Shown: positions 1 through 64,000 of the stretch, in pieces
Position numbering within the stretch: the stretch's first letter is position 1
Layout: each line of letters begins with the position of its first letter
Source of the DNA: Selaginella moellendorffii
Lineage: Eukaryota > Plantae > Lycopodiophyta
Direction: 5' to 3'
NCBI RefSeq assembly: GCF_000143415.4
Contig: NW_003314267.1
Coordinates: forward strand, 2,831,839 to 2,895,838
Length of the DNA stretch: 64,000 nucleotides
Made by a program: the position numbers and the translations under genes
The notes under the pieces: generated by a model
Database searches by the model: none
What the model was told of the DNA's origin: nothing
What the model saw: the letters and a program-made list of their open reading frames with translations, nothing else

Positions 1-1075
1 ATCACCCAACACTGGGTCTGGCCTTCCTGGGCCAAACTGGCCTTTCCTGGCCAAACTGGCTCCACTGCAGTCCTCCCCCTACTATACTTTTGGGGCTCAC
101 CAAACCCCCCAGGGTCTGGGAGACGAACGCTTTGGGCTTTCACCCTCTCAGGCTCCGGACTCGGACTCGGACTCGGACTCGGACTCGGACTCGGATTCGG
201 ACTCGGACTCGGGCTAGGGCTCGGTCTCGGCCTTGGCCTCGGTCTCGGTCTCGGTCCCGATCTCGGTCTCGGTCTCGGTCTCGGTCCCGGTCTCGGTCCC
301 GGTCTCGGTCTCGACTTCGGACTCCATCTCGGACTCCATCTCGGACTCCATCTCGGGTCCATCTCGGGTCCATCTCGGACTCCATCTCGGACTCCATCTC
401 GGGTCCATCTCGGACTCCATCTCGGACTCCATTTCGGGTCCACCTCGGGTCCACCTCGGACTCCATCTCAGACTCCATCTCGGACTCCATCTCGGGTCCA
501 TCTCGGGTCCATCTCGGACTCCATCTCGGACTCCATCTCGGGTCCATCTCGGACTCCATCTCGGACTCCATTTCGGGTCCACCTCGGGTCCACCTCGGAC
601 TCCATCTCGGACTCCATCTCGGACTCCATCTCGGGTCCATCTCGGACTCCACTTCGGACTCCAACTCGGGTCCATCTCGGGTCCACCTCGGACTCCATCT
701 CGGACTCCATCTCGGACTCCATCTCGGACTCCACTTCAGACTCCAACTCGGGTCCATCTCGGGTCCACCTCGGACTCCACTTCGGACTCCAACTTGGGTC
801 CATCTCGGACTCCACTTCGGACTCCAACTCGAGTCCATTTCGGACACTCCCACGTGTCATGTGTTGGTCCTTTTGGGTCCCTTTTTGGAGCCTCACCTTT
901 TGCTTGCTTCGTGCTCGTTCCTTGAGCACTTCGTTGGGAGTTCCACTCCCGCTCTTGACTTTTCAAGTCGGAGCTTTTGGTCCAAACGTGTTACGCTCGT
1001 TTGGCTCTCGCTTCGGCCACTACCATGTGGCGCCCTTCCGGCTCCACTTTGGGGCCTAGGGATTTCTGTCTCACA
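1..1075 (-). mobile_element. Partial LTR of family A (continues beyond window start)
   Basis: Near-identical to 3530-4425; contains GGACTC/GGTCTC and GGACTCCATCTC arrays; ends TGTCTCACA at 1075 and is followed by transposase-like sequence. Confidence 0.9.
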
Positions 1076-2021
1076 AAACCGTCTTTTGGACATGTATGTC
1101 TGAGGTTGTTGAACAGCAAACTGGGAAGAAACCCAACTTCTGTGGTTTCATGGTAGATGCTGCTAGTGCTACCTGGTTTTCTGTATGACAAGTATTCGGA
1201 GGTGATAAAAGTTAGCCATTACAAGGTAGAGAGAAGAGTTGTGAATTTCATTGGCCAAAGAGTGTCAATGAACATTGCCGATACATCAAATCTGACTTCC
1301 ATCACGAGTTCAAGCAGCTTTTTCGGGAATGGATGGATGCACCAATAAAGAGGAGAATGAGGCAAAGGCAAATGAGATGCGTATATGGTGGCATGAAGGA
1401 GTTAAAGTGCCAATTGAACACCTTCCACAAATGGAATGCTAGCTTGCATGGTGGGAAGTTCAAATGTTTCAATGGGCTCATTATTCTCTCCATTTAAGTT
1501 TTCATTCATTTTCTTTTTTGTCACATTCAAATGTTGCATTTTTCCTAGGATCAACCACTTGATAACATAGCACTTACACTAACAATTAATCTCTCTGAAA
1601 GTAAACATTGGACTTGGAGAGCTTCTGAAGCAGGGAAACAAAAAGTGTCCCTCTATGAAGCTACGCTCTCCAATCTCACTAGATCTCTTGAGTAGTCATC
1701 AAAAGCTTTAGCTGCACAGGAAGTAAGGTTTGCTGGTACAGGTTCGAACTTAGATAGGCTTTGAGAGCGGGCTGGTAGAAGGATAACACTAGCAGTAGGG
1801 TCAATGTCTAAGATGGTGAAGGAAGTTATTGCTAGAACTCCTATGAAATCAAGTTATAAACCACTTGGGGACATGAGAACAGCTTGTATGAAGTGTCTAT
1901 AGATATTTGATGGGTCAAACATCACTCCATTTAGCTCTCACCATCCAGAGTTTGACTACCATTCTAGTTCACAACACCGGAAAAGAACTAAGGAACATGG
2001 AGTGGAGGAGGTGCTAGTTGT
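1076..2021 (+). pseudogene. Decayed Mutator-like (MULE) DDE transposase, central part
   Basis: Frame from 1081: VFWTCMSEVVEQQTGKKPNFCGFMVDAASATWFSV*QVFG...REKSCEFHW (second D plus CxxH motif), then LAWWEVQMFQWA, probable intron 1494-1548 with degraded donor, then TINLSESKHW (catalytic E motif); stops and a frameshift. Confidence 0.7.
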
Positions 2022-3684
2022 TGTAAGCAACTAATTTTTCCATCCTACTTTAGTCACTTAACCACACTTTCAACCACTTGGAGGAGTCTCATTCACAACC
2101 TCCTTAAGTCCAATTCAGGACTTGGGACTTGCTGGCCCCAATAATGGAATCCATGCCACTCATCCTTTGCACTTGGTCCAAGTGCTCCATATGTCTGGTC
2201 CCGAGATCGACACCCCAAGGTACCATTGACATACCGACCCATTATGTTAAGCCCATGCCCATTCACCTTAGTCACACCGGTGGTCCAACACCACCTACAT
2301 CGCAATCTCGTCTCTCAACAACTGGGCCATCTGTCCAAGAGTGACCATCCAAGATCCACTCCTTAGCATCCTTAACATGCCCGCAGACAAGGGAAACCAC
2401 CTTCCCCAATATCCCTTTTACAATCCCCACCAAGTCCCTTTTCTGTCCATGGCCGAGTTTGCCTACACTGCCACTAGGACAAGGCCCCCAGGCCCGACCA
2501 CTAAGTTCCACTGTCCTCTGGGACTTTCTCACCACATGACCGTATCCTTAGTCACCACACCAGGATTGCTCCTCTTCCATTCTATAGTCTAGGACTGGAA
2601 TACTGTGGCCTTACGCGAGTCTTGTGGGTACTCTCCCCTCTTTCCGCCTTTGGGTGCTCTAGCCATGGGCTTAGAGCAAGGTGTAAGAGACTAAATTTTC
2701 CATTTTACTTTAGTCACTTAACCACATGTCTGACCACTTGGAGGAGTCTCATTGACAACCTCCATAAGTCCAACTCAGGACTTGGGGCTTGCTAGCCCCG
2801 AGAATGGCATCCATGCCACTCAACCTTAGCACTTGGTCCAAGTGCTCCACGTGTCCAATCCCATGATCGACACCCCAAGGTATCACCGACGTACCGGCCC
2901 GTTACGCTAAGGCCATGCCCATTTACCTTGGTCACACTGGTGGTCCAACACCACTTGCATCTCCGTCTTGGCCCTCCAAGACTAGGCAAACCATCCGTGA
3001 GTGGTCATCTCAGATCCACTCCTTAGCATCCTTAGGATGCCCACCGACAAGGGGAATAGCCTTCCCCAATATCCCTCTGTCAGTCCCCACTAAGTCCCTT
3101 TCTGCCCCTGGCCGTGTTTGCCAACACTGCCACTGGATCGAGACCCACAGGCCCGACCACTAAGTCCTACGGTCCTCTGGGACTTCCTCACCACACGACT
3201 GTGTCCTTGGTCACTACCCCAGAGGACTGCTCCTCTTCCTTTCCACAGTCTGGGCCTTTGGGACAACATTTCGGAACACCGTGGCCTTACGCGAGCCACC
3301 TGGGTACTCTCCTCGCCTTCTGCCCTTGGGTGCTCTAGCCATGGGCTTAGAGCGGGTTCCATTGAGCCACACCAGGTATCCAAGTAGGTAGTGCCACCCA
3401 CACTTGGACTGGGAGCATCGGCCAGTCGATCTCCCGGGGGAACTAGAGCCGGCTCTTGAACACTTCACCAAGCTACCCCACTTGTCGGTCCGTGTTCACT
3501 CTAGTCTTGGACTTCCCAGTGGGCATCTCATCACCCAACACTGGGTCCGGCCTTCCTGGGCCAAACTGGCCTTTCCTGGCCAAACTGGCTCCACTGCAGT
3601 CCTCCCCCTACTATACTTTTGGAGCTCACCAAACCCCCCAGGGTCTGGGAGACGAACGCTTTGGGCTTTCACCCTCTCAGGCTC

Positions 3685-4192
3685 CGGACTCGGACTCGGA
3701 CTCGGACTCAGACTCGGACTCGGATTCAGACTCGGACTCGGGCTCGGGCCCGGTCTCGGCCTCGGCCTCGGTCTCGGTCTCGGTCCCGATCTCGGTCTCG
3801 GTCTCGGTCCCGGTCTCGGTGTCGACTTCGGACTCCATCTCGGACTCCATCTCGGACTCCATCTCGGGTCCATCTCGGGTCCATCTCGGACTCCATCTCG
3901 GACTCCATCTCGGACTCCATCTCGGGTCCATCTCGGACTCCACTTCGGACTCCAACTCGGGTCCATCTCGGGTCCACCTCGGACTCCATCTCGGACTCCA
4001 TCTCGGACTCCATCTCGGGTCCATCTCGAACTCCACTTCGGACTCCAACTCGGGTCCATCTCGGGTCCACCTCGGACTCCACTTTGGACTCCATCTCGGA
4101 CTCCATCTCGGGTCCATCTCAGACTCCATTTCGGACTCCAACTCGGGTCCATCTCGGACTCCACTTCGGACTCCAACTCGAGTCCATCTCGG
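3685..4192. repeat. LTR-internal tandem arrays: 6-mers GGACTC/GGTCTC followed by 12-mer GGACTCCATCTC and variants
   Basis: Directly visible; equivalent arrays at ~155-845, 8672-9277, 13310-13882, 17385-17630, 62405-62920; related degenerate array in family-B LTR 10345-10580. Confidence 0.95.
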
Positions 4193-4425
4193 ACGCTCCC
4201 ACGTGTCATGTGTTGGTCCTTTTGGGTCCCTTTTTGGAGCCTTGCCTTTTGCTCGCTTCGTGCTCGTTCCTCGAGCACTTCGTTGGGAGTTCCACTCCCG
4301 CTCTTGACTTTTCAAGTCGGAGCTTTTGGTCCAAACGTGTTACGCTCGTTTGGCTCTCGCTTCGGCCACTACCATTTGGCGCCCTTCCGGCTCCACTTTG
4401 GGGCCTAGGGATTTTGTGTCTCACA

Positions 4426-4440
4426 ACTCCACCACCCATA
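4426..4440 (-). promoter_or_regulatory. Polypurine tract of family-A element
   Basis: Minus strand TATGGGTGGTGGAGT abuts the 3' LTR; identical at 10654-10668 (family B) and 17863-17877. Confidence 0.85.
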
Positions 4441-7400
4441 GACGAAGTTCGATGTCCTCATCGAACGGTAAACCATTTTGTAAAGTAACACTCGCATGTG
4501 TTACCATTTCCATCCTTGGCACCTAGCCAATATTTGTCAATGGTTTGACATTGAAGACTCACCATGCCTTTTGCATATGCCTCAATGGTTTGACACCAAA
4601 GGCTCACCATGCCTTGCCTATCCTCTAAGGACGGTAGTCTCCCCAACTTAGAGACTGATTGGACCATATGTAGTGGTTCTCTCCTTTTATTGGTTTAGTT
4701 CTCGCTAAACCTCTTAGAGACCCTTCTCTAAGTCAATCCCACTACTCCTTCTTGAGTAGTCTTAATTTCCATCTATTGAATGTTTGCACCTTGGAACTTT
4801 TACTCTTTTGACTTTTGGAAGTCAATTTCCTAGGTGTCTCCAACACCTTGCATTGCACAGATTGTGCGACTCCACTTCCCTATCCTAGGAAGTTCATTAC
4901 TTGAGGGCACCATCATCCTCTCTTCTATTTTGTGCCACCTTGGGCACTAAGTTCCATTTATCACACTTTGTGCTAGGGTTGTCCATCGCCCTATCATTTG
5001 GCTACCTTACCGCTCCCTTCCTTGGAGCTTCCACTTTCGCCAAATCGGAGCAATTCGGAATCCATCCTAGTGATTTGGGACTCGAACCCAAGCACTAGAG
5101 GGTCGGGACTCGAACCCAACCTCCGTATATGCATCTACGGACGGCATCACACAAGATGCCTGGCGTGACTCCCCACGCCGGTGCACCAACTTATTTTTAA
5201 AGCGTGCTACAGATCACAGCTTAGGAACCTAGTTCCTCCACACTGCCAAGTCCTCTCACTTGACATGTCTGTGATCATGCATGGACTCCTCCATGCTTGG
5301 CCCCATGGCCCACCCTTTTTGAAGATATCACCTTCAACTAGGGTCTTTGTTCCCCCGACGTGCCAATCTCACTTGGCAAGTCCTCCGACCATTGTAACAT
5401 GATTCCTGCATAAGCGTGAAAGTCCTTGACCATCGACTTTCGTTCAAAGCCCTCTCTTTGAACACTCGGGAACTACTTCCCTAACCTTGATAGCCTTGCC
5501 TCATGGCAAGCTTCAAGACCACGCTTTTGCTGCGCCACTCTGATTTCGCGCATTCCATGAACCATTTACACTTGGCCTTTCTAGGTACTACGCTACCTAG
5601 AATCGTCTTTGGGAACCTTGAAGGAACTCTGTCCCTCAGCTTGCTAAGGCCTCCACTTTCGCAAGCTTTATAATTGCCATATAGTCTAACATGGACAATT
5701 CCATATTTTAGACTCTCCATGGCATCACGGTTGCTAGCAACAACATCCTCGAGCACCCTCTTGATTCTCCACTCCCAACTTTCATAACCACTGTTGGATA
5801 TGCCCTTTGATTTCTATGGTTCAGTTCCATCCCAATACTACTTGCCTTTGGCTTCACACCTTTCCTTCTGTCATTCTCCTCCAGACCAGGAGGATAGCTT
5901 TGCACTTTCTATCATGCCTTAGCAAGTATTCTTAGGGATGAACCTACCCAATAGCCCAGGGAGTGGTTCCTCAATCCGGGTATGCTCAGCTTATAATCCC
6001 ACACACTGGGATTACATTGTTGCTTATGGGCCTTTACATGCCCATCACTAGCCTTGCCAAAATTCCAGTTTTGGCTTTGTCCAACTTGGGTAGACAGTCC
6101 TCTCCTGTCTCCGCAACCTTGGACATTTAGATAGCACCTTCTATCCATCATTCGCTAGGGACTTAGTCCCTTGGGCTTTATCCATTGCCCTCGCGACATC
6201 AAACACCACCTTCTGGTGTTCTAGAGTGTTCGGGTGTCCCAATGATAGCTTTCTTGACAATGAGTATTTCCTTTTATGACATTGACTTACTATATCGCAA
6301 CATAAGCAACTTATCTCCTGTAAGGGTATATTCGACTTCTCTATACTAGAAGTCTTGGGTAGCTACCTTCTACCCGTTTAACCAGTTATTTTGCACCTCT
6401 TGCTTAGTTGCCTCATAGTTGTCAAGTTCTACAACTCATTGCTTGATGCTTGCACACCTCCATCATTATCTGGGTCACCGCACTCCAACTGCATGCTCTG
6501 CCGCTTAGGCTATGCCATTCCCATTTCCATTGGGATTCCTTTGGCAAGGGGTTCTCATGAACCCACCAACATAGCCTCAAGGTATCTGATTCACACCTTG
6601 GCACATTTGGTGTCTCCACACCATCAGCTCCACGAGCCTACCTCTATGACACTTCCCCTTCGTGTTTAAGTCTTTGCCAAGACCAACACCGCTCTTTCTC
6701 ATGCCAACCATCCGTTAGCACTACACCATAGAGGTCACACACAACTTTGTGTCAAAGTTGTTTTCTTCTGGGAACACCTTTCCTATAACTTTAGCATGGC
6801 ACATTTTGCCATCGATGAGATACTCTCTGTTCTCATCCTTGGATCCTATGATCCCCCCCCCCATCCTTTGTGGGGTACAACGCACCTCAGTCCAAATGCT
6901 TCTATCAGTCCTTTTAGGACCATCCCTTGACTCTACTTGAGTTGTCTAGCAGTTTTGGACTTGGTTAATCCACCGACCCGTAAGGTCCTACTTGTGAGGC
7001 ACTAGCTCACTGGAATACACTTCTTGCATTCCGGTCCTACTCAAAAGGACTATTTTCACAAGTGTTACTCCGACACTTGATTTTGTTCTCTGGGGGCAAC
7101 CTTTGCCCCTTAGGACTACTTGTCCATGTGATGAGAATACCAACTCATCCACTTAATACACCCCCAACTCCTTGGGTTGTTCCAGCATTTATTAAAGGTA
7201 GCCCCGGCTACCATTTCAAGGACTTGAGTCCTCTTCCGTATTTGACCTTCCACGGTCATTACCTTTGGTTTCACATTCATGAGCACCAACCTCAACTATA
7301 TGAGGATAATCTTGTGACTCCTTTATTGTTTTGGAGTCTCTATCTTTCCCGTGATCCCAACTTTAGTTGTTTACCACAACAACCTAAGCCAATTTGCTGA

Positions 7401-7653
7401 GACAAATGCTCATCCGGATCACATCCTCAACTCAATGAGGAAAACCTTGCACTGTTCCCAAAATCCCAAAGTCGTTCCATTATTGGCCCTTTTCTATCCA
7501 CCACCTCGTCTACAAGTTCACACATGAACTGTAATGGAGAGCCATGTCTTCCCGACTTGCTACTCCTCAAGGATAGGCCCACTCCTCGGACCTTCCGATG
7601 CCAACACTAGTGGTGATATACTTGAGCACCAATAAAAGTCGGACTAAGGAACA

Positions 7654-7665
7654 GCTCCGATACCA
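7654..7665 (-). promoter_or_regulatory. Primer binding site, initiator tRNA-Met type
   Basis: Minus strand TGGTATCGGAGC, 3 nt inside the 5' LTR (consensus TGGTATCAGAGC). Confidence 0.88.
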
Positions 7666-9538
7666 AATTTTAAGCGACTAAATTTTCCATTTTACTTTAG
7701 TCACTTAACCACATGTCTGACCACTTGGAGGAGTCTCATTGACAACCTCCATAAGTCCAACTCAGGACTTGGGGCTTGCTAGCCCCGAGAATGGCATCCA
7801 TGCCACTCAACCTTAGCACTTGGTCCAAGTGCTCCACGTGTCCGATCCAATGATCGACACCCCAAGGTATCACCGACGTACCGGCCCGTTACGCTAAGGC
7901 CATGCCCATTTACCTTGGTCACACTGGTGGTCCAACACCACTTGCATCTCCGTCTTGGCCCTCCAAGACTAGGCAAACCATCCGTGAGTGGTCATCTCAG
8001 ATCCACTCCTTAGCATCCTTAGGATGCCCACCGACAAGGGGAATAGCCTTCCCCAATATCCCTCTGTCAGTCCCCACTAAGTCCCTTTCTGCCCCTGGCC
8101 GTGTTTGCCAACACTGCCACTGGATCGAGACCCACAGGCCTGACCACTAAGTCCTACGGTCCTCTGGGACTTCCTCACCACACGACTGTGTCCTTGGTCA
8201 CTACCCCAGAGGATTGCTCCTCTTCCTTTCCACAGTCTAGGCCTTTGGGACAACATTTCGGAACACCGTGGCCTTACGCGAGCCACCTGGGTACTCTCCT
8301 CGCCTTCTGCCCTTGGGTGCTCTAGCCATGGGCTTAGAGCGGGTTCCATTGAGCCACACCAAGTATCCAAGTAGGTAGTGCCACCCACACTTGGACTGGG
8401 AGCATCGGCCAGTCGATCTCCCGGGGGAACTAGAGCCGGCTCTTGAACACTTCACCAAGCTACCCCACTTGTCGGTCCATGTTTACTCTAGTCTTGGACT
8501 TCCCAGTGGGCATCTCATCACCCAACACTGGGTCCGGCCTTCCTGGGCCAAACTGGCCTTTCCTGGCCAAACTGGCTCCACTGCAGTCCTCCCCCTACTA
8601 TACTTTTGGAGCTCACCAAACCCCCCAGGGTCTGGGAGACGAACGCTTTGGGCTTTCACCCTCTCAGGCTCCGGACTCGGACTTGGACTCGGACTCGGAC
8701 TCGGACTCGGATTCGGACTCGGACTCGGGCTCGGTCTCGGTCCCAGTCTCAGTCCCGGTCTCGGTCTCGACTTCGGACTCCATCTCGAGTCCATCTCAGA
8801 TTCCATCTCAAGTACATCTCGAACTCCATCTCGGACTCCATCTCGGACTCCATCTCGAACTCCATCTCGGGTCCATCTCGGGTCCATCTCGGACTCCATC
8901 TCGGACTCCATCTCGGGTCCATCTCGGACTCCACTTCGGACTCCAACTCGGGTCCATCTCGGGTCCACCTCGGACTCCATCTCGGACTCCATCTCGGACT
9001 CCATCTCGGGTCCATCTCGGACTCCACTTCGGACTCCAACTCGGGTCCATCTCGGGTCCACCTCGGACTCCATCTCGGACTCCATCTCGGACTCCATCTC
9101 GGGTCCATCTCGGACTCCACTTCGGACTCCAACTCGGGTCCATCTCGGGTCCACCTCGGACTCCACTTTGGACTCCATCTCGGACTCCATCTCGGGTCCA
9201 TCTCGGACTCCATTTCGGACTCCAACTCGGGTCCATCTCGGACTCCACTTCGGACTCCAACTCGAGTCCATCTCGGACACTCCCACGTGTCATGTGTTGG
9301 TCCTTTTGGGTCCCTTTTTGGAGCCTTGCCTTTTGCTCGCTTCGTGCTCGTTCCTCGAGCACTTCGTTGGGAGTTCCACTCCCGCTCTTGACTTTTCAAG
9401 TCGGAGCTTTTGGTCCAAACGTGTTACGCTCGTTTGGCTCTCGCTTCGGCCACTACCATTTGGCGCCCTTCCGGCTCCACTTTGGGGCCTAGGGATTTTG
9501 TGTCTCACACAAGGTTCCGTTAAGCCATGCCAGGTATC

Positions 9539-12500
9539 TGTAAGCCACAAATTTTTCCTTTCCAATTTGCCAACTTACCTTGTCTACCCGATCAACACTA
9601 CCTTGTCTTGTACTAAGTTCTCTCGCCAAGGTTCTCACTTATTGTACCAGGTCCTACTTGGTTCTACTTGGTTTCAGCTACTCACTGCACAAATAACAGA
9701 GAGTTAGCCTTCCATCCACGGATTCCCAAATCCCTCCCAATCCCCCTCCCCGGGTTAGACTGGACTTAAGGTTCGGCTACACTCCCCCTAGGCACAAGCA
9801 GCCAAGCACACCAAGCCTCCAGGTTCCTAACACCCCTTGGTACAATAAGACTTGATCATGGAACCCTCTAAATCCCAAACCTTGGCTGCAACACTTGCTT
9901 TGGGACATCGGCACGAAACACTGTGGCCTAACGGCCCAGTATGGGTACCTCTACCCCCCCACTTCCATCCCGAAGGGAAGGCCCAAGCCCCTAAGAAGGG
10001 CGAGGACCAATGAGCCACAAGGTACTGAAGTGGGGCACCACTCCACATGAGCCGGGAGCACCATAGTCGGTTTCCCTTTCGGGAGTGGGAGCTGCTCTTG
10101 AGCACTTCCCTGGGTGGCCCCTCCAGCACCACCCAAGCCCATGCTCACTCCCACCCAAGGCCCCTCGGCCCCAGTCTCAACCTCAAGTCAGTTTGGAAGC
10201 ACCACTAGAGAGTTCCTTCAAGACTGGTTCCTGGACCTCATTATCCCTACTATACTTTTGGAACCCCCTGCAGTGCCCCCCCCCCCCCCCCCCCCCCCGG
10301 GAAATGCACGCTTTGGGCTTTCACCCCTTGACCCGTATTAGTATCTCGGACCCAACTTTGGACTCAGTCTCGGACTCGATCTCGGACTTGATCTTGGACC
10401 CGATCTCGGACTCGACTTTGGACTCGACTTCAGACTCGGTCTCGGACCCAATTTGGATCTCGGACTCTATCTCAAACTCGGTCAGGAACTCGGTCTCCGA
10501 TTTGGCCTTGGACTCGATCCCGGACTCTATCTCGAACTCGGTCTCAGAGTCGGTCTTGGACTCGATCTTCGACTCGGTCCCATCCGATGAACTCTTTGTC
10601 ATTTCGGTCATGCTTTTGAGGATCCTTTACCCTCGGGGAGTCAGTTCCTTACAACTCCACCACCCATAGAAGAAGTTCGATGCCCACATCAAACGTCTCT
10701 TTTTATCCTACGACTTGTTGACCATGTCTCCAGGGGCATCCCCCCACTTAGCGGTGTGCCTAAGTTAGCCTCCCCGGCCAAGAGCCCATGACAACGGAAT
10801 ATAGGTGTCCCTATACCCTTCACCTCACCACGCCCTAGTATGGGATCAGGACTTGAACCCAGCCTTGCTTTACTAGAGGGTTGGGACTCGAACCTAACCT
10901 CCATAGAATACATCTATGGATTCGACATCCCCACGGGGAGTTAGGCGTAGTGCCCTACGCCTGGTCGACCTAGCCAACCCATGCTAATTAGCTTACCTTT
11001 AGCGTGCCTTTGGGTCCCAATATATGCCATTGCTCAACTTCACAAATTGATATTCTAATTGAACTTTGCATAAGTACATAGAGTTCTGCATTGCAGAAAT
11101 TCCTCCACTAGATCTCGCGCGTTTGCTAGGTTCTCCTCCGGTTCCCATGTTGCTTCGCAGTGTGGAAATCCTTTCCACTTCACAAGGAACTCTCTCACCT
11201 CGCGTCCTGGTCGCTTGCTCTTGCGTGCATTGAGGATGGCCTTGACTTCGTATTCCTCTTCCCCTTGGATAACCTCAGGTAAAGGTCTTACTTGGTCCTT
11301 GCAAAGCGGATCCTCAAAGTACGGCTTGAGTAAGTTCATGTGGAACACTGGGTGCATCTTCCCCATCTCTCAAGGAAGTTGGAGATGGTAAGCCACTTTA
11401 CCGATTCGTGCCTCAATCTCCTAAAGCCCCACAAACCTACTTAAGAAACTCAAGATCAATTCATTTGTAGAAATACATGCATTTTTACCTTTGGGTCAAC
11501 TTCCGGCTGATCCCACTTGGTAGCCTGAGGTTCTTGGTGTTCAGCCAGACCTTCTCCCCAGCTTGGAACTCTACATCCTGACGCTTCTGGTTCACGTACT
11601 TGGTTTGCCTTTGTTGAGCTCGTTCCAAGGAATCCCTCACTAGATTCCAGATGTTGAGTCTTTCCACCGTGAATGCTTCCACTACGGGTAACTCTCCATG
11701 ATACTCGGCCACGCCGAGTTCCACAGGACCTTCAATAGCTCGCCCATTGATGACTTCCCATGGACTCACCCCGATACTTGAATGTGGTGAGTTGTTATAA
11801 CACATTTCCGCAAGTCCCAAATGACTTACCCAATCGGTCTGGTCTCCTGAGACATAGCATCGCAAATAATCCTCTAGCTGCCTATTCACCCTTTCCATTT
11901 GTCCGTCTGTCAAGAAGTGTTCGTGCCATCAAACTTGACTTAATACCCAATACCTGTCTGTGGGTGATAAGCTGTGCTGAATTTCAACTTAGTGTGATAC
12001 TATTCCAAGAGAGTCCTTCAGAACCTACTAGTGAAGATCTTATCTCGATCTGAGATAATCTCTTCCAGCCTTCCCCGCACTTGAACCACTTATTTGAAGA
12101 ACAACTTTGCCACACCTTCCACATCCACTTCCGTTGTGGTGGGTATGAAATGTGCCATTTTTGAAAATCGGTCCACCACCACGAATATCGCATCAAACCC
12201 CTCGCTTGGGGGGAGTCCCGTGATGAAGTCCATCATAAGACATTTCCACGGACGATCTGGAATTGGGATGCTTTGCAACAAGCCCCCACTAGCCTTAGTC
12301 ACGGCTTTTACCTGCTGATATTTGGACATGTCTTTACATAGTCTTGGACATCCGTAGCCATATCTGGCCAGTGATACTTCCTCTTGAGTAAGCCCATCAT
12401 CTTGGGCACTCCGCCGTGTCCCGCAAGAGGTCCGTCATGACACTCTTCTAAGGCAACCTTCCTTAGTTCCCCTTCTGGAACATACACCCTCGTTTGTTTG

Positions 12501-13160
12501 TAATAGATGAGTCCATTGCATTCCGCATAGCCCGTTTTCTCTTCTGCTGGCAGCTCACCTCTCTGGTGAACTTCCCGTGCCTCTAGATTCCTTAGCAACA
12601 CTTCTTGTGCTAAACCATCGTTCTCATATGCTGTCCGCACATCGTCCCAAAAGGTAGCTGTTGCACTGGATATCGCCAACTTCAAGCTCGCTTTTCGACT
12701 TAGCGCATCTGCCACGATGTTGCTCTTCCCAGGCTTGTACAGGATTTCACAATCAAACTCGGCCAAGGCATTGGCCCACCGACCCTGTTTCCCTCTTAGG
12801 TCGGGCTATGACAAGAAGTGTTTCGTTGCCACATTGTCCGTGTAAACCTTGAAGTGTCTCCCAAGGTAGTGTTGCCACTCCTTGAGTGCCTTAACCACCG
12901 CAAACAGTTCCTTCTCGTGGGTAGGCTACTTCCTTTGAGCCTTATTCAACTTCTTCGAGAAGAACACTACTGGATGGTCGTCTTGCTTCAAAACTGTGCC
13001 CAACGCAATGTCTGAAACATCCATTTCTACCTCAAAATCCTTACCAAAGTCTAGTAATGCCAACACAGGAGCCTTCCTCAACTTCCCTTTGAGGTGGACG
13101 AATGCCGCCTCGCATTCCGCTGTCCATACCATCTTCCCTTTTCCTTTCTCGGTTATCCCA
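9539..13160 (-). mobile_element. 5'-truncated Ty3/gypsy chromovirus (family B, Galadriel-like): 3' LTR 9539-10653, PPT, 3' UTR, pol fragment
   Basis: LTR TGTAAG...CTTACA; PPT 10654-10668; RNase H/integrase/chromodomain coding on minus strand; abrupt junction back into family-A LTR at ~13160. Confidence 0.9.
11055..13160 (-). pseudogene. pol: pol fragment: RT connection, RNase H, integrase, chromodomain; contains two GT-AG introns (11907-11953, 11437-11488)
   Basis: WTAECEAAF..LK; TDNVATKHFLS..RWANALAEFDCEILYKPGKSNIVADALSRK; [12 protein letters not shown]; [20 protein letters not shown]; HPQTDGQMERVN after splicing; HPVFH; YEVKAILNAR..FLVKWKGFPHCEATWEPEENL; several stops and a frameshift near 12320. 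Confidence 0.92.
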
Positions 13161-14097
13161 TCACCCAACATCTGGGTACAACCTTCCTGGGCTAAACTGG
13201 CCTTTCCTAGCCAAACTGGCTCCATTGGAGTCCTCTTCCTACTATACTTTTAGAGCTCACCAAATCCCCCAGGGTCTGGGAAACAAAGGCTTTGGGCTTT
13301 CACCTCTCAGACTTGAACTCGAACTCGGACTTGGACTTGAAATTGGACTAGGACTCAAACTCAGACTCGGACTCGGGCTTGGGCTTGGTCTCGGCCTCGG
13401 CCTCGGTCTCGGTCCCAGTCTCAGTCCCGGTCTCGGTCTCGACTTCGGACTCCATCTCGAGTCCATCTCAGATTCCATCTCAAGTTCATCTCGAACTCCA
13501 TCTCGGTCCATCTCGGGTCCATCTCGAACTCCATCTCGGGTCCATCTCAGACTCCATCTCGGGTCCATCTCGGGTCCATCTCGGACTCCGTCTTGGGTCC
13601 ATCTCGGATCCATCTTGGACTCCATCTCGGTCCATTTCGGACTCTATCTCGGACTCCATCTGGGGTCCATCTCGAACTCCATCTCGGGTCCATCTCAGAC
13701 TCCATCTCGAGTCCATCTCGGATCCATCTCGGAATTCATCTCGGACTCCATTTCAGGTCCATCTCGGACTCCATCTCGGGTCCATCTTAGACTCCATCTT
13801 AGACTCCATCTTAGGTCCATCTCAAACTCCATCTCGGACTCCATTTCGGACTCCATCTCAGGTCCATCTCGGATCCATCTCGAGCCCCTTTTCTAGGGAC
13901 TCTTTTATTGCTCACTTCATGCTCGTTCCTTGAGCACATCATTGGGAGTTCCACTCCCACTCTTGACCTTTCAAGTCGGAGCCTTTTAGTGCAAACGTGT
14001 TAGGCTTGGTGCAAACGCTCATTTTGCTTTCGCTTCGGCCACTACCACATGGCACCCTTTCGGCTCCACTTTGGGGCTTAGGGATTTGTGTCTCACA

Positions 14098-14922
14098 GTT
14101 GTCACACAAATAAGTCTAGTGCTAGAGGTTAAAAAGTTTATTTCTTGTGAGCTAGTTTCTCTTATCAACTAGGCAATTTGAAGAGTTAGTGCCAAGAGCA
14201 ATGCACATTGCTCTAGAATGATTGGGAGTTGAGGTCAGTGTCTCGCATTTGTGCGCTCAGGTTCAAGTTCTTCAGCAGTGCCATGTTTTTGGGGTTGTCG
14301 AGATCTAGGGGTGAAGGGTCGCCAATCAAGCTAGATTTACTATTATGGGACTGATGTTACTTATACAAGCCAGATACACAGCTCAATTATTTTGAAGCTA
14401 GATTCTGTGGCAAAGGAGTGGTCAGTTGAGCGAAATTGCAATCTTTTGAAAGAAGAGATTGAAAGTCTAGAGAGAGCAGGTTTCAAACTAAAGACTTCCT
14501 CAAATGTTGCTGTTAGTATTGCTATGCCACCAATATCAACACTAGACTGGCATACATGACCAACTAGGAATGGGAAGGCTGTACAATATAGGTCTTCCAT
14601 TTCAAAAGGTGCACAAAAGAAGATCAAGCTAGTAAAAGAGTTGAAGTGTACAATCACAAAGACAAACTATATCAATGCTGTGGCTAAGGAGTTTGTTGTT
14701 GTGATTGAGTCATCAAAGGGTACAAGCTACACTGTCAAAATCTGAAAAAATCCATTTTGTACCTATCCAGATTTTACACAGAGGGAGAATAGGGGAAAAG
14801 TATATTTAGCCTGCAAGTACATCTATTACATTTTTATGCAAGAATTAAACCAAGATCCTAAGATTGACCATTACATCCACCAGGCAAGCCTTACAGTTGC
14901 GGAACTTGAGAAGTGTTTTTAG
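14098..14922 (+). pseudogene. Decayed MULE transposase, C-terminal part with SWIM zinc finger
   Basis: Same frame as 1549-2021 across the GTTGT TSD; SKGTSYTVKI*KNPFCTYPDF...ACKYIYYIF...IHQASLTVAELEKCF* fits the SWIM CxC..CxH motif with C>Y and H>Y transitions. Confidence 0.72.
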
Positions 14923-15061
14923 ATTGCTTTTAGTGTTCGGATCTATATTTTTATTTTTATTTTATTTGTCAAATTTACTTGGAAATATGGATTAAATCAA
15001 ATTTTGAAAAATGAGACAATGTTGGTTTGGGACGAACCAATGTTTTTCTTGTATTTCAGAA

Positions 15062-15115
15062 GCCGTGAGCTCAACTCGTGAGCTCATGAGCTCAAAACTT
15101 ACTCGAGCTCACTCC
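15062..15115. repeat. GAGCTC-rich cluster, candidate terminal inverted repeat of the MULE
   Basis: Four GAGCTC palindromes in ~50 bp, ~150 bp after the transposase stop and just before an unrelated repeat begins. Confidence 0.35.
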
Positions 15116-15129
15116 TAATCTAGGAATAC

Positions 15130-16830
15130 AAACTTTCAAGACTTAACTAACTTCCTTTTACCTATAACTTCACATAAGTTCACTTCAACACAACAATAAT
15201 ATGCTTAAGCATTAAACATCATGCCCATATTTTTAACATCCAATATTAACATTCGTAAAATACAAATGAATATCTAAAAGCCAATCATGAAAATTATATC
15301 TTTGGATATCCATATTGCACTAACACTCTTTTTCAATCACCTTCAAGATCTAATGTGAAACTAAAACATTAAAAAGAAAAATGACATAAAAATCAAACTC
15401 CTCATCACTTAACATAACAATGCCACCTCCTAGTTGGTTCTAATAGATTGGATGTTATTTCCTTTGGGCAATACATTTGCGACCATTTTTCTTGCCAAGT
15501 TGATGATACTTTGTGTTCTTTTAGTTGTCATTTATAAGTTGTTTAGCATGCTATTTGAAATCTTTGATAGTTTAGTTTTTATCATTAAGTTTTTTTGATG
15601 ATACACTAGCTATTGAATATTATTGGATGGTTAATCCAATATTTTCCCACTTTAGTGATCTTGGTGGTTCCTATACTCTAATATTGGTTTATCGGATGAT
15701 AACTTACTTGAAATACTTTTGTATTCTAATTTAAGATTTATTCACTCATAATTAAGTCTCTATGATATCATTGTTTCAGACTTTGATATTTTCCATCAAT
15801 TAATCTTTGAGTTTGGGCTAGTGTATACAAACTGGCTTTGCACTTCATGTGTATAGTGAAATCTTTAGTCATAGGGTAGCTACTGTGTACTGGTCAGATA
15901 AGGTCACATCACTTGCCTCTTTATTAATGTTTCTTATTTCGTTAAAAGGGCATGATCATGTAAACAACTCTAATTGATTATTTACAGTAGTATATTTAAA
16001 CCTTACTGACGAGTTTAGTTTCTTTGCTCATGAAGGTTGGGGCCTTTGGCTTCTCTCTATATACCATCTATGGGCAGGGGTGTATCACACTTTTGTAAGC
16101 TGGGTGACAACCAATGTAGCAAGGGTGGCTAACTCTGTTGGTCATTTCCTTGTCGGCAACAACCGAAAGGTGTCTAAGTTGGTAGCACATCTGTGTTAGA
16201 CAAAGAGGTTACCCTAACTCATTTAAGTTAGTGCATTTCTCACATAGTGTGATCACTATGAACATTTTCTAGAGTTGTTTTCTTGCCAGTGGTCTAGACT
16301 AGAGTATGCATCGACGAGGACATTGATCTTCCCTAGGGGGCAGAATGTTGCGAATGTGATTGTGGGTATCAAAAACTACCTATATTCTTTCCTTACTACC
16401 ATGATGGCAGGAGGTTGGTATTGCTGGTCCCTTTTTCAGTCTCCACTTAAGCTAGTTGAGAAATTAGTCTTCACGTATGCACTTGACCAGATGAGCATAA
16501 GGACGGAATTACTAAGTGCTATTAGTCAAGCATACTTGATTTGGTTAGAGAAACTCATTCGTTGATTTGCACTTGCTAGTGTTGGGAACCCCTGCAGTAT
16601 TGATCTTACTCCCTCAATATTCACTAGATGATAGCTTACCATGTTTACCAAACACCCTCACTATCATGTCCTCTATATTAGTTTTATTTGATCCCAAATG
16701 TTATTTATAAAAATGTCTAGATTCGCTCATTTGGCATATCTATGGAATATAAAGATTGTTTTAAACATAATGGTGTTCATCCCGTATCTAAATTCACAAT
16801 CTAGAGACATTCCATATTTAATAAGTTTCA
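15130..16830. repeat. Degenerate family-C repeat (LTR-like) fragments
   Basis: 15130-15425 is a direct copy of ~59440-59750; 15430-16830 is an inverted copy of ~55540-57100. Confidence 0.7.
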
Positions 16831-16831
16831 T

Positions 16832-19800
16832 CCCGACCACTATGTCCTACTATCCTTTGGGACTTCCACACCATGTGACTATATCCTTGGCCACTACACC
16901 AGAGGATTGCCCCTCTTTCTTTCCACAATCTGGGACTTTGGGACAACATTTTGGAAGACTGTGTCTTTACACAAGCCTCATGGGTACTCTTCCCACCTTC
17001 TGCCTTTGGGTACTCTAGCCATAGGCTTAGAGTGAGGTTCCATTGAGCCATGCCATGTATCCAAGTAGGTAGTGCCACCCATGCTTGGATTGGGAGTATT
17101 GACCATTCAATCTTCCAGGGGAACTAAAGTTGGCTCTTGAACACTTCACCAAGCTACTCTACTTGCCAATCTGTATTCACTCAAGCCTTAGACTTCCCAA
17201 TGGCTATCTTATCACCTAACAACTGGGTATAGCCTTTCTAGGCCAAATTGGCCTTTCCTGGCCAAATTGGCTTCACTAGGGTTTAACCCCCACACTCTCC
17301 CTATTATACTTTTGGAATGCCTTGCAGCGCCCCCCCTTGGGGGATGATCACTTTGGGCTTTCACCCAACACCCTGTATTAGTATTTGGACTCGGACTCGG
17401 TCTCAAACTCGGACTCGAACTTGGTCTCAGTCTTGGTCTTAGTCTTGGTCTCAATCTGAGTCTCGGTCTTGGTCTCAGTCTTGGTCTCGGTCTCGGTCTC
17501 GGTTCCATCTGAGACTCCATCTCGGACTCTATCTCGGGTCCATCTTGAGTCCATCTCGAACTCCATCTCAGGTCCATCACAAACTCAATCTTGGGTCCAT
17601 CTTGGGTCCATCTCGGACTCCATCTCAGACTCTTCCATGTGGCATGTGTTGGTCCTCTTATGTCCTGTTTTTAAAGACTCACTTATTGCTCACTTTATGC
17701 TTGTTCCTTGAGCCCTTTATTGGGAGTTCCACTCCCGCTCTTAAATTTTCGAGTCGGAGCTTTTTAGTCCAAACATGTTACTCTTGTTTGGCTTTCATTT
17801 TGACTACTACCATGTGGCACCCTTTTGGCTCCACTTTAGGGCTTTGGGATTTATGTCTCACAACTCCACCACCCATAGACAAAGTTTGATGTCCTCATCA
17901 AATGATAAACCATTTTATAAAGTAATACTAGCATATGCTACCCTTTCCATCCTTGGCACATAGCCCATATTTATCAATGGTTTGACACTGAAAGCTTACC
18001 ATGCCTTATCCATCCTCTAAAGAGCATAGTCTCTTCAACATAGAGACTCATTCAACCACTTGTGGTGGTTTTTTCCTTTTATTGGTTTAGTTCTCACTAA
18101 ACCTGTTAGAAACACCTTCTTTATCTCAATCCCGCTACTCATTCTCAAGTAGTCTCAGTTTCCATCAATATAACCTTTACACTTTGGAACTTTTAATTTT
18201 GACTTCTCGAAGTCAAGTTTTGGGTGTCTTTGACACCTTGCATTGCACATATTATGCAACTCCACTTCCCCATCCTAAAAAGTTCTATACTTGAGGGCAC
18301 CATCATCCTTTTTTCTATTTCATACCACTTTTGGCACTAAGTTCTAGGTATCATAATTTATGCTAGGGCTGTCCATGGCCCTATCATTTAGCTACCTTAC
18401 TGCTCCCTCCTTTGAAGCTTTCACTTTTGCCAAATCGGAGCAATTGAGAATTCATCCTTGGAAACATATTACCTTTCCCACCATCCATTAGCATCCAACA
18501 CATTAGTGTTCCTAGCTTAACTTTACCATTTGGATTCTTTCCCATGATTCCCATAGCTCTTTTCTTAACCACTAATCTTTTGCTCTTATCCTTTGATTAT
18601 TACACCTAGCAACATAGGATTACTACCTCTATTCTCAATGTATACTTTAGGTTCTATACCAAAGACTTTGTTTTGCCAAATCCAGAGGGTGTTCACCCCT
18701 AATACGTCTCTTTAGCATTTTCTGTTGTGGGCTCTATCCATGGCCCAACTTTGTGACCCTCCCATGGGTCTTTTATAGAGACTAATTTCTTCAGACTCAC
18801 TATGCTATTGCATTGACACAGTTCATTTCCCTTATGTGTTCTTCCCACTTGGTCACCTTGACTAAGCTACACCATCATTAATAATTTAAGTCAACACTTT
18901 GAACTAGAAATCTTATTCCTTAACCTCATAAGGACCTTGTCCTTGCTTTAGCCATAAGATCACCTAGTGATCTAACCTTGACACCTGTTATGGACCCTTG
19001 GCTGGAAGGGCTGACTTGGGTGCACTGCCAAGTGTGGGGGATGCCCCCAAGGTCATGGTTAACAACTTAAAGGTCTGGAAGGCTTAGTATCTATTGGCAA
19101 ACTTGGTAATGTACTGAGATTGGGTGTCCCTATCTCATTTACCACGTCCTTGGTGCCACTTACCCCAAAAAGTTCAAGTTAGATATATTGAACTTTCACA
19201 CTAAGCAATCTAACCGTGCATCACAACTCCGGGGCATCCCCCGCTTGGTGGTGTGCCCAAGCCCATCTCCTTACTAAAAATCCATAACCACCGAAAAATG
19301 AGTATCCTCATATTCCAAACCATCACCGTGCCCTAGTGAGTTAGGACTCGAACCCAAGCACTAAAGAGTCGGGACTCAAACTCAAACTCAGTATATACAT
19401 CTATGGATGGCATCACCTAAGATGTCTGGCATGACTCCCCATGCCAGTGCACCAACTTATACTCAAAGTGCACTATAGATCACAACTTAAGAACTTAATT
19501 CCTCCATATTGCTAAGTCCTCTCACTTGACAAGTCTGTGATCATGCTGTAAGCAACCAAAGAGAACGACTTGAGAGACAATCCATGGGGTTCAAATATAG
19601 AGAGAAAGGGCCCATGAACAACAGTGTGTAAACTCCTAAGTTTGGACTTCCTGGGAGGTNNNNNNNNNNNNNNNNNNNNNNNNNNNNNNNNNNNNNNNNN
19701 NNNNNNNNNNNNNNNNNNNNNNNNNNNNNNNNNNNNNNNNNNNNNNNNNNNNNNNNNNNNNNNNNNNNNNNNNNNNNNNNNNNNNNNNNNNNNNNNNNNN

Positions 19801-20372
19801 NNNNNNNNNNNNNNNNNNNNNNNNNNNNNACAGAGTGCACCCCTTTTTCAATCGGTTAAGGGTCTTGGGATATTTGGGGTTAAGCATCTTTGGGTTTGAA
19901 TAGTACTGGGCTGGGTGACCTCCCCAGAAAATCCAAACTCAAGAGGTTACAACTTTTTGCTTGTGTCTAACTCTTTGCTAAGATCAATATAATTGTTTCT
20001 CATACCAACTATCCATTAGCACTGCCCTATAGAGTTTACACACAACCTTTGTGTCAAAGTTGTTTTCTTTTGGGAACCTCTTTCCCATGACTTTAGTAGC
20101 ATATTCTGCCATCAATAAGATACCCATTGTTCTCATACTTGGATCTTATGATTTTCCCATCCTTCGTGGGCACAACACACCTTAGTCTAAATATGTTTTA
20201 CCAATCCCTTAGAACCATTCCTTGACTCTACTTGAGTTATCTATGTTTTTGGACTTTTCTAATCCAATGATCTGTAAAGTCCTACTTTGAAGTGTCAACT
20301 CACTAGAATATAACTTCTTATTTCATATCCTACTCATAAGGACCATCTTTGCAAGTGTTACTCCAACACTTA
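16832..20372 (-). mobile_element. Older truncated family-A element (partial LTR 16832-17862, PPT, internal region with insertion and deletion)
   Basis: LTR end TCTCACA at 17862 followed by PPT; internal sequence colinear with 4426-5280 and 6650-7080; extra ~870 bp at 18460-19330. Confidence 0.85.
19547..19951 (+). mobile_element. Cassandra solo LTR with a second, opposite-orientation Cassandra LTR nested at 19627-19832 (mostly gap)
   Basis: TGTAAGCAACC...GGTTACA is the reverse complement of the 22844 LTR; nested copy flanked by CAGTG/GAGTG; 5S-like GTTAAGCATCTTTGGGTTTGAATAGTACTGGGCTGGGTGACCTCC. Confidence 0.8.
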
Positions 20373-21029
20373 ATATGTCACAATAAACTAACACTATTGA
20401 ATTGAGCATTTAGATACAGCAAAACAAGAGATTGTTTTGTGAACTATAGATCACTAGCAGCTTGACACAATTTTATTGGCAAGCACTATAGGTGTGAGAA
20501 GTTTGTCAATGAATGAGGATTCTCTTGTATGGGTAAATGCCAAATTGATAGGAGGTTAGAAAATGAGAGATCTCATTAGATATATTAGTTTATATTGTTG
20601 TACATTACAATGTTTATTTAAAAGTATAGGCTAGAAAAAAATGTATCTAGTGAAGACTCTTGTGGATATTGAAGTGCTTCTTTGGCAGATTTTTATACAG
20701 CCTAAGAACATGATAAAGTGGCTGGTTTCTTATGCAAATGGCAAATTATGAGACATTGGTTATCAAGTCAGTTGGGATGTGTTGGGCCATATTTTCCTGA
20801 AGCATGTTTTGCAAAGGTGACTAGAGCTAATTCCCATATGTGTTTCAATATAGAGTCATCTATAAAGCTCTAGTGCATTGAAAAAAAGTTTCTCGCACCA
20901 TATCAAATTCATGTTATTAACATATTTTTTTTATAGTGGATTGCCTTGGGATATCTATTTACAGAAAATTATTGATGCCTGTTATGAATGTGACTTCGGG
21001 TATCAAAAGATATTTGTCAGCCAATCCTT

Positions 21030-21830
21030 ATGTACACTCTCTCCTTACTATCAAAATAGCAAAAGAATGGTACAATTAGATTCCTATATTAGCCCCTTGT
21101 GTGCTAGTGGAGTTAACTAGACATCTCAATTGTACTTAGACTAGACAAGTATAAGGACATAATTATTACATGCTATTAAGCATACTTAGCCCGATAAGGA
21201 GGTCCCTTTTTATTGTGTCTTGCACTAGTTAGTGACAAGAACCATCACATATTAAGCCTAGTCCCTCAATACTACTATATGATAGCTTGCCGTAACCTCA
21301 CTATTATACCCTATGTGTTAGTTCCTTTCTAGTTCCATATGACATTTATGGTAAGTGTCTGGATTTGCTTGAGGGGCATATTTATGGAATTTAGAGAGTG
21401 TCTTGAACCCCATGATGTTGTTCCCATATTCTAATTCAAGATCTAGTGCCATTCCATATTTAGCAAGTTTTTAAGTTTGTCCTAGAGACTAACTTCTGAA
21501 ATTGGCATGCATTCCTAAAGGGGGGTGGAGGGGTTGTAAAGGGTTCCGAATATGTAGTAGGGATAGTAGTTAAAAGTATAATTGACCAACTAAAATATTA
21601 GTTTAACTTCTATTGGGTTATGTCACTCCTTGTTCTACATCTAGCTTGGTTCCATGCTACTCTAGTTAGTGGGGTACCCTCCTCCTTGCGTTAGGCCATC
21701 GGTATATTGAAATTGTGCTAGACTTCGTCTAAAACTATTTTATATATAGAAGTTGGATATAGGGAGCTAGTGCTTGTAAAGGATATTGAGTGCATATCAA
21801 ACCCTTATTTTGTGGTGTAATGGGCTTGGA
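21030..21830 (-). repeat. Degenerate family-C LTR-like fragment
   Basis: Colinear with 22720-24030; provides the empty site for the Cassandra insertion. Confidence 0.65.
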
Positions 21831-22699
21831 GTTCAACTCCAAATTTATGTGCACTACAATGCTAGCATCTTCTTTTTTAAAATAGCAAGCACATAATTGC
21901 TCTAATATTGTTTTGTTTTTATAAAGACCAAATATATCACAAGCATACTCATATCAATAAATAAAAAAGGATTAAATACTTACAAATGCTACTACAAAGT
22001 GATGATATATTTTGGGTGATTGAAATACATGCAAGGTGATTAGGCTGAGAGTTCAATGAAATTGAGATGAATTTAACAAATGTATAGGAGGGCCACCAAG
22101 GAGTATTTATATGGGTTCATCGGTTTAAATCTAGATAAAAAATTTATGATCCATAATATATTCTTATAATAGTAACTTTGCAATATATGAAACAGTTTTG
22201 GAGGGAGATAGTGTCAAGTGGCTTGGTACTTTAAAAGTATGATATTAACTATGGAGTGGTATCACTTAATCATTATAAAGGATGTTTGGCATGTCCTTTT
22301 ATGCTGATTTCTTGCAATGACTTAAAGAATATATAAGCATATGGAATTTGTACACAATCTACACTATCACAAATAAGTGGGTCCTCTAACTGGCTATGTC
22401 ATCCCCACATTCCATATGGTGTCAAAGCAACTTCTAGAACAAGGACTTCAAGTGTTTCCAGAGGCTTTAGAAGTGATTGGCAACCTCAAGTTCCATGTTG
22501 AAGTTGACAAGTGTACCATTATCAGCAACAACATGGATCTTCATGCTGCCCTTCTCACAAAATGCAGTATCACTCTATCAAAAGAGAGAGAGATCATAAG
22601 TTCTCCTAAGTAAAATATTATTGCAACTATGACTGTGGGTATTGAAAGTTATTTGTCAACGAGTCCTTTTAAATATTCTTTTCTTATTGCCACAACTGA

Positions 22700-24337
22700 A
22701 GGAGGTCACTATTGTTGAACCCTTTATTAATCCCTCTTGTGCTACTGGAGTTAATTAGGCATTTCAAGTGTACTTAGACCCAATCAGCATAAGGACGAAA
22801 TTCTTACATACTATTAGCTAATCATACTTAGCTTGGTAAGGAGTGTAAGCTCTTGAATTTGGCTCGGGAGGTCACCCAGCCCAGTACTATTCAAACCCAA
22901 GGATGCTTAACCCCAAGTATCCCAAGACCCTTAATCGATTAGAAAACGGGGTGCACTGTTGTTCATGGGTCCTTTCCCTCTATATTTGAACCCCTATGGA
23001 TCGTCTCTCGAGTCGTTCTCTTTGGTTGCTTACAATCCACCACGCTTCCCTACAAATTCACACCCTCGTGAACAGAAGCTGAAAGCCGCAACTCTCCCGA
23101 GAGCCCCGCTCTCTTGACACCTTACCCCTCGGGTCAAGCCCAATAGGAGCAAACTGAACTAGCCAGATGTCAATCAATATGTGGTGTGATTCCCATAACC
23201 AACCAACAGAGTCGGACCCGAGACCTCTCTGATACTAAATATAAGTTCTTGAATTTGGACTTCCCGAGAGGTTACCCAGCCCAGTACTATTCAAACCCAA
23301 GGACACTTAACCCCAAGTATCCCAAAACCCTTAATCGATTGGAAAAGGGGGTGCACTCTTGTTCATGGGCCCTTTCCCTTTATATTTGAACCCCTATGGA
23401 TCGTCTCTCGAGTCGTTCTCTTTGGTTGCTTACAATGAGTTCCCATCTTATTGTATCTTGCACTAGCTAGTGACAAGAACCCCCACATATTGAGCTCTAC
23501 TTAATATCACTAGATGATAACTTATGGAGTTTACCAAACACTCTCGCTATTATGCCCCTTGTGTTGGTTCCATTCTAGTCCTAGTTTAGCTATTTATGGA
23601 AAGTGTCTAGAACTGCTAATTGGGCATATCTACAGAATGTAGAGATTGTCTAGAACACAATGGTGTTGTTCTTTTTTGTCTAAATTTCATTCCATATTTA
23701 GTAAGCTTCAAGCTTGTTCTAGAAACTAACTCCTAATACTAAGGGTGAAAGCCCAAAGCATGCATTCCTCAGAGGGGGAAAGTGGGGTGGGGGGAGTTAT
23801 AGGGGGTTCCAAATATATAGTAGGGATAGTGGGTAAGTCAGGCATACCCAACCAATCTAAGGCATAATTTAACTCTTACTTGTGTATCTATACTTGTTCT
23901 GTGTCTGGCTTGGGTCTAAGCCCAAATTCCATACCATGCTACCCATATCCTCGCATTAGGCCACCGATATACTGAAATAGTGCTAGACTCCATTTAGCTC
24001 CGTTTTGTGTAATGGACTTAGCATTGGGATGCTAAAAGCTCTAAGACTATTTCGACATCGTTCCATACTCCTGTCTTTTGGCTCCTTAGGTTATACAATC
24101 AAGAGTTGCTCCATGCACTAATACCTTTACTCTTTGGCTCCATGCTTAGGAGTTTAGCTCCATCCCTTTATTCAGTGGCCCAATCCCCTAAAATTCAAGT
24201 TTTGCTCCATTGCCTTTGAATTGTGGCATAAGGCTCATGGCATGTGACATTTGGCATATAGAGGATTTAGGTTTTGTTTCATGGTTATCCTATGGTAAAT
24301 CACTATAGGATAAAGGGTGAAAATCATGTATGCTATA
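22700..24337 (-). repeat. Family-C LTR-like fragment with terminus at 24337, interrupted by Cassandra
   Basis: Reverse complement aligns with 60852-61402 (TGTAGTGCC terminus) and 55410-55850. Confidence 0.7.
22844..23434 (-). mobile_element. Complete Cassandra TRIM (5S rRNA-derived LTRs)
   Basis: LTRs 22844-23034 and 23240-23434; TSD AGGAG/ATGAG; PBS-Met-like 23227-23237; PPT at 23035; minus-strand LTR matches the 5S rRNA internal control region GTTAAGCGTGCTTGGG..GTAGTACTAGGATGGGTGACCTCCTGGGAAGTCC. Confidence 0.92.
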
Positions 24338-24379
24338 AATGCAGTGAAATTTCTTGCAATAGTGACAATAACTGATCTA

Positions 24380-26900
24380 TAGATACTATTATGGAATGTA
24401 AGAGGTATTGGTAAAAATGGTGTGTTTTAGAGAGATAAGAGGGTGAAACCATGATTAATTATCCTCTCGTATTCTATGTTCCTAGAAACAAAGGAATCAC
24501 ATGATCCAAGCACTCATCTAACTAACAAATATACTGTGTTTAAGTTTTCTCAAAGAGAAAAATTATAGAATCTAGAGATTGGTAGATGCAAGGGACCTTG
24601 ATCATAGTGAAAGGACTATAGCAATTACTCTCTTCCCATTAGATTCTTGTCCTAGGATGTGTGCACATGATCACCCTTAAATTACACACCTAAACCATAT
24701 GACTCTTGAATATCTATGCCTCAGCCTCCAATTTGGCCAGCAGTGCACACTTCTTTTTGGTCATAAAGCATTGCCTCCTTACTGGAATTGACAACTAGTG
24801 ACTTCAACTTTATGGATCACAAGGATGATAAGTGAGGTGGAGTACTTTAGGATTGATATAGTGGGGTGCAAAGACCTACATGGAATTCCCTTGTCTTGGT
24901 ACTTGGAACATATGATATGAGATCCTTGGATTTGTTGTATATGAATCTCTGTGCACTTGGTAAGAATGTCAAAGCAAAGGTATCCAAAGACAACTAAACC
25001 GCTTCTACCTCACCATAGACTTGTCTATACAAGGTGGCAAACTAGATATTGACAACATAGATCATCACCCCATCAAACTTTGGGGCTTCAAAAACCAACA
25101 GCAATCCCAAAAAAAAAATTGAGAATAACAATTGACACCAACATAAACAATTGCAAAAATATAACAAGGATCTACACTTTTTTACACTCCATGTTGCTAA
25201 GGAGATTCTCTCTAAGATCCAAAAAGACAAGTGAGGAGTCTTTAGCACAGTTCAATGCATCTGAGTGGTTCTCAATTCAATCAATGTTGATTTTCAGAAC
25301 AATCCCAAGAATCCATAGCTGCATATATAGAAAATTCAAGTTAAGTGCTAATTGGATAAGATTGAGGCAAACAAAATGAAAAGTAGGGCACATCTAGTGG
25401 CATACTAGTGAATTAGCACTGAATAGAGAGTTTTATCTCTCCATAAAACCTAAGATTGTCTCATCTCTAATGTTTGGCCTCAAGGACAAACAAGACAACG
25501 TAAATACAGACTTGGATGACATGCATCATATGGCAGAATAGTACTGCACTGAGCTTTTCAAAGCAAAGGCCTAGGACTAGAATTGACATATAAAATTGAA
25601 TCAACTACTAGAGCATGTCCCTATCAAATACACTTTGCCAATATGCACTATAAATGAACTCCAAAAGGTGCTACACAACTTAAAAGATGATAAGATGCTA
25701 GGCTAAGATAGGATGCTGCCAACCTTCTACAAAAAGAGCTGGGAATGGTTAGGGCTATAAGTTTTCAACATTTGGAAGGAGGTCATATACACTAGAGAAT
25801 GGCTATAGAAAATTCTATTGATGGGATTATTGCACTCATACCAAAAAATGAGATATATATTTAAAAGAATAAATTTACTTCAAGACATAAAAATACTCCA
25901 AGACATAAAGAATACCATCTCTCAATATCCCATCTTCAATCACCACTAAGTCTTCCATTTATAGTAGTTTCCACCAACACCACCATTGGTTTAAGGCCTA
26001 GAGGCCCATTCACTAAAAACTGCTAATCTCTGAAGCTTCATCACCACATATCTATACCCTTGATCACTATAGCACACTTTATTTTTCTCCGCTTAATCCA
26101 ATTTGAAAAGGGGCAATTGCTTTATGAAAGAGCCCTTAGTGGCTATTTTACCCCCATTTATTCCCCAAGGTTCCAAGGATCCACGATGATAGTATGTCTA
26201 AATCTCATCACATTATCATATGGGCTACATTCACCTCCCCTTTAGAGATGTTACTGTCTTCATTAACTATTGACTAATAACCCCTACTAAGCGAAGGGGA
26301 ACCAGCGCCTCCATTTCTACACTGAATATAGCAATTCTTTCATTGTGTAGAATAGTTATTCCATGTGAAGCAATTAATTATCCACCTGTACCATAGTCCC
26401 ATAGTGGATACCTTCGTCAATGAATGTTCCACTAAGAGGAAAGATGTATGCATGGATGCCCAATACGTACAATTTTAAATTTAGGGGTAAGAATATACCT
26501 TACTCAAGGGTATATTATATTTTTAAGTAGCCATTAATCAATGGGAATCAAACCCATGCCATTTGCTCCGATACCACATATAATACACCGTATCTCTCCC
26601 CTTAAGCCAATTGGAAAAAGGGTAATTGCTTTATGAGAGAGCCCTTAGTGGTTATTTTATTCCCATTTATCCCCCAAGGTTCCAAGGATCCATGGTGACA
26701 GTATATCCAAATCTCATTCCATGATCATATGCGCTACAGTCACTAAACAAGAGGACCGCTCTTCTTCTCCAAGATCTAGAACTTCAAAATGGCATTTCAA
26801 AGCACCGCAGCCTAGCACGAGCATTGTGGCTACTCCCTCCACCTTGCACCACTAGGATGCCTCAGCTATATGGCTAGAGCAAGGTTTTGATAAGCTATAT
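24380..26900 (+). mobile_element. Decayed L1/Tx1-type LINE ORF2 (APE endonuclease, start of RT, probable C-terminal remnant)
   Basis: ILLWNVRGIG, LETK, LLNIYA, DFN, LNRFY motifs; DDKMLG*DRMLPTFYKKSWEW and GIIALIPK at 25690-25850; the 3' part is weaker. Confidence 0.7.
26068..26738 (-). mobile_element. Complete TRIM, family D (~160-bp LTRs)
   Basis: LTRs 26068-26229 and 26579-26738; TSD ATCAC/GTCAC; PBS TGGTATCGGAGC at 26565-26576 (minus); PPT at 26230-26242. Confidence 0.9.
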
Positions 26901-26912
26901 AAAGTATTCAAT

Positions 26913-27052
26913 TGTAATCTCTTGAATTTGGACTTTCTGGGAGGTCATATAGCCTAATAGTATTCAAACCCAAGGATATATGACACCAAATATCCCAAAA
27001 CCCTTAACCGATTGAAAAAGGATATGCATTCTTGTTTATAAGCCCTTTCCCT
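26913..27052 (-). mobile_element. Truncated Cassandra LTR
   Basis: TGTAATCTCTTGAATTTGGACTTTCTGGGAGGTC... aligns to 23240-23380. Confidence 0.8.
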
Positions 27053-28724
27053 TAGTTGCATTTGGAGGAATATAAGTTGCTTGAATCCTTGCCTTTATCA
27101 CTTCCCAAATGGCCACCGATTCCTCGTTGGCCTCTGTCATTAATTTTAATATTATATGCTAAATATGCTTTTGCATATAAAACTTTTTCCAAGTTTGGTA
27201 ACTGCAATACTCAAAAATAAAACTTCATATTGTAAAACCAATCCTCCACCCACTTTATAGTCATTCACTCCTTTTAAAATTAGTGGGGGCATTGATTTGT
27301 ACTTAAGAACTGTTTGAGGGATAAACTCCACCTCAATTTGCTTGATTTTGTCTAGTCTTGCCTCAATGCTTGCCAAATGGTCAACACTTTCTGCACTACC
27401 AGCATTACAGTCTTTTGCCTTTTCTTTTGTTTTTCGTCATACTTTAACTTGTGTATAAGGGTCTTTACCAAAGTATTGATATGTAGCAATTGACCATCTA
27501 GAGTATCCAATCAAGCCTTGGATAATTGAACCTCGCCACTAAACACTTATTTGGAAGTCTCCTCACTAGAATCCTCCTTATGTAGGGATTCCTCATCGTA
27601 GTTCTTTGTTTGACTGGAGGTTCCATCTTGGATTTAGATACTCATTGCACAAGCATTAGGGTACTAGCAGGGATCCCAGCTCCGCTGGGAAAAGTAGAAA
27701 ATGTTTTCAATCTAAAAAAATTGTAATTTTAGCAGCCTTATTGGTTGTGCTATCTACTGCCTCCCTGCTTATGTCCAAGATCTTAAAATGATCATGCATT
27801 GAGACAATAAAGATCATGATAGAATATGAGACACACTTGTTCTTAGCCATGCTATGAGTTTAAAAACATTCTCGATGTTTGTGTGTCAAGCGCGAAGAAC
27901 ACAACCAGCATGCCTTAATTCCATAGAACTTTCAGTTTGGTAGGAGATATTGAACAAGAACTCTGACTCAAGAAATTTTGCCATGCTCAGCAGGGGATGA
28001 GCAATTCTCACAGTCTACTTGGATGCATAACTCCATGTTTTTATTCTAGAACATTTGGGTTTTGTTATAACAAGTAGTTTTGTTCATATTAGGTTTCTGA
28101 GTTTGTGTTGAAGAATGGAGTGCACAGTGGGTGGACTGAAAAAGGTCAGAGACAACCTAGAGGAGGGAATTGTTCTGAGGATTACAAAATTGGATTCCAA
28201 ACCTGGTGCTATTGCAGGAAAGATTTCTGTGCTGATGGCAATAAAGTTATGGAAGCATGTGGATCCTTTCGTATGGCGAATGCCATTACTTCTTGGGCTA
28301 TTCAAGAAAAAAGCTGTGACTATTTATTCTTTGTGTTACAGGTCTTTGATAATTTCCAACGTTTTTTACATGGAGTGTGGGGTTTGGAAGCATATCCCTA
28401 ACAAAGCCATTGCTGTAGAGGAGTATAAAGGAGTGAGTGTAATTTTCATTTTCTTAAGAGTTTAGAAATGTAACAGTGTTTGCTTTTTTCCGTATGTGTG
28501 ATGGAATTCAAAAGGTTTGTGTTTGTGTCATTAAAGTATTAACTGTGTTACACCCAATTTATTACAGGGAAAAAATTCTAGGAGGCATGGAATGAAAGAG
28601 TCCCTCATAAGAGAGATACTTTATATGCTTGGTTTTTCTGTGAAAGGAGATTTAAAGTATTTTCATTTACCCAAAATGGAGAAGAAGAAGAAAAAATTTA
28701 CCCAGATGGCAATGAACCGTTAAT

Positions 28725-29265
<541 letters not shown>

Positions 29266-32200
29266 GCAGAGTTATCAAAGTTAGCAGAGTGAATGATGAA
29301 AGAAAGCTTCTTTACCGTTTTTCTCCAGATTTGAGTCTTCCTCCGGGAAGCTTGAAAACATATTTTGCTGCTTGTGGGTGATGGCAGACCCTACAAGATC
29401 TTTCTCCCTGTCTCTTGTGAGATCTTTGTCCCTGTCTCTCCCACCAACATGCTCACCGACACTGGCTTTACCACTACATACATGTAAGCGTTCCCAAAAA
29501 CCTGGTGGAGAATTCTTGTGCAACCTTGAGGTCTTCTCGCTGGTGATGCTGCTGCTGCTGCTGCTGTGATTCCAACTTACCTGTAGCATGAATTTGGCTC
29601 TACCATTAGGTTCTAGGCAGCCTTTCTGTCACCATACTACCGTTAAAAGCTGTGACACAAAAAACATACCCCAACCGTAGAACTTTCTTCATAGCAAAAC
29701 ATACAAAGCACGATGTATCCCAAAATATTCACTGACTTTCTCTGAAAAGAATAGATATAAGAGGTTCCACTCTGTAATCACAAAGAAAGGATAGTTATAC
29801 TTATTGCATTTCCTTTTACTTTTAATTGTTGCCTACTTGACAGTTTGTTTGCATGGTTGTGTAGAATGTATTGTCTTTATCCATCTTCCTCTTGTCACTT
29901 TTTTATGCTTAGAAACTTAATACATACATAGGTAAACTTCATGTTTATGTCAAGCATTATTTACCATCACATCTCACCATTGTGGAGTTATCATTCTCCA
30001 TCTCTTCAAAAACTTGGAGAGGTAGTTTTTGAATCAACCCATCAAAACTCTTATTCAGTTTCTATACTATAACAGTGCATATACACGTGACTTAGATAGA
30101 AAATAAAGAGAGAGTTTGAATTCAACTCAAACTTAGTTTAGCTGGTATCAGCAATAATGAAGCTCCTACAAAGCACAGAACTCACACACTTCACACACTT
30201 AAGCATATCCATTGCCACCTTTTGATCATCTCTCCAAGTCCTTGTGAACTTTACAGGCACCAAGCAGTCACTAAAGAAGTGAATGACATTCTCTTGATGA
30301 ACCTATGTGCATCTTGTATTAGTTTAGTTCTCTTGAGAAAGTCTAGAGCTCATGCGATAAGTCCACATTAGCCACATTCTCAATATCATCATCTCACGCC
30401 ACACAGGAGGATCATACAAGAGTGGAAGTGCCTGGAAATTTAGAAGCAGAGAAAACATTGTCTTCTTATTTCAAGTTATTACTTTCTGATCATCCATCCA
30501 GAGGAAATAAGTGAACAGTTAGGCAGCACACTGAGTACAAGGGTCACCACATCTGTGATCCATACACTGCAAATATTTTAAAACCGTATGAACTGTTTGT
30601 AGGACATTNNNNNNNNNNNNNNNNNNNNNNNNNNNNNNNNNNNNNNNNNNNNNNNNNNNNNNNNNNNNNNNNNNNNNNNNNNNNNNNNNNNNNNNNNNNN
30701 NNNNNNNNNNNNNNNNNNNNNNNNNNNNNNNNNNNNNNNNNNNNNNNNNNNNNNNNNNNNNNNNNNNNNNNNNNNNNNNNNNNNNNNNNNNNNNNNNNNN
30801 NNNNNNNNCAAACTCTATGCTCAAGCCCTGGAAGAATGCATGAAACCCTATCTTCCGGCCTGCTATGAGAGTGCTTGACAGCACGTGAGGGATCTTTTTG
30901 GTGGTTTCCTCTTTGCAATGAATGGATCTCGTTAGTGAGTGTACGGTTCCATTGGGACCCCTGCTCGTGAAACTCCTTCCTTTTGCTCACTCACACGCAG
31001 AGGAGATAGCACAGCAATTGTTTGATAAATGCTCTGATATCAGTAGCACTAAAGAGGAGGAAAATTCTGAGGGACAGTGAGCATAACTGCGAGTGTGCGC
31101 TCATATTTACATGATTCTGAGTCCGTGCAAACATGGACTTTAAGTAAGCCTTTGCAAAAGTGACAGTGAGTGATATGGTGTAAGCTTTGTATTGCTTACT
31201 TGTTGCTTAGTTTTTCAACAGGAATACCAGAGGAGAAGAGACGTCTTGCGACAGGCCAACTATAGGCTCCATGGTACCTCTTATTTCTCTATAAAATATG
31301 TAGATGACTTGATGATTATGCTTTTTCTGAGATTGACGACAAACAGTAAGCATATGTTTGTTTTTCCATTTTCTTTTTTCACTGTGACTATTTATTCTTT
31401 GTGTTACAGGTCTTTGATAATTTCCAACGTTTTTTACATGGAGTGTGGGGTTTGGAAGCATATCCCTGACAAAGCCATTGCTGTAGAGGAGTATAAAGGA
31501 GTGAGTGTAGTTTTCATTTTTTTAAGAGTTTAGAAATGTAACAACCTTAAAGCTTACATTGGACCATGACACAGGAGCCTTGCAGAAAGGATGTTACACC
31601 CAATTTATTACAGGGAGAAAATTCTAGGAGGCATGGAATGAAAGAGTCCCTCATAAGAGAGATACTTTATATGCTTGGTCTTTCTGCGAAAGGAGATTCT
31701 GTGAAATACTGTGTCATTAGTAATAATTTTCTAAGGATGTACATTAGTAAACAATTTAATGGTTTATGTAGAGGACTTCTCGACACATATGTTACTGTTA
31801 TGTGTGTAGGTCAGAGTGCTCACTTAGAGCGAAGAGGAAAAGACATTTGTTATTTTTTGGTAGCCAGTCAAGGGCAGGAGACACCTTATAAATAATGTAG
31901 TATTACAACACAAATACAATTGAATCTGGCACCACTTCACTTAATTTGTCCTCAAACATGTAGATGTGGCCATGGTCACTATTCTTTGTTTGTCTTTCTT
32001 AGTTCTCTCTTTCTCTGCAAGTTGGTGAAGTTGGATTGGATCCTACCTAGTGTGTCACAATAATCAATTGACGACGCTCCTTGTCTCCAGACTCATTGGA
32101 TTTGTACAGCACCGTGCCCCTGTAGAGAAACACATGGTCATCACCACCACTTCTAGAGCTGCTCTGGATCACCGCCACCACATTGAAGCTCACCTTGCCA

Positions 32201-32446
32201 CTGGGTTGGGCAGAAATGGCTCCAAAGTGATAGAGCAAATCAGTGACCTCATCAATCTCTGCTCGTGGGTGATGGCCAACCCTGCAAGATCTTCTTCCCT
32301 GTCCCTTCGTCCCTGTCCCTCGCACTGCCCTTCTTACCTGGCCGCTAGGTACATGTGACTGATCCCAAACTCCTGGTGGAGAATTCTCATGGCCTTGAGA
32401 TCTTCTCGCTGGTGATGTTGCTGCTGCTGCTGCTGTGACTCCGACT

Positions 32447-32451
<5 letters not shown>

Positions 32452-32489
<38 letters not shown>
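32452..32489. repeat. (TC)n microsatellite
   Basis: About 19 TC units. Confidence 0.95.
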
Positions 32490-32491
<2 letters not shown>

Positions 32492-33184
32492 GCCACTGCT
32501 GTTATTTATCATAGTGGTGCTCAAATTTTGTATCCTGGATCCACATGAGAATGACGTGACAGCAAAGAGCAAGACTTACCTGTAGCATTAAGTCGACTCT
32601 ACCATTGGGACTTCTAAATAGCTTTTCTGCCACCATACTACCGATAAAAACTGTGACAAAACCATACCCCAACCGAAGAATTTCCTCTAGCTTTGATAGC
32701 AGAACTTACAAACCACTATGATTACCTGTACCCCGACATATTCACTGACTTTCTCCAAAAGAATAGATATCAGAGGTTCCACTTTGTAATCAGGACGAAA
32801 GGATAAATGTAAACGGTGGTAACACATAAATATATTGATACCTGTAGGAAACAGGATCATATGGGTGAAATATGTTCATCATTTGCCTGCATGATGGCTT
32901 TTTTTCTTCAATGCCTTCACCTTCCCAGTACTCATGACCTGTTATTATGCAAACACATTCAAACAACACTGCAAAAACAGTAAATCACACACATACCCCT
33001 TCCGAAGTATACATTCCAGAGACTTAGAAACAGTGGCAATACAACTGCGCAAAATGCGAGAAAGAAACTTATTAACAGTGAAGAATCAAAAAGCTCGCTC
33101 TCCTTATTTTGTTCCAATGCTGCGCAGTGACACGATAGAGAGTCAAACATAAAACCCTTAGATATAAACAGCCAGAACCGTTGA

Positions 33185-33672
33185 ATTTCAGACACACGGC
33201 CACAGAGATGGGATTTGAACTTACTCTTTCTGCAACTTCTCCTTCTCATCCTCCTCTATCTTGGTGCACAAGTTGTCACTCTGCAGCAGCACAAAAATGA
33301 AACAAAGTGATGAAACAGGTCAGCTACCTTCTTCACAAACTACTACCTCACACTCTCCAGATATGGCAGCGAGTTCCGGTAATGGGAAACAGAGAACAAA
33401 CAAATCTTTTTCTTCGTCTCGAGTTAATGTTCCTCTTCACTGCAACACGGTTGGATTCAGACACATGGCCATAGAGATGGGATTTGGGCTTACTCTTTCT
33501 ACAGCTTCTCTTTCTCATCCTCCTCTATCTTGGTGCCCAAGTTGTCACTTTGCAGCAGCACGAAAATAAAATAAAGTGATGAAACAGGTCAGCTACCTTC
33601 TCCACAAACTACTACCTCACACTCTCCAAATATGGCAGTGAGTTCTGGTAATGAGAAACAGAGAACAAACAA
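33185..33672 (+). repeat. Direct duplication of ~215 bp (33185-33403 and 33455-33672)
   Basis: Repeated TTCAGACAC.GGCCA.AGAGATGGGATTTG...GAAACAGAGAACAAACAAA. Confidence 0.9.
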
Positions 33673-33832
33673 AAAACACCTCTGATGTCCCAGATTTGAA
33701 CTGCAGAAGTTCTTGAGGTTCTGGATGTATGGAGGGGAAAACTCTTCATCTGGTGTGTTGCTTCTCCCGAATTAAAATTTCAACATAAAAAATGCTCCAG
33801 ATACGAACAGCCATATTAACTGTTTAATAAGA

Positions 33833-33972
33833 GGATTTTACATCTAGACCATTGATTTCACGAATCCAAGGGTAAGAGTGGATTTTACATCTAGACCATT
33901 GATTTCACAAATCCAAGGGTAAGAGTGGATTTTACATCTAGACCATTGATTTCACGAATCCAAGGGTAAGAG
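33833..33972 (+). repeat. 47-bp tandem repeat x3
   Basis: GGATTTTACATCTAGACCATTGATTTCAC(G/A)AATCCAAGGGTAAGAGT starts at 33833, 33880 and 33927. Confidence 0.95.
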
Positions 33973-36269
33973 AATATCTGTCCCCCGATGCCAATAGCAC
34001 TTTTAAATAAAGAAGTACTAGCAAAAGTCCCAGCTACGCTGGGAGCATTGTGTTTATTTCTGATATTTTAATAATTTCAAAGAGTTGTAAGCGTATTTGT
34101 AATTTTTAACATAATCATAATTATAAGATATATAGTTAAACATAACATAATATTTATATTAAAAATATCTTCAACAATTGACTCCATCACCAACAAACAT
34201 CATAACATAATAAATATAACTCAGTACATTATATTATATTTAAAATTCTGATTGTTGACTGAAGTCTTGGATATTCTGTAAATGGAATTTCTCACTGTGG
34301 GATCCCATGGCCAGATGAGTCATTTTTTATTAACTAATTTCTTCTTTTATTTGAAATCTCTATATAATTGATAAAAATCTTATTATTTGATGATTTATTA
34401 AACTATATAATTACTCCTCTTAACAAAGTATGTGCTACTTCGGTACACTCGATTATAATGATGTTAAAAATATATTTAATATATATTTAAAAACTCACTT
34501 AAAGTGCATACATCTTTTAAATCTAAAAAATATAAACATTGTTATGGAGTTTCTCTATTCATCATTTCAGACTGAAAGTTTTGGAATTGCATAATAATAA
34601 GTGAAAGACGTTAGCTTTATGTGTTATATTTTCTTTTAAAAACTTTTAATATTTTACATATTTATCATTGATACTCCCTTTTTACCTAATATTTATATTC
34701 ATGCATTCTGAGAGTAATATTTAAAATATAAAGTATTCTATTATATATCATAAACATTATTTCTGTATTTATTTTTATAAATCTAAAATAATAATATTAT
34801 TTATTTTTATTCATGCTTTTATATTTAAAATTAAGGCTTTATAACACTGTTATGAATGCTGAAACTTTATGATGATAAATGAATGGTAATTTTTTACTCT
34901 ATACTGGGGTAGAGTAGGGTTTGATGATATATAATCTTGACTTTATGCTAGAGCTATAATATATCAGAAAATTCATAAATGGTATATAGATAGGTTTAAT
35001 ATCATATAATTAAAATTCTGTATATGGTCCATGTACTAATGTTATCTCAATCATATTTATACCTTATTATGTTTTCATGTATAAATGCAATGTAGGATAA
35101 AGTGGTAGAAAATTTATGATATTATATAAATCTTAGACTACATCTTAGCCAACCATAAGTTTACTAATGAGAAAATATTTTACACAACAAATATCTAGAA
35201 CTATTAACTCCTCTATTTTATGTAAGAAAATATCATATTTTTATAGAAATTACTTTTTTATATTCTAATTTAGATACTTTTTTCTTTTATTATATTTAGT
35301 ACTTTTTAAAATTTATTTAAAAATATTCCTTAAAATTACATTATATTTTATTTTGAATTATTTTTTCCATATTTGTATTCGATATCCTGTCCCTTCATAA
35401 TATTTACATTTATGCTTTTTAGAAGTACTATCTAAAGGTTAAGGTATTATATTTTATATCATTAAGTTTCTTTGTGGATATGTTTTTATATAGAGAGAAT
35501 GCTAAAATGAATTAAGATTTTTACCTTTATTTTTAATTTATTTTTATATAAATTTACATTGAGACTAAAATATTCAATGAAAGTTATGTTTTATCCTGAT
35601 ATTATGGTATTGATGATTCATAATATTGATTTTTTCCTAAAACCATAACATATCAGAAAATAAAAAAAGGTCCATTGATTGCTTTATTAAAAATAAAATT
35701 TTAAGTGATGAGGAATCACATTTTTTAAGATGGTAGCCTTTTGTATTTGTCTAATATTGTCTCAATGATATTTTATGTATCTGTTTTCCATGTATCAATG
35801 CACAAATTATTAGTGTAAATAACAGACTTATTACACATTCATCAATGAATCTACTCATATTGAGTTGTCTCTTAGCTTACATGTAGTCTCATATTTGTGC
35901 AATATCATAAAGTTAAAAATCATAAGATTATGATAAAAGTATAACTTATTTACAAGATATAATAGCTGGAGCTATTCAACTCTTCTATTTTAAGTTATAA
36001 AATATATAATTTCTATAGTCACTACTTAATTTACTTTTAACTTTATAGTATATCTTTTATTGTGTGTACTATATACCATCTTTGTAAAAAAATTATGTTT
36101 AATTTTAATAATGTAGCATTGAATTAATCAGATACTCTTTGTTCTATAAAGTTTTTATTCTATAGAAGAAAGAGTATATGATTGATTTGATAATACATGT
36201 TTAAACATATTGAACATATTTTTTGTTTTAAATATATCGTACATAGTAGACATAATAAAAAAATTCATC

Positions 36270-36625
36270 AATGAATACCATCTTTGTACAACTAAATGTT
36301 TAAAATCATTTGAACCTAGTGCATTATATTATCTTGGATCAGTTGTCTAATTGCCTTTTATATGTATTACGATATCATTTATGCCTCCTTGAAAATTTGT
36401 TAATTTTAACACTTCATTCTCTATTTCTTACAATATTGTGAATGCATTAGTATAGGGATTTATCTCTTTTAATAATTTATCAAGACCACCCATTAGTTGC
36501 TCATTGCATTTAGAATTGTGTTTGTTTTTTGATTTTTATCTCCGTTGCTTGAGCAGTATCTAAAATATTTCATTGTGAATAAGCTGCATATTTTTCATTA
36601 TTTGGTTTGAAACTTCCAATATATC
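36270..36625 (-). pseudogene. Helitron Rep/helicase N-terminal remnant
   Basis: YIGSFKPNNEKYAAYSQ*KYLDTAQATEIK..NSKCNEQLMGGLDKLLKEINPYTNAF and DPR*YNA match Helitron-like N-terminal motifs (AQLYIxD, NPY, RRYNxP). Confidence 0.7.
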
Positions 36626-38199
36626 TACGCTGGGAGCATCATGTTTATTCTTAATGTTTTAGTATTTCAAAAATTTGAAATCATGATTATAATTTTAATA
36701 TAATCATAATTATAACATACATAGTTAACATAACATAATATAATATTTATATTCAAAATCCATTTTAAAAATATAACATAATAAATAATATAATAAATTT
36801 AACTTATAACATAATATAACATTTAAAACTCTGAGTGCTGCATGATCTTCTATAAATGGAATTTTTCACTGTGGGATTCCATGGCCAGATGAGTCAATTA
36901 AATATTGAGGCTTGGTAACTATTTTATTTATTTAAAATCTCCATATAATTGATCTAAAATTTTTCCTCTTGAAAAAATTTGTTTCTTAAGTATACTAAAA
37001 TATAATGGTTTCAAAAATAAAGATTTAAAACTCACTTAAACTATATACATCTTATAAAATTAAAAAATATAACCATTTTTATTGAGTTTTATTTTTCATC
37101 TCTTTAGACTGAAAGTTTTGGAATTGCATGATACTAAGTGATAGAAATTACCTTTATGTGTTATATTTTTTTAGAAAAATTTCAAAATTTTACATATTTA
37201 TCTATGATATTCCCTTATTCCTAATATTTATATTCTTACATTTTGAGAGTAATATTTAATATTAGAAGTATTCTACTTTATATCATTAGCATTATTTCTG
37301 TATGTGTTTTTTAATAGAGAGAATGCTAATGTAAAATAAGTTATTATCTCTCTATTTTCATGGATTTATATTTAAAATTAAGGCTTTATTACAATATTAT
37401 AAAGGATGAAATTTTATAATGATAAATGAATGGCAAGGTTTTACTCTATACTGAGGTAATAATGATATATAAAAAATTTCTTTATTCTAAAAATATAATA
37501 TACCAGAAAATTCATAAATGGTATATAGATAGATTTAATATAATTAATGTTCAATTGATGATGAATCACATTTCTTTAGATGGTTCTTGTACTAATGTTG
37601 TCTCAATGATATTTATACCTTATTATTTTTGTCATGTATAATTACAATGTAAGAAAAAATGTTAGAAAATTTATGATATTACATAAATCTTAGACTACAT
37701 CTGAGCGATATATATAAAATTAGAGCCACCTACTGCAATGATCAATGAGGCTCTTTCATTTAAATATATTGGATGATTAGTGAAAGATCTCGATTCAACT
37801 TTGATCTTTATTTATATATCAATAAACGTTTTACAATTCTTTCTTTACATTTCAACTCCCTTGTTTTCCTTTTCGTTCCAACTTGTTTTCATTCTGCATT
37901 TGTTCTCGGCAGCCACTGAAAATGTTTTCCAGCCATAGACATAAGAGATGTTGATGTCCGGAGAATACAAAAAAGAAAAACGCAAGCAAATGAAGTTAGT
38001 AATGGTGAAAAGGAAATAGGAACTTACTGCTGGCATTTTCTTTTAAGCCACTTGAACTTTCTTGTTCTCAAGGCCGGGAGCACTCCTTTTCACACCACTC
38101 CTTCACAGCTTGTCGGTCTTAATGCTGGAATTTTTGACAAATCCATGGGTGTTGCAGAACCTGATCGAACCTGAACCTGATTGGTCCTTGCTTGTTTGC

Positions 38200-38510
38200 A
38201 GTAGAGGATCTCCTTTCTAAGATGTTGGCCGTGGATCCGAAACAGAGGTCGCCCCCTGTCACATGAGATCAAATGCTTCCATTGGCTGGTATCCTCCCTT
38301 TCCCAGCGTCTTGTATAAAATTGCTCCTAGCCCCCACATTTCGATGGCTGCCATGTAGAGCTCCAATCCTTGTTCTCCACCACCTCAGCTGCCATGTACT
38401 TCGCTGTTGTGATATCTCCTAAAGGTGCTGATCACCACTTGTCATGCATGTTTAGCTTGGAAAGAATGTTGTCGAGCTTGAGATTCTGGTGAACCACGCC
38501 CCTCAAATAA
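38200..38510. pseudogene. Ser/Thr protein kinase fragments in opposite orientations
   Basis: Minus strand: GVVHQNLKLDNIL, YMAAEV, AIEMWGLGAILY; plus strand 38207-38248: DLLSKMLAVDPKQR. Confidence 0.7.
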
Positions 38511-38621
38511 ATCTCTTTGAAGGTCTTTACCAGCTGCTTGATGATTCTGGCTGCTTTCTCCTCACCAATCTTCTCGCAAATATGCTATATTTAAAAGACC
38601 AAGTAATTATGGAATAACGCC

Positions 38622-39145
38622 TTAAGAAGGGAAGGCAAAATTTCCACCAACGAACACAACCACTGGAGGAAAAATGCCTGTGCCCTGTCCAAAAGGAGAC
38701 TCNNNNNNNNNNNNNNNNNNNNNNNNNNNNNNNNNNNNNNNNNNNNNNNNNNNNNNNNNNNNNNNNNNNNNNNNNNNNNNNNNNNNNNNNNNNNNNNNNN
38801 NNTGCAGCTGCATACACAGCCGAGGATGTGTACCTGTGAATCCAAAAACAAAAACTGCATTTCAGTTTCTCATCTGTTATCTCTTACCCTGCCACTACGT
38901 CCCATGCAGAAATCCTTTCCTCGGGATGACTCCAGCCTGAAGTGTTCTCTCCATGGCTGTGCGGATTCCTCCAAGTGGATTCACTGCTACCACCTTGAGA
39001 CAAACCATTCATGTAACGCCGAAGAAAAAGTATTTGACAGGCTTACAGGCCAGTCAGATCCTAGAGCAACCACACTACCGTTTCTGAGGAAGGAAATCAT
39101 TGCACTTCACCAGTTTATACCCCTCTTTGTGGCAAGCCTGTAGCT
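38622..39145 (-). pseudogene. LAF3-like amidohydrolase 3' exons
   Basis: SFLRNGSVVALGSDWP / VVAVNPLGGIRTAMERT..EERISAWD / YTSSAVYAA / VVFVGGNFAFP; frameshifts; spans a gap. Confidence 0.75.
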
Positions 39146-39464
39146 TTTGCATTATAGAAGTGTAAAGTAGGGACCATGTATTAGCACCCACTCTGCAAAA
39201 GAGAGTCGATTAGGAAGGATTCTAGCAGTGTATCACCTTTTCACGTCCGTGTTCACAGAAGATTATAAAGAAGGTAAACTAACAAAAAAAAGCACATTAC
39301 TAAAAAACAATCTTTTGTATTGTGTAGACAAAGAAGAAACAACTGATAATCCAGAAGAACAAAAAAAAGGTGAGGCTGTGTAATAAAGACTTTGTGAAAC
39401 TTTAATAATTATAGGAAGAGCAGGTATGGATATCCATGGTTTCTTTGAACTCCTCTTTGCTCGG

Positions 39465-41030
39465 TTAGCTTTTACTACGGCCTTTTGGACGTGCTGTGGT
39501 TTCCTCCTGTGATGCTTTCCTTCCTGGCATTAGAGAGTAACTGAGGATGTAAGATTGCACTGCCTGAGCAAAGCCAGGCTTGTACGAGAAGAGCAGCCCA
39601 CGGAAGAGCTTCCCATCGATGGAGGCTTCTAGCGTGTATCTGTAGTTGAATACGTCGCTTACTTTAGCCTCGAACATCTTCTCGCCTAGCGGCTGAACGT
39701 GAGCTTGAAACTCTGTAGCATGAGTTTGACAGAGAAAATTTGGAGAGGTCCAAGGTTTTCTGCAGATACCTCCGTGAGATGAAACCAAGCTCTTGTCCGC
39801 ATCCCGTTGCTTGTCTAGCACAAATGGCGTGGCACAATACTCTTGCCGCCTTCTCTTAAGTTCCTTACGCATGGGTAGCTTTGGTTCTGATGGATCTTTC
39901 TCCCTCAGCATCTTTTCACAGAAAAACGGCAACCATATTGTCAGCAGCAATGTCAATAAAAGAAGAAGCCAACCTGTGTCGAGGAAATACATGTCATCCA
40001 GAGCTTCAAACTCTTCGTTACATCCCCCATAGAAGAATAATATGCCTCGCCCTGCGTTCACCAGCTCTTGGCATCAGCTCGGCACTAGTCGTCTTTACCT
40101 CCCGCCATGCCATTGTTTCTGGAAACACAAATGAATTCGCAAGTTTAAAACCAGCACAATGTATGTACCTGTGTCCAGAATATGAATGTCGTATAGATAG
40201 GCATTACCACCGTTCTTGCCACCCATGACAATGCAACAGTTCTTATTATGGATATCCCGAGGAATAGGTGAGACTCCAGTGGTAGAAATCTTCTTCCAGA
40301 AAAAAGTATCTACAGGAAAAAAAAGAGTTTAGAAGAAAACCAGGAAAGATAACAGGATATTACTCATGTTCAAAACATGGAGGTCGTTGTAGTACTCCTC
40401 CTCTGAGGGATCACTGGATTTCCCACATCCCCCAAACACTAACAGGTTGTCACCGATGAGAGATGTGCTATGTCCTTCTCTCGGAGCAGGAACATCACCA
40501 AAAACGTCGGGTTTCCCCCAGGTGTTGGTAGCTGCATTGGATGATAAGAACAAGAAAAAAAATTTGATAGAACTCGCTTACCAGTATCCAAAACAAAGAG
40601 ATCATCTAGCGGGCTGGTTCCATCGGTACCACCAAACACATAGAGCTTAGACCCGACGGCCGTGGAGCTGTGGCTGTCCCGAGGAGAAGGGTGCGTTCCT
40701 TTCATCACAGGCTTGCTCCAGATGTACGTCCCTGCACGATCCCAGCAAAACATGATCAAAACCATATTTCCAGTTGAATAGCGAAGAGCAAGAGAGTGAA
40801 AAACCTTGATTCTAGTCGTGGTTCCAGCCTCGAGAACCTGGAACAAACAGGGACTTGAGAGACTCGAAAAAAGAATGGCAACGAGCAAGAGAGTGAAGAA
40901 CCTTGATTCTAGTCATCGATGACAACGTGAATCCCCTCATTTTCCGAGACGTCATCCCTGTCGTGCGCTCCATCAGAGCCTCTTCGCCTTTCACTCCCAA
41001 TCCTCGTCGCATTTCCGAGCAGAGCACGTC
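39465..41030 (-). pseudogene. Kelch-repeat protein gene copy with missing exons
   Basis: WSKPVMKGTHPSPRDSHSSTAVGSKLYVFGGTDG; WGKPDVFGDVPAPREGHST; FYGGCNEEFEALDDMYFLDT; C-terminal YTLEASIDGKLFRGLLFSYKPG. Confidence 0.8.
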
Positions 41031-44000
41031 GATCTACCAAATGCACCTGCGCAGGCGGATGCTGGCGGATTTATTCCCCACGAAGTCTGGAAGGCGTCGA
41101 GCCTNNNNNNNNNNNNNNNNNNNNNNNNNNNNNNNNNNNNNNNNNNNNNNNNNNNNNNNNNNNNNNNNNNNNNNNNNNNNNNNNNNNNNNNNNNNNNNNN
41201 NNNNNNNNNNNNNNNNNNNNNNNNNNNNNNNNNNNNNNNNNNNNNNNNNNNNNNNNNNNNNNNNNNNNNNNNNNNNNNNNNNNNNNNNNNNNNNNNNNNN
41301 NNNNNNNNNNNNNNNNNNNNNNNNNNNNNNNNNNNNNNNNNNNNNNNNNNNNAGAATAAGTGACGCCAGTATATGCTATTATTATACCGGCTCTTTATGA
41401 GTATGATGATGATGACTAGCAAGGACCCCAGCTCCGCTGGGAGATATAGCATACCCAAGATAAATACATCTTCTTTTCTAATTTTACAGTGTTGATTCTA
41501 ATTATAAAGTATAAAAGATATTTTAATTATTCATGTTTATAGTAGTATGTTACATCTGTAGTAAATTTAAAGTATGTTAGATTAGATCTGTTCCACTGGG
41601 AGATATAGCACAGCCAAGATAAATACATCTTCCTTTCTAATTTTACAATGTTAGAAATTTTGATTGTATACAAGGTTCAATTTATCTTAATTTTGCTACT
41701 ATTCATCTTAAAAGAAATGCAAAATAATGCAATTAGATAATAATGCAAGTTTTGGAGAAGATATAATCATTTTTTAATCATCATTAAATTTGAATTTGAA
41801 TTCTTTTATTGCCTTTATAAAAAGGTACACAACGCTAAACACACGTACAAGATTGATGCCATGCTTTAAAAGCAATTGAGTTTTCACAAAACCAAAGAAT
41901 TATATACTGCCAAAAAATAATAGGTTAGTTTGGGGAAATTATATTTTTGATTACATACTAAGCTTTCAAAAATTTATAAAGATAATACTTATCACTATGA
42001 TTTATATTAATTTTAAGATAAATGTTGTTGAAAACTCTACTCTTGAAGACTAAATATTATGTTGAAAATTAATTATACATATAAATATACTTATAAATAA
42101 AAATAAAAACATTTTCTAAATTTCCTCAAGTATGTGCATGTTTTTGATATTTATATGATCAATAATTTCTCTAAATAGCAAAAATAATATAGTTTAAAAT
42201 ATAATAACTCATTTATATTTCAAAAAATAGCACACTTTTATTTTATATCTTGCATTAAATATTCCACTATCTTGTTTTTTAACTAAAAAAGCTATCCTCT
42301 AAATATTAACTGTTTTTATAATATTCAAATTTGCTATCAGTAATTTCTTATATATTTATCATCTTGTAAAACCAATCTATAACACTTTCATTCTATTGCC
42401 ACTATCTACATCCATTGGAGTTCTGAATGTGGGAATATGTTGATATTATAAGTGGACTTAGCATATATATCAAAAGCATGTAATTGATTTTTTAGACTTT
42501 GACTTAAAATATAAGACTAAAATACATAATTAGATTATAATACTATGGAATTAAATTTAGAAAGAATCATGATAAAAACTCTTAGGGATTTCCTTCATAG
42601 TAGGCTTAGTTTAATTCTGATTTGGAGAGAAGCCATAATTGATTTATTCTAGAATGGAATTCTTGTTAAATAAAGAATATCACTGTTGATTACAATTAGT
42701 TACACAACACTACCAGTAAAGCAATCCAGTAAGAAATGTTAGCAATAAACATAGAAAATAACATTATTATATTCATAAGAAAATCTAAACATGTTAGCAC
42801 AGCATTTTATTTAGGATAAGAGCTTTTAACCCATTTCTAATCCATCAAAAATGAATGTCCAAAAATTGTAACANNNNNNNNNNNNNNNNNNNNNNNNNNN
42901 NNNNNNNNNNNNNNNNNNNNNNNNNNNNNNNNNNNNNNNNNNNNNNNNNNNNNNNNNNNNNNNNNNNNNNNNNTAAGAAATGCCAAAAGTTTTATAGAAA
43001 ACCTTATTACTATAAATAACTCTTCAAGAGTGTAATTACAAAAGGTATATTGTTTTAATTTTTAAATGAATGCGCATAGAAGAAAAGAAATTTGCAATAC
43101 AAATCCATGAATCTTTGTTTGGATTAAGGTTTTTTATGAAAAAAAATTAGGATTTGTGAATTTTTCATGGTTGTATTAACCATCACATTACACTAAGAGT
43201 ACAATATATCATACTTTAATTTTCTCATTTAATTTAAATATACAGATAAGTGAAGTAAAATTCACTAACTTTTCATGCTTATAAATACCTTTATGGAGAA
43301 CATAAAATTACTCATAAAAGTTTTTCAAGCTGGAGTTTGTTAATTCTTGAAGTGTTATTACAATTAGATAGTGAATCTGACTAATACATTAGTGACACTT
43401 ATTAATATAAAGAAATTTCTAATTATTTTGATACACAATTGTATACTCATGTTGATTAGATGTAATTACTTTTAATTTTACCTGATTTCTTTTTCCTTTA
43501 TTTCTTCATCTTAGAAATGCATATAGAAAACCTTATTATTATAAATCAATAATAAGTTGATAATATTATATCACTTTTTTTTATTATTATCATGGTATTA
43601 TAAAATAGTTCTTATTATTGACTTATTGATATCAACATTATATCATGCTCATTGAATAGCCACTGCTTGATAAGAATTAACACCCTTTCAGCTGTTGAAT
43701 CTGTGATAATAACAAATACAACTCAAAAACAAAATCAATCTATGCTATCAAAGTTTTACTCAAGGAACTTCATGTGCTTGGATGTACCAGCAAGGACTCC
43801 TTAGCTTATGGAACTGCAGAGGTAGCTCAAGTTTTTCTTTCATCTCCAAGAAGTTTCTTAAGTCTTCAAGAGTAGTGTTTTCTAAAAAAAACTAATGATA
43901 TTTTTGAGATATTTTTTAGAATTGCATGTTTGGAATATATACATTACCAAAGATTTCTCTAAATAGCAAAAAATAAATTACATCAATATAAATACTAATA

Positions 44001-45189
44001 TATTTTTCATAAGATTAGCAACATTCTTTATTCTTTCTTGCTTCAAATGCCACATCCATTATATGTTTTTTTCTCTAAAATCCTTCTTTAGGTCAACTAT
44101 CAACGTCTTATTTTTCAATATTCAAAATTCACTATTCTGTAATGGCTTACTACAAGGTCTTAGCTTGGACTATTGAAATAGGAGATAGGATACCATTATT
44201 TGAATTTACAATGTTAGTTTGTGCAGCAGTGGATTGTAACACATTTGTTAAGGACCATTTGATAGTAAGATTGAAATGGTGACCTTTGTGGCCCGAACTC
44301 ATGTTTCTATGCTCCCTGCCACCACAAGCCATTCTAAGGAAGCTCCTGAATATAGTGTCAGGAAATGCAACTGATGTTAGATCTCTTCCTCTTGCAAGGA
44401 TATGTGTCTGTCTGGGTATTCGCAAAGGTGATGATCCAATTCTATTCTTCTTCCACATTTTGTTTTGGGTGATTAATTTATCTGATTCATTTCATTGTTT
44501 GAGAGTGAAGTGGCAAGAGACTGACATTTTTTATGAAATCTCTGCTTGTGTCATTCCGACCTTNNNNNNNNNNNNNNNNNNNNNNNNNNNNNNNNNNNNN
44601 NNNNNNNNNNNNNNNNNNNNNNNNNNNNNNNNNNNNNNNNNNNNNNNNNNNNNNNNNNNNNNNNNNNNNNNNNNNNNNNNNNNNNNNNNNNNNNNNNNNN
44701 NNNNNNNNNNNNNNNNNNNNNNNNNNNNNNNNNNNNNNNNNNNNNNNNNNNNNNNNNNNNNNNNNNNNNNNNNNNNNNNNNNNNNNNNNNNNNNNNNNNN
44801 NNNNNNNNNNNNNNNNNNNNNNNNNNNNNNNNNNNNNNNNNNNNNNNNNNNNNNNNNNNNNNNNNNNNNNNNNNNNNNNNNNNNNNNNNNNNNNNNNNNN
44901 NNNNNNNNNNNNNNNNNNNNNNNNNNNNNNNNNNNNNNNNNNNNNNNNNNNNNNNNNNNNNNNNNNNNNNNNNNNNNNNNNNNNNNNNNNNNNNNNNNNN
45001 NNNNNNNNNNNNNNNNNNNNNNNNNNNNNNNNNNNNNNNNNNNNNNNNNNNNNNNNNNNNNNNNNNNNNNNNNNNNNNNNNNNNNNNNNNNNNNNNNNNN
45101 NNNNNNNNNNNNNNNNNNNNNNNNNNNNNNNNNNNNNNNNNNNNNNNNNNNNNNNNNNNNNNNNNNNNNNNNNNNNNNNNNNNNNNNNN

Positions 45190-46170
45190 ATTGGAAATGT
45201 TCATCTTCACTTTCTCAAGCACATCATGGATTTTTCTTTAGGAAATCATCAGCCACATGATGACATGAGCCACTGAATTGTGACCAGCGTTCATGTACAT
45301 GTTGAGCATGTCTATGATATGAGCGTCTTCCAGTGCCTCTTTTTTTGTCATCCAGCTGATCCATGAGCAACGAAAGAATGCTTGTTTCCTGTGGCTTTCC
45401 AGAAGTGCTGGTTGATCACGTCCTGGATAAGCTTGATGAGCTTTTGCCTCGGCCTGAAAATGGGAAAACGTCACAAAGCTATGTACAACGCATATGGCTT
45501 TGTTGTATGCTGAGGAAGTTGATGGGGAGAGCCTGAATGCCTTGGTTGACAATGTAGTACAAGGAGAAAGTCTCTTCCATGTCGAGACTGGAGTCTTTCC
45601 CATATAAAATGTAGAGGACAGTTAGAAACGTGAACTGTCATATCAGAAAAAAGCAGTGTCAACAAGAAAACTAAGACAATTGCTTACCGGTAAGAAGAAC
45701 GATCTTATCCTGCATAGACCACCTTGCAAGGCACGCTTTTATGTTGTTGACGATGAGGGGCACATACTGCTTGAGAGCTTTGGGATTGTTCACAGCAGGC
45801 TTGGAGCTTCAAGTGGCTCTTTCACAGCAGTGCTCTCCGGCCATCCTGTTTCAAAACTGTCTTTACAAATTTGCATGCTGCCATAACAGAAACGCCTTGT
45901 AAAACCCACTCGATTGTACCTGAAACCAAGAAAAAGCAACAGCTAAACAAGCGAAAGAAAGTACAAGATCACTCAACTTTGCAATGTAGTCGGTTTTCCA
46001 GACTTGAAGCCTCTGAGAAAAGCAGACACGTTGCCAAAGATCCCAGTAGAAGTGGAGGCTGTCCTGGTTTGAGCACCGTCTCATGGTACCACTTGTTGAG
46101 AAAACTCGAGAATGTCAGCAAGGCAGTGACTGCCACGCTGCTGTGGATTCCCAGTGAACAGCCTGGGATT
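45190..46170 (-). pseudogene. Cytochrome P450 CYP88 (ent-kaurenoic acid oxidase-like), 5' half
   Basis: KWYHETVLKPGQPPL..AFLRGFKSGKP; FETGWPEST; PAVNNPKALKQYVPLI; YYIVNQGIQALPINF; I-helix IIDMLNMYMNAGHNSVAHVIMW; frameshifts. Confidence 0.85.
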
Positions 46171-46759
46171 TACTTAGCTGGCTATCTGGACAACTTGGAG
46201 GAGGAAGAACCCCTAAATGGTATGGCATTGGCACTCAGCTATGGCATCTGATCGATTGAGCGGCTGGTCACGTATATTAGTGGCTACAGTGATGATAACT
46301 TGTGCACAAAGCTGCTGCATTGCCAGGGCGCTCTTTGCTGGGAAATTTCGAGCAAACACTGGATATTTCAATCGGCTCCAAAATTGTAAAACAGCTATAC
46401 AACACAAAATTTTAGGATTTTATCCCACACAGATCACTGCAAGAATACTGCAACCATAAACTCTTTGCCTTTCAATTCTGTAATGAGAGAAAATCTACAA
46501 CAGAACAACATGGCATTAGTGTTAAAAAAAAGATCTAAAGCGAGGGACAATGTAATCAAATTCTAAGGTTTTGCTTCTTGATCCAGTGAGCACCTGATGA
46601 TGTGGGCAACAACTTGTCTAGCATCCGGCTGTACGGCTTATGCTTGCCAGGCTTGTGAAGGATTAGCGAGCAGCATCTCTTGCCAATCAGCAAGAATTGG
46701 GTATTGCAGCCTCTTCGCACTCTCCTTGCTGCTTGCATGGATGCTGCATGACCTCCAGT

Positions 46760-47325
46760 GAGAAAATCCCATGTAAGTTCTTGTGATTTGCGACAACACC
46801 TACTTTTTTTCGCTTGTGGCGGGGATCAATCACTTCTCACCTGACAAGGATTTTTTTTGGCACAAAAGCTGTTCTATGCATGAGCTTTGGGAAGTACCAA
46901 AGCAATCACAAGGACTCTTGGCATCATGGCAACTGAATGATCAAGCTCTTATCGTCTGGTCTGGTCTCACTGTGCTTTGCCTCATCCTTCTTCCCAATGA
47001 CACTGTGGATGCTGATGGTAAATCTAATGCTTTTCTCTTGGATTTATAACCATAGTTTCTTTCGTCTTCTGGCAGGAAGACTCTCGACATACAACTGGAA
47101 TGCTTCATGGATTGCCAAAGATAGTCAGTTCTGGTAATGTTCTTCTTCATTTCTTTACCTTTTATACATAGAACAAGATGCACACTTCACAGGTATAATG
47201 CCTTACTTGCTGTGTCTTTAGTGTGCTACATCACGACTTTTGCTTTCTTGGGATATCTGTGTAAGTGGTTCAAGCCTGCTTATCAAGATTGCAAGCTCAA
47301 TCTCTTCTTTATCACAAGCTTGCTA
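46760..47325 (+). pseudogene. Serinc/TDE membrane protein internal exons
   Basis: INHFSPDKDF; YNWNASWIAKDSQFW; YNALLAVSLVCYITTFAFLGYLCKWFKPAYQDCKLNLFFIT. Confidence 0.8.
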
Positions 47326-47410
47326 TCTCTTAGCATCTCTTTTTCTGCTATCTTCTTTAAATCCATTGCCAATCCATTCTAAAATTGTTCATTTTTAATT
47401 CTATAATACA

Positions 47411-47810
47411 GGGAACAACTCAAAACTGTTGAGAAACACCTTCAGTGCTCAAGATCTTTGTGTGGCGACTTGCTCACTCTCGCAGACATCTGGCTGTTCA
47501 TGACATTGTACAGGTTTGATGCTGTCTACCACATTCTTTTCAAGTGCTCCAAGTGAAAGTTGTTGGAGTTTTCGAATCTTTATGGCTACATGCGACAGAT
47601 ATACCAGCTTCCTACACATCTGTTCAAGTTGTGATTGCTAGTAATGTCTTGTTCTTTTTTGTTAGATTCCAGGAGTGTCGTCCACTTGCAACCTCCCGAG
47701 CATAATGGATGGCTACTATGGGGCCTTGTTCCCTCTCAACCCATGAGGTATCCAGCCAGCCATTCACTCTAGTATGGAACCAAAAGTTTGTACAACCAAT
47801 AATGCTTAGA
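47411..47810 (+). pseudogene. Glutathionyl-hydroquinone reductase (GST) 3' exons
   Basis: [49 protein letters not shown] / IPGVSSTCNLPSIMDGYYGALFPLNP*GI. Confidence 0.85.
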
Positions 47811-48299
47811 AAGAAAGTTGATATGAACTCTCAGAAAAAATTCTCTATGTAACAAGTCTACTTGAAGCTCTTATCTTGAAAAGAAAATTTAGTTCCTTCT
47901 AGAATATATGTTTTTTATTTTTTATTTTTTATGTAATATATTTATTTTGAATTACATTTTCTTTTGTCCTTTAGCTCAATTTATAATTTTCTTACAAGAA
48001 ACATCAACAAACTTACAAGATTACAGTCATGCATACTTTATTAAATGTAGTGTTACCTTTTTGTTCTGCTAAACAGTGCATAGAAGCTAATAACATGCAA
48101 TCTGTGATTTCTAGACAAACTTTTATTTATAAATCTCCTCATTCCACTCACAGCATTCTGTGTTGAAGAGAGCATCGAGACTTCTTGCTCATTGGGTATT
48201 AACGCAGTCACCGACTTAGTATTCTAACAAAATCCCACAGTCAAGAGTTCTCCAAACTTTCGAAACACCACAACACTTACAAAGAATGGAATTTCATTT

Positions 48300-50010
48300 G
48301 TGTGAACACTATTAGAAATCCACGATAAAACCTGCAAAAATACTCTTTCTTATAGCAAAAAAGAGAGAAGAAAAGAGAAAGAAGTCTAAGTGAAACCAAC
48401 CAACCTCCGAGATTTCATTGGCACCACTGTATGGAGCAATAAGCATCAAGGCTAAATCTTGCTCCTCATCATCCAAATGCCACCAGGTATTGATTCTCTT
48501 CACCACCGGCTTTTGACAGTTTGGATCTCTTCTAAAATGTATCATCAAAATCCTTGCCACGTCTTGCTCTTGGTACTGCCTCCACCCACAAGTCTCATGG
48601 ACGGGTCAGAACCGAGGCAGTAATAGCAAAATTTCTGCACAAGAGCGAGGATTAATTAACCAGAGAGCTATATAAGTATCCACCTTTTGCATTTCGCTGT
48701 CAAGCCATGATAGGCTCAAACGCTTGTCTTTGTATGCACTGTCAGCAGCAAAATTGTGGCTATCAATGTCTTCACTTACGAGCTCATCTTGCACGATCCT
48801 CATCGTCTAATATGAGAAACTCGTCAGCTAGAAACAATAGGAAAGAAAAATCTTACACTGTGGAGTTGATCAAGCTGAAAACCAGGCCTTCCAGCAACCA
48901 CATTGCAGTACCATGTTTCTACATCTTTTCCATCTGCGGAGAAGTCTGCGGGATCACATCCAAGTTTGGAACCGTGATGCTTTGCAGCTGAGGAAGAAAT
49001 AAAAGCAGGCACATCAAATTGCAATTCAAAAGATAGCAAAAGGAGGAAGAGCCTACGTAGTACTTACCATATATTCTTCCACAGTTTCCATGAAGGAGTC
49101 ACGGGTCAATTTACCTGCAAAGGGAAAGAAATCATCTCAAAGCTGCCGAAAAGAAGATTCTTACCATAAACAATTATGAGCTGGACACCTGGGTCTTTGA
49201 TGAAAACTACTGCCGGTGCCACCTCTAATCCAAGCCTGCTTCACACGCAAAAGCATGAATCAATTCACGTGATTATCACTAAAACTACCGGCTTTTCCAA
49301 ATCGAACCTCCCTCTTGCCTCCACAAAACACATCCGAAAGACGTCAACTCGGAGTACTTCTTGGCCGCTTCTCTTACAAATGGAAGTGCATGCTCTCCTG
49401 TGTCAGAAAAAAGAATAACTTTCACCTAAAAAGAAGTGCAAAAGAGAGAGATTTTGATTAGCATCGTAGGATTTTGTTTATGTTACTATACCAGCACCTT
49501 ATGCGGTCCAGATTTTTGAATGAACTTGGGTATCTGTGTGACTTTAGTCAGTACTTGTTTTAGAATTTAGTGAAAATTGTGGCTACCAAGTTCTGAGAAG
49601 AATAATAACGAATGCGAGGAAGATCGAGAAGCAGCGTTGCTGTCCCAGTCCAGTATAGAATCGTAGCTGAGGCCTTTGGAGTACCTACAGTGTTCGTCAG
49701 GAAAAGCGGAACAAGGCTTCATGAATTTACCGAATCAGGCATTTTAATTTCCTACACCCCAGTGGCTTGGCAACAAGAGATGGAATCTCTGAAGAAAAAA
49801 ATGAAAGAAAATGAAAGCAAATAGGAGGTTTACGTGTTTACCATGGCGTCTGATCCACCTCTTTCCTGCCAAGAGCTTTGCGAGTTGAACTTCTCCTAGT
49901 TCGACTCTCAAAAGATTAACTTGGCCTTCGAGAACTTCCGCTGAAACCACGAACAGCATGGCTGGAAAAAACACGAACACGCAAAGCATTACCCAGCCTT
50001 TCCCACACTG
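48300..50010 (-). pseudogene. DnaJ/thioredoxin-fold (DNAJC16-like) internal exons
   Basis: EVLEGQVNLLRVELGEVQLAKLLA; KLGCDPADFSADGKDVETWYCNVVAGRPG; KRLSLSWLDSEMQK; no J domain seen. Confidence 0.65.
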
Positions 50011-50019
50011 GTGAGATCA

Positions 50020-50670
50020 CAAACTTGGAAACGCAAATGAATTCGCGAGTTTAAAACCAGCACAATGTATGTACCTGTGTCCATAATATAAACGTCGTTT
50101 AGATAGGCATTACCAGCATCCTCGCCACCCATGACAACGAAACAGTTCTTATAAAAAGAGCAGGTATGGCTATCCTGAGGAATAGGCGAGACTCCAGTGG
50201 TAGAAATCTTCTTCCAGACAAAAGTATCTACAGGGAAAAAAAAAAAGTTTAGAAGAAAACAAGGAAAGATAACAGGATATTACTCGTGTTCAAAACATGG
50301 AGGTCGTTGTAGTACTACTCCTCTGAGGGATCACTGGATTTCCCACATCCCCCAAACACAAACAGGTTGTCACTGATGAGAGACGTGCTATGTCCTTCTC
50401 TCGGAGCAGGAACATCACCAAAAACGTCAGGTTTCCCCCAGGTGTTGGTAGCTGCATCAGGTGATAAGAACAAGAAAAAAAAATTGATAGAACTCGGAGC
50501 TTACTAGTATCCAAAACAAAGAGATCGTTGAGCGGGCTGGTTCCATCGGTACCACCAAACACATAGAGCTTAGACCCGACGGCCGTTGAGCTGTGGCTGT
50601 CTTGAGGAGAAGGGTGCGTTCCTTTCATCACAGGCTTGCTCCAGGTGTACGTCCCTGCGCAATCCCACCA
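50020..50670 (-). pseudogene. Second kelch-repeat fragment (paralog of 40120-40735)
   Basis: Nucleotide colinearity including introns; fused directly to the DnaJ-like fragment. Confidence 0.85.
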
Positions 50671-51017
50671 GAAGAGTGAAGAACCGATGACAACGTGAAT
50701 CCCCTCGTAATCCAATCTGCAAAGCATACATAAGCAAAGCATTCCCTCCCAGTCGATGGAGCGGTTGCAAATCTAGATTTGAAACAGTGCCTCCCATATT
50801 GCCATCTTGGCCGTCGATATCAATCGTCACAGATTTGGATAGTCGGATTAATAGTATCTACCATAAGTAAAATTGAATATTCTAAAAATGGAATATGTGA
50901 CGCCGATGCCAAAATAGCAACTTTAAATAAAGAGTTTGATGATTGTGATTTTATGAATATTTAGGGCAAGTCAAACGGCGCGCCATCTTATTATTTTTCT
51001 GTTGCGTGCATTTCAGG

Positions 51018-54000
51018 ATGAAGGTGACGACAACTCCAGCGCAGGAGTTGGCGCTCTCGAATTGTGCTTATTGCTCTGCTGCAGAAATTGCCAAATTCTT
51101 GCTACCAGGGAGAGACTATGGCTGGGCACTCATTGGCTCAAACATGGTTCTCAATGTGAAATATCCTTCTGATTAACCACGTTTTATCAGTTTTTCTTGA
51201 CGTGTCATATAATACAGCTCATGAAAGCATACAAGAAGGCCAGATTGCGCTCAACGCAATCCAACGACGGAATGCAAAAGTTTCATCCGGGGATGAAATT
51301 TCTGTAGCCAAGTAAGAATCAAGCTCTTCCAGTTCAATAACTCTAATGCATATCCTAGATTTCTCGCCCCAGACAAGGGCTTTAAGCTCGTCGTGGTAAA
51401 TCTTGAGCTAGAGTTTGTGAAGGCGAAGGGTAAAAGTGAACAGGTTTTTCCTGTCCCTTTTCTGGTTTTCGACCTGGCTTACAAATGTAAATAAAATGCG
51501 CAGCTTGATGCTCAGACTCTGGGACAAGAGCTTCAACGACGGTTTGTCTCACAGGTCAGTGTCGAGAGTCTTTTCTTAGCTTGAGCAAGGTGAGGAAAAT
51601 GACATTGCGTTCGTAAAGGTCTTCACTGTCGGCCAGAAAGCAACGTTCGAATACTGTGGTATCAATTACGTTTTTAATGTCTCACATACTTTGGTGGAGG
51701 GGCAAAAAGAAAACGACACCAACGTAATACGTGGAATGCTTAGCCCTGAGACAGCGTTTCTGTTTGAGACAAATCCTGGCTCAGGAATCAAGGTAATGCA
51801 AGTTTAAAATTAGTGGTCCTTATCTAAGAAGTTTTTAGATTGTCAACCAACGTGGTGGAACAACTAGTAATATCTTCAAACAAAAAGACCTGAATTTTCA
51901 GAAGCTGGGGATTGGTGGTTTGGACTTACAATTCCAGGACATCTTTCGTCGAGCTTTCGCATCTAGGGTTTTTCCACCTCATGTAGTCAGCAGGTATACT
52001 CTATATCCGCGAAGTTTAACTTGAACTTGCTCACATGTAAAGGTTGGGAATCTCTCATGTAAAGGGATTGCTGCTTTTTGGCCCTCCTGGTACTGGGAAG
52101 ACATTGATTGCTCGGCAGATCGGGAAAATGTTAAATGGGCGTGAGCCAAAGGTAAATCATGTTCCACATTCTTCGTGGATAGCATATCGTACTGTTTTTT
52201 TTCGCTAAGGTTGTCAATGGACCTGAAGTTCTCAGCAAGTTTGTTGGAGAGACAGAGAAAAACATTCGGGACCTTTTTTCTGACGCTGAAAACGACAAAG
52301 AATGCATGGTTGTGCCGTCTGGAGATTAGAGCTATAATGAAGCCTTTATCTCTATTCTGCAGGTGACCATAGCGAGCTTCATATTATTATATTTGATGAA
52401 CTTGATGCAATATGCAAGGTACATATTTCTCCAGACATTAGGGCATATTTATCTGTTTCAGCAGCTTTTGTTTTTGGCAGGCAAGGGGTACGACCAGAGA
52501 CAGTACAGGGGTCCATGACGGGATTGTCAATCAGTTGCTTACAAAGGTTGGTTCATAGATTATTTCTCCCAGTTGTTTTTGAAACCTTCTATAGATTCCT
52601 GGCGTCGATTCACTCAACAATATACTCCTCATTGGAATGACCAACCGGAAAGATTTGCTGGACGAAGCATTGCTAAGGTCGTATAGATTATGGTGTTTTA
52701 TAACTAATATTTAAACCAGACCAGGGCGTCTTGAGGTGCAAATAGAAATCGGGCTGCCTGACGAGAAAGGGAGACTTCAGATTCTTCGAATCCATTCAAC
52801 TCAGATGAAAGAACACTCATTTTTGGCTTCTGATGTGAACTTGGAGGAGCTTGGTAAGGAATCACTTCAACAAAACTAGAATTACTTGTGTCTTTACAGC
52901 TACACGAACAAAGAATTTTAGTGGTGCGGAACTAGAAGGTCTGGTTAAAAGTGCAGTATCGTTTGGTCTTAATCGACAAGTCAATGTGGAAGACTTATCG
53001 CAACCAATTGATGAAGAAAATATCAAAGTGACAATGAACGATTTTCTTCAGGCACTACATGAAGTCAAACCTGCTTTTGGCGCCGCTATAAACACTTTGG
53101 AGATGTACAGGTGCAGTTTCTGCCTTGAAAAGCAAATAATAAATCCTTATTTCCATTTTCAGGACAAACGGCATGATGAATTGTGGAGATAGACACAGAC
53201 ATATAAGGGAGACTGCGATGACGCTTGTAGAACAGGTGAAGAGTAGTGAGCGCACATCATTGCTTACTTTCCTTCTTGAAGGACCTAGTGGAAGGTACTG
53301 TTCTGTCATTCTTTTGATTTTGCATCACAACTTTTTCAGTGGCAAGACGGCTCTCGCGTCAACAGTTGCAATTGACAGTGATTTTCCATACATGAAGATT
53401 GTATAAACTTTCGAGCATAGTGCATATTTTAATTGGTATTTCTAATTTATCAGGTTACATGTGAAAACATGGTTGGACTGACGGAGGCCACCAAGTGTGG
53501 ATTGATCACTAAGGTGAGAAATTTTCTTATATTTAATATTACAATTTTTAATCTATAGCTCTATTCGACAGGTTTTCGAAGATGCTTATAAGTCACCATT
53601 GAGCATTATTATTTTAGACGAAATTGAAAGGTAAACATTTAAAATATGTAGGTAGATACCATTTATTATGCAGGTTGCTTGAATATGTGAACATTGGCCC
53701 ACGTTCTCCAACGTCATACTTCAAACACTATTTGTTCTCATAAAAAAGTTACCGCCCAAGGTTGATGCCTTGTCATGCTGAAGCTGTTTTTTAATTGAGC
53801 ATTATTCATTTAGGGTAAGAAGTTGATGGTTATTGGAACTTCAAGTATGGTTCATGTACTTCAGTCTATGGATCTTGTGGGTGCATTCAATGTGACTTTA
53901 AATGCTCCAAACCTCGAACCCAATGACGTGAAAAAGGTACAATTACCCTAAGTAGCCCAGTGGCAACCCAAAGGCTTTTTCAGGTCTTGCAAGAAATTCG

Positions 54001-54237
54001 TGTGTTCGCTCCTCAAGACATTGATACAGCCGTGCGAGCTTTAGACCAAGAGGTGCCTCATTTAAGCAGTTTCATATACCAAACTCTTGTCTTCTACAGA
54101 TACCGATCAAACGATTATTGATGCTGGTAGAAATGGCTGCACAAGGGAAAGGGGGTGAAGGAGCTGCAGATGTTTATGCTGGTAAAAAGAAGATTGACAT
54201 TAACCACTTCTTTGAGTGCCTTCATGACCTTGCATGA
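51018..54237 (+). pseudogene. NSF: Vesicle-fusing ATPase NSF, 21 exons; full length but with two 1-nt frameshifts (young pseudogene or sequence errors)
   Basis: MKVTTTPAQELALSNCAYCS; [24 protein letters not shown]; GPPGTGKT; IIFDELDAICK; [11 protein letters not shown]; LEGPSGSGKT; stop TGA at 54235-54237; phase breaks near 52297 and 53703. Confidence 0.9.
51161..51215 (+). other. U12-type AT-AC intron in NSF
   Basis: 5' site ATATCCTT, branch site TTCTTGAC at 51194-51201, 3' AC; removal gives in-frame LNVK-AHESIQEGQIALNAIQRR. Confidence 0.9.
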
Positions 54238-55094
54238 AGGAGCTACCCACCTTGCTTGTACTTGTCGTAGAACTTTCTCTTCTTTTTTTTTTCCTGGTCG
54301 TGAATTAAAATACCAAGCTCACAAAGTAAATTGACATAGATGAGTAAGAAATTCCTTCTTGTTGAGTCTGATGTTAAACATTCCATTTAACATGTTTTTC
54401 TAGAAGTATTCTTAAAACAAGTACGACCATACTTACTGCCATCTTCAGGATTTGTTAGATAAGAAACTATCGATGACTGAGGATTAGCACTCACAAACGC
54501 ATGAGAGTTTGACTTAGAAAAACTTTAGCCAACTCACTGGGTTCTTTGGGAACTTCGAAGACAATGTCAATTTTGGCTCAAATGACAGGCCCATGGCTGG
54601 CAGAACGTCTGCAACCTTTTCATGTTTTATGACAGAGGAAGCGAGTGGAAAAACAGTAAGAGAGATAATGGGAAAGAGCTGGAGGAAGAGTTTAGATTGT
54701 TTCAGTTTATAATTTTATCCACATATAGTTGAGATATTCTAATTCCTTTGACAGTTATGCTGAATGGTTTGTATGGAGAGAGATAAATGTCCAGGTCAAT
54801 TATATTATATAAAGACATAAGTTGTAACTCATCAGGTGGTTGGTCATGACTCTCCTGTTGAATTTCCAAAACAATTAACTTCCACATACATCCCTACCTT
54901 TTGGCATTCTGGCTTTTGGAATTTAAACCATAAAATTTCTTCCCTTTTTTTATTGAATCTTCCTTTGAATCTAGTTCTGACCAGAGCACACTTACATACG
55001 TGTTATGGTAATCCCTTCCTTTTGAGGTGTGTTACATTTAATCCAAATTTGGTTCTGATCTTGTGCATCCACCCTCCTTTGATCAGTGTGATGA

Positions 55095-55410
55095 CTAGCA
55101 GGGATCCCAGCTCCACTGGGATAGTTGATTTAATAATTCCTCTAGAATTTTCATTATCTTATAGATCAGTTCCTTGGTTGGAAATCCTACGATTTCTTAT
55201 GCAGCCAGCCTCTTGAAATGCAACAGCCCACATGCTGCTGGTTTCCTTTATGCACATCTTTAGAGCATACTTGAACTCCACCTGTGTTGTCTCAAGATTG
55301 CAAGAGCTGCAATAACCAGACATCTGCTGTTCGGGTAGTCTTTTTGCCACATCACTCCCCTGTTTACAGACTGATAGCCATTGTGAAGGAAATGAAGACA
55401 GATGAATTTT
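55095..55410 (-). mobile_element. Helitron 3' end (H4) with RPA70 C-terminal-like fragment
   Basis: CTAG at 55095-55098 plus hairpin ATCCCAG-ctcca-CTGGGAT; CGKKTTRTADVW(fs)YCSSCNLETTQVEFKYALKMCIKETSSMWAVAFQEA. Confidence 0.75.
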
Positions 55411-58400
55411 GCTACAGTTGGTTAGCTATGCCTAACCTACCCACTATCCTTACTATACACTTGGAATCCCCTATATGCAACCCCCCACCACCCTTGAGAA
55501 ACACATGCTTTGGGCTTTCACTCTTAGCCACCTTTAATACTAGGAATTAGTTTCTAGGACTAACTTGAAACTTCCTAAATATGAAATGATGCTAAATTGT
55601 GAATTTGGCATGAGATGGACACCATTGTATTACGGACAATCTTTACATTCTGTAGATATGCCAAATTAGCAAATCTAGACTCTTTCCATAAATAACATTT
55701 GAGATTGAAATGAGACTAATACAAAAGGCATGATAGCAAGGGTGTTTGGTAGACACAGTAAGCTATCATTTAGCAAATTTTGAGAGATCAAGCTTAATAT
55801 TGCAGGGGTTCTTGATATTAACAAGTGCAAGCTAATGACACAAGTTTATCAAACCAGGCTGAGTATGCTCAGCAAGAAACACATAAAGTTCCTACCTTAT
55901 GTCTAAAATCCTTGCTTCTCTGTGTCTAGCAACTCGATCTCTGGATTGAAGCATCTCATCGCCACGAGTCAATTAGTAGCCTAGACAAGGACGACGGCTT
56001 CTTCGACGGATCTTGCAGGGAGAGTGTGGCGTCAGCCATGGGGTTTTGTATCCAATTTAAGTGCATGAGCATTAATTAGTATCTTAACTAGCTCAAGTGG
56101 GAATTGATAAAGGATCTAGCAATACTAACCTCTTGCCACAGGAAGGAATATCCGAAAGGACTACCTAACAAGTAACTTTTGATACCCGCAATCACATTCG
56201 CGACACTCTCCCCCCTTAGGGAAGATTGATGTCTTCGTCAATGCATATGCTAGTTTAGACCACCGGCAAGGAAACAACTCTAAAAAAAGTTCATAATGAT
56301 CACACTATGTAAAAAATGCACTAACTTAAGTGAGTTAAGGTAACTTCTTTGCCTAATATGGATGCACTACTAACTTAGACACTTTTTGGCTATTGCCAAA
56401 AAAGAAATGACTAATAAAGTTAGCCACCCTTGCTACTCTAGATGTCACCCAACTTACAAAAGTGCAATATACCCCTGCATGTGGGGATATAGAGAGAGAA
56501 GCCAAACACCCCAACCCTCATAAGCAAAGAAACCAAACTTGCTGGTAAGGTTTAGATAGACTATTGTAATTAGGCAGTTAGAGTTATTTACACAGTCACA
56601 CCCTTTACCGAAATAAGGAATATAGACAGAGAGGCAGGTGATGTGACTAATTGACAATAGCTACCCCATGATTAGAGTTTTCATTATGCACATGAAGTGC
56701 TGAAGCTAGTCTGCTTATACTAGCCCAAACCCAAAGATCAATAGATGGACAATATCAAAGTCATATACAATTATATTTTAGAGACTTAATTATCAGTGAA
56801 TAAATATTAGATTAGAACATAAAAGTATTCTAAATAAGTTATCATCTGATAAACTAGTATTAGAGTACAGAAACCACGAAGATCGCTATAGTTAGAAAAC
56901 ATATAATTCATCATCCAGCAAAATTCAGTAGCAAGTGTATCATTGAGAAAATTTAATAATAAAGCTTAACTACCAAAAATTGTAGACAGTATACTAAACA
57001 ACTTACAAAAAACAAGTAAAAAGAAAGTATTATTGATAAATAAGTAAAATGCTTTTGAATGTATCATCTGGAGGAAATAACATCCAACCTATTAAAACCA
57101 ATTGTAACAATAATCAACAAAATAAAATAAATGTTGCAAAGTAAACAAACACTCGTTCATACATATTGTTGCACTAGCCAATTTGAATAAATCTTAGTCA
57201 ATAATACCAAAAAATTCAAATTTCTTAAGCAAGCATCAATAACATCTTACCAATGTCTCAAACTCAAAAGACCAATCCAGAATAAACCACAAAGAACATG
57301 TGGTAATGCAAAAAACCAAAAGCTATCAAAGAGAATAACTAATTATCATGAAAGATCATCAATTATCCTATTAATAAAGAGATGCAAAATATTGCTGAGA
57401 AAGAATTCACCATTCCAAAGAATGGAAATCATTCTATATCAACAATAATCAAGCAAAACTTTTGATAAAGATAATCATCTATCCTAGATAATAGTCAATC
57501 ATTACTAATGATTGCTAGATGCAAATAGTAACTTCAACATCAAAGCTAATGAATCAAAATACCTTCCTTAACAACCTTTAATAAATGGAACAATGAGTAT
57601 AAAACTCAAAAAACTAGAAGCTCAAAGAAGCATATAACCAGGTCTTGTTTAACAATGATTACTAGTCTCGCATGAACTAATTTCAATACTAAAAAAGAAA
57701 TCATGGTATAACCCATAATATCCTTCTCAACACATTCAGAAGTTAGACTTTATAATGCCAAAGCTAATGAAGAGCATTTTTATATCAATCCAAAATCCAA
57801 ACACAACAAAGTTATGCTCAACAAGTGACCATCAAACCAACTATACATAATAAAACATAACTCACTTCATAACAAGCATAAGAAGAATTATCAATGATTA
57901 ATATATCCTCAACTCAAATTTAACAAGGAACCAATATTTCCAATATCGATTACTAAACTCTTCCTGTCGTAAAATTAGCATAGATCACAACTGAATCACT
58001 TTAGAAGGAAAAGCCAAAACTCAACCCCTACTAAATAATCTCATCTCGAACACAACTAACTCAAACTTGCCACTCAGTTTGTTTGAACGTTAATAAAATT
58101 GCTAACTAGCAAATGCATGAATGCCAAAAACACAAAACTACAGCCAAACCATCAACACTATTTGCATCGAGACTAATGAAATGCAATATTAATTTTATGG
58201 AGAAATATTTCATTTCATTTGAATCCCAACATCAATAATATCATCGATAGAGTATTGCTTGAATACTATCAACATTAGGATAAAGCTAGAAGAAAGCAAG
58301 AGTGAATCACCACCTAAACTTTTTGGTAACCATGTTAACCAATGTCAAAGATACTGTACTCAGTATCCGAGACTAAACCTTTAGCAAAACTTAATTACAG

Positions 58401-59760
58401 GTAACACATTATTAATGAGTGATTCATCACGTCCAAAACTCAATGAAATCCAACACCATAGACTAAATGCAACCAAATGATATCGATAGAGGTAAAGTTG
58501 ATATGCCAACATGGAAAACTCATGTAAGTTTAACGACACAATCCTCCACAATACCATTTGGTAAAGCAAGCCCATCTCTAATAAATCTTTATTGAGTGAA
58601 ACAAGTGTTCACTATCTTCAACAAAATCAACAAGTAATCACTAGTTGCAAAACAACAACAATCACTCTTTAATTACCTCTCACAAGAGCGAAACACTAAA
58701 CTCATGTAATCGAGTCATATAGTTATCCAACATAGACCTAATACCCCAGATACGAGATAAAGGTTCATAAACAAGTATAAACTAAATGATCACTCAAATC
58801 CAACTCAATTGCAATAAGATTACTAATGAGTTTAGCCAACAACTCTGAGCATGCCTTGAAGAGGCTAGCTATGCATGATCAACACTTACTCAAAACTAAA
58901 GTGAAGATCATAAGATAGACTTATATTGGTACACAACCTCTTCATAAACAAAGCTATAATATAGATACTAACATTTCAATTTCAAACAACTAAGCTAAAC
59001 ATCACCACCAAGATGCAAGGCCACAAAGATTAAGTTAAGATCAGTGAAAGCTCACCACTCTCATAGAGTTTAACAAAGTGGAAAGTGCAACTTGCCACCT
59101 AATATAATGATACAAAAGGAAGGCACAAAGGTCACTTTTCTAGAAAAGCGTAACGGCCAGTTTTTTACACCAACTCTAGAGTCTATCCAACTCAATTGCT
59201 TTACCCTCAAGAAGTTAACATTCCTTTCAAGCTGTATCATACAAACCACATATTAAGGTCTAAGCTAATTGAAGTCAACTCCAACCTTTTCACTAGTTTG
59301 TATTGGCTTCCGAAAATAAAATGGTTTTTAAGCAAAATAATCAATAAATCAACCTTTGAAAAGGCTTAAGAATTTCTTAGAAAAATTTTCTATTCAAGAG
59401 AAAGAATGACTCCCAATCTAAAAATATAAATTCTCAAAACTCAACAAACTTCCTTTTACTAACAACTTCACATAGATTCACCTTAACACAAATTTTCATA
59501 ACTTAATAGTATGTCTAAGCATTGAACACATTTGCCCATATTTTTGAATCCAACACTAAGGTCTGTAAAATGAAAAAATGAATATCCATGACTTGATCAC
59601 AAAGACCATAGTTTTGAATATCCATACTGCACTAACACTCTTTTTTAATAATCTTCAAGATCCAATATGAAGCTAAAACACTAACAAGAAAAATGACATG
59701 GAAAATCAAGCTCTAAGAAAAGAAAACTCCTAATCACTCAACATACCAATGCTATTGCTA
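55410..59760 (+). repeat. Long family-C related repeat (LTR/LARD-like), non-coding
   Basis: Carries the CTATAC..TTGGAA.CCCC...GCTTTGGGCTTTCAC core; both ends have homologs at 15130-16830; the middle part is unverified. Confidence 0.5.
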
Positions 59761-60851
59761 TTATCACAAGTGGGATTGAATATGTGGGATGGATAGCGGT
59801 GAAGTGCTAAACCATTTTATCTAGGCTTGCTATTAAAGACTTAAGTTACAATGCTCAATTCTTTTCCTGGGAACTTTGCTATTCCTTCTTGAGTAACTTG
59901 GTATTGGGTTAATTTTGAGTTTGATCGGAAAGAGAGTAGTATGAGCTTGTTTGTGTTGAGAATAAAAGTTAGTAGTGTTAAGTGTTGTAAATCTTTATCC
60001 GTAGAGTGTGGTATTTATATTGCATTTTGTCAAATTGAGTTGGCACTTGATACTTATATAAACCTTTGTAATAGCAATATGGGTGCAATATGGCAATATT
60101 CACCACTTGTAAAACCATTATAGCTAACATGCATCAAGGTAAGGACTCTCAATTGCATAATGTGAATACAAGCAATAAGTTAATACCTCATTACAAATCA
60201 TCTTTCCAAGAAGAGAAAATGATTTATGTGTTTAATAATACATGAAAGTGATACGTGTTTATCCTTAATAACTCTTTTTTCAGTTTCATCTTTGACTAAA
60301 CCTCAAGCTTGCATTCACACTACGTTCGGTTCAATCCAAGAAAAGTTTATGAGAGAGAATAGCAATGACTACTTGAACCAATAGACTAATCCCTACAGTC
60401 TTGATTGATTCACTTATAATTATGCCTAGGAAAGATCCACTAGTGCCATGCTAAACTGCTATAGACTAGCCTATTCACCACTCTTAGCAAACCCAAGGGA
60501 GGTTTACTTTTACTTATAGTACATGGTTCAACTCATAGTAATGACTAATAGGCAAACATTAATCTTGCCAACCCAAAGTGTAACCTTGAGTTGCTAATGT
60601 GCCTCATATACAAACCCAAGTGCAAACTTGTGCAAACAAAATATTTTAAATCCATCCTATGAGCCCAAACACAAACTCATACAATATTGTACAAAAGGTA
60701 ACTAAAATCCATACCTAAGGAACAAATGCAAAGTTTTAACACCTAAACGTGTACCCATTCAGATCATTGTTTTCATCTTTGTGTATGTAACAAGACTAGT
60801 TGCCCAATCTCATTGGATAGTATTTGCTGAGACTCATCCTCTAATACGAAA

Positions 60852-61402
60852 TGTAGTGCCTATGGTTTTCACCCTTTATCTTATGGTGATTTACCATAGG
60901 ATAACTGCAAAGTGGAACCTAAACCCTCCATATGCCACATATCACATGCCACATGCCATGTGTTCAAGGACAACAGAGAGAAACCCAAGTTTTAGGGCCT
61001 TGGGTCACCAAATGAAAAAATGGAGCCAAACTCCTAAGTATGGAGCCAAGGAGCAAAAGTACTGGAGCATGGAGCAATTCCTTAATGTACAGCCCAAGGA
61101 GTAGAGGGACAGAAGTATAGAGTGACTTGGAATAGTCCTAGAGCATCTAGTATCTCAATGCTAGAATTAACACGTAAAACGGAGCCAAACAGAGTTTAGT
61201 GCTATTTCAGCATACTAGTGGCCTAATGTAAGGATATGGGTATCCACCAACTAGCATGGTGTGGAACTTAGGTTTAAATCCAAGCTAGATGCAAAACAAG
61301 AATAGGCATACAAGCGGAAGCTAAACTATACCTCAGGTTAGTTAGCCATGCCCAATAGACCTATTATCCCTATTATACATTTGGAACCCTCTATAGCCCA
61401 TC
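60852..61402 (+). repeat. Family-C LTR terminal fragment
   Basis: Starts TGTAGTGCC; inverted homolog of 23800-24337. Confidence 0.7.
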
Positions 61403-63129
61403 TGTAAGCCTCAATTAAATTTTCCATTCTACTTTAGTCACTTAACCACACTTTCAACCACTTGGAGGAGTTTCACTCACAACCTCCGGAAGTCCTATTC
61501 TGGACTTAGGGACTTGCTAGCCCCAAAAATGGCATCCATGCCACTCCACCATTGCACTTGATCCTAGTTCTCCACATGTTCGATCCCATAACCGACACCC
61601 CAAGGTACCCCCGACATATCAGCCCGTTACGCTAAGGCCATGCCCATTCACCTTGGTCACAGCAATGGTCCAATACCATCTGCATCGCAATCTCGTCTCT
61701 CAAGGACTGGGCCATCCATCCATGAGTGATCATCCCAGATCCACTCCTTAGCATCCTTAGGATGCCCATAGACATGGGGATTAGCCTTCCCCAATATCCC
61801 TTTTCTAGTCCCCACTAAGTCCCTTTCTATTCATGGCCGTGCTTGCCAACACTGCCACTAGATCAAGGCTAACAAGCCCAACCACTAAGTCCCACGGTCC
61901 TCTGAGACTTCCTCCTCACATGACCATATCCTTGGTCTCTACACTAGAGGATGGCTCATCTTCCTTTTCACAGTCTGGGACTTCAGGGCAACATTTCGGA
62001 ACACATGGCCTTACGCGAGCCTTGTGGGTACTCTCCCCGCCTTCCGCCTTTGGGTGCTCTAGCCATGGGCTTAGAGCGAGGTTCCGTTGAGCCACACCTG
62101 GTATCCAAGTAGGTAGTGCCACCCACACTTGGACTGGGAGCATTGGCCAATCGATCTCCCGGGGCAACTAGAGCCGGCTCTTGAACACTTCACCAAGCTA
62201 CCCTGCTTGTCGGTTCGTGTTCACTCTAGTCTTGGACTTCCCAGTGGGCGGCTCATCACTCAACACTGGATATAGCTTTCCTGGGCCAAACTGGCCTTTC
62301 CTAGCCAAACTAGCTCCACTGCAGTCCTCCCCCTTACTATACTTTTGGAGCTCACCAAACCCCCCAGGGTCTGGGAGACGAATGCTTTGGGCTTTCACCC
62401 TCTCAGACTCGAACTCGGACTTGGACTCGGACTTGGACTCGGGCTCGGACTCGGGCTCGGACTTGGACTCGGACTCGGACTTGGGCTTGGGCTCGGTCTC
62501 GGCCTTGGCCTCGGTCTCGATCTTGGTCCTGGTCTCGATCCTGATCTCGGTCTTGGTCTGGGTCCTGGTCTCGGTCTTGATCTCGGTCTCGATCTCGATC
62601 TCGGTCCCAGTCTCGGTCCCAGTTCCGGTCTCGACATCAGACTCCATCTCGGATTCCATCTCAGGTCCATCTCAAACTCCATCTCGGACTCCATCTCAGG
62701 TCCATCTCGGACTCCATCTCGGACTCCATCTCGGATCCATCTCGGACTCTTTCTCGGACTCCGTCTCGGTCCATCTCGGACTCCGTCTCAGTCCATCTCA
62801 GACTCCATCTCGGACTCCACCTCGGACTCCAACTCGGGTCCATCTTGGACTCCATCTCGATCCATATCGGACTCCACCTCGGACTCCATCTCGGACTCCA
62901 ACTCGGGTCCATCTCGAACTCCTCTTGTGTCCCTTTTTTAAAGACTCACTTATTGCTTGCTTCGTGCTTGTTATTTGAGCACTTTGTTGGGAGTTCCACT
63001 CCCGCTCTTGACCTTTCAAGTTAGAGCTTTTAGTCTAAACGTGTTATGCTTGTTTGGCTTTTGCTTCGGCCATTACCACGTGGCAGCCTTTCGGCTCCAC
63101 TTTGGGGCCTAAGGTTTTTGTGTCTCACA
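61403..63129 (-). mobile_element. Family-A solo LTR
   Basis: TGTAAG...TGTCTCACA, colinear with 2682-4425; flanks CCATC/CCACC. Confidence 0.9.
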
Positions 63130-63502
63130 CCACCATTGGGTCCGGGCCGGAAGGCCCAGCCACTAAGTCCCATAGACATCTAAGACATCCTTATCACACG
63201 ACCGTATCCTTGATCTCTATACAAGAGGACTCCTCCTCTTCCTTTTCTCATTGGGACCTTGCGACAACATTTCAAAACATTGTGGCCCTATGCGAGCCTT
63301 ATGGGTACTCTCCCCACCTTCTGCCCTTGGGTGCCCTATCTATGTGGCTAGAGTGAAATTCTGATGAGCCACGCTAGGTATCTAAGTAGGTAGTGCTACC
63401 CACACTTGGATTGGGAACATTAACCATTAGATCTCTTGAGGGGGATAGAGCCGGCTTTTGAACACTTCATCAAGCTACCCCACTTGTCTATCCATATTCA
63501 AT
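63130..63502 (-). mobile_element. Older family-A LTR fragment
   Basis: Diverged match to ~3127-3500; interrupted by a TRIM at 63503. Confidence 0.75.
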
Positions 63503-64000
63503 TGTAGTGCATCTTATCTCTTTCCCTTTAAGCTAATTGAAATGTTGCCTTTAGTGGCTATTTTATCCCCATTTGTCCCCCAAAGTTCCAAGGATCCTTA
63601 TTTTTCCCCCAAGGTTTTAAAGATCCATAGTGACAGTATATTCAAATCTTATCCCATGATCATATGCACTACACTCACCCTCCCCTTTAGAGATGTCAAT
63701 GTCTTCATTGATTATTGACTAACAACCTTTACTGAGTGAAGGGAAGCCAACACCTCCATTTTCACACTGAATATACCAATCCTTCCATTGTGTAAACTAG
63801 CTAGTCAATGTGAGGCAACTAGTCATCCACCTGTACTGCAATCCCACGGTAGATACCTTCATCCGTGGATACTCTATAAGAGAAATGACGTACACATGGA
63901 TGCCCAATACATACAATTTCAAATTTTAGGGGTAGAAATATGCCTTGCTTAAGGGTATATTATCTTTTAAGTAACCACTAATCAATGGGAATCAAACCCA
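63503..64000 (-). mobile_element. Family-D TRIM (runs off window end)
   Basis: LTR TGTAGTGC...GCACTACA at 63503-63673, PPT, internal region colinear with 26230-26556. Confidence 0.88.

Follow-up and report, generated by a model that had tools for sequence, protein, structure and literature searches.

Introduction

That LTR elements move via RNA was classically proven by the loss of an intron on copying, in the Ty intron test (cited in PMC12786077). A 2025 review describes plant LTR elements as generally intronless, with Ogre and EVADE as the exceptions (PMC12786077). In the Ogre elements (Tat lineage, Ty3/gypsy), a stop-containing intron interrupts the polyprotein, is spliced from some transcripts for full translation and is retained in the genome (PMC6317226). 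In the Ty1/copia elements EVD (PMC5580714) and BARE1 (PMC3735527), spliced and unspliced RNAs occur side by side. For the Ty3/Gypsy elements of Arabidopsis, PMC5580714 reports that no conserved splicing was found. Introns also survive retrotransposition in Penelope-like elements, and an intron has been inferred in one Selaginella family of these (PMC8557442).

The genome of Selaginella moellendorffii contains SM1-Galahad, a Galadriel-clade chromovirus described from a multi-copy consensus by Novikov et al. in 2012 (PMC3350952). The family was reported to comprise hundreds of copies that are about 95% alike, many of them with large deletions, and an intact copy was not found. The element is about 7500 bp in total, with LTRs of 1076/1146 bp and a poly-G of 11-25 nt, and copies were reported with LTRs, a PBS (tRNA-Met) and a PPT. 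It was assigned a 1295-aa Gag-Pol ORF that runs to the end of the 'core integrase', followed by two short ORFs (316 and 309 bp), the second of which holds a group I chromodomain (PMC3350952). The sister family SM2-Galahad has the same domains and likewise a group I chromodomain (PMC3350952). Here we describe a chromovirus copy in a 64-kb stretch of S. moellendorffii DNA (hereafter, the window), in which two short GT-AG segments interrupt the integrase, and we compare it with these systems.

Results

The window contains a dead chromovirus copy

Pfam searches of the minus strand gave the domain order RNase H, integrase zinc finger, chromodomain (RT_RNaseH_2, Integrase_H2C2 and Chromo), and a 3' LTR with TG..CA ends (10653 to 9539) follows a purine-rich tract. 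RNase H ahead of integrase, a match to Ty3 integrase, a C-terminal chromodomain and an LTR of this kind place the element among the Ty3/gypsy chromoviruses. In the direction of its transcription, a decayed coding region for RNase H (E 3e-18) and the integrase zinc finger (E 7e-17) lies at 12309-13145 and contains two stops and a frameshift near 12320. The integrase core 5' of the first interruption (11954-12320, three stops) includes MDF at 12233 and SDRD at 12053, which we take to be the motifs of the first two catalytic Asp residues. Intron 1 (11907-11953) is followed by a middle exon of 418 nt (11489-11906), which is free of stops, carries the catalytic Glu codon at 11895 and the remaining integrase core, and aligns to Ty3 Gag-Pol 1269-1389 (PDB 7q5b, E 3.5e-4). 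Behind intron 2 (11437-11488), the last exon (11055-11436, two stops) encodes a GPY/F-type region and the group I chromodomain (about 11252 to 11094; Pfam Chromo, E 9e-16), which also matches the HP1-family chromodomain 1ap0 (E 1.6e-10). A 3' untranslated stretch (10654-11054), with the purine-rich tract at its LTR end, leads into the 3' LTR (9539-10653; 1115 bp, TGTAAG...CTTACA), in which a 23-nt poly-G lies at 10298 to 10276.

The coding pieces contain seven in-frame stops in addition to the frameshift. A search with 43 long polyproteins detected neither gag nor protease nor RT in the 64-kb window. The copy is dead and, besides these three regions, has lost its 5' LTR. On its 5' side, the RNase H region is fused to a partial LTR of a second family (13159-14097), and the element's 5' half is absent here. 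This partial LTR and the pieces at 2021-2677 and 9511-9538 are fragments of a single older second-family LTR, which flank both this insertion and that of a pol-less element described below. Apparently, the Galahad copy landed in the older LTR and lost its 5' half afterwards. Further LTR copies lie at 1-1078, 16832-17863 and 61403-63500.

Two GT-AG segments of host intron size lie inside the integrase

The initial annotation had claimed that two sense-oriented GT-AG segments of 47 and 52 nt interrupt the integrase, that they belong to the size class of the host NSF introns, that each brings a TAA into frame if retained and that removal restores conserved motifs. Each of these claims held. Segment 1 (11953 to 11907, minus strand) is 47 nt long, has GT..AG ends and a GC of 0.40. 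Segment 2 (11488 to 11437, minus strand) is 52 nt long, has the same ends, lies at an AG|GT site and has a GC of 0.27, and the coding DNA flanking both segments has a GC of 0.44-0.50. Retained segment 1 reads HPQT-GIGY*, with the TAA four codons in, and retained segment 2 reads KLTQR*, with the TAA at once.

The host gene for NSF (vesicle-fusing ATPase; 51018-54237, plus strand) has about 21 very short introns. These were called by homology, from two homolog alignments with 21 calls each, as the ab initio parse was judged unreliable. The introns on which both alignments agreed (18 of 21 in each) measure 42-64 nt, with medians of 48 and 49 nt when the full sets of 21 are taken; the calls that differ between the homologs are the first two and one in the middle. 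A 69-aa exon of this gene is 100% identical to SELMODRAFT_407213 of S. moellendorffii, the next genus reaching 88%. Other features of the window include a Kelch-repeat gene exon (50290-50772, minus strand), of which 648 bp are duplicated 10 kb away (40120-40750) at 91% identity, and exons at 47400-47760 (plus strand) that by eye resemble those of a glutathione transferase-like gene and contain in-frame stops, possibly a pseudogene. The stretches 34001-38000 and 42001-44000 are very AT-rich (GC 0.22-0.23) and have internal duplications (for example, 34270-35149 versus 36844-37706), and 15434-16461 and 56082-57101 form a 1-kb inverted repeat of 78% identity.

To place the segments relative to conserved motifs, we compared the integrase with the best 150 of 10,184 relatives found in a full HMMER search. 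Among these 150, HP[QEAS][TSG]xG[QL]xE was uninterrupted in 103 and K[LF]xxxxxGP[FY] in 108. With segment 1 skipped, the HP-to-K distance in the window copy is 139 aa, which is the mode among the matches. With segment 1 skipped, the Asp of SDRD (12053) also stands 36 residues from the Glu (11895), which we take to be the D,D35E spacing. Within the D,D35E triad, intron 1 separates the second Asp from the Glu, and intron 2 lies just 5' of GP[FY] (GPY/F) and the chromodomain.

When 45,954 arbitrary stretches of 42-64 nt were removed from the minus strand, 473 of them (1.0%) had GT..AG ends, so two such segments would occur by chance with a probability of about 1e-4. This value and the host-like size argue against a reading in which the segments are insertions private to one dead copy and have GT/AG ends by chance, with the RNA coming from ordinary intronless relatives. 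Both junctions show a microhomology of 4-5 nt, which is typical of insertions and would suit that explanation, but the published consensus ORF sizes accommodate both interruptions (PMC3350952), and we find it hardly credible. The idea that the introns arose as tandem duplicates of adjacent exon sequence is unsupported. The first 4 and last 5 bases of intron 1 match the upstream 47 nt, but its interior shows no significant similarity (p=0.43); intron 2 gave p=0.046, as one of four tests. A branch-point scan of the introns returned weak TTGAT/TTGAC matches and nothing stronger. In their GT-AG ends, and in a size and base composition like those of the host, both segments conform to U2-type introns.

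Both segments are skipped exactly in transcriptome-like data

We compared the stretch 10950-13150 with four runs, namely the contigs of X15 and the raw RNA-seq reads of X21, X22 and X23 (~12% of each). Run X15 consists of 70,015 contigs (25.8 Mb), a single one of which matches the stretch; on the basis of this size and the single match, X15 was read as transcriptome-like, RNA being presumed. The contig is 2500 nt long at a depth of 11.2, differs from the window copy in 116 letters over 1939 aligned (~94% identity) and diverges to other sequence beyond 13145. This one matching contig omits exactly 52 and 47 nt with CT..AC ends, which correspond to both segments. The raw runs gave eight reads on the stretch (six in X21, two in X22 and none in X23). 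One of the six X21 reads skips segment 1, with a short side of 46 nt, and has four listed variants in common with the X15 contig. A search for junction reads, proposed in the initial annotation, was thus successful for both junctions in the contig and for junction 1 in one raw read, while junction 2 was crossed by none of the eight raw reads of the three runs. The same annotation had held that its idea would fall if no spliced reads existed or if the segments were private to this dead copy. The first does not apply, as one contig and one raw read skip exactly.

A retained intron was spanned end to end by none of the eight raw reads, and the sole matching contig is fully spliced; the depth bins imply that one X21 read runs ~17 nt into intron 2 and that one X22 read enters it by 10 nt or more, a weak signal. 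Exact removal from RNA is thinly documented, by one contig for both introns and one raw read for intron 1 and with X15 presumed to be RNA. Together with their ends, size and composition, it indicates that the segments resemble spliceosomal introns in both structure and behaviour. The interruption of a chromovirus integrase by two introns is confirmed.

Of 103 classified differences between the window and the run, 73 have A/T in the window and G/C in the run. This excess is as expected for the decay of a methylated copy, and the source of the X15 contig is less decayed than the window copy. The joined RNA could derive from an intronless genomic copy. In a mixed family with leaky splicing, rare intronless copies would give both the joined RNA and the integrase, and the intron-bearing majority would be passengers whose introns are real and tolerated and form no regulatory gate. 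The fully spliced, less decayed state of the only matching contig is compatible with this, as is the fact that a consensus reveals the majority state only. However, no intact copy was reported among the hundreds of SM1-Galahad copies (PMC3350952), although an ORF search would catch an intronless autonomous one, and passengers need not preserve canonical splice ends. We judge a mixed family to be unlikely, though well short of negligible.

The element is very likely SM1-Galahad

The window copy and SM1-Galahad are alike in host, LTR size and ends, poly-G, PPT and a group I chromodomain in a 309-bp ORF, and also in a copy similarity of about 95% and in the frequency of deletions. The LTR of the window copy exceeds 1 kb (1115 bp) and includes the poly-G (23 nt). 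The chromodomain lies in a separate ORF, in which the first ATG behind intron 2 opens 103 codons, or 309 bp plus stop. The published '113 aa' for the 309-bp ORF is internally inconsistent, and the published 316 bp for the ORF before it is not a multiple of three (PMC3350952). When the last-exon frame was traced back through intron 2, no ATG was found, so an intron-bearing consensus predicts a 309-bp ORF. In the unspliced window sequence behind intron 1, the second ATG gives an ORF of 318 bp that ends at the intron-2 TAA, compared to the published 316, and the first ATG would give one of 411 bp. With both introns counted, the element would measure 7396 bp plus leader (published length, about 7500 bp), and its spliced product is calculated at 1557 aa, compared with the 1577 aa of SM2-Galahad, which has a single ORF. 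Matched by described features and lengths rather than by sequence, the window element is very likely SM1-Galahad.

Since the consensus ORF sizes of SM1-Galahad fit those predicted from the introns, the introns appear to be the majority state of the family. Both are therefore likely to be family-wide in SM1-Galahad, which indirectly contradicts their being private to the window copy. The initial annotation had also allowed for a prior report in lycophyte chromoviruses. The element itself is indeed already published, but its introns went unrecognised: the accessible main text on SM1-Galahad contains neither 'intron' nor 'splic' (PMC3350952), and the accessible part of PMC2864245 holds no statement on introns in these elements. 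SM1-Galahad was presented with three ORFs and without an intact copy (PMC3350952); the ORF breaks are here identified as spliceable introns.

Intron-bearing copies might instead have multiplied as DNA, either through segmental duplication or because a DNA element captured them, in which case a mechanism based on RNA pools would be unneeded. The nested and truncated window copy and the large deletions common among copies (PMC3350952) are in line with this. It is nevertheless very improbable in our estimation, as hundreds of copies were reported with LTRs, PBS and PPT (PMC3350952) and the 64-kb window has a single integrase copy.

A pol-less partner element and the sister family

A young full-length LTR element without pol occupies 2680-9510 on the minus strand. 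Its LTRs agree at 99.1% over 1001 bp and at 100% over 230 bp, it is flanked by a 5-bp target duplication (CCTTG), and its PPT is identical to that of the Galahad copy; its PBS is presumably of the tRNA-Met type. No polyprotein match was found inside it. The element is likely a non-autonomous partner of Galahad elements, which would imply recent activity of the Galahad machinery. The recent mobilisation of an element without pol indicates that trans-mobilisation happens in this genome.

Such mobilisation is relevant to the possibility that SM1-Galahad is non-autonomous for integrase, with SM2-Galahad acting in trans and intron splicing being incidental. SM2-Galahad is present in hundreds of copies, its 1577-aa ORF is intact and its LTRs are 99.7% identical (PMC3350952), and the pol-less element, with the same PPT, was recently mobilised in the window. 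Yet the exons after intron 1 still encode the Glu and the GPY/F-type motif, along with a chromodomain that has aromatics at the three cage positions, and the exactly spliced form was found in RNA data. Taken together, we regard complementation by SM2-Galahad as improbable.

Searches for relatives with introns at the same sites

Word-indexed protein searches with the middle exon gave no relative among 7 and 117 candidates. The best 150 of the 10,184 HMMER relatives are at most 46% identical, so no member of the family is among them. Of ten clusters of HMMER relatives, four are Haematococcus proteins and the other six are unnamed or 'hypothetical'. A pattern for an intron at the same site had no matches in viral contigs with both His codons, and three in metagenomes, found with the CAC codon only, all three without integrase, so that neither set yielded another integrase with an intron. 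The uninterrupted pattern matched 20 loci, 19 of them gypsy integrases, and none of the 20 had an excess of ~50 nt at site 2 (largest 18 nt). A scan for related loci gave none in metagenomes and one weak match in viral contigs.

Discussion

We propose that the SM1-Galahad-like family copies itself from unspliced RNA and that only doubly spliced RNA encodes complete, active integrase, a reading to which we give a probability of roughly 0.6. Unspliced RNA would yield Gag-PR-RT-RNase H with an integrase stump that ends before the catalytic Glu. This product should suffice for particles and reverse transcription and not for integration. Once both introns are spliced out, the product would also include the Glu, the GPY/F region and the chromodomain. 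An autonomous family would need this double removal for active integrase, and if most copies carry both introns, the RNA that is reverse-transcribed is mostly unspliced. New copies would inherit the introns because of this mostly unspliced pool, as the apparent family-wide retention suggests. In an element with a single ORF, splicing would set the dose of active integrase. In Tf1, the level of integrase is lowered through degradation. Separate pools of translated and packaged RNA have a precedent in BARE of barley (PMC3735527). The spliced RNA still has the PBS, the PPT and both ends, which counts against a separation of pools.

More tentatively, and as something possible rather than probable, SM1-Galahad may have gained ordinary host-type introns in the active site of its integrase and retained them over hundreds of copies made via RNA. 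Unspliced RNA would be sorted to particles and spliced RNA to ribosomes, with the two introns acting as a graded switch. Retention of intron 1 would leave integrase dead, retention of intron 2 alone would give a catalytic integrase without GPY/F and chromodomain, and removal of both would give the full chromatin-targeted enzyme.

If a high-copy family does keep two host-size introns in its integrase, genome RNA and mRNA could be sorted very strictly despite a difference of 99 nt. The share of intronless genomic copies would then be a natural, countable reporter of the RNA pool that is reverse-transcribed. The introns would also account for the description of SM1-Galahad without an intact copy and with a detached chromodomain, and they serve as a warning that ORF-based pipelines may label intron-bearing families dead in genomes with small introns.

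Our search of the open literature (Repbase and the large REXdb files excepted) gave no account of introns within an LTR-retrotransposon integrase. The sister family SM2-Galahad differs in its continuous 1577-aa ORF (PMC3350952). As a single ORF it is without such introns, which suggests that they were gained in the SM1 lineage, and an intronless sister would make this gain datable. Penelope-like elements, in contrast, are non-LTR elements without a DDE integrase and transpose by another mechanism (PMC8557442). As the initial annotation had noted, the known intron cases of LTR elements lie elsewhere, between GAG-PROT and RT in Ogre (PMC6317226) and in copia splicing that gives a Gag-only RNA (PMC5580714, PMC3735527). 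In EVD and BARE1, coding sequence is lost on splicing and a stop arises after gag, and the unspliced RNA encodes full Gag-Pol (PMC5580714, PMC3735527). This logic is reversed in the window copy, where splicing removes non-coding segments that bear the stops, unlike the splicing that gives copia shGAG. The closest precedent, by analogy, is Ogre, with one intron of ~274 bp at the GAG-PROT/RT domain boundary (PMC6317226), whereas the two introns here are of ~50 nt and both are inside the integrase. The window element would thus work like Ogre and differs from it in place. Collectively, these comparisons identify the feature as a variant of splicing-controlled LTR expression that is Ogre-like in its putative working and sited in the integrase active site.

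Follow-up and report, generated by a model that had tools for sequence, protein, structure and literature searches.

An intron inside an LTR retrotransposon usually disappears within a single round of copying; the only notable exceptions that a 2025 review gives for plants are Ogre and EVADE. The locus described here raises the question of whether an integrase frame that is broken twice by short inserts is a lesion of a decayed element or the coding sequence of a family that carries introns. We analysed a stretch of 64 kb from Selaginella moellendorffii, called the window throughout. In it, the catalytic core of an LTR-retrotransposon integrase is interrupted by genuine introns that are spliced. 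All coordinates are positions in the window, and the element lies on its minus strand.

Two short introns in an integrase frame

The features of the element and its surroundings are as follows, in the direction of transcription.

13150..14097 (minus): partial LTR of a second, related type, which adjoins the truncated pol; the junction is private to the window copy
11954..13144 (minus): 5' exon with the end of the RT connection, RNase H, the integrase zinc finger and the catalytic Asp codons at 12230 and 12050; decayed and 5' truncated
11954..12000 (minus): exon segment of 47 nt that starts with the same four letters and ends with the same five as intron 1; a tandem duplication may have arisen from it
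11907..11953 (minus): intron 1, 47 nt, with GT-AG ends and in phase 1; it interrupts the Asp codon of the PQT-D-GQ motif in the integrase core
11489..11906 (minus): middle exon, 418 nt, with the remaining integrase core and the Glu codon at 11895; zero stops
11437..11488 (minus): intron 2, 52 nt, GT-AG, 27% G+C, AG/GT context, between the integrase core/linker and the SH3-like end plus chromodomain
11055..11436 (minus): 3' exon with the C-terminal part of the integrase and the chromodomain; two stops in the window copy
10654..10665 (minus): purine-rich, PPT-like tract directly 5' of the 3' LTR
9539..10653 (minus): 3' LTR of about 1115 bp with TG...CA ends; contains a stretch of 23 G (10298-10276) and arrays of 6-nt and 12-nt repeats

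The order RNase H, integrase and chromodomain, followed by PPT and LTR, is that of a Ty3/gypsy chromovirus. Pfam recovers RNase H (E 1e-18), the integrase zinc finger (7e-17) and the chromodomain (Chromo, 5e-16), together with a weak piece of the integrase core at E 0.004, which is below the cut-off. The middle exon has no Pfam match, yet it matches Ty3 Gag-Pol (PDB 7Q5B) and over 10,000 proteins. The window copy itself is dead. It carries seven stops in the four pieces counted and a frame break near 12310-12321, and its 5' part is absent beyond about 13144, where other copies continue into RT and the window copy is joined to the LTR of the second type. Since the copy is decayed, our claims hold for the family and not for the protein of the window copy. 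No other integrase was found in the window by tblastn, in which two of four queries, those for the two downstream exons, were in the right frame.

Downstream lies a further element (2684-9510, minus). Its LTRs measure about 1.8 kb and are 95.5% alike, a primer site of the Met type is located at 7665, and the interior of 3.2 kb has no long ORF; additional LTR starts are located at 1075, 14097, 17862 and 63129. It has a purine tract and 12-nt repeat arrays in common with the intron-bearing family and is possibly its non-autonomous partner. Elsewhere, the window contains a Kelch-repeat gene in two pieces of 91% identity (40120-40750 and 50026-50673, minus), blocks of about 22% G+C (34001-38000 and 41001-45000, with 34034-35149 repeated at 36625-37706 at 75%) and six assembly gaps totalling 1444 N (19660, 30609, 38703, 41105, 42874 and 44564), none of them near the introns.

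An earlier note had proposed that 11907..11953 is an intron which splits the catalytic motif and whose retention stops translation before the catalytic Glu; the intron and the split motif are supported. The length of 47 nt is not a multiple of three, and the upstream frame runs into a stop four codons inside the intron. Among the proteins of a first homologue set, the motif pattern occurs in 97 of 150, unbroken and always with a single residue between PQT and GQxE (89 D, 6 N, 1 S and 1 G). A second set gives the same picture, with the pattern unbroken in all 29 of the 64 proteins that contain it and again one residue in between. In the 14 best-scoring homologues, the alignment shifts frame at both inserts and loses zero protein residues. 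The catalytic triad of integrases follows a 35-residue rule, D-D(35)-E. Between the second Asp at 12050 and the Glu at 11895 we count 155 nt, or 108 nt (36 codons) after subtraction of the 47 nt; with intron 1 discounted, the spacing is exactly D-D(35)-E. The Glu codon at 11895 aligns with a Glu of Ty3 Gag-Pol (PDB 7Q5B), and its catalytic role is putative.

Intron 1 thus has the GT...AG ends of a U2 spliceosomal intron, and its removal restores the conserved frame. In most family members it also contains a motif of the branch-site type, CTAAC, which ends 12 nt before the 3' end of the intron. At 11922 this motif accounts for 99.9% of the depth in sequencing run X1 and for all of it in X9, and it is present in the contigs of X17 and X20; the window copy differs from it at one base. 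As a reference for host introns we used the gene for NSF (vesicle-fusing ATPase; 51018-54200, plus), which has about 20 introns, among them one putative GC-AG call (52304-52362), and whose protein is 95% identical (688/723) to an S. moellendorffii protein. This identity points to that species or a close relative as the host and led us to reject a fungal host, which the intron size had brought to mind. Based on 19 of 21 calls, with two doubtful calls of 35 nt dropped, its introns measure 42-64 nt with a median of 49. Both element introns (47 and 52 nt) fall within this range. CTAAC occurs in none of the 19 host introns and a looser motif in six of them. RNA folding of both introns with their flanks gave nothing unusual (z 0.22, 0.28, -1.37 and -0.57).

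At the site of intron 2, 88 of 90 homologues are unbroken. If intron 2 alone were retained, the chromodomain would be cut off. Over most of the query length, no protein in the two homologue sets exceeds 47% identity. Broken relatives form a cluster (P0164-P0183, P0198, P0206 and P0221) that is 42-47% identical and has the zinc-finger motif in common; site 1 is unbroken in P0171, P0198 and P0206, and site 2 in P0221. A word-based search revealed no longer relatives of the middle exon among 117 candidates, and of 78 pattern matches in a metagenome scan none was confirmed.

Splicing in probable RNA and retention in probable DNA

Evidence for splicing comes from two runs. X15, which is probably RNA, its kind being guessed, yields one contig of 2500 nt at a depth of 11.2 that skips both introns. 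The first skip comprises 47 nt (11906 to 11954, with 107 letters on the short side) and the second 52 nt (11434 to 11487, with 48 letters on the short side), and both show CT..AC on the plus strand. Since the contig skips exactly 47 nt, the insert is not a product of chance. In X21, which is recorded as RNA, one 150-nt read contributes 69, 35 and 46 bases to three adjacent bins and covers 11970 and 11991, with 11922 left uncovered. From these coverage tables we infer that the read skips exactly intron 1, a single read lying below the threshold at which joints are listed. Altogether, the evidence for splicing is thin, with one contig from a run guessed as RNA and one inferred read. The family is expressed at a very low level: X21, X22 and X23 gave 6, 4 and 0 reads of 9.2 million, with 12% of each run sampled, and none of the X22 reads lies over intron 1.

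Other contigs retain the intron. In X17 and X20, from two other studies, intron 1 is present, and the X17 contig agrees with the spliced X15 contig in its subfamily alleles. X1, which is probably a DNA run, contributes 24,626 contigs without a dip in depth (652,266 at 11922 versus 699,697 at 11970; summed depth does not equal copy number), and neither skip is found among the best 15 of its 44 joints. Both inserts are also present in X9, which carries the label of another organism; the only joint in its full table (122 contigs) is neither of the two skips. An assembly artefact is ruled out by the presence of both inserts in other sequencing runs. Rare intronless copies would still fit these data, as contigs drop rare forms and the X1 joints comprise the best 15 of 44. 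Taken together, these data confirm that the 47-nt insert in the integrase core of this Selaginella Ty3/gypsy chromovirus is a spliceosomal intron.

Variants inside intron 1, at 11933 and 11950, mark subfamilies. As they split by subfamily, the intron is older than the subfamily split. The exons allow a test of the spliced frame, for which we used the 32 exon rows among 40 of 70 variant rows (8 intron rows were dropped) and a class rule defined for this analysis. Of the differences at the subfamily level, 14 of 16 are synonymous versus 34% expected (p 2e-5), and downstream of intron 1 the figure is 10 of 12. Differences private to the window copy are synonymous in 8 of 16 cases (Fisher test between the classes, p 0.054). 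The 14 of 16 show that the frame which exists only after splicing was under purifying selection, and this counts against tolerated lesions in a non-autonomous family.

Kinship of the family and origin of intron 1

The layout of the family is in good agreement with that of SM1-Galahad, an element described with hundreds of copies and no intact one (PMC3350952). SM1-Galahad has a long ORF that ends in the integrase core without a chromodomain, followed by ORFs of 316 and 309 bp, and an LTR of more than 1 kb with a poly-G of 11-25 nt (PMC3350952). In our family, the main ORF stops in intron 1, and the chromodomain ORF measures 309 bp from the ATG at 11366 to its stop. The middle ORF has 318 bp from the ATG at 11805 or 411 bp from the ATG at 11898. 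The LTR of about 1115 bp with its 23 G matches the published one, and both have a Selaginella host and many copies. The published three-ORF layout is just what two retained introns give. The window copy fits the motif of PMC3350952 with the minor Phe, the substitutions not being itemised in that paper, which moreover states 113 aa for its own 309 bp, an inconsistent pair of numbers. Neither "intron" nor "splic" occurs in PMC3350952. Judged by published layout, the family is likely SM1-Galahad or a sister. The sister of SM1-Galahad, SM2-Galahad, has one ORF of 4731 bp (PMC3350952). This intronless family and the unbroken homologues support the intron gain that the earlier note had proposed.

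Ogre, a Ty3/gypsy element of legumes, is a functional parallel, since it retains an intron that, according to PMC6317226, PMC12786077 and PMC3735527, is spliced from part of the transcripts to give the full polyprotein. In these accounts, however, the Ogre intron lies between the GAG-PROT and RT ORFs and a chromodomain is absent, whereas the Selaginella family has a chromodomain and two introns of about 50 nt inside the integrase, one of them within the catalytic motif. It works like Ogre but is not a member. Penelope-like elements, which also occur in Selaginella, are likewise retroelements that keep introns; according to PMC8557442, they belong to a different order without an LTR-integrase cycle, and their introns are mostly upstream of the ORF. 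We found no report of the introns described here in a literature search whose scope ended short of the Ogre paper, the S. moellendorffii genome paper, Repbase and supplements beyond that of PMC3350952.

Where did intron 1 come from? GACAG stands directly 5' of the intron and also forms its last letters. The earlier note had read this repeat as a target-site duplication that supplied the acceptor. The repeat is real and flanks the intron as described; it is weak evidence of a target-site duplication, and it fits somewhat better that the GT...AG exon segment next to the intron was duplicated in tandem long ago. The 47 nt just upstream begin with the same four letters as the intron, which is a post hoc observation; the frequency of such a match is 0.4% per position, and among 19 host introns not one shares as many as two letters. 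Such a start is predicted by a tandem duplication and not by a target-site duplication. When scored against a profile of the upstream segment, intron 1 also lies above every one of the 19 host introns. With the ends fixed, the interior of the intron shows no significant likeness to this segment (1202 of 5000 shuffles; 216-294 of 1500). Tandem duplication as a mechanism of intron gain is reported to work in vivo. We hold it with about even confidence as the origin of intron 1. At intron 2, we observe a plain AG/GT site without any such likeness to its upstream exon segment.

An insertion with a 5-bp repeat, by break repair or at a target site, is a less probable origin of intron 1, and a repeat by chance is rather unlikely. 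A total splice-site ambiguity of at least 5 nt is seen for two of the 19 host introns and for 17% of shuffled host pairs. A left-hand repeat of at least 5 nt is rarer, with 4 of 361 host pairs and, given this exon end, 1 of 19 host intron ends. The latter kind of repeat speaks for an introner or a break-repair filler that was flanked by a 5-bp duplication and took its acceptor from it, and in Daphnia 43% of gained introns are reported to have short repeats at their flanks. Against this, such repeats are also reported for 26% of old introns in Drosophila, and an insertion of this kind does not account for the way in which the 47 nt upstream begin like the intron. The ends are not inverted repeats, with only 3-4 of 10 letters complementary, and within the 64-kb window we find no second copy of the 47-mer, for which the earlier note had envisaged introner-like spread (best other match 12 nt, E 0.12). 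We regard an introner or filler as less likely than the tandem duplication.

A proposed mechanism of integrase supply and of the copying of intron-bearing RNA

How can a family keep introns which its integrase needs to have removed? We consider it likely that spliced RNA supplies the complete integrase, that unspliced RNA is the template for reverse transcription, and that the family concerned is SM1-Galahad or a sister. A full integrase with chromodomain would require both splices. Unspliced RNA would give Gag-PR-RT-RNase H and an integrase that ends before the catalytic Glu, and the level of splicing would set the amount of integrase made. The introns would persist in copies because it is the unspliced RNA that gets copied, and a sorting step would keep spliced RNA uncopied, either through separate RNA pools as in BARE or through retention-dependent packaging. 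Both introns are far from any 5' packaging signal, and thus spliced RNA is expected to keep that signal, which counts against the proposed sorting.

Spliced and unspliced RNA also coexist in EVADE/Ty1-copia and in BARE, as we propose here, and in BARE only unspliced, non-polyadenylated RNA is packaged, according to PMC5580714 and PMC3735527. By the same papers, the spliced RNA there serves for Gag only, whereas Pol is made from the unspliced form, the reverse of the integrase here. A wider reading is tentative: the integrase may be under control of the host spliceosome, with introns that set the Gag-to-integrase ratio and yield graded products (without active site, with active site and without chromodomain, and full), one intron arising from duplication of a GT...AG exon segment of host intron size, and dedicated sorting by which only intron-bearing RNA is copied.

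Sorting might be dispensable if spliced and unspliced RNA were copied alike and splicing were rare where the element moves, intronless copies then being merely few. Two of the three probable RNA runs gave intron-retaining contigs, in line with this reading, and so is the knowledge of X1 joints for the best 15 of 44 only. A copy without introns, however, would need no splicing to make its own integrase and would be expected to spread. The variants at 11933 and 11950 show that both introns are older than the split into subfamilies, yet they are still there, and the branch motif is kept. Copying without sorting is hence improbable. It seems more improbable still that the family is non-autonomous and mobilised in trans by the intronless SM2-Galahad integrase, with inserts that are tolerated lesions and splice by chance. 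PMC3350952 does report SM1-Galahad without an intact copy beside an intact single-ORF SM2-Galahad in the same genome, but the synonymous bias among the subfamily-level differences downstream of intron 1 stands against it, as does the preservation of Glu, chromodomain and branch motif.

The least probable route, to which we give very little credence, is spread at the DNA level, by segmental duplication or in the manner of a Ginger-like DNA transposon, whereby introns would be kept without sorting. Ginger elements carry introns. DNA transposons with a Ginger-type integrase are known, one of them from Selaginella lepidophylla, and PMC3350952 gives no target-site duplication for SM1-Galahad. Ginger and GingerRoot have the gypsy-like integrase in common with our family, but GingerRoot, according to PMC6839031, is without RT, RNase H, LTR and chromodomain. 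The Selaginella family has RNase H upstream, a PPT and a TG...CA LTR downstream, and a chromodomain; other copies run into RT, and the differences between subfamilies show the synonymous bias.

On the preferred reading, of spliced RNA for integrase and unspliced RNA for copying, a family with two introns in its integrase exists beside an intronless sister in the same genus. This makes it testable how RNAs to be translated and RNAs to be copied are told apart. The same pair of families makes testable how a new intron arises in a strongly constrained coding sequence. Finally, our results suggest that families described as having no intact copy in genomes with short introns may be intact but spliced.
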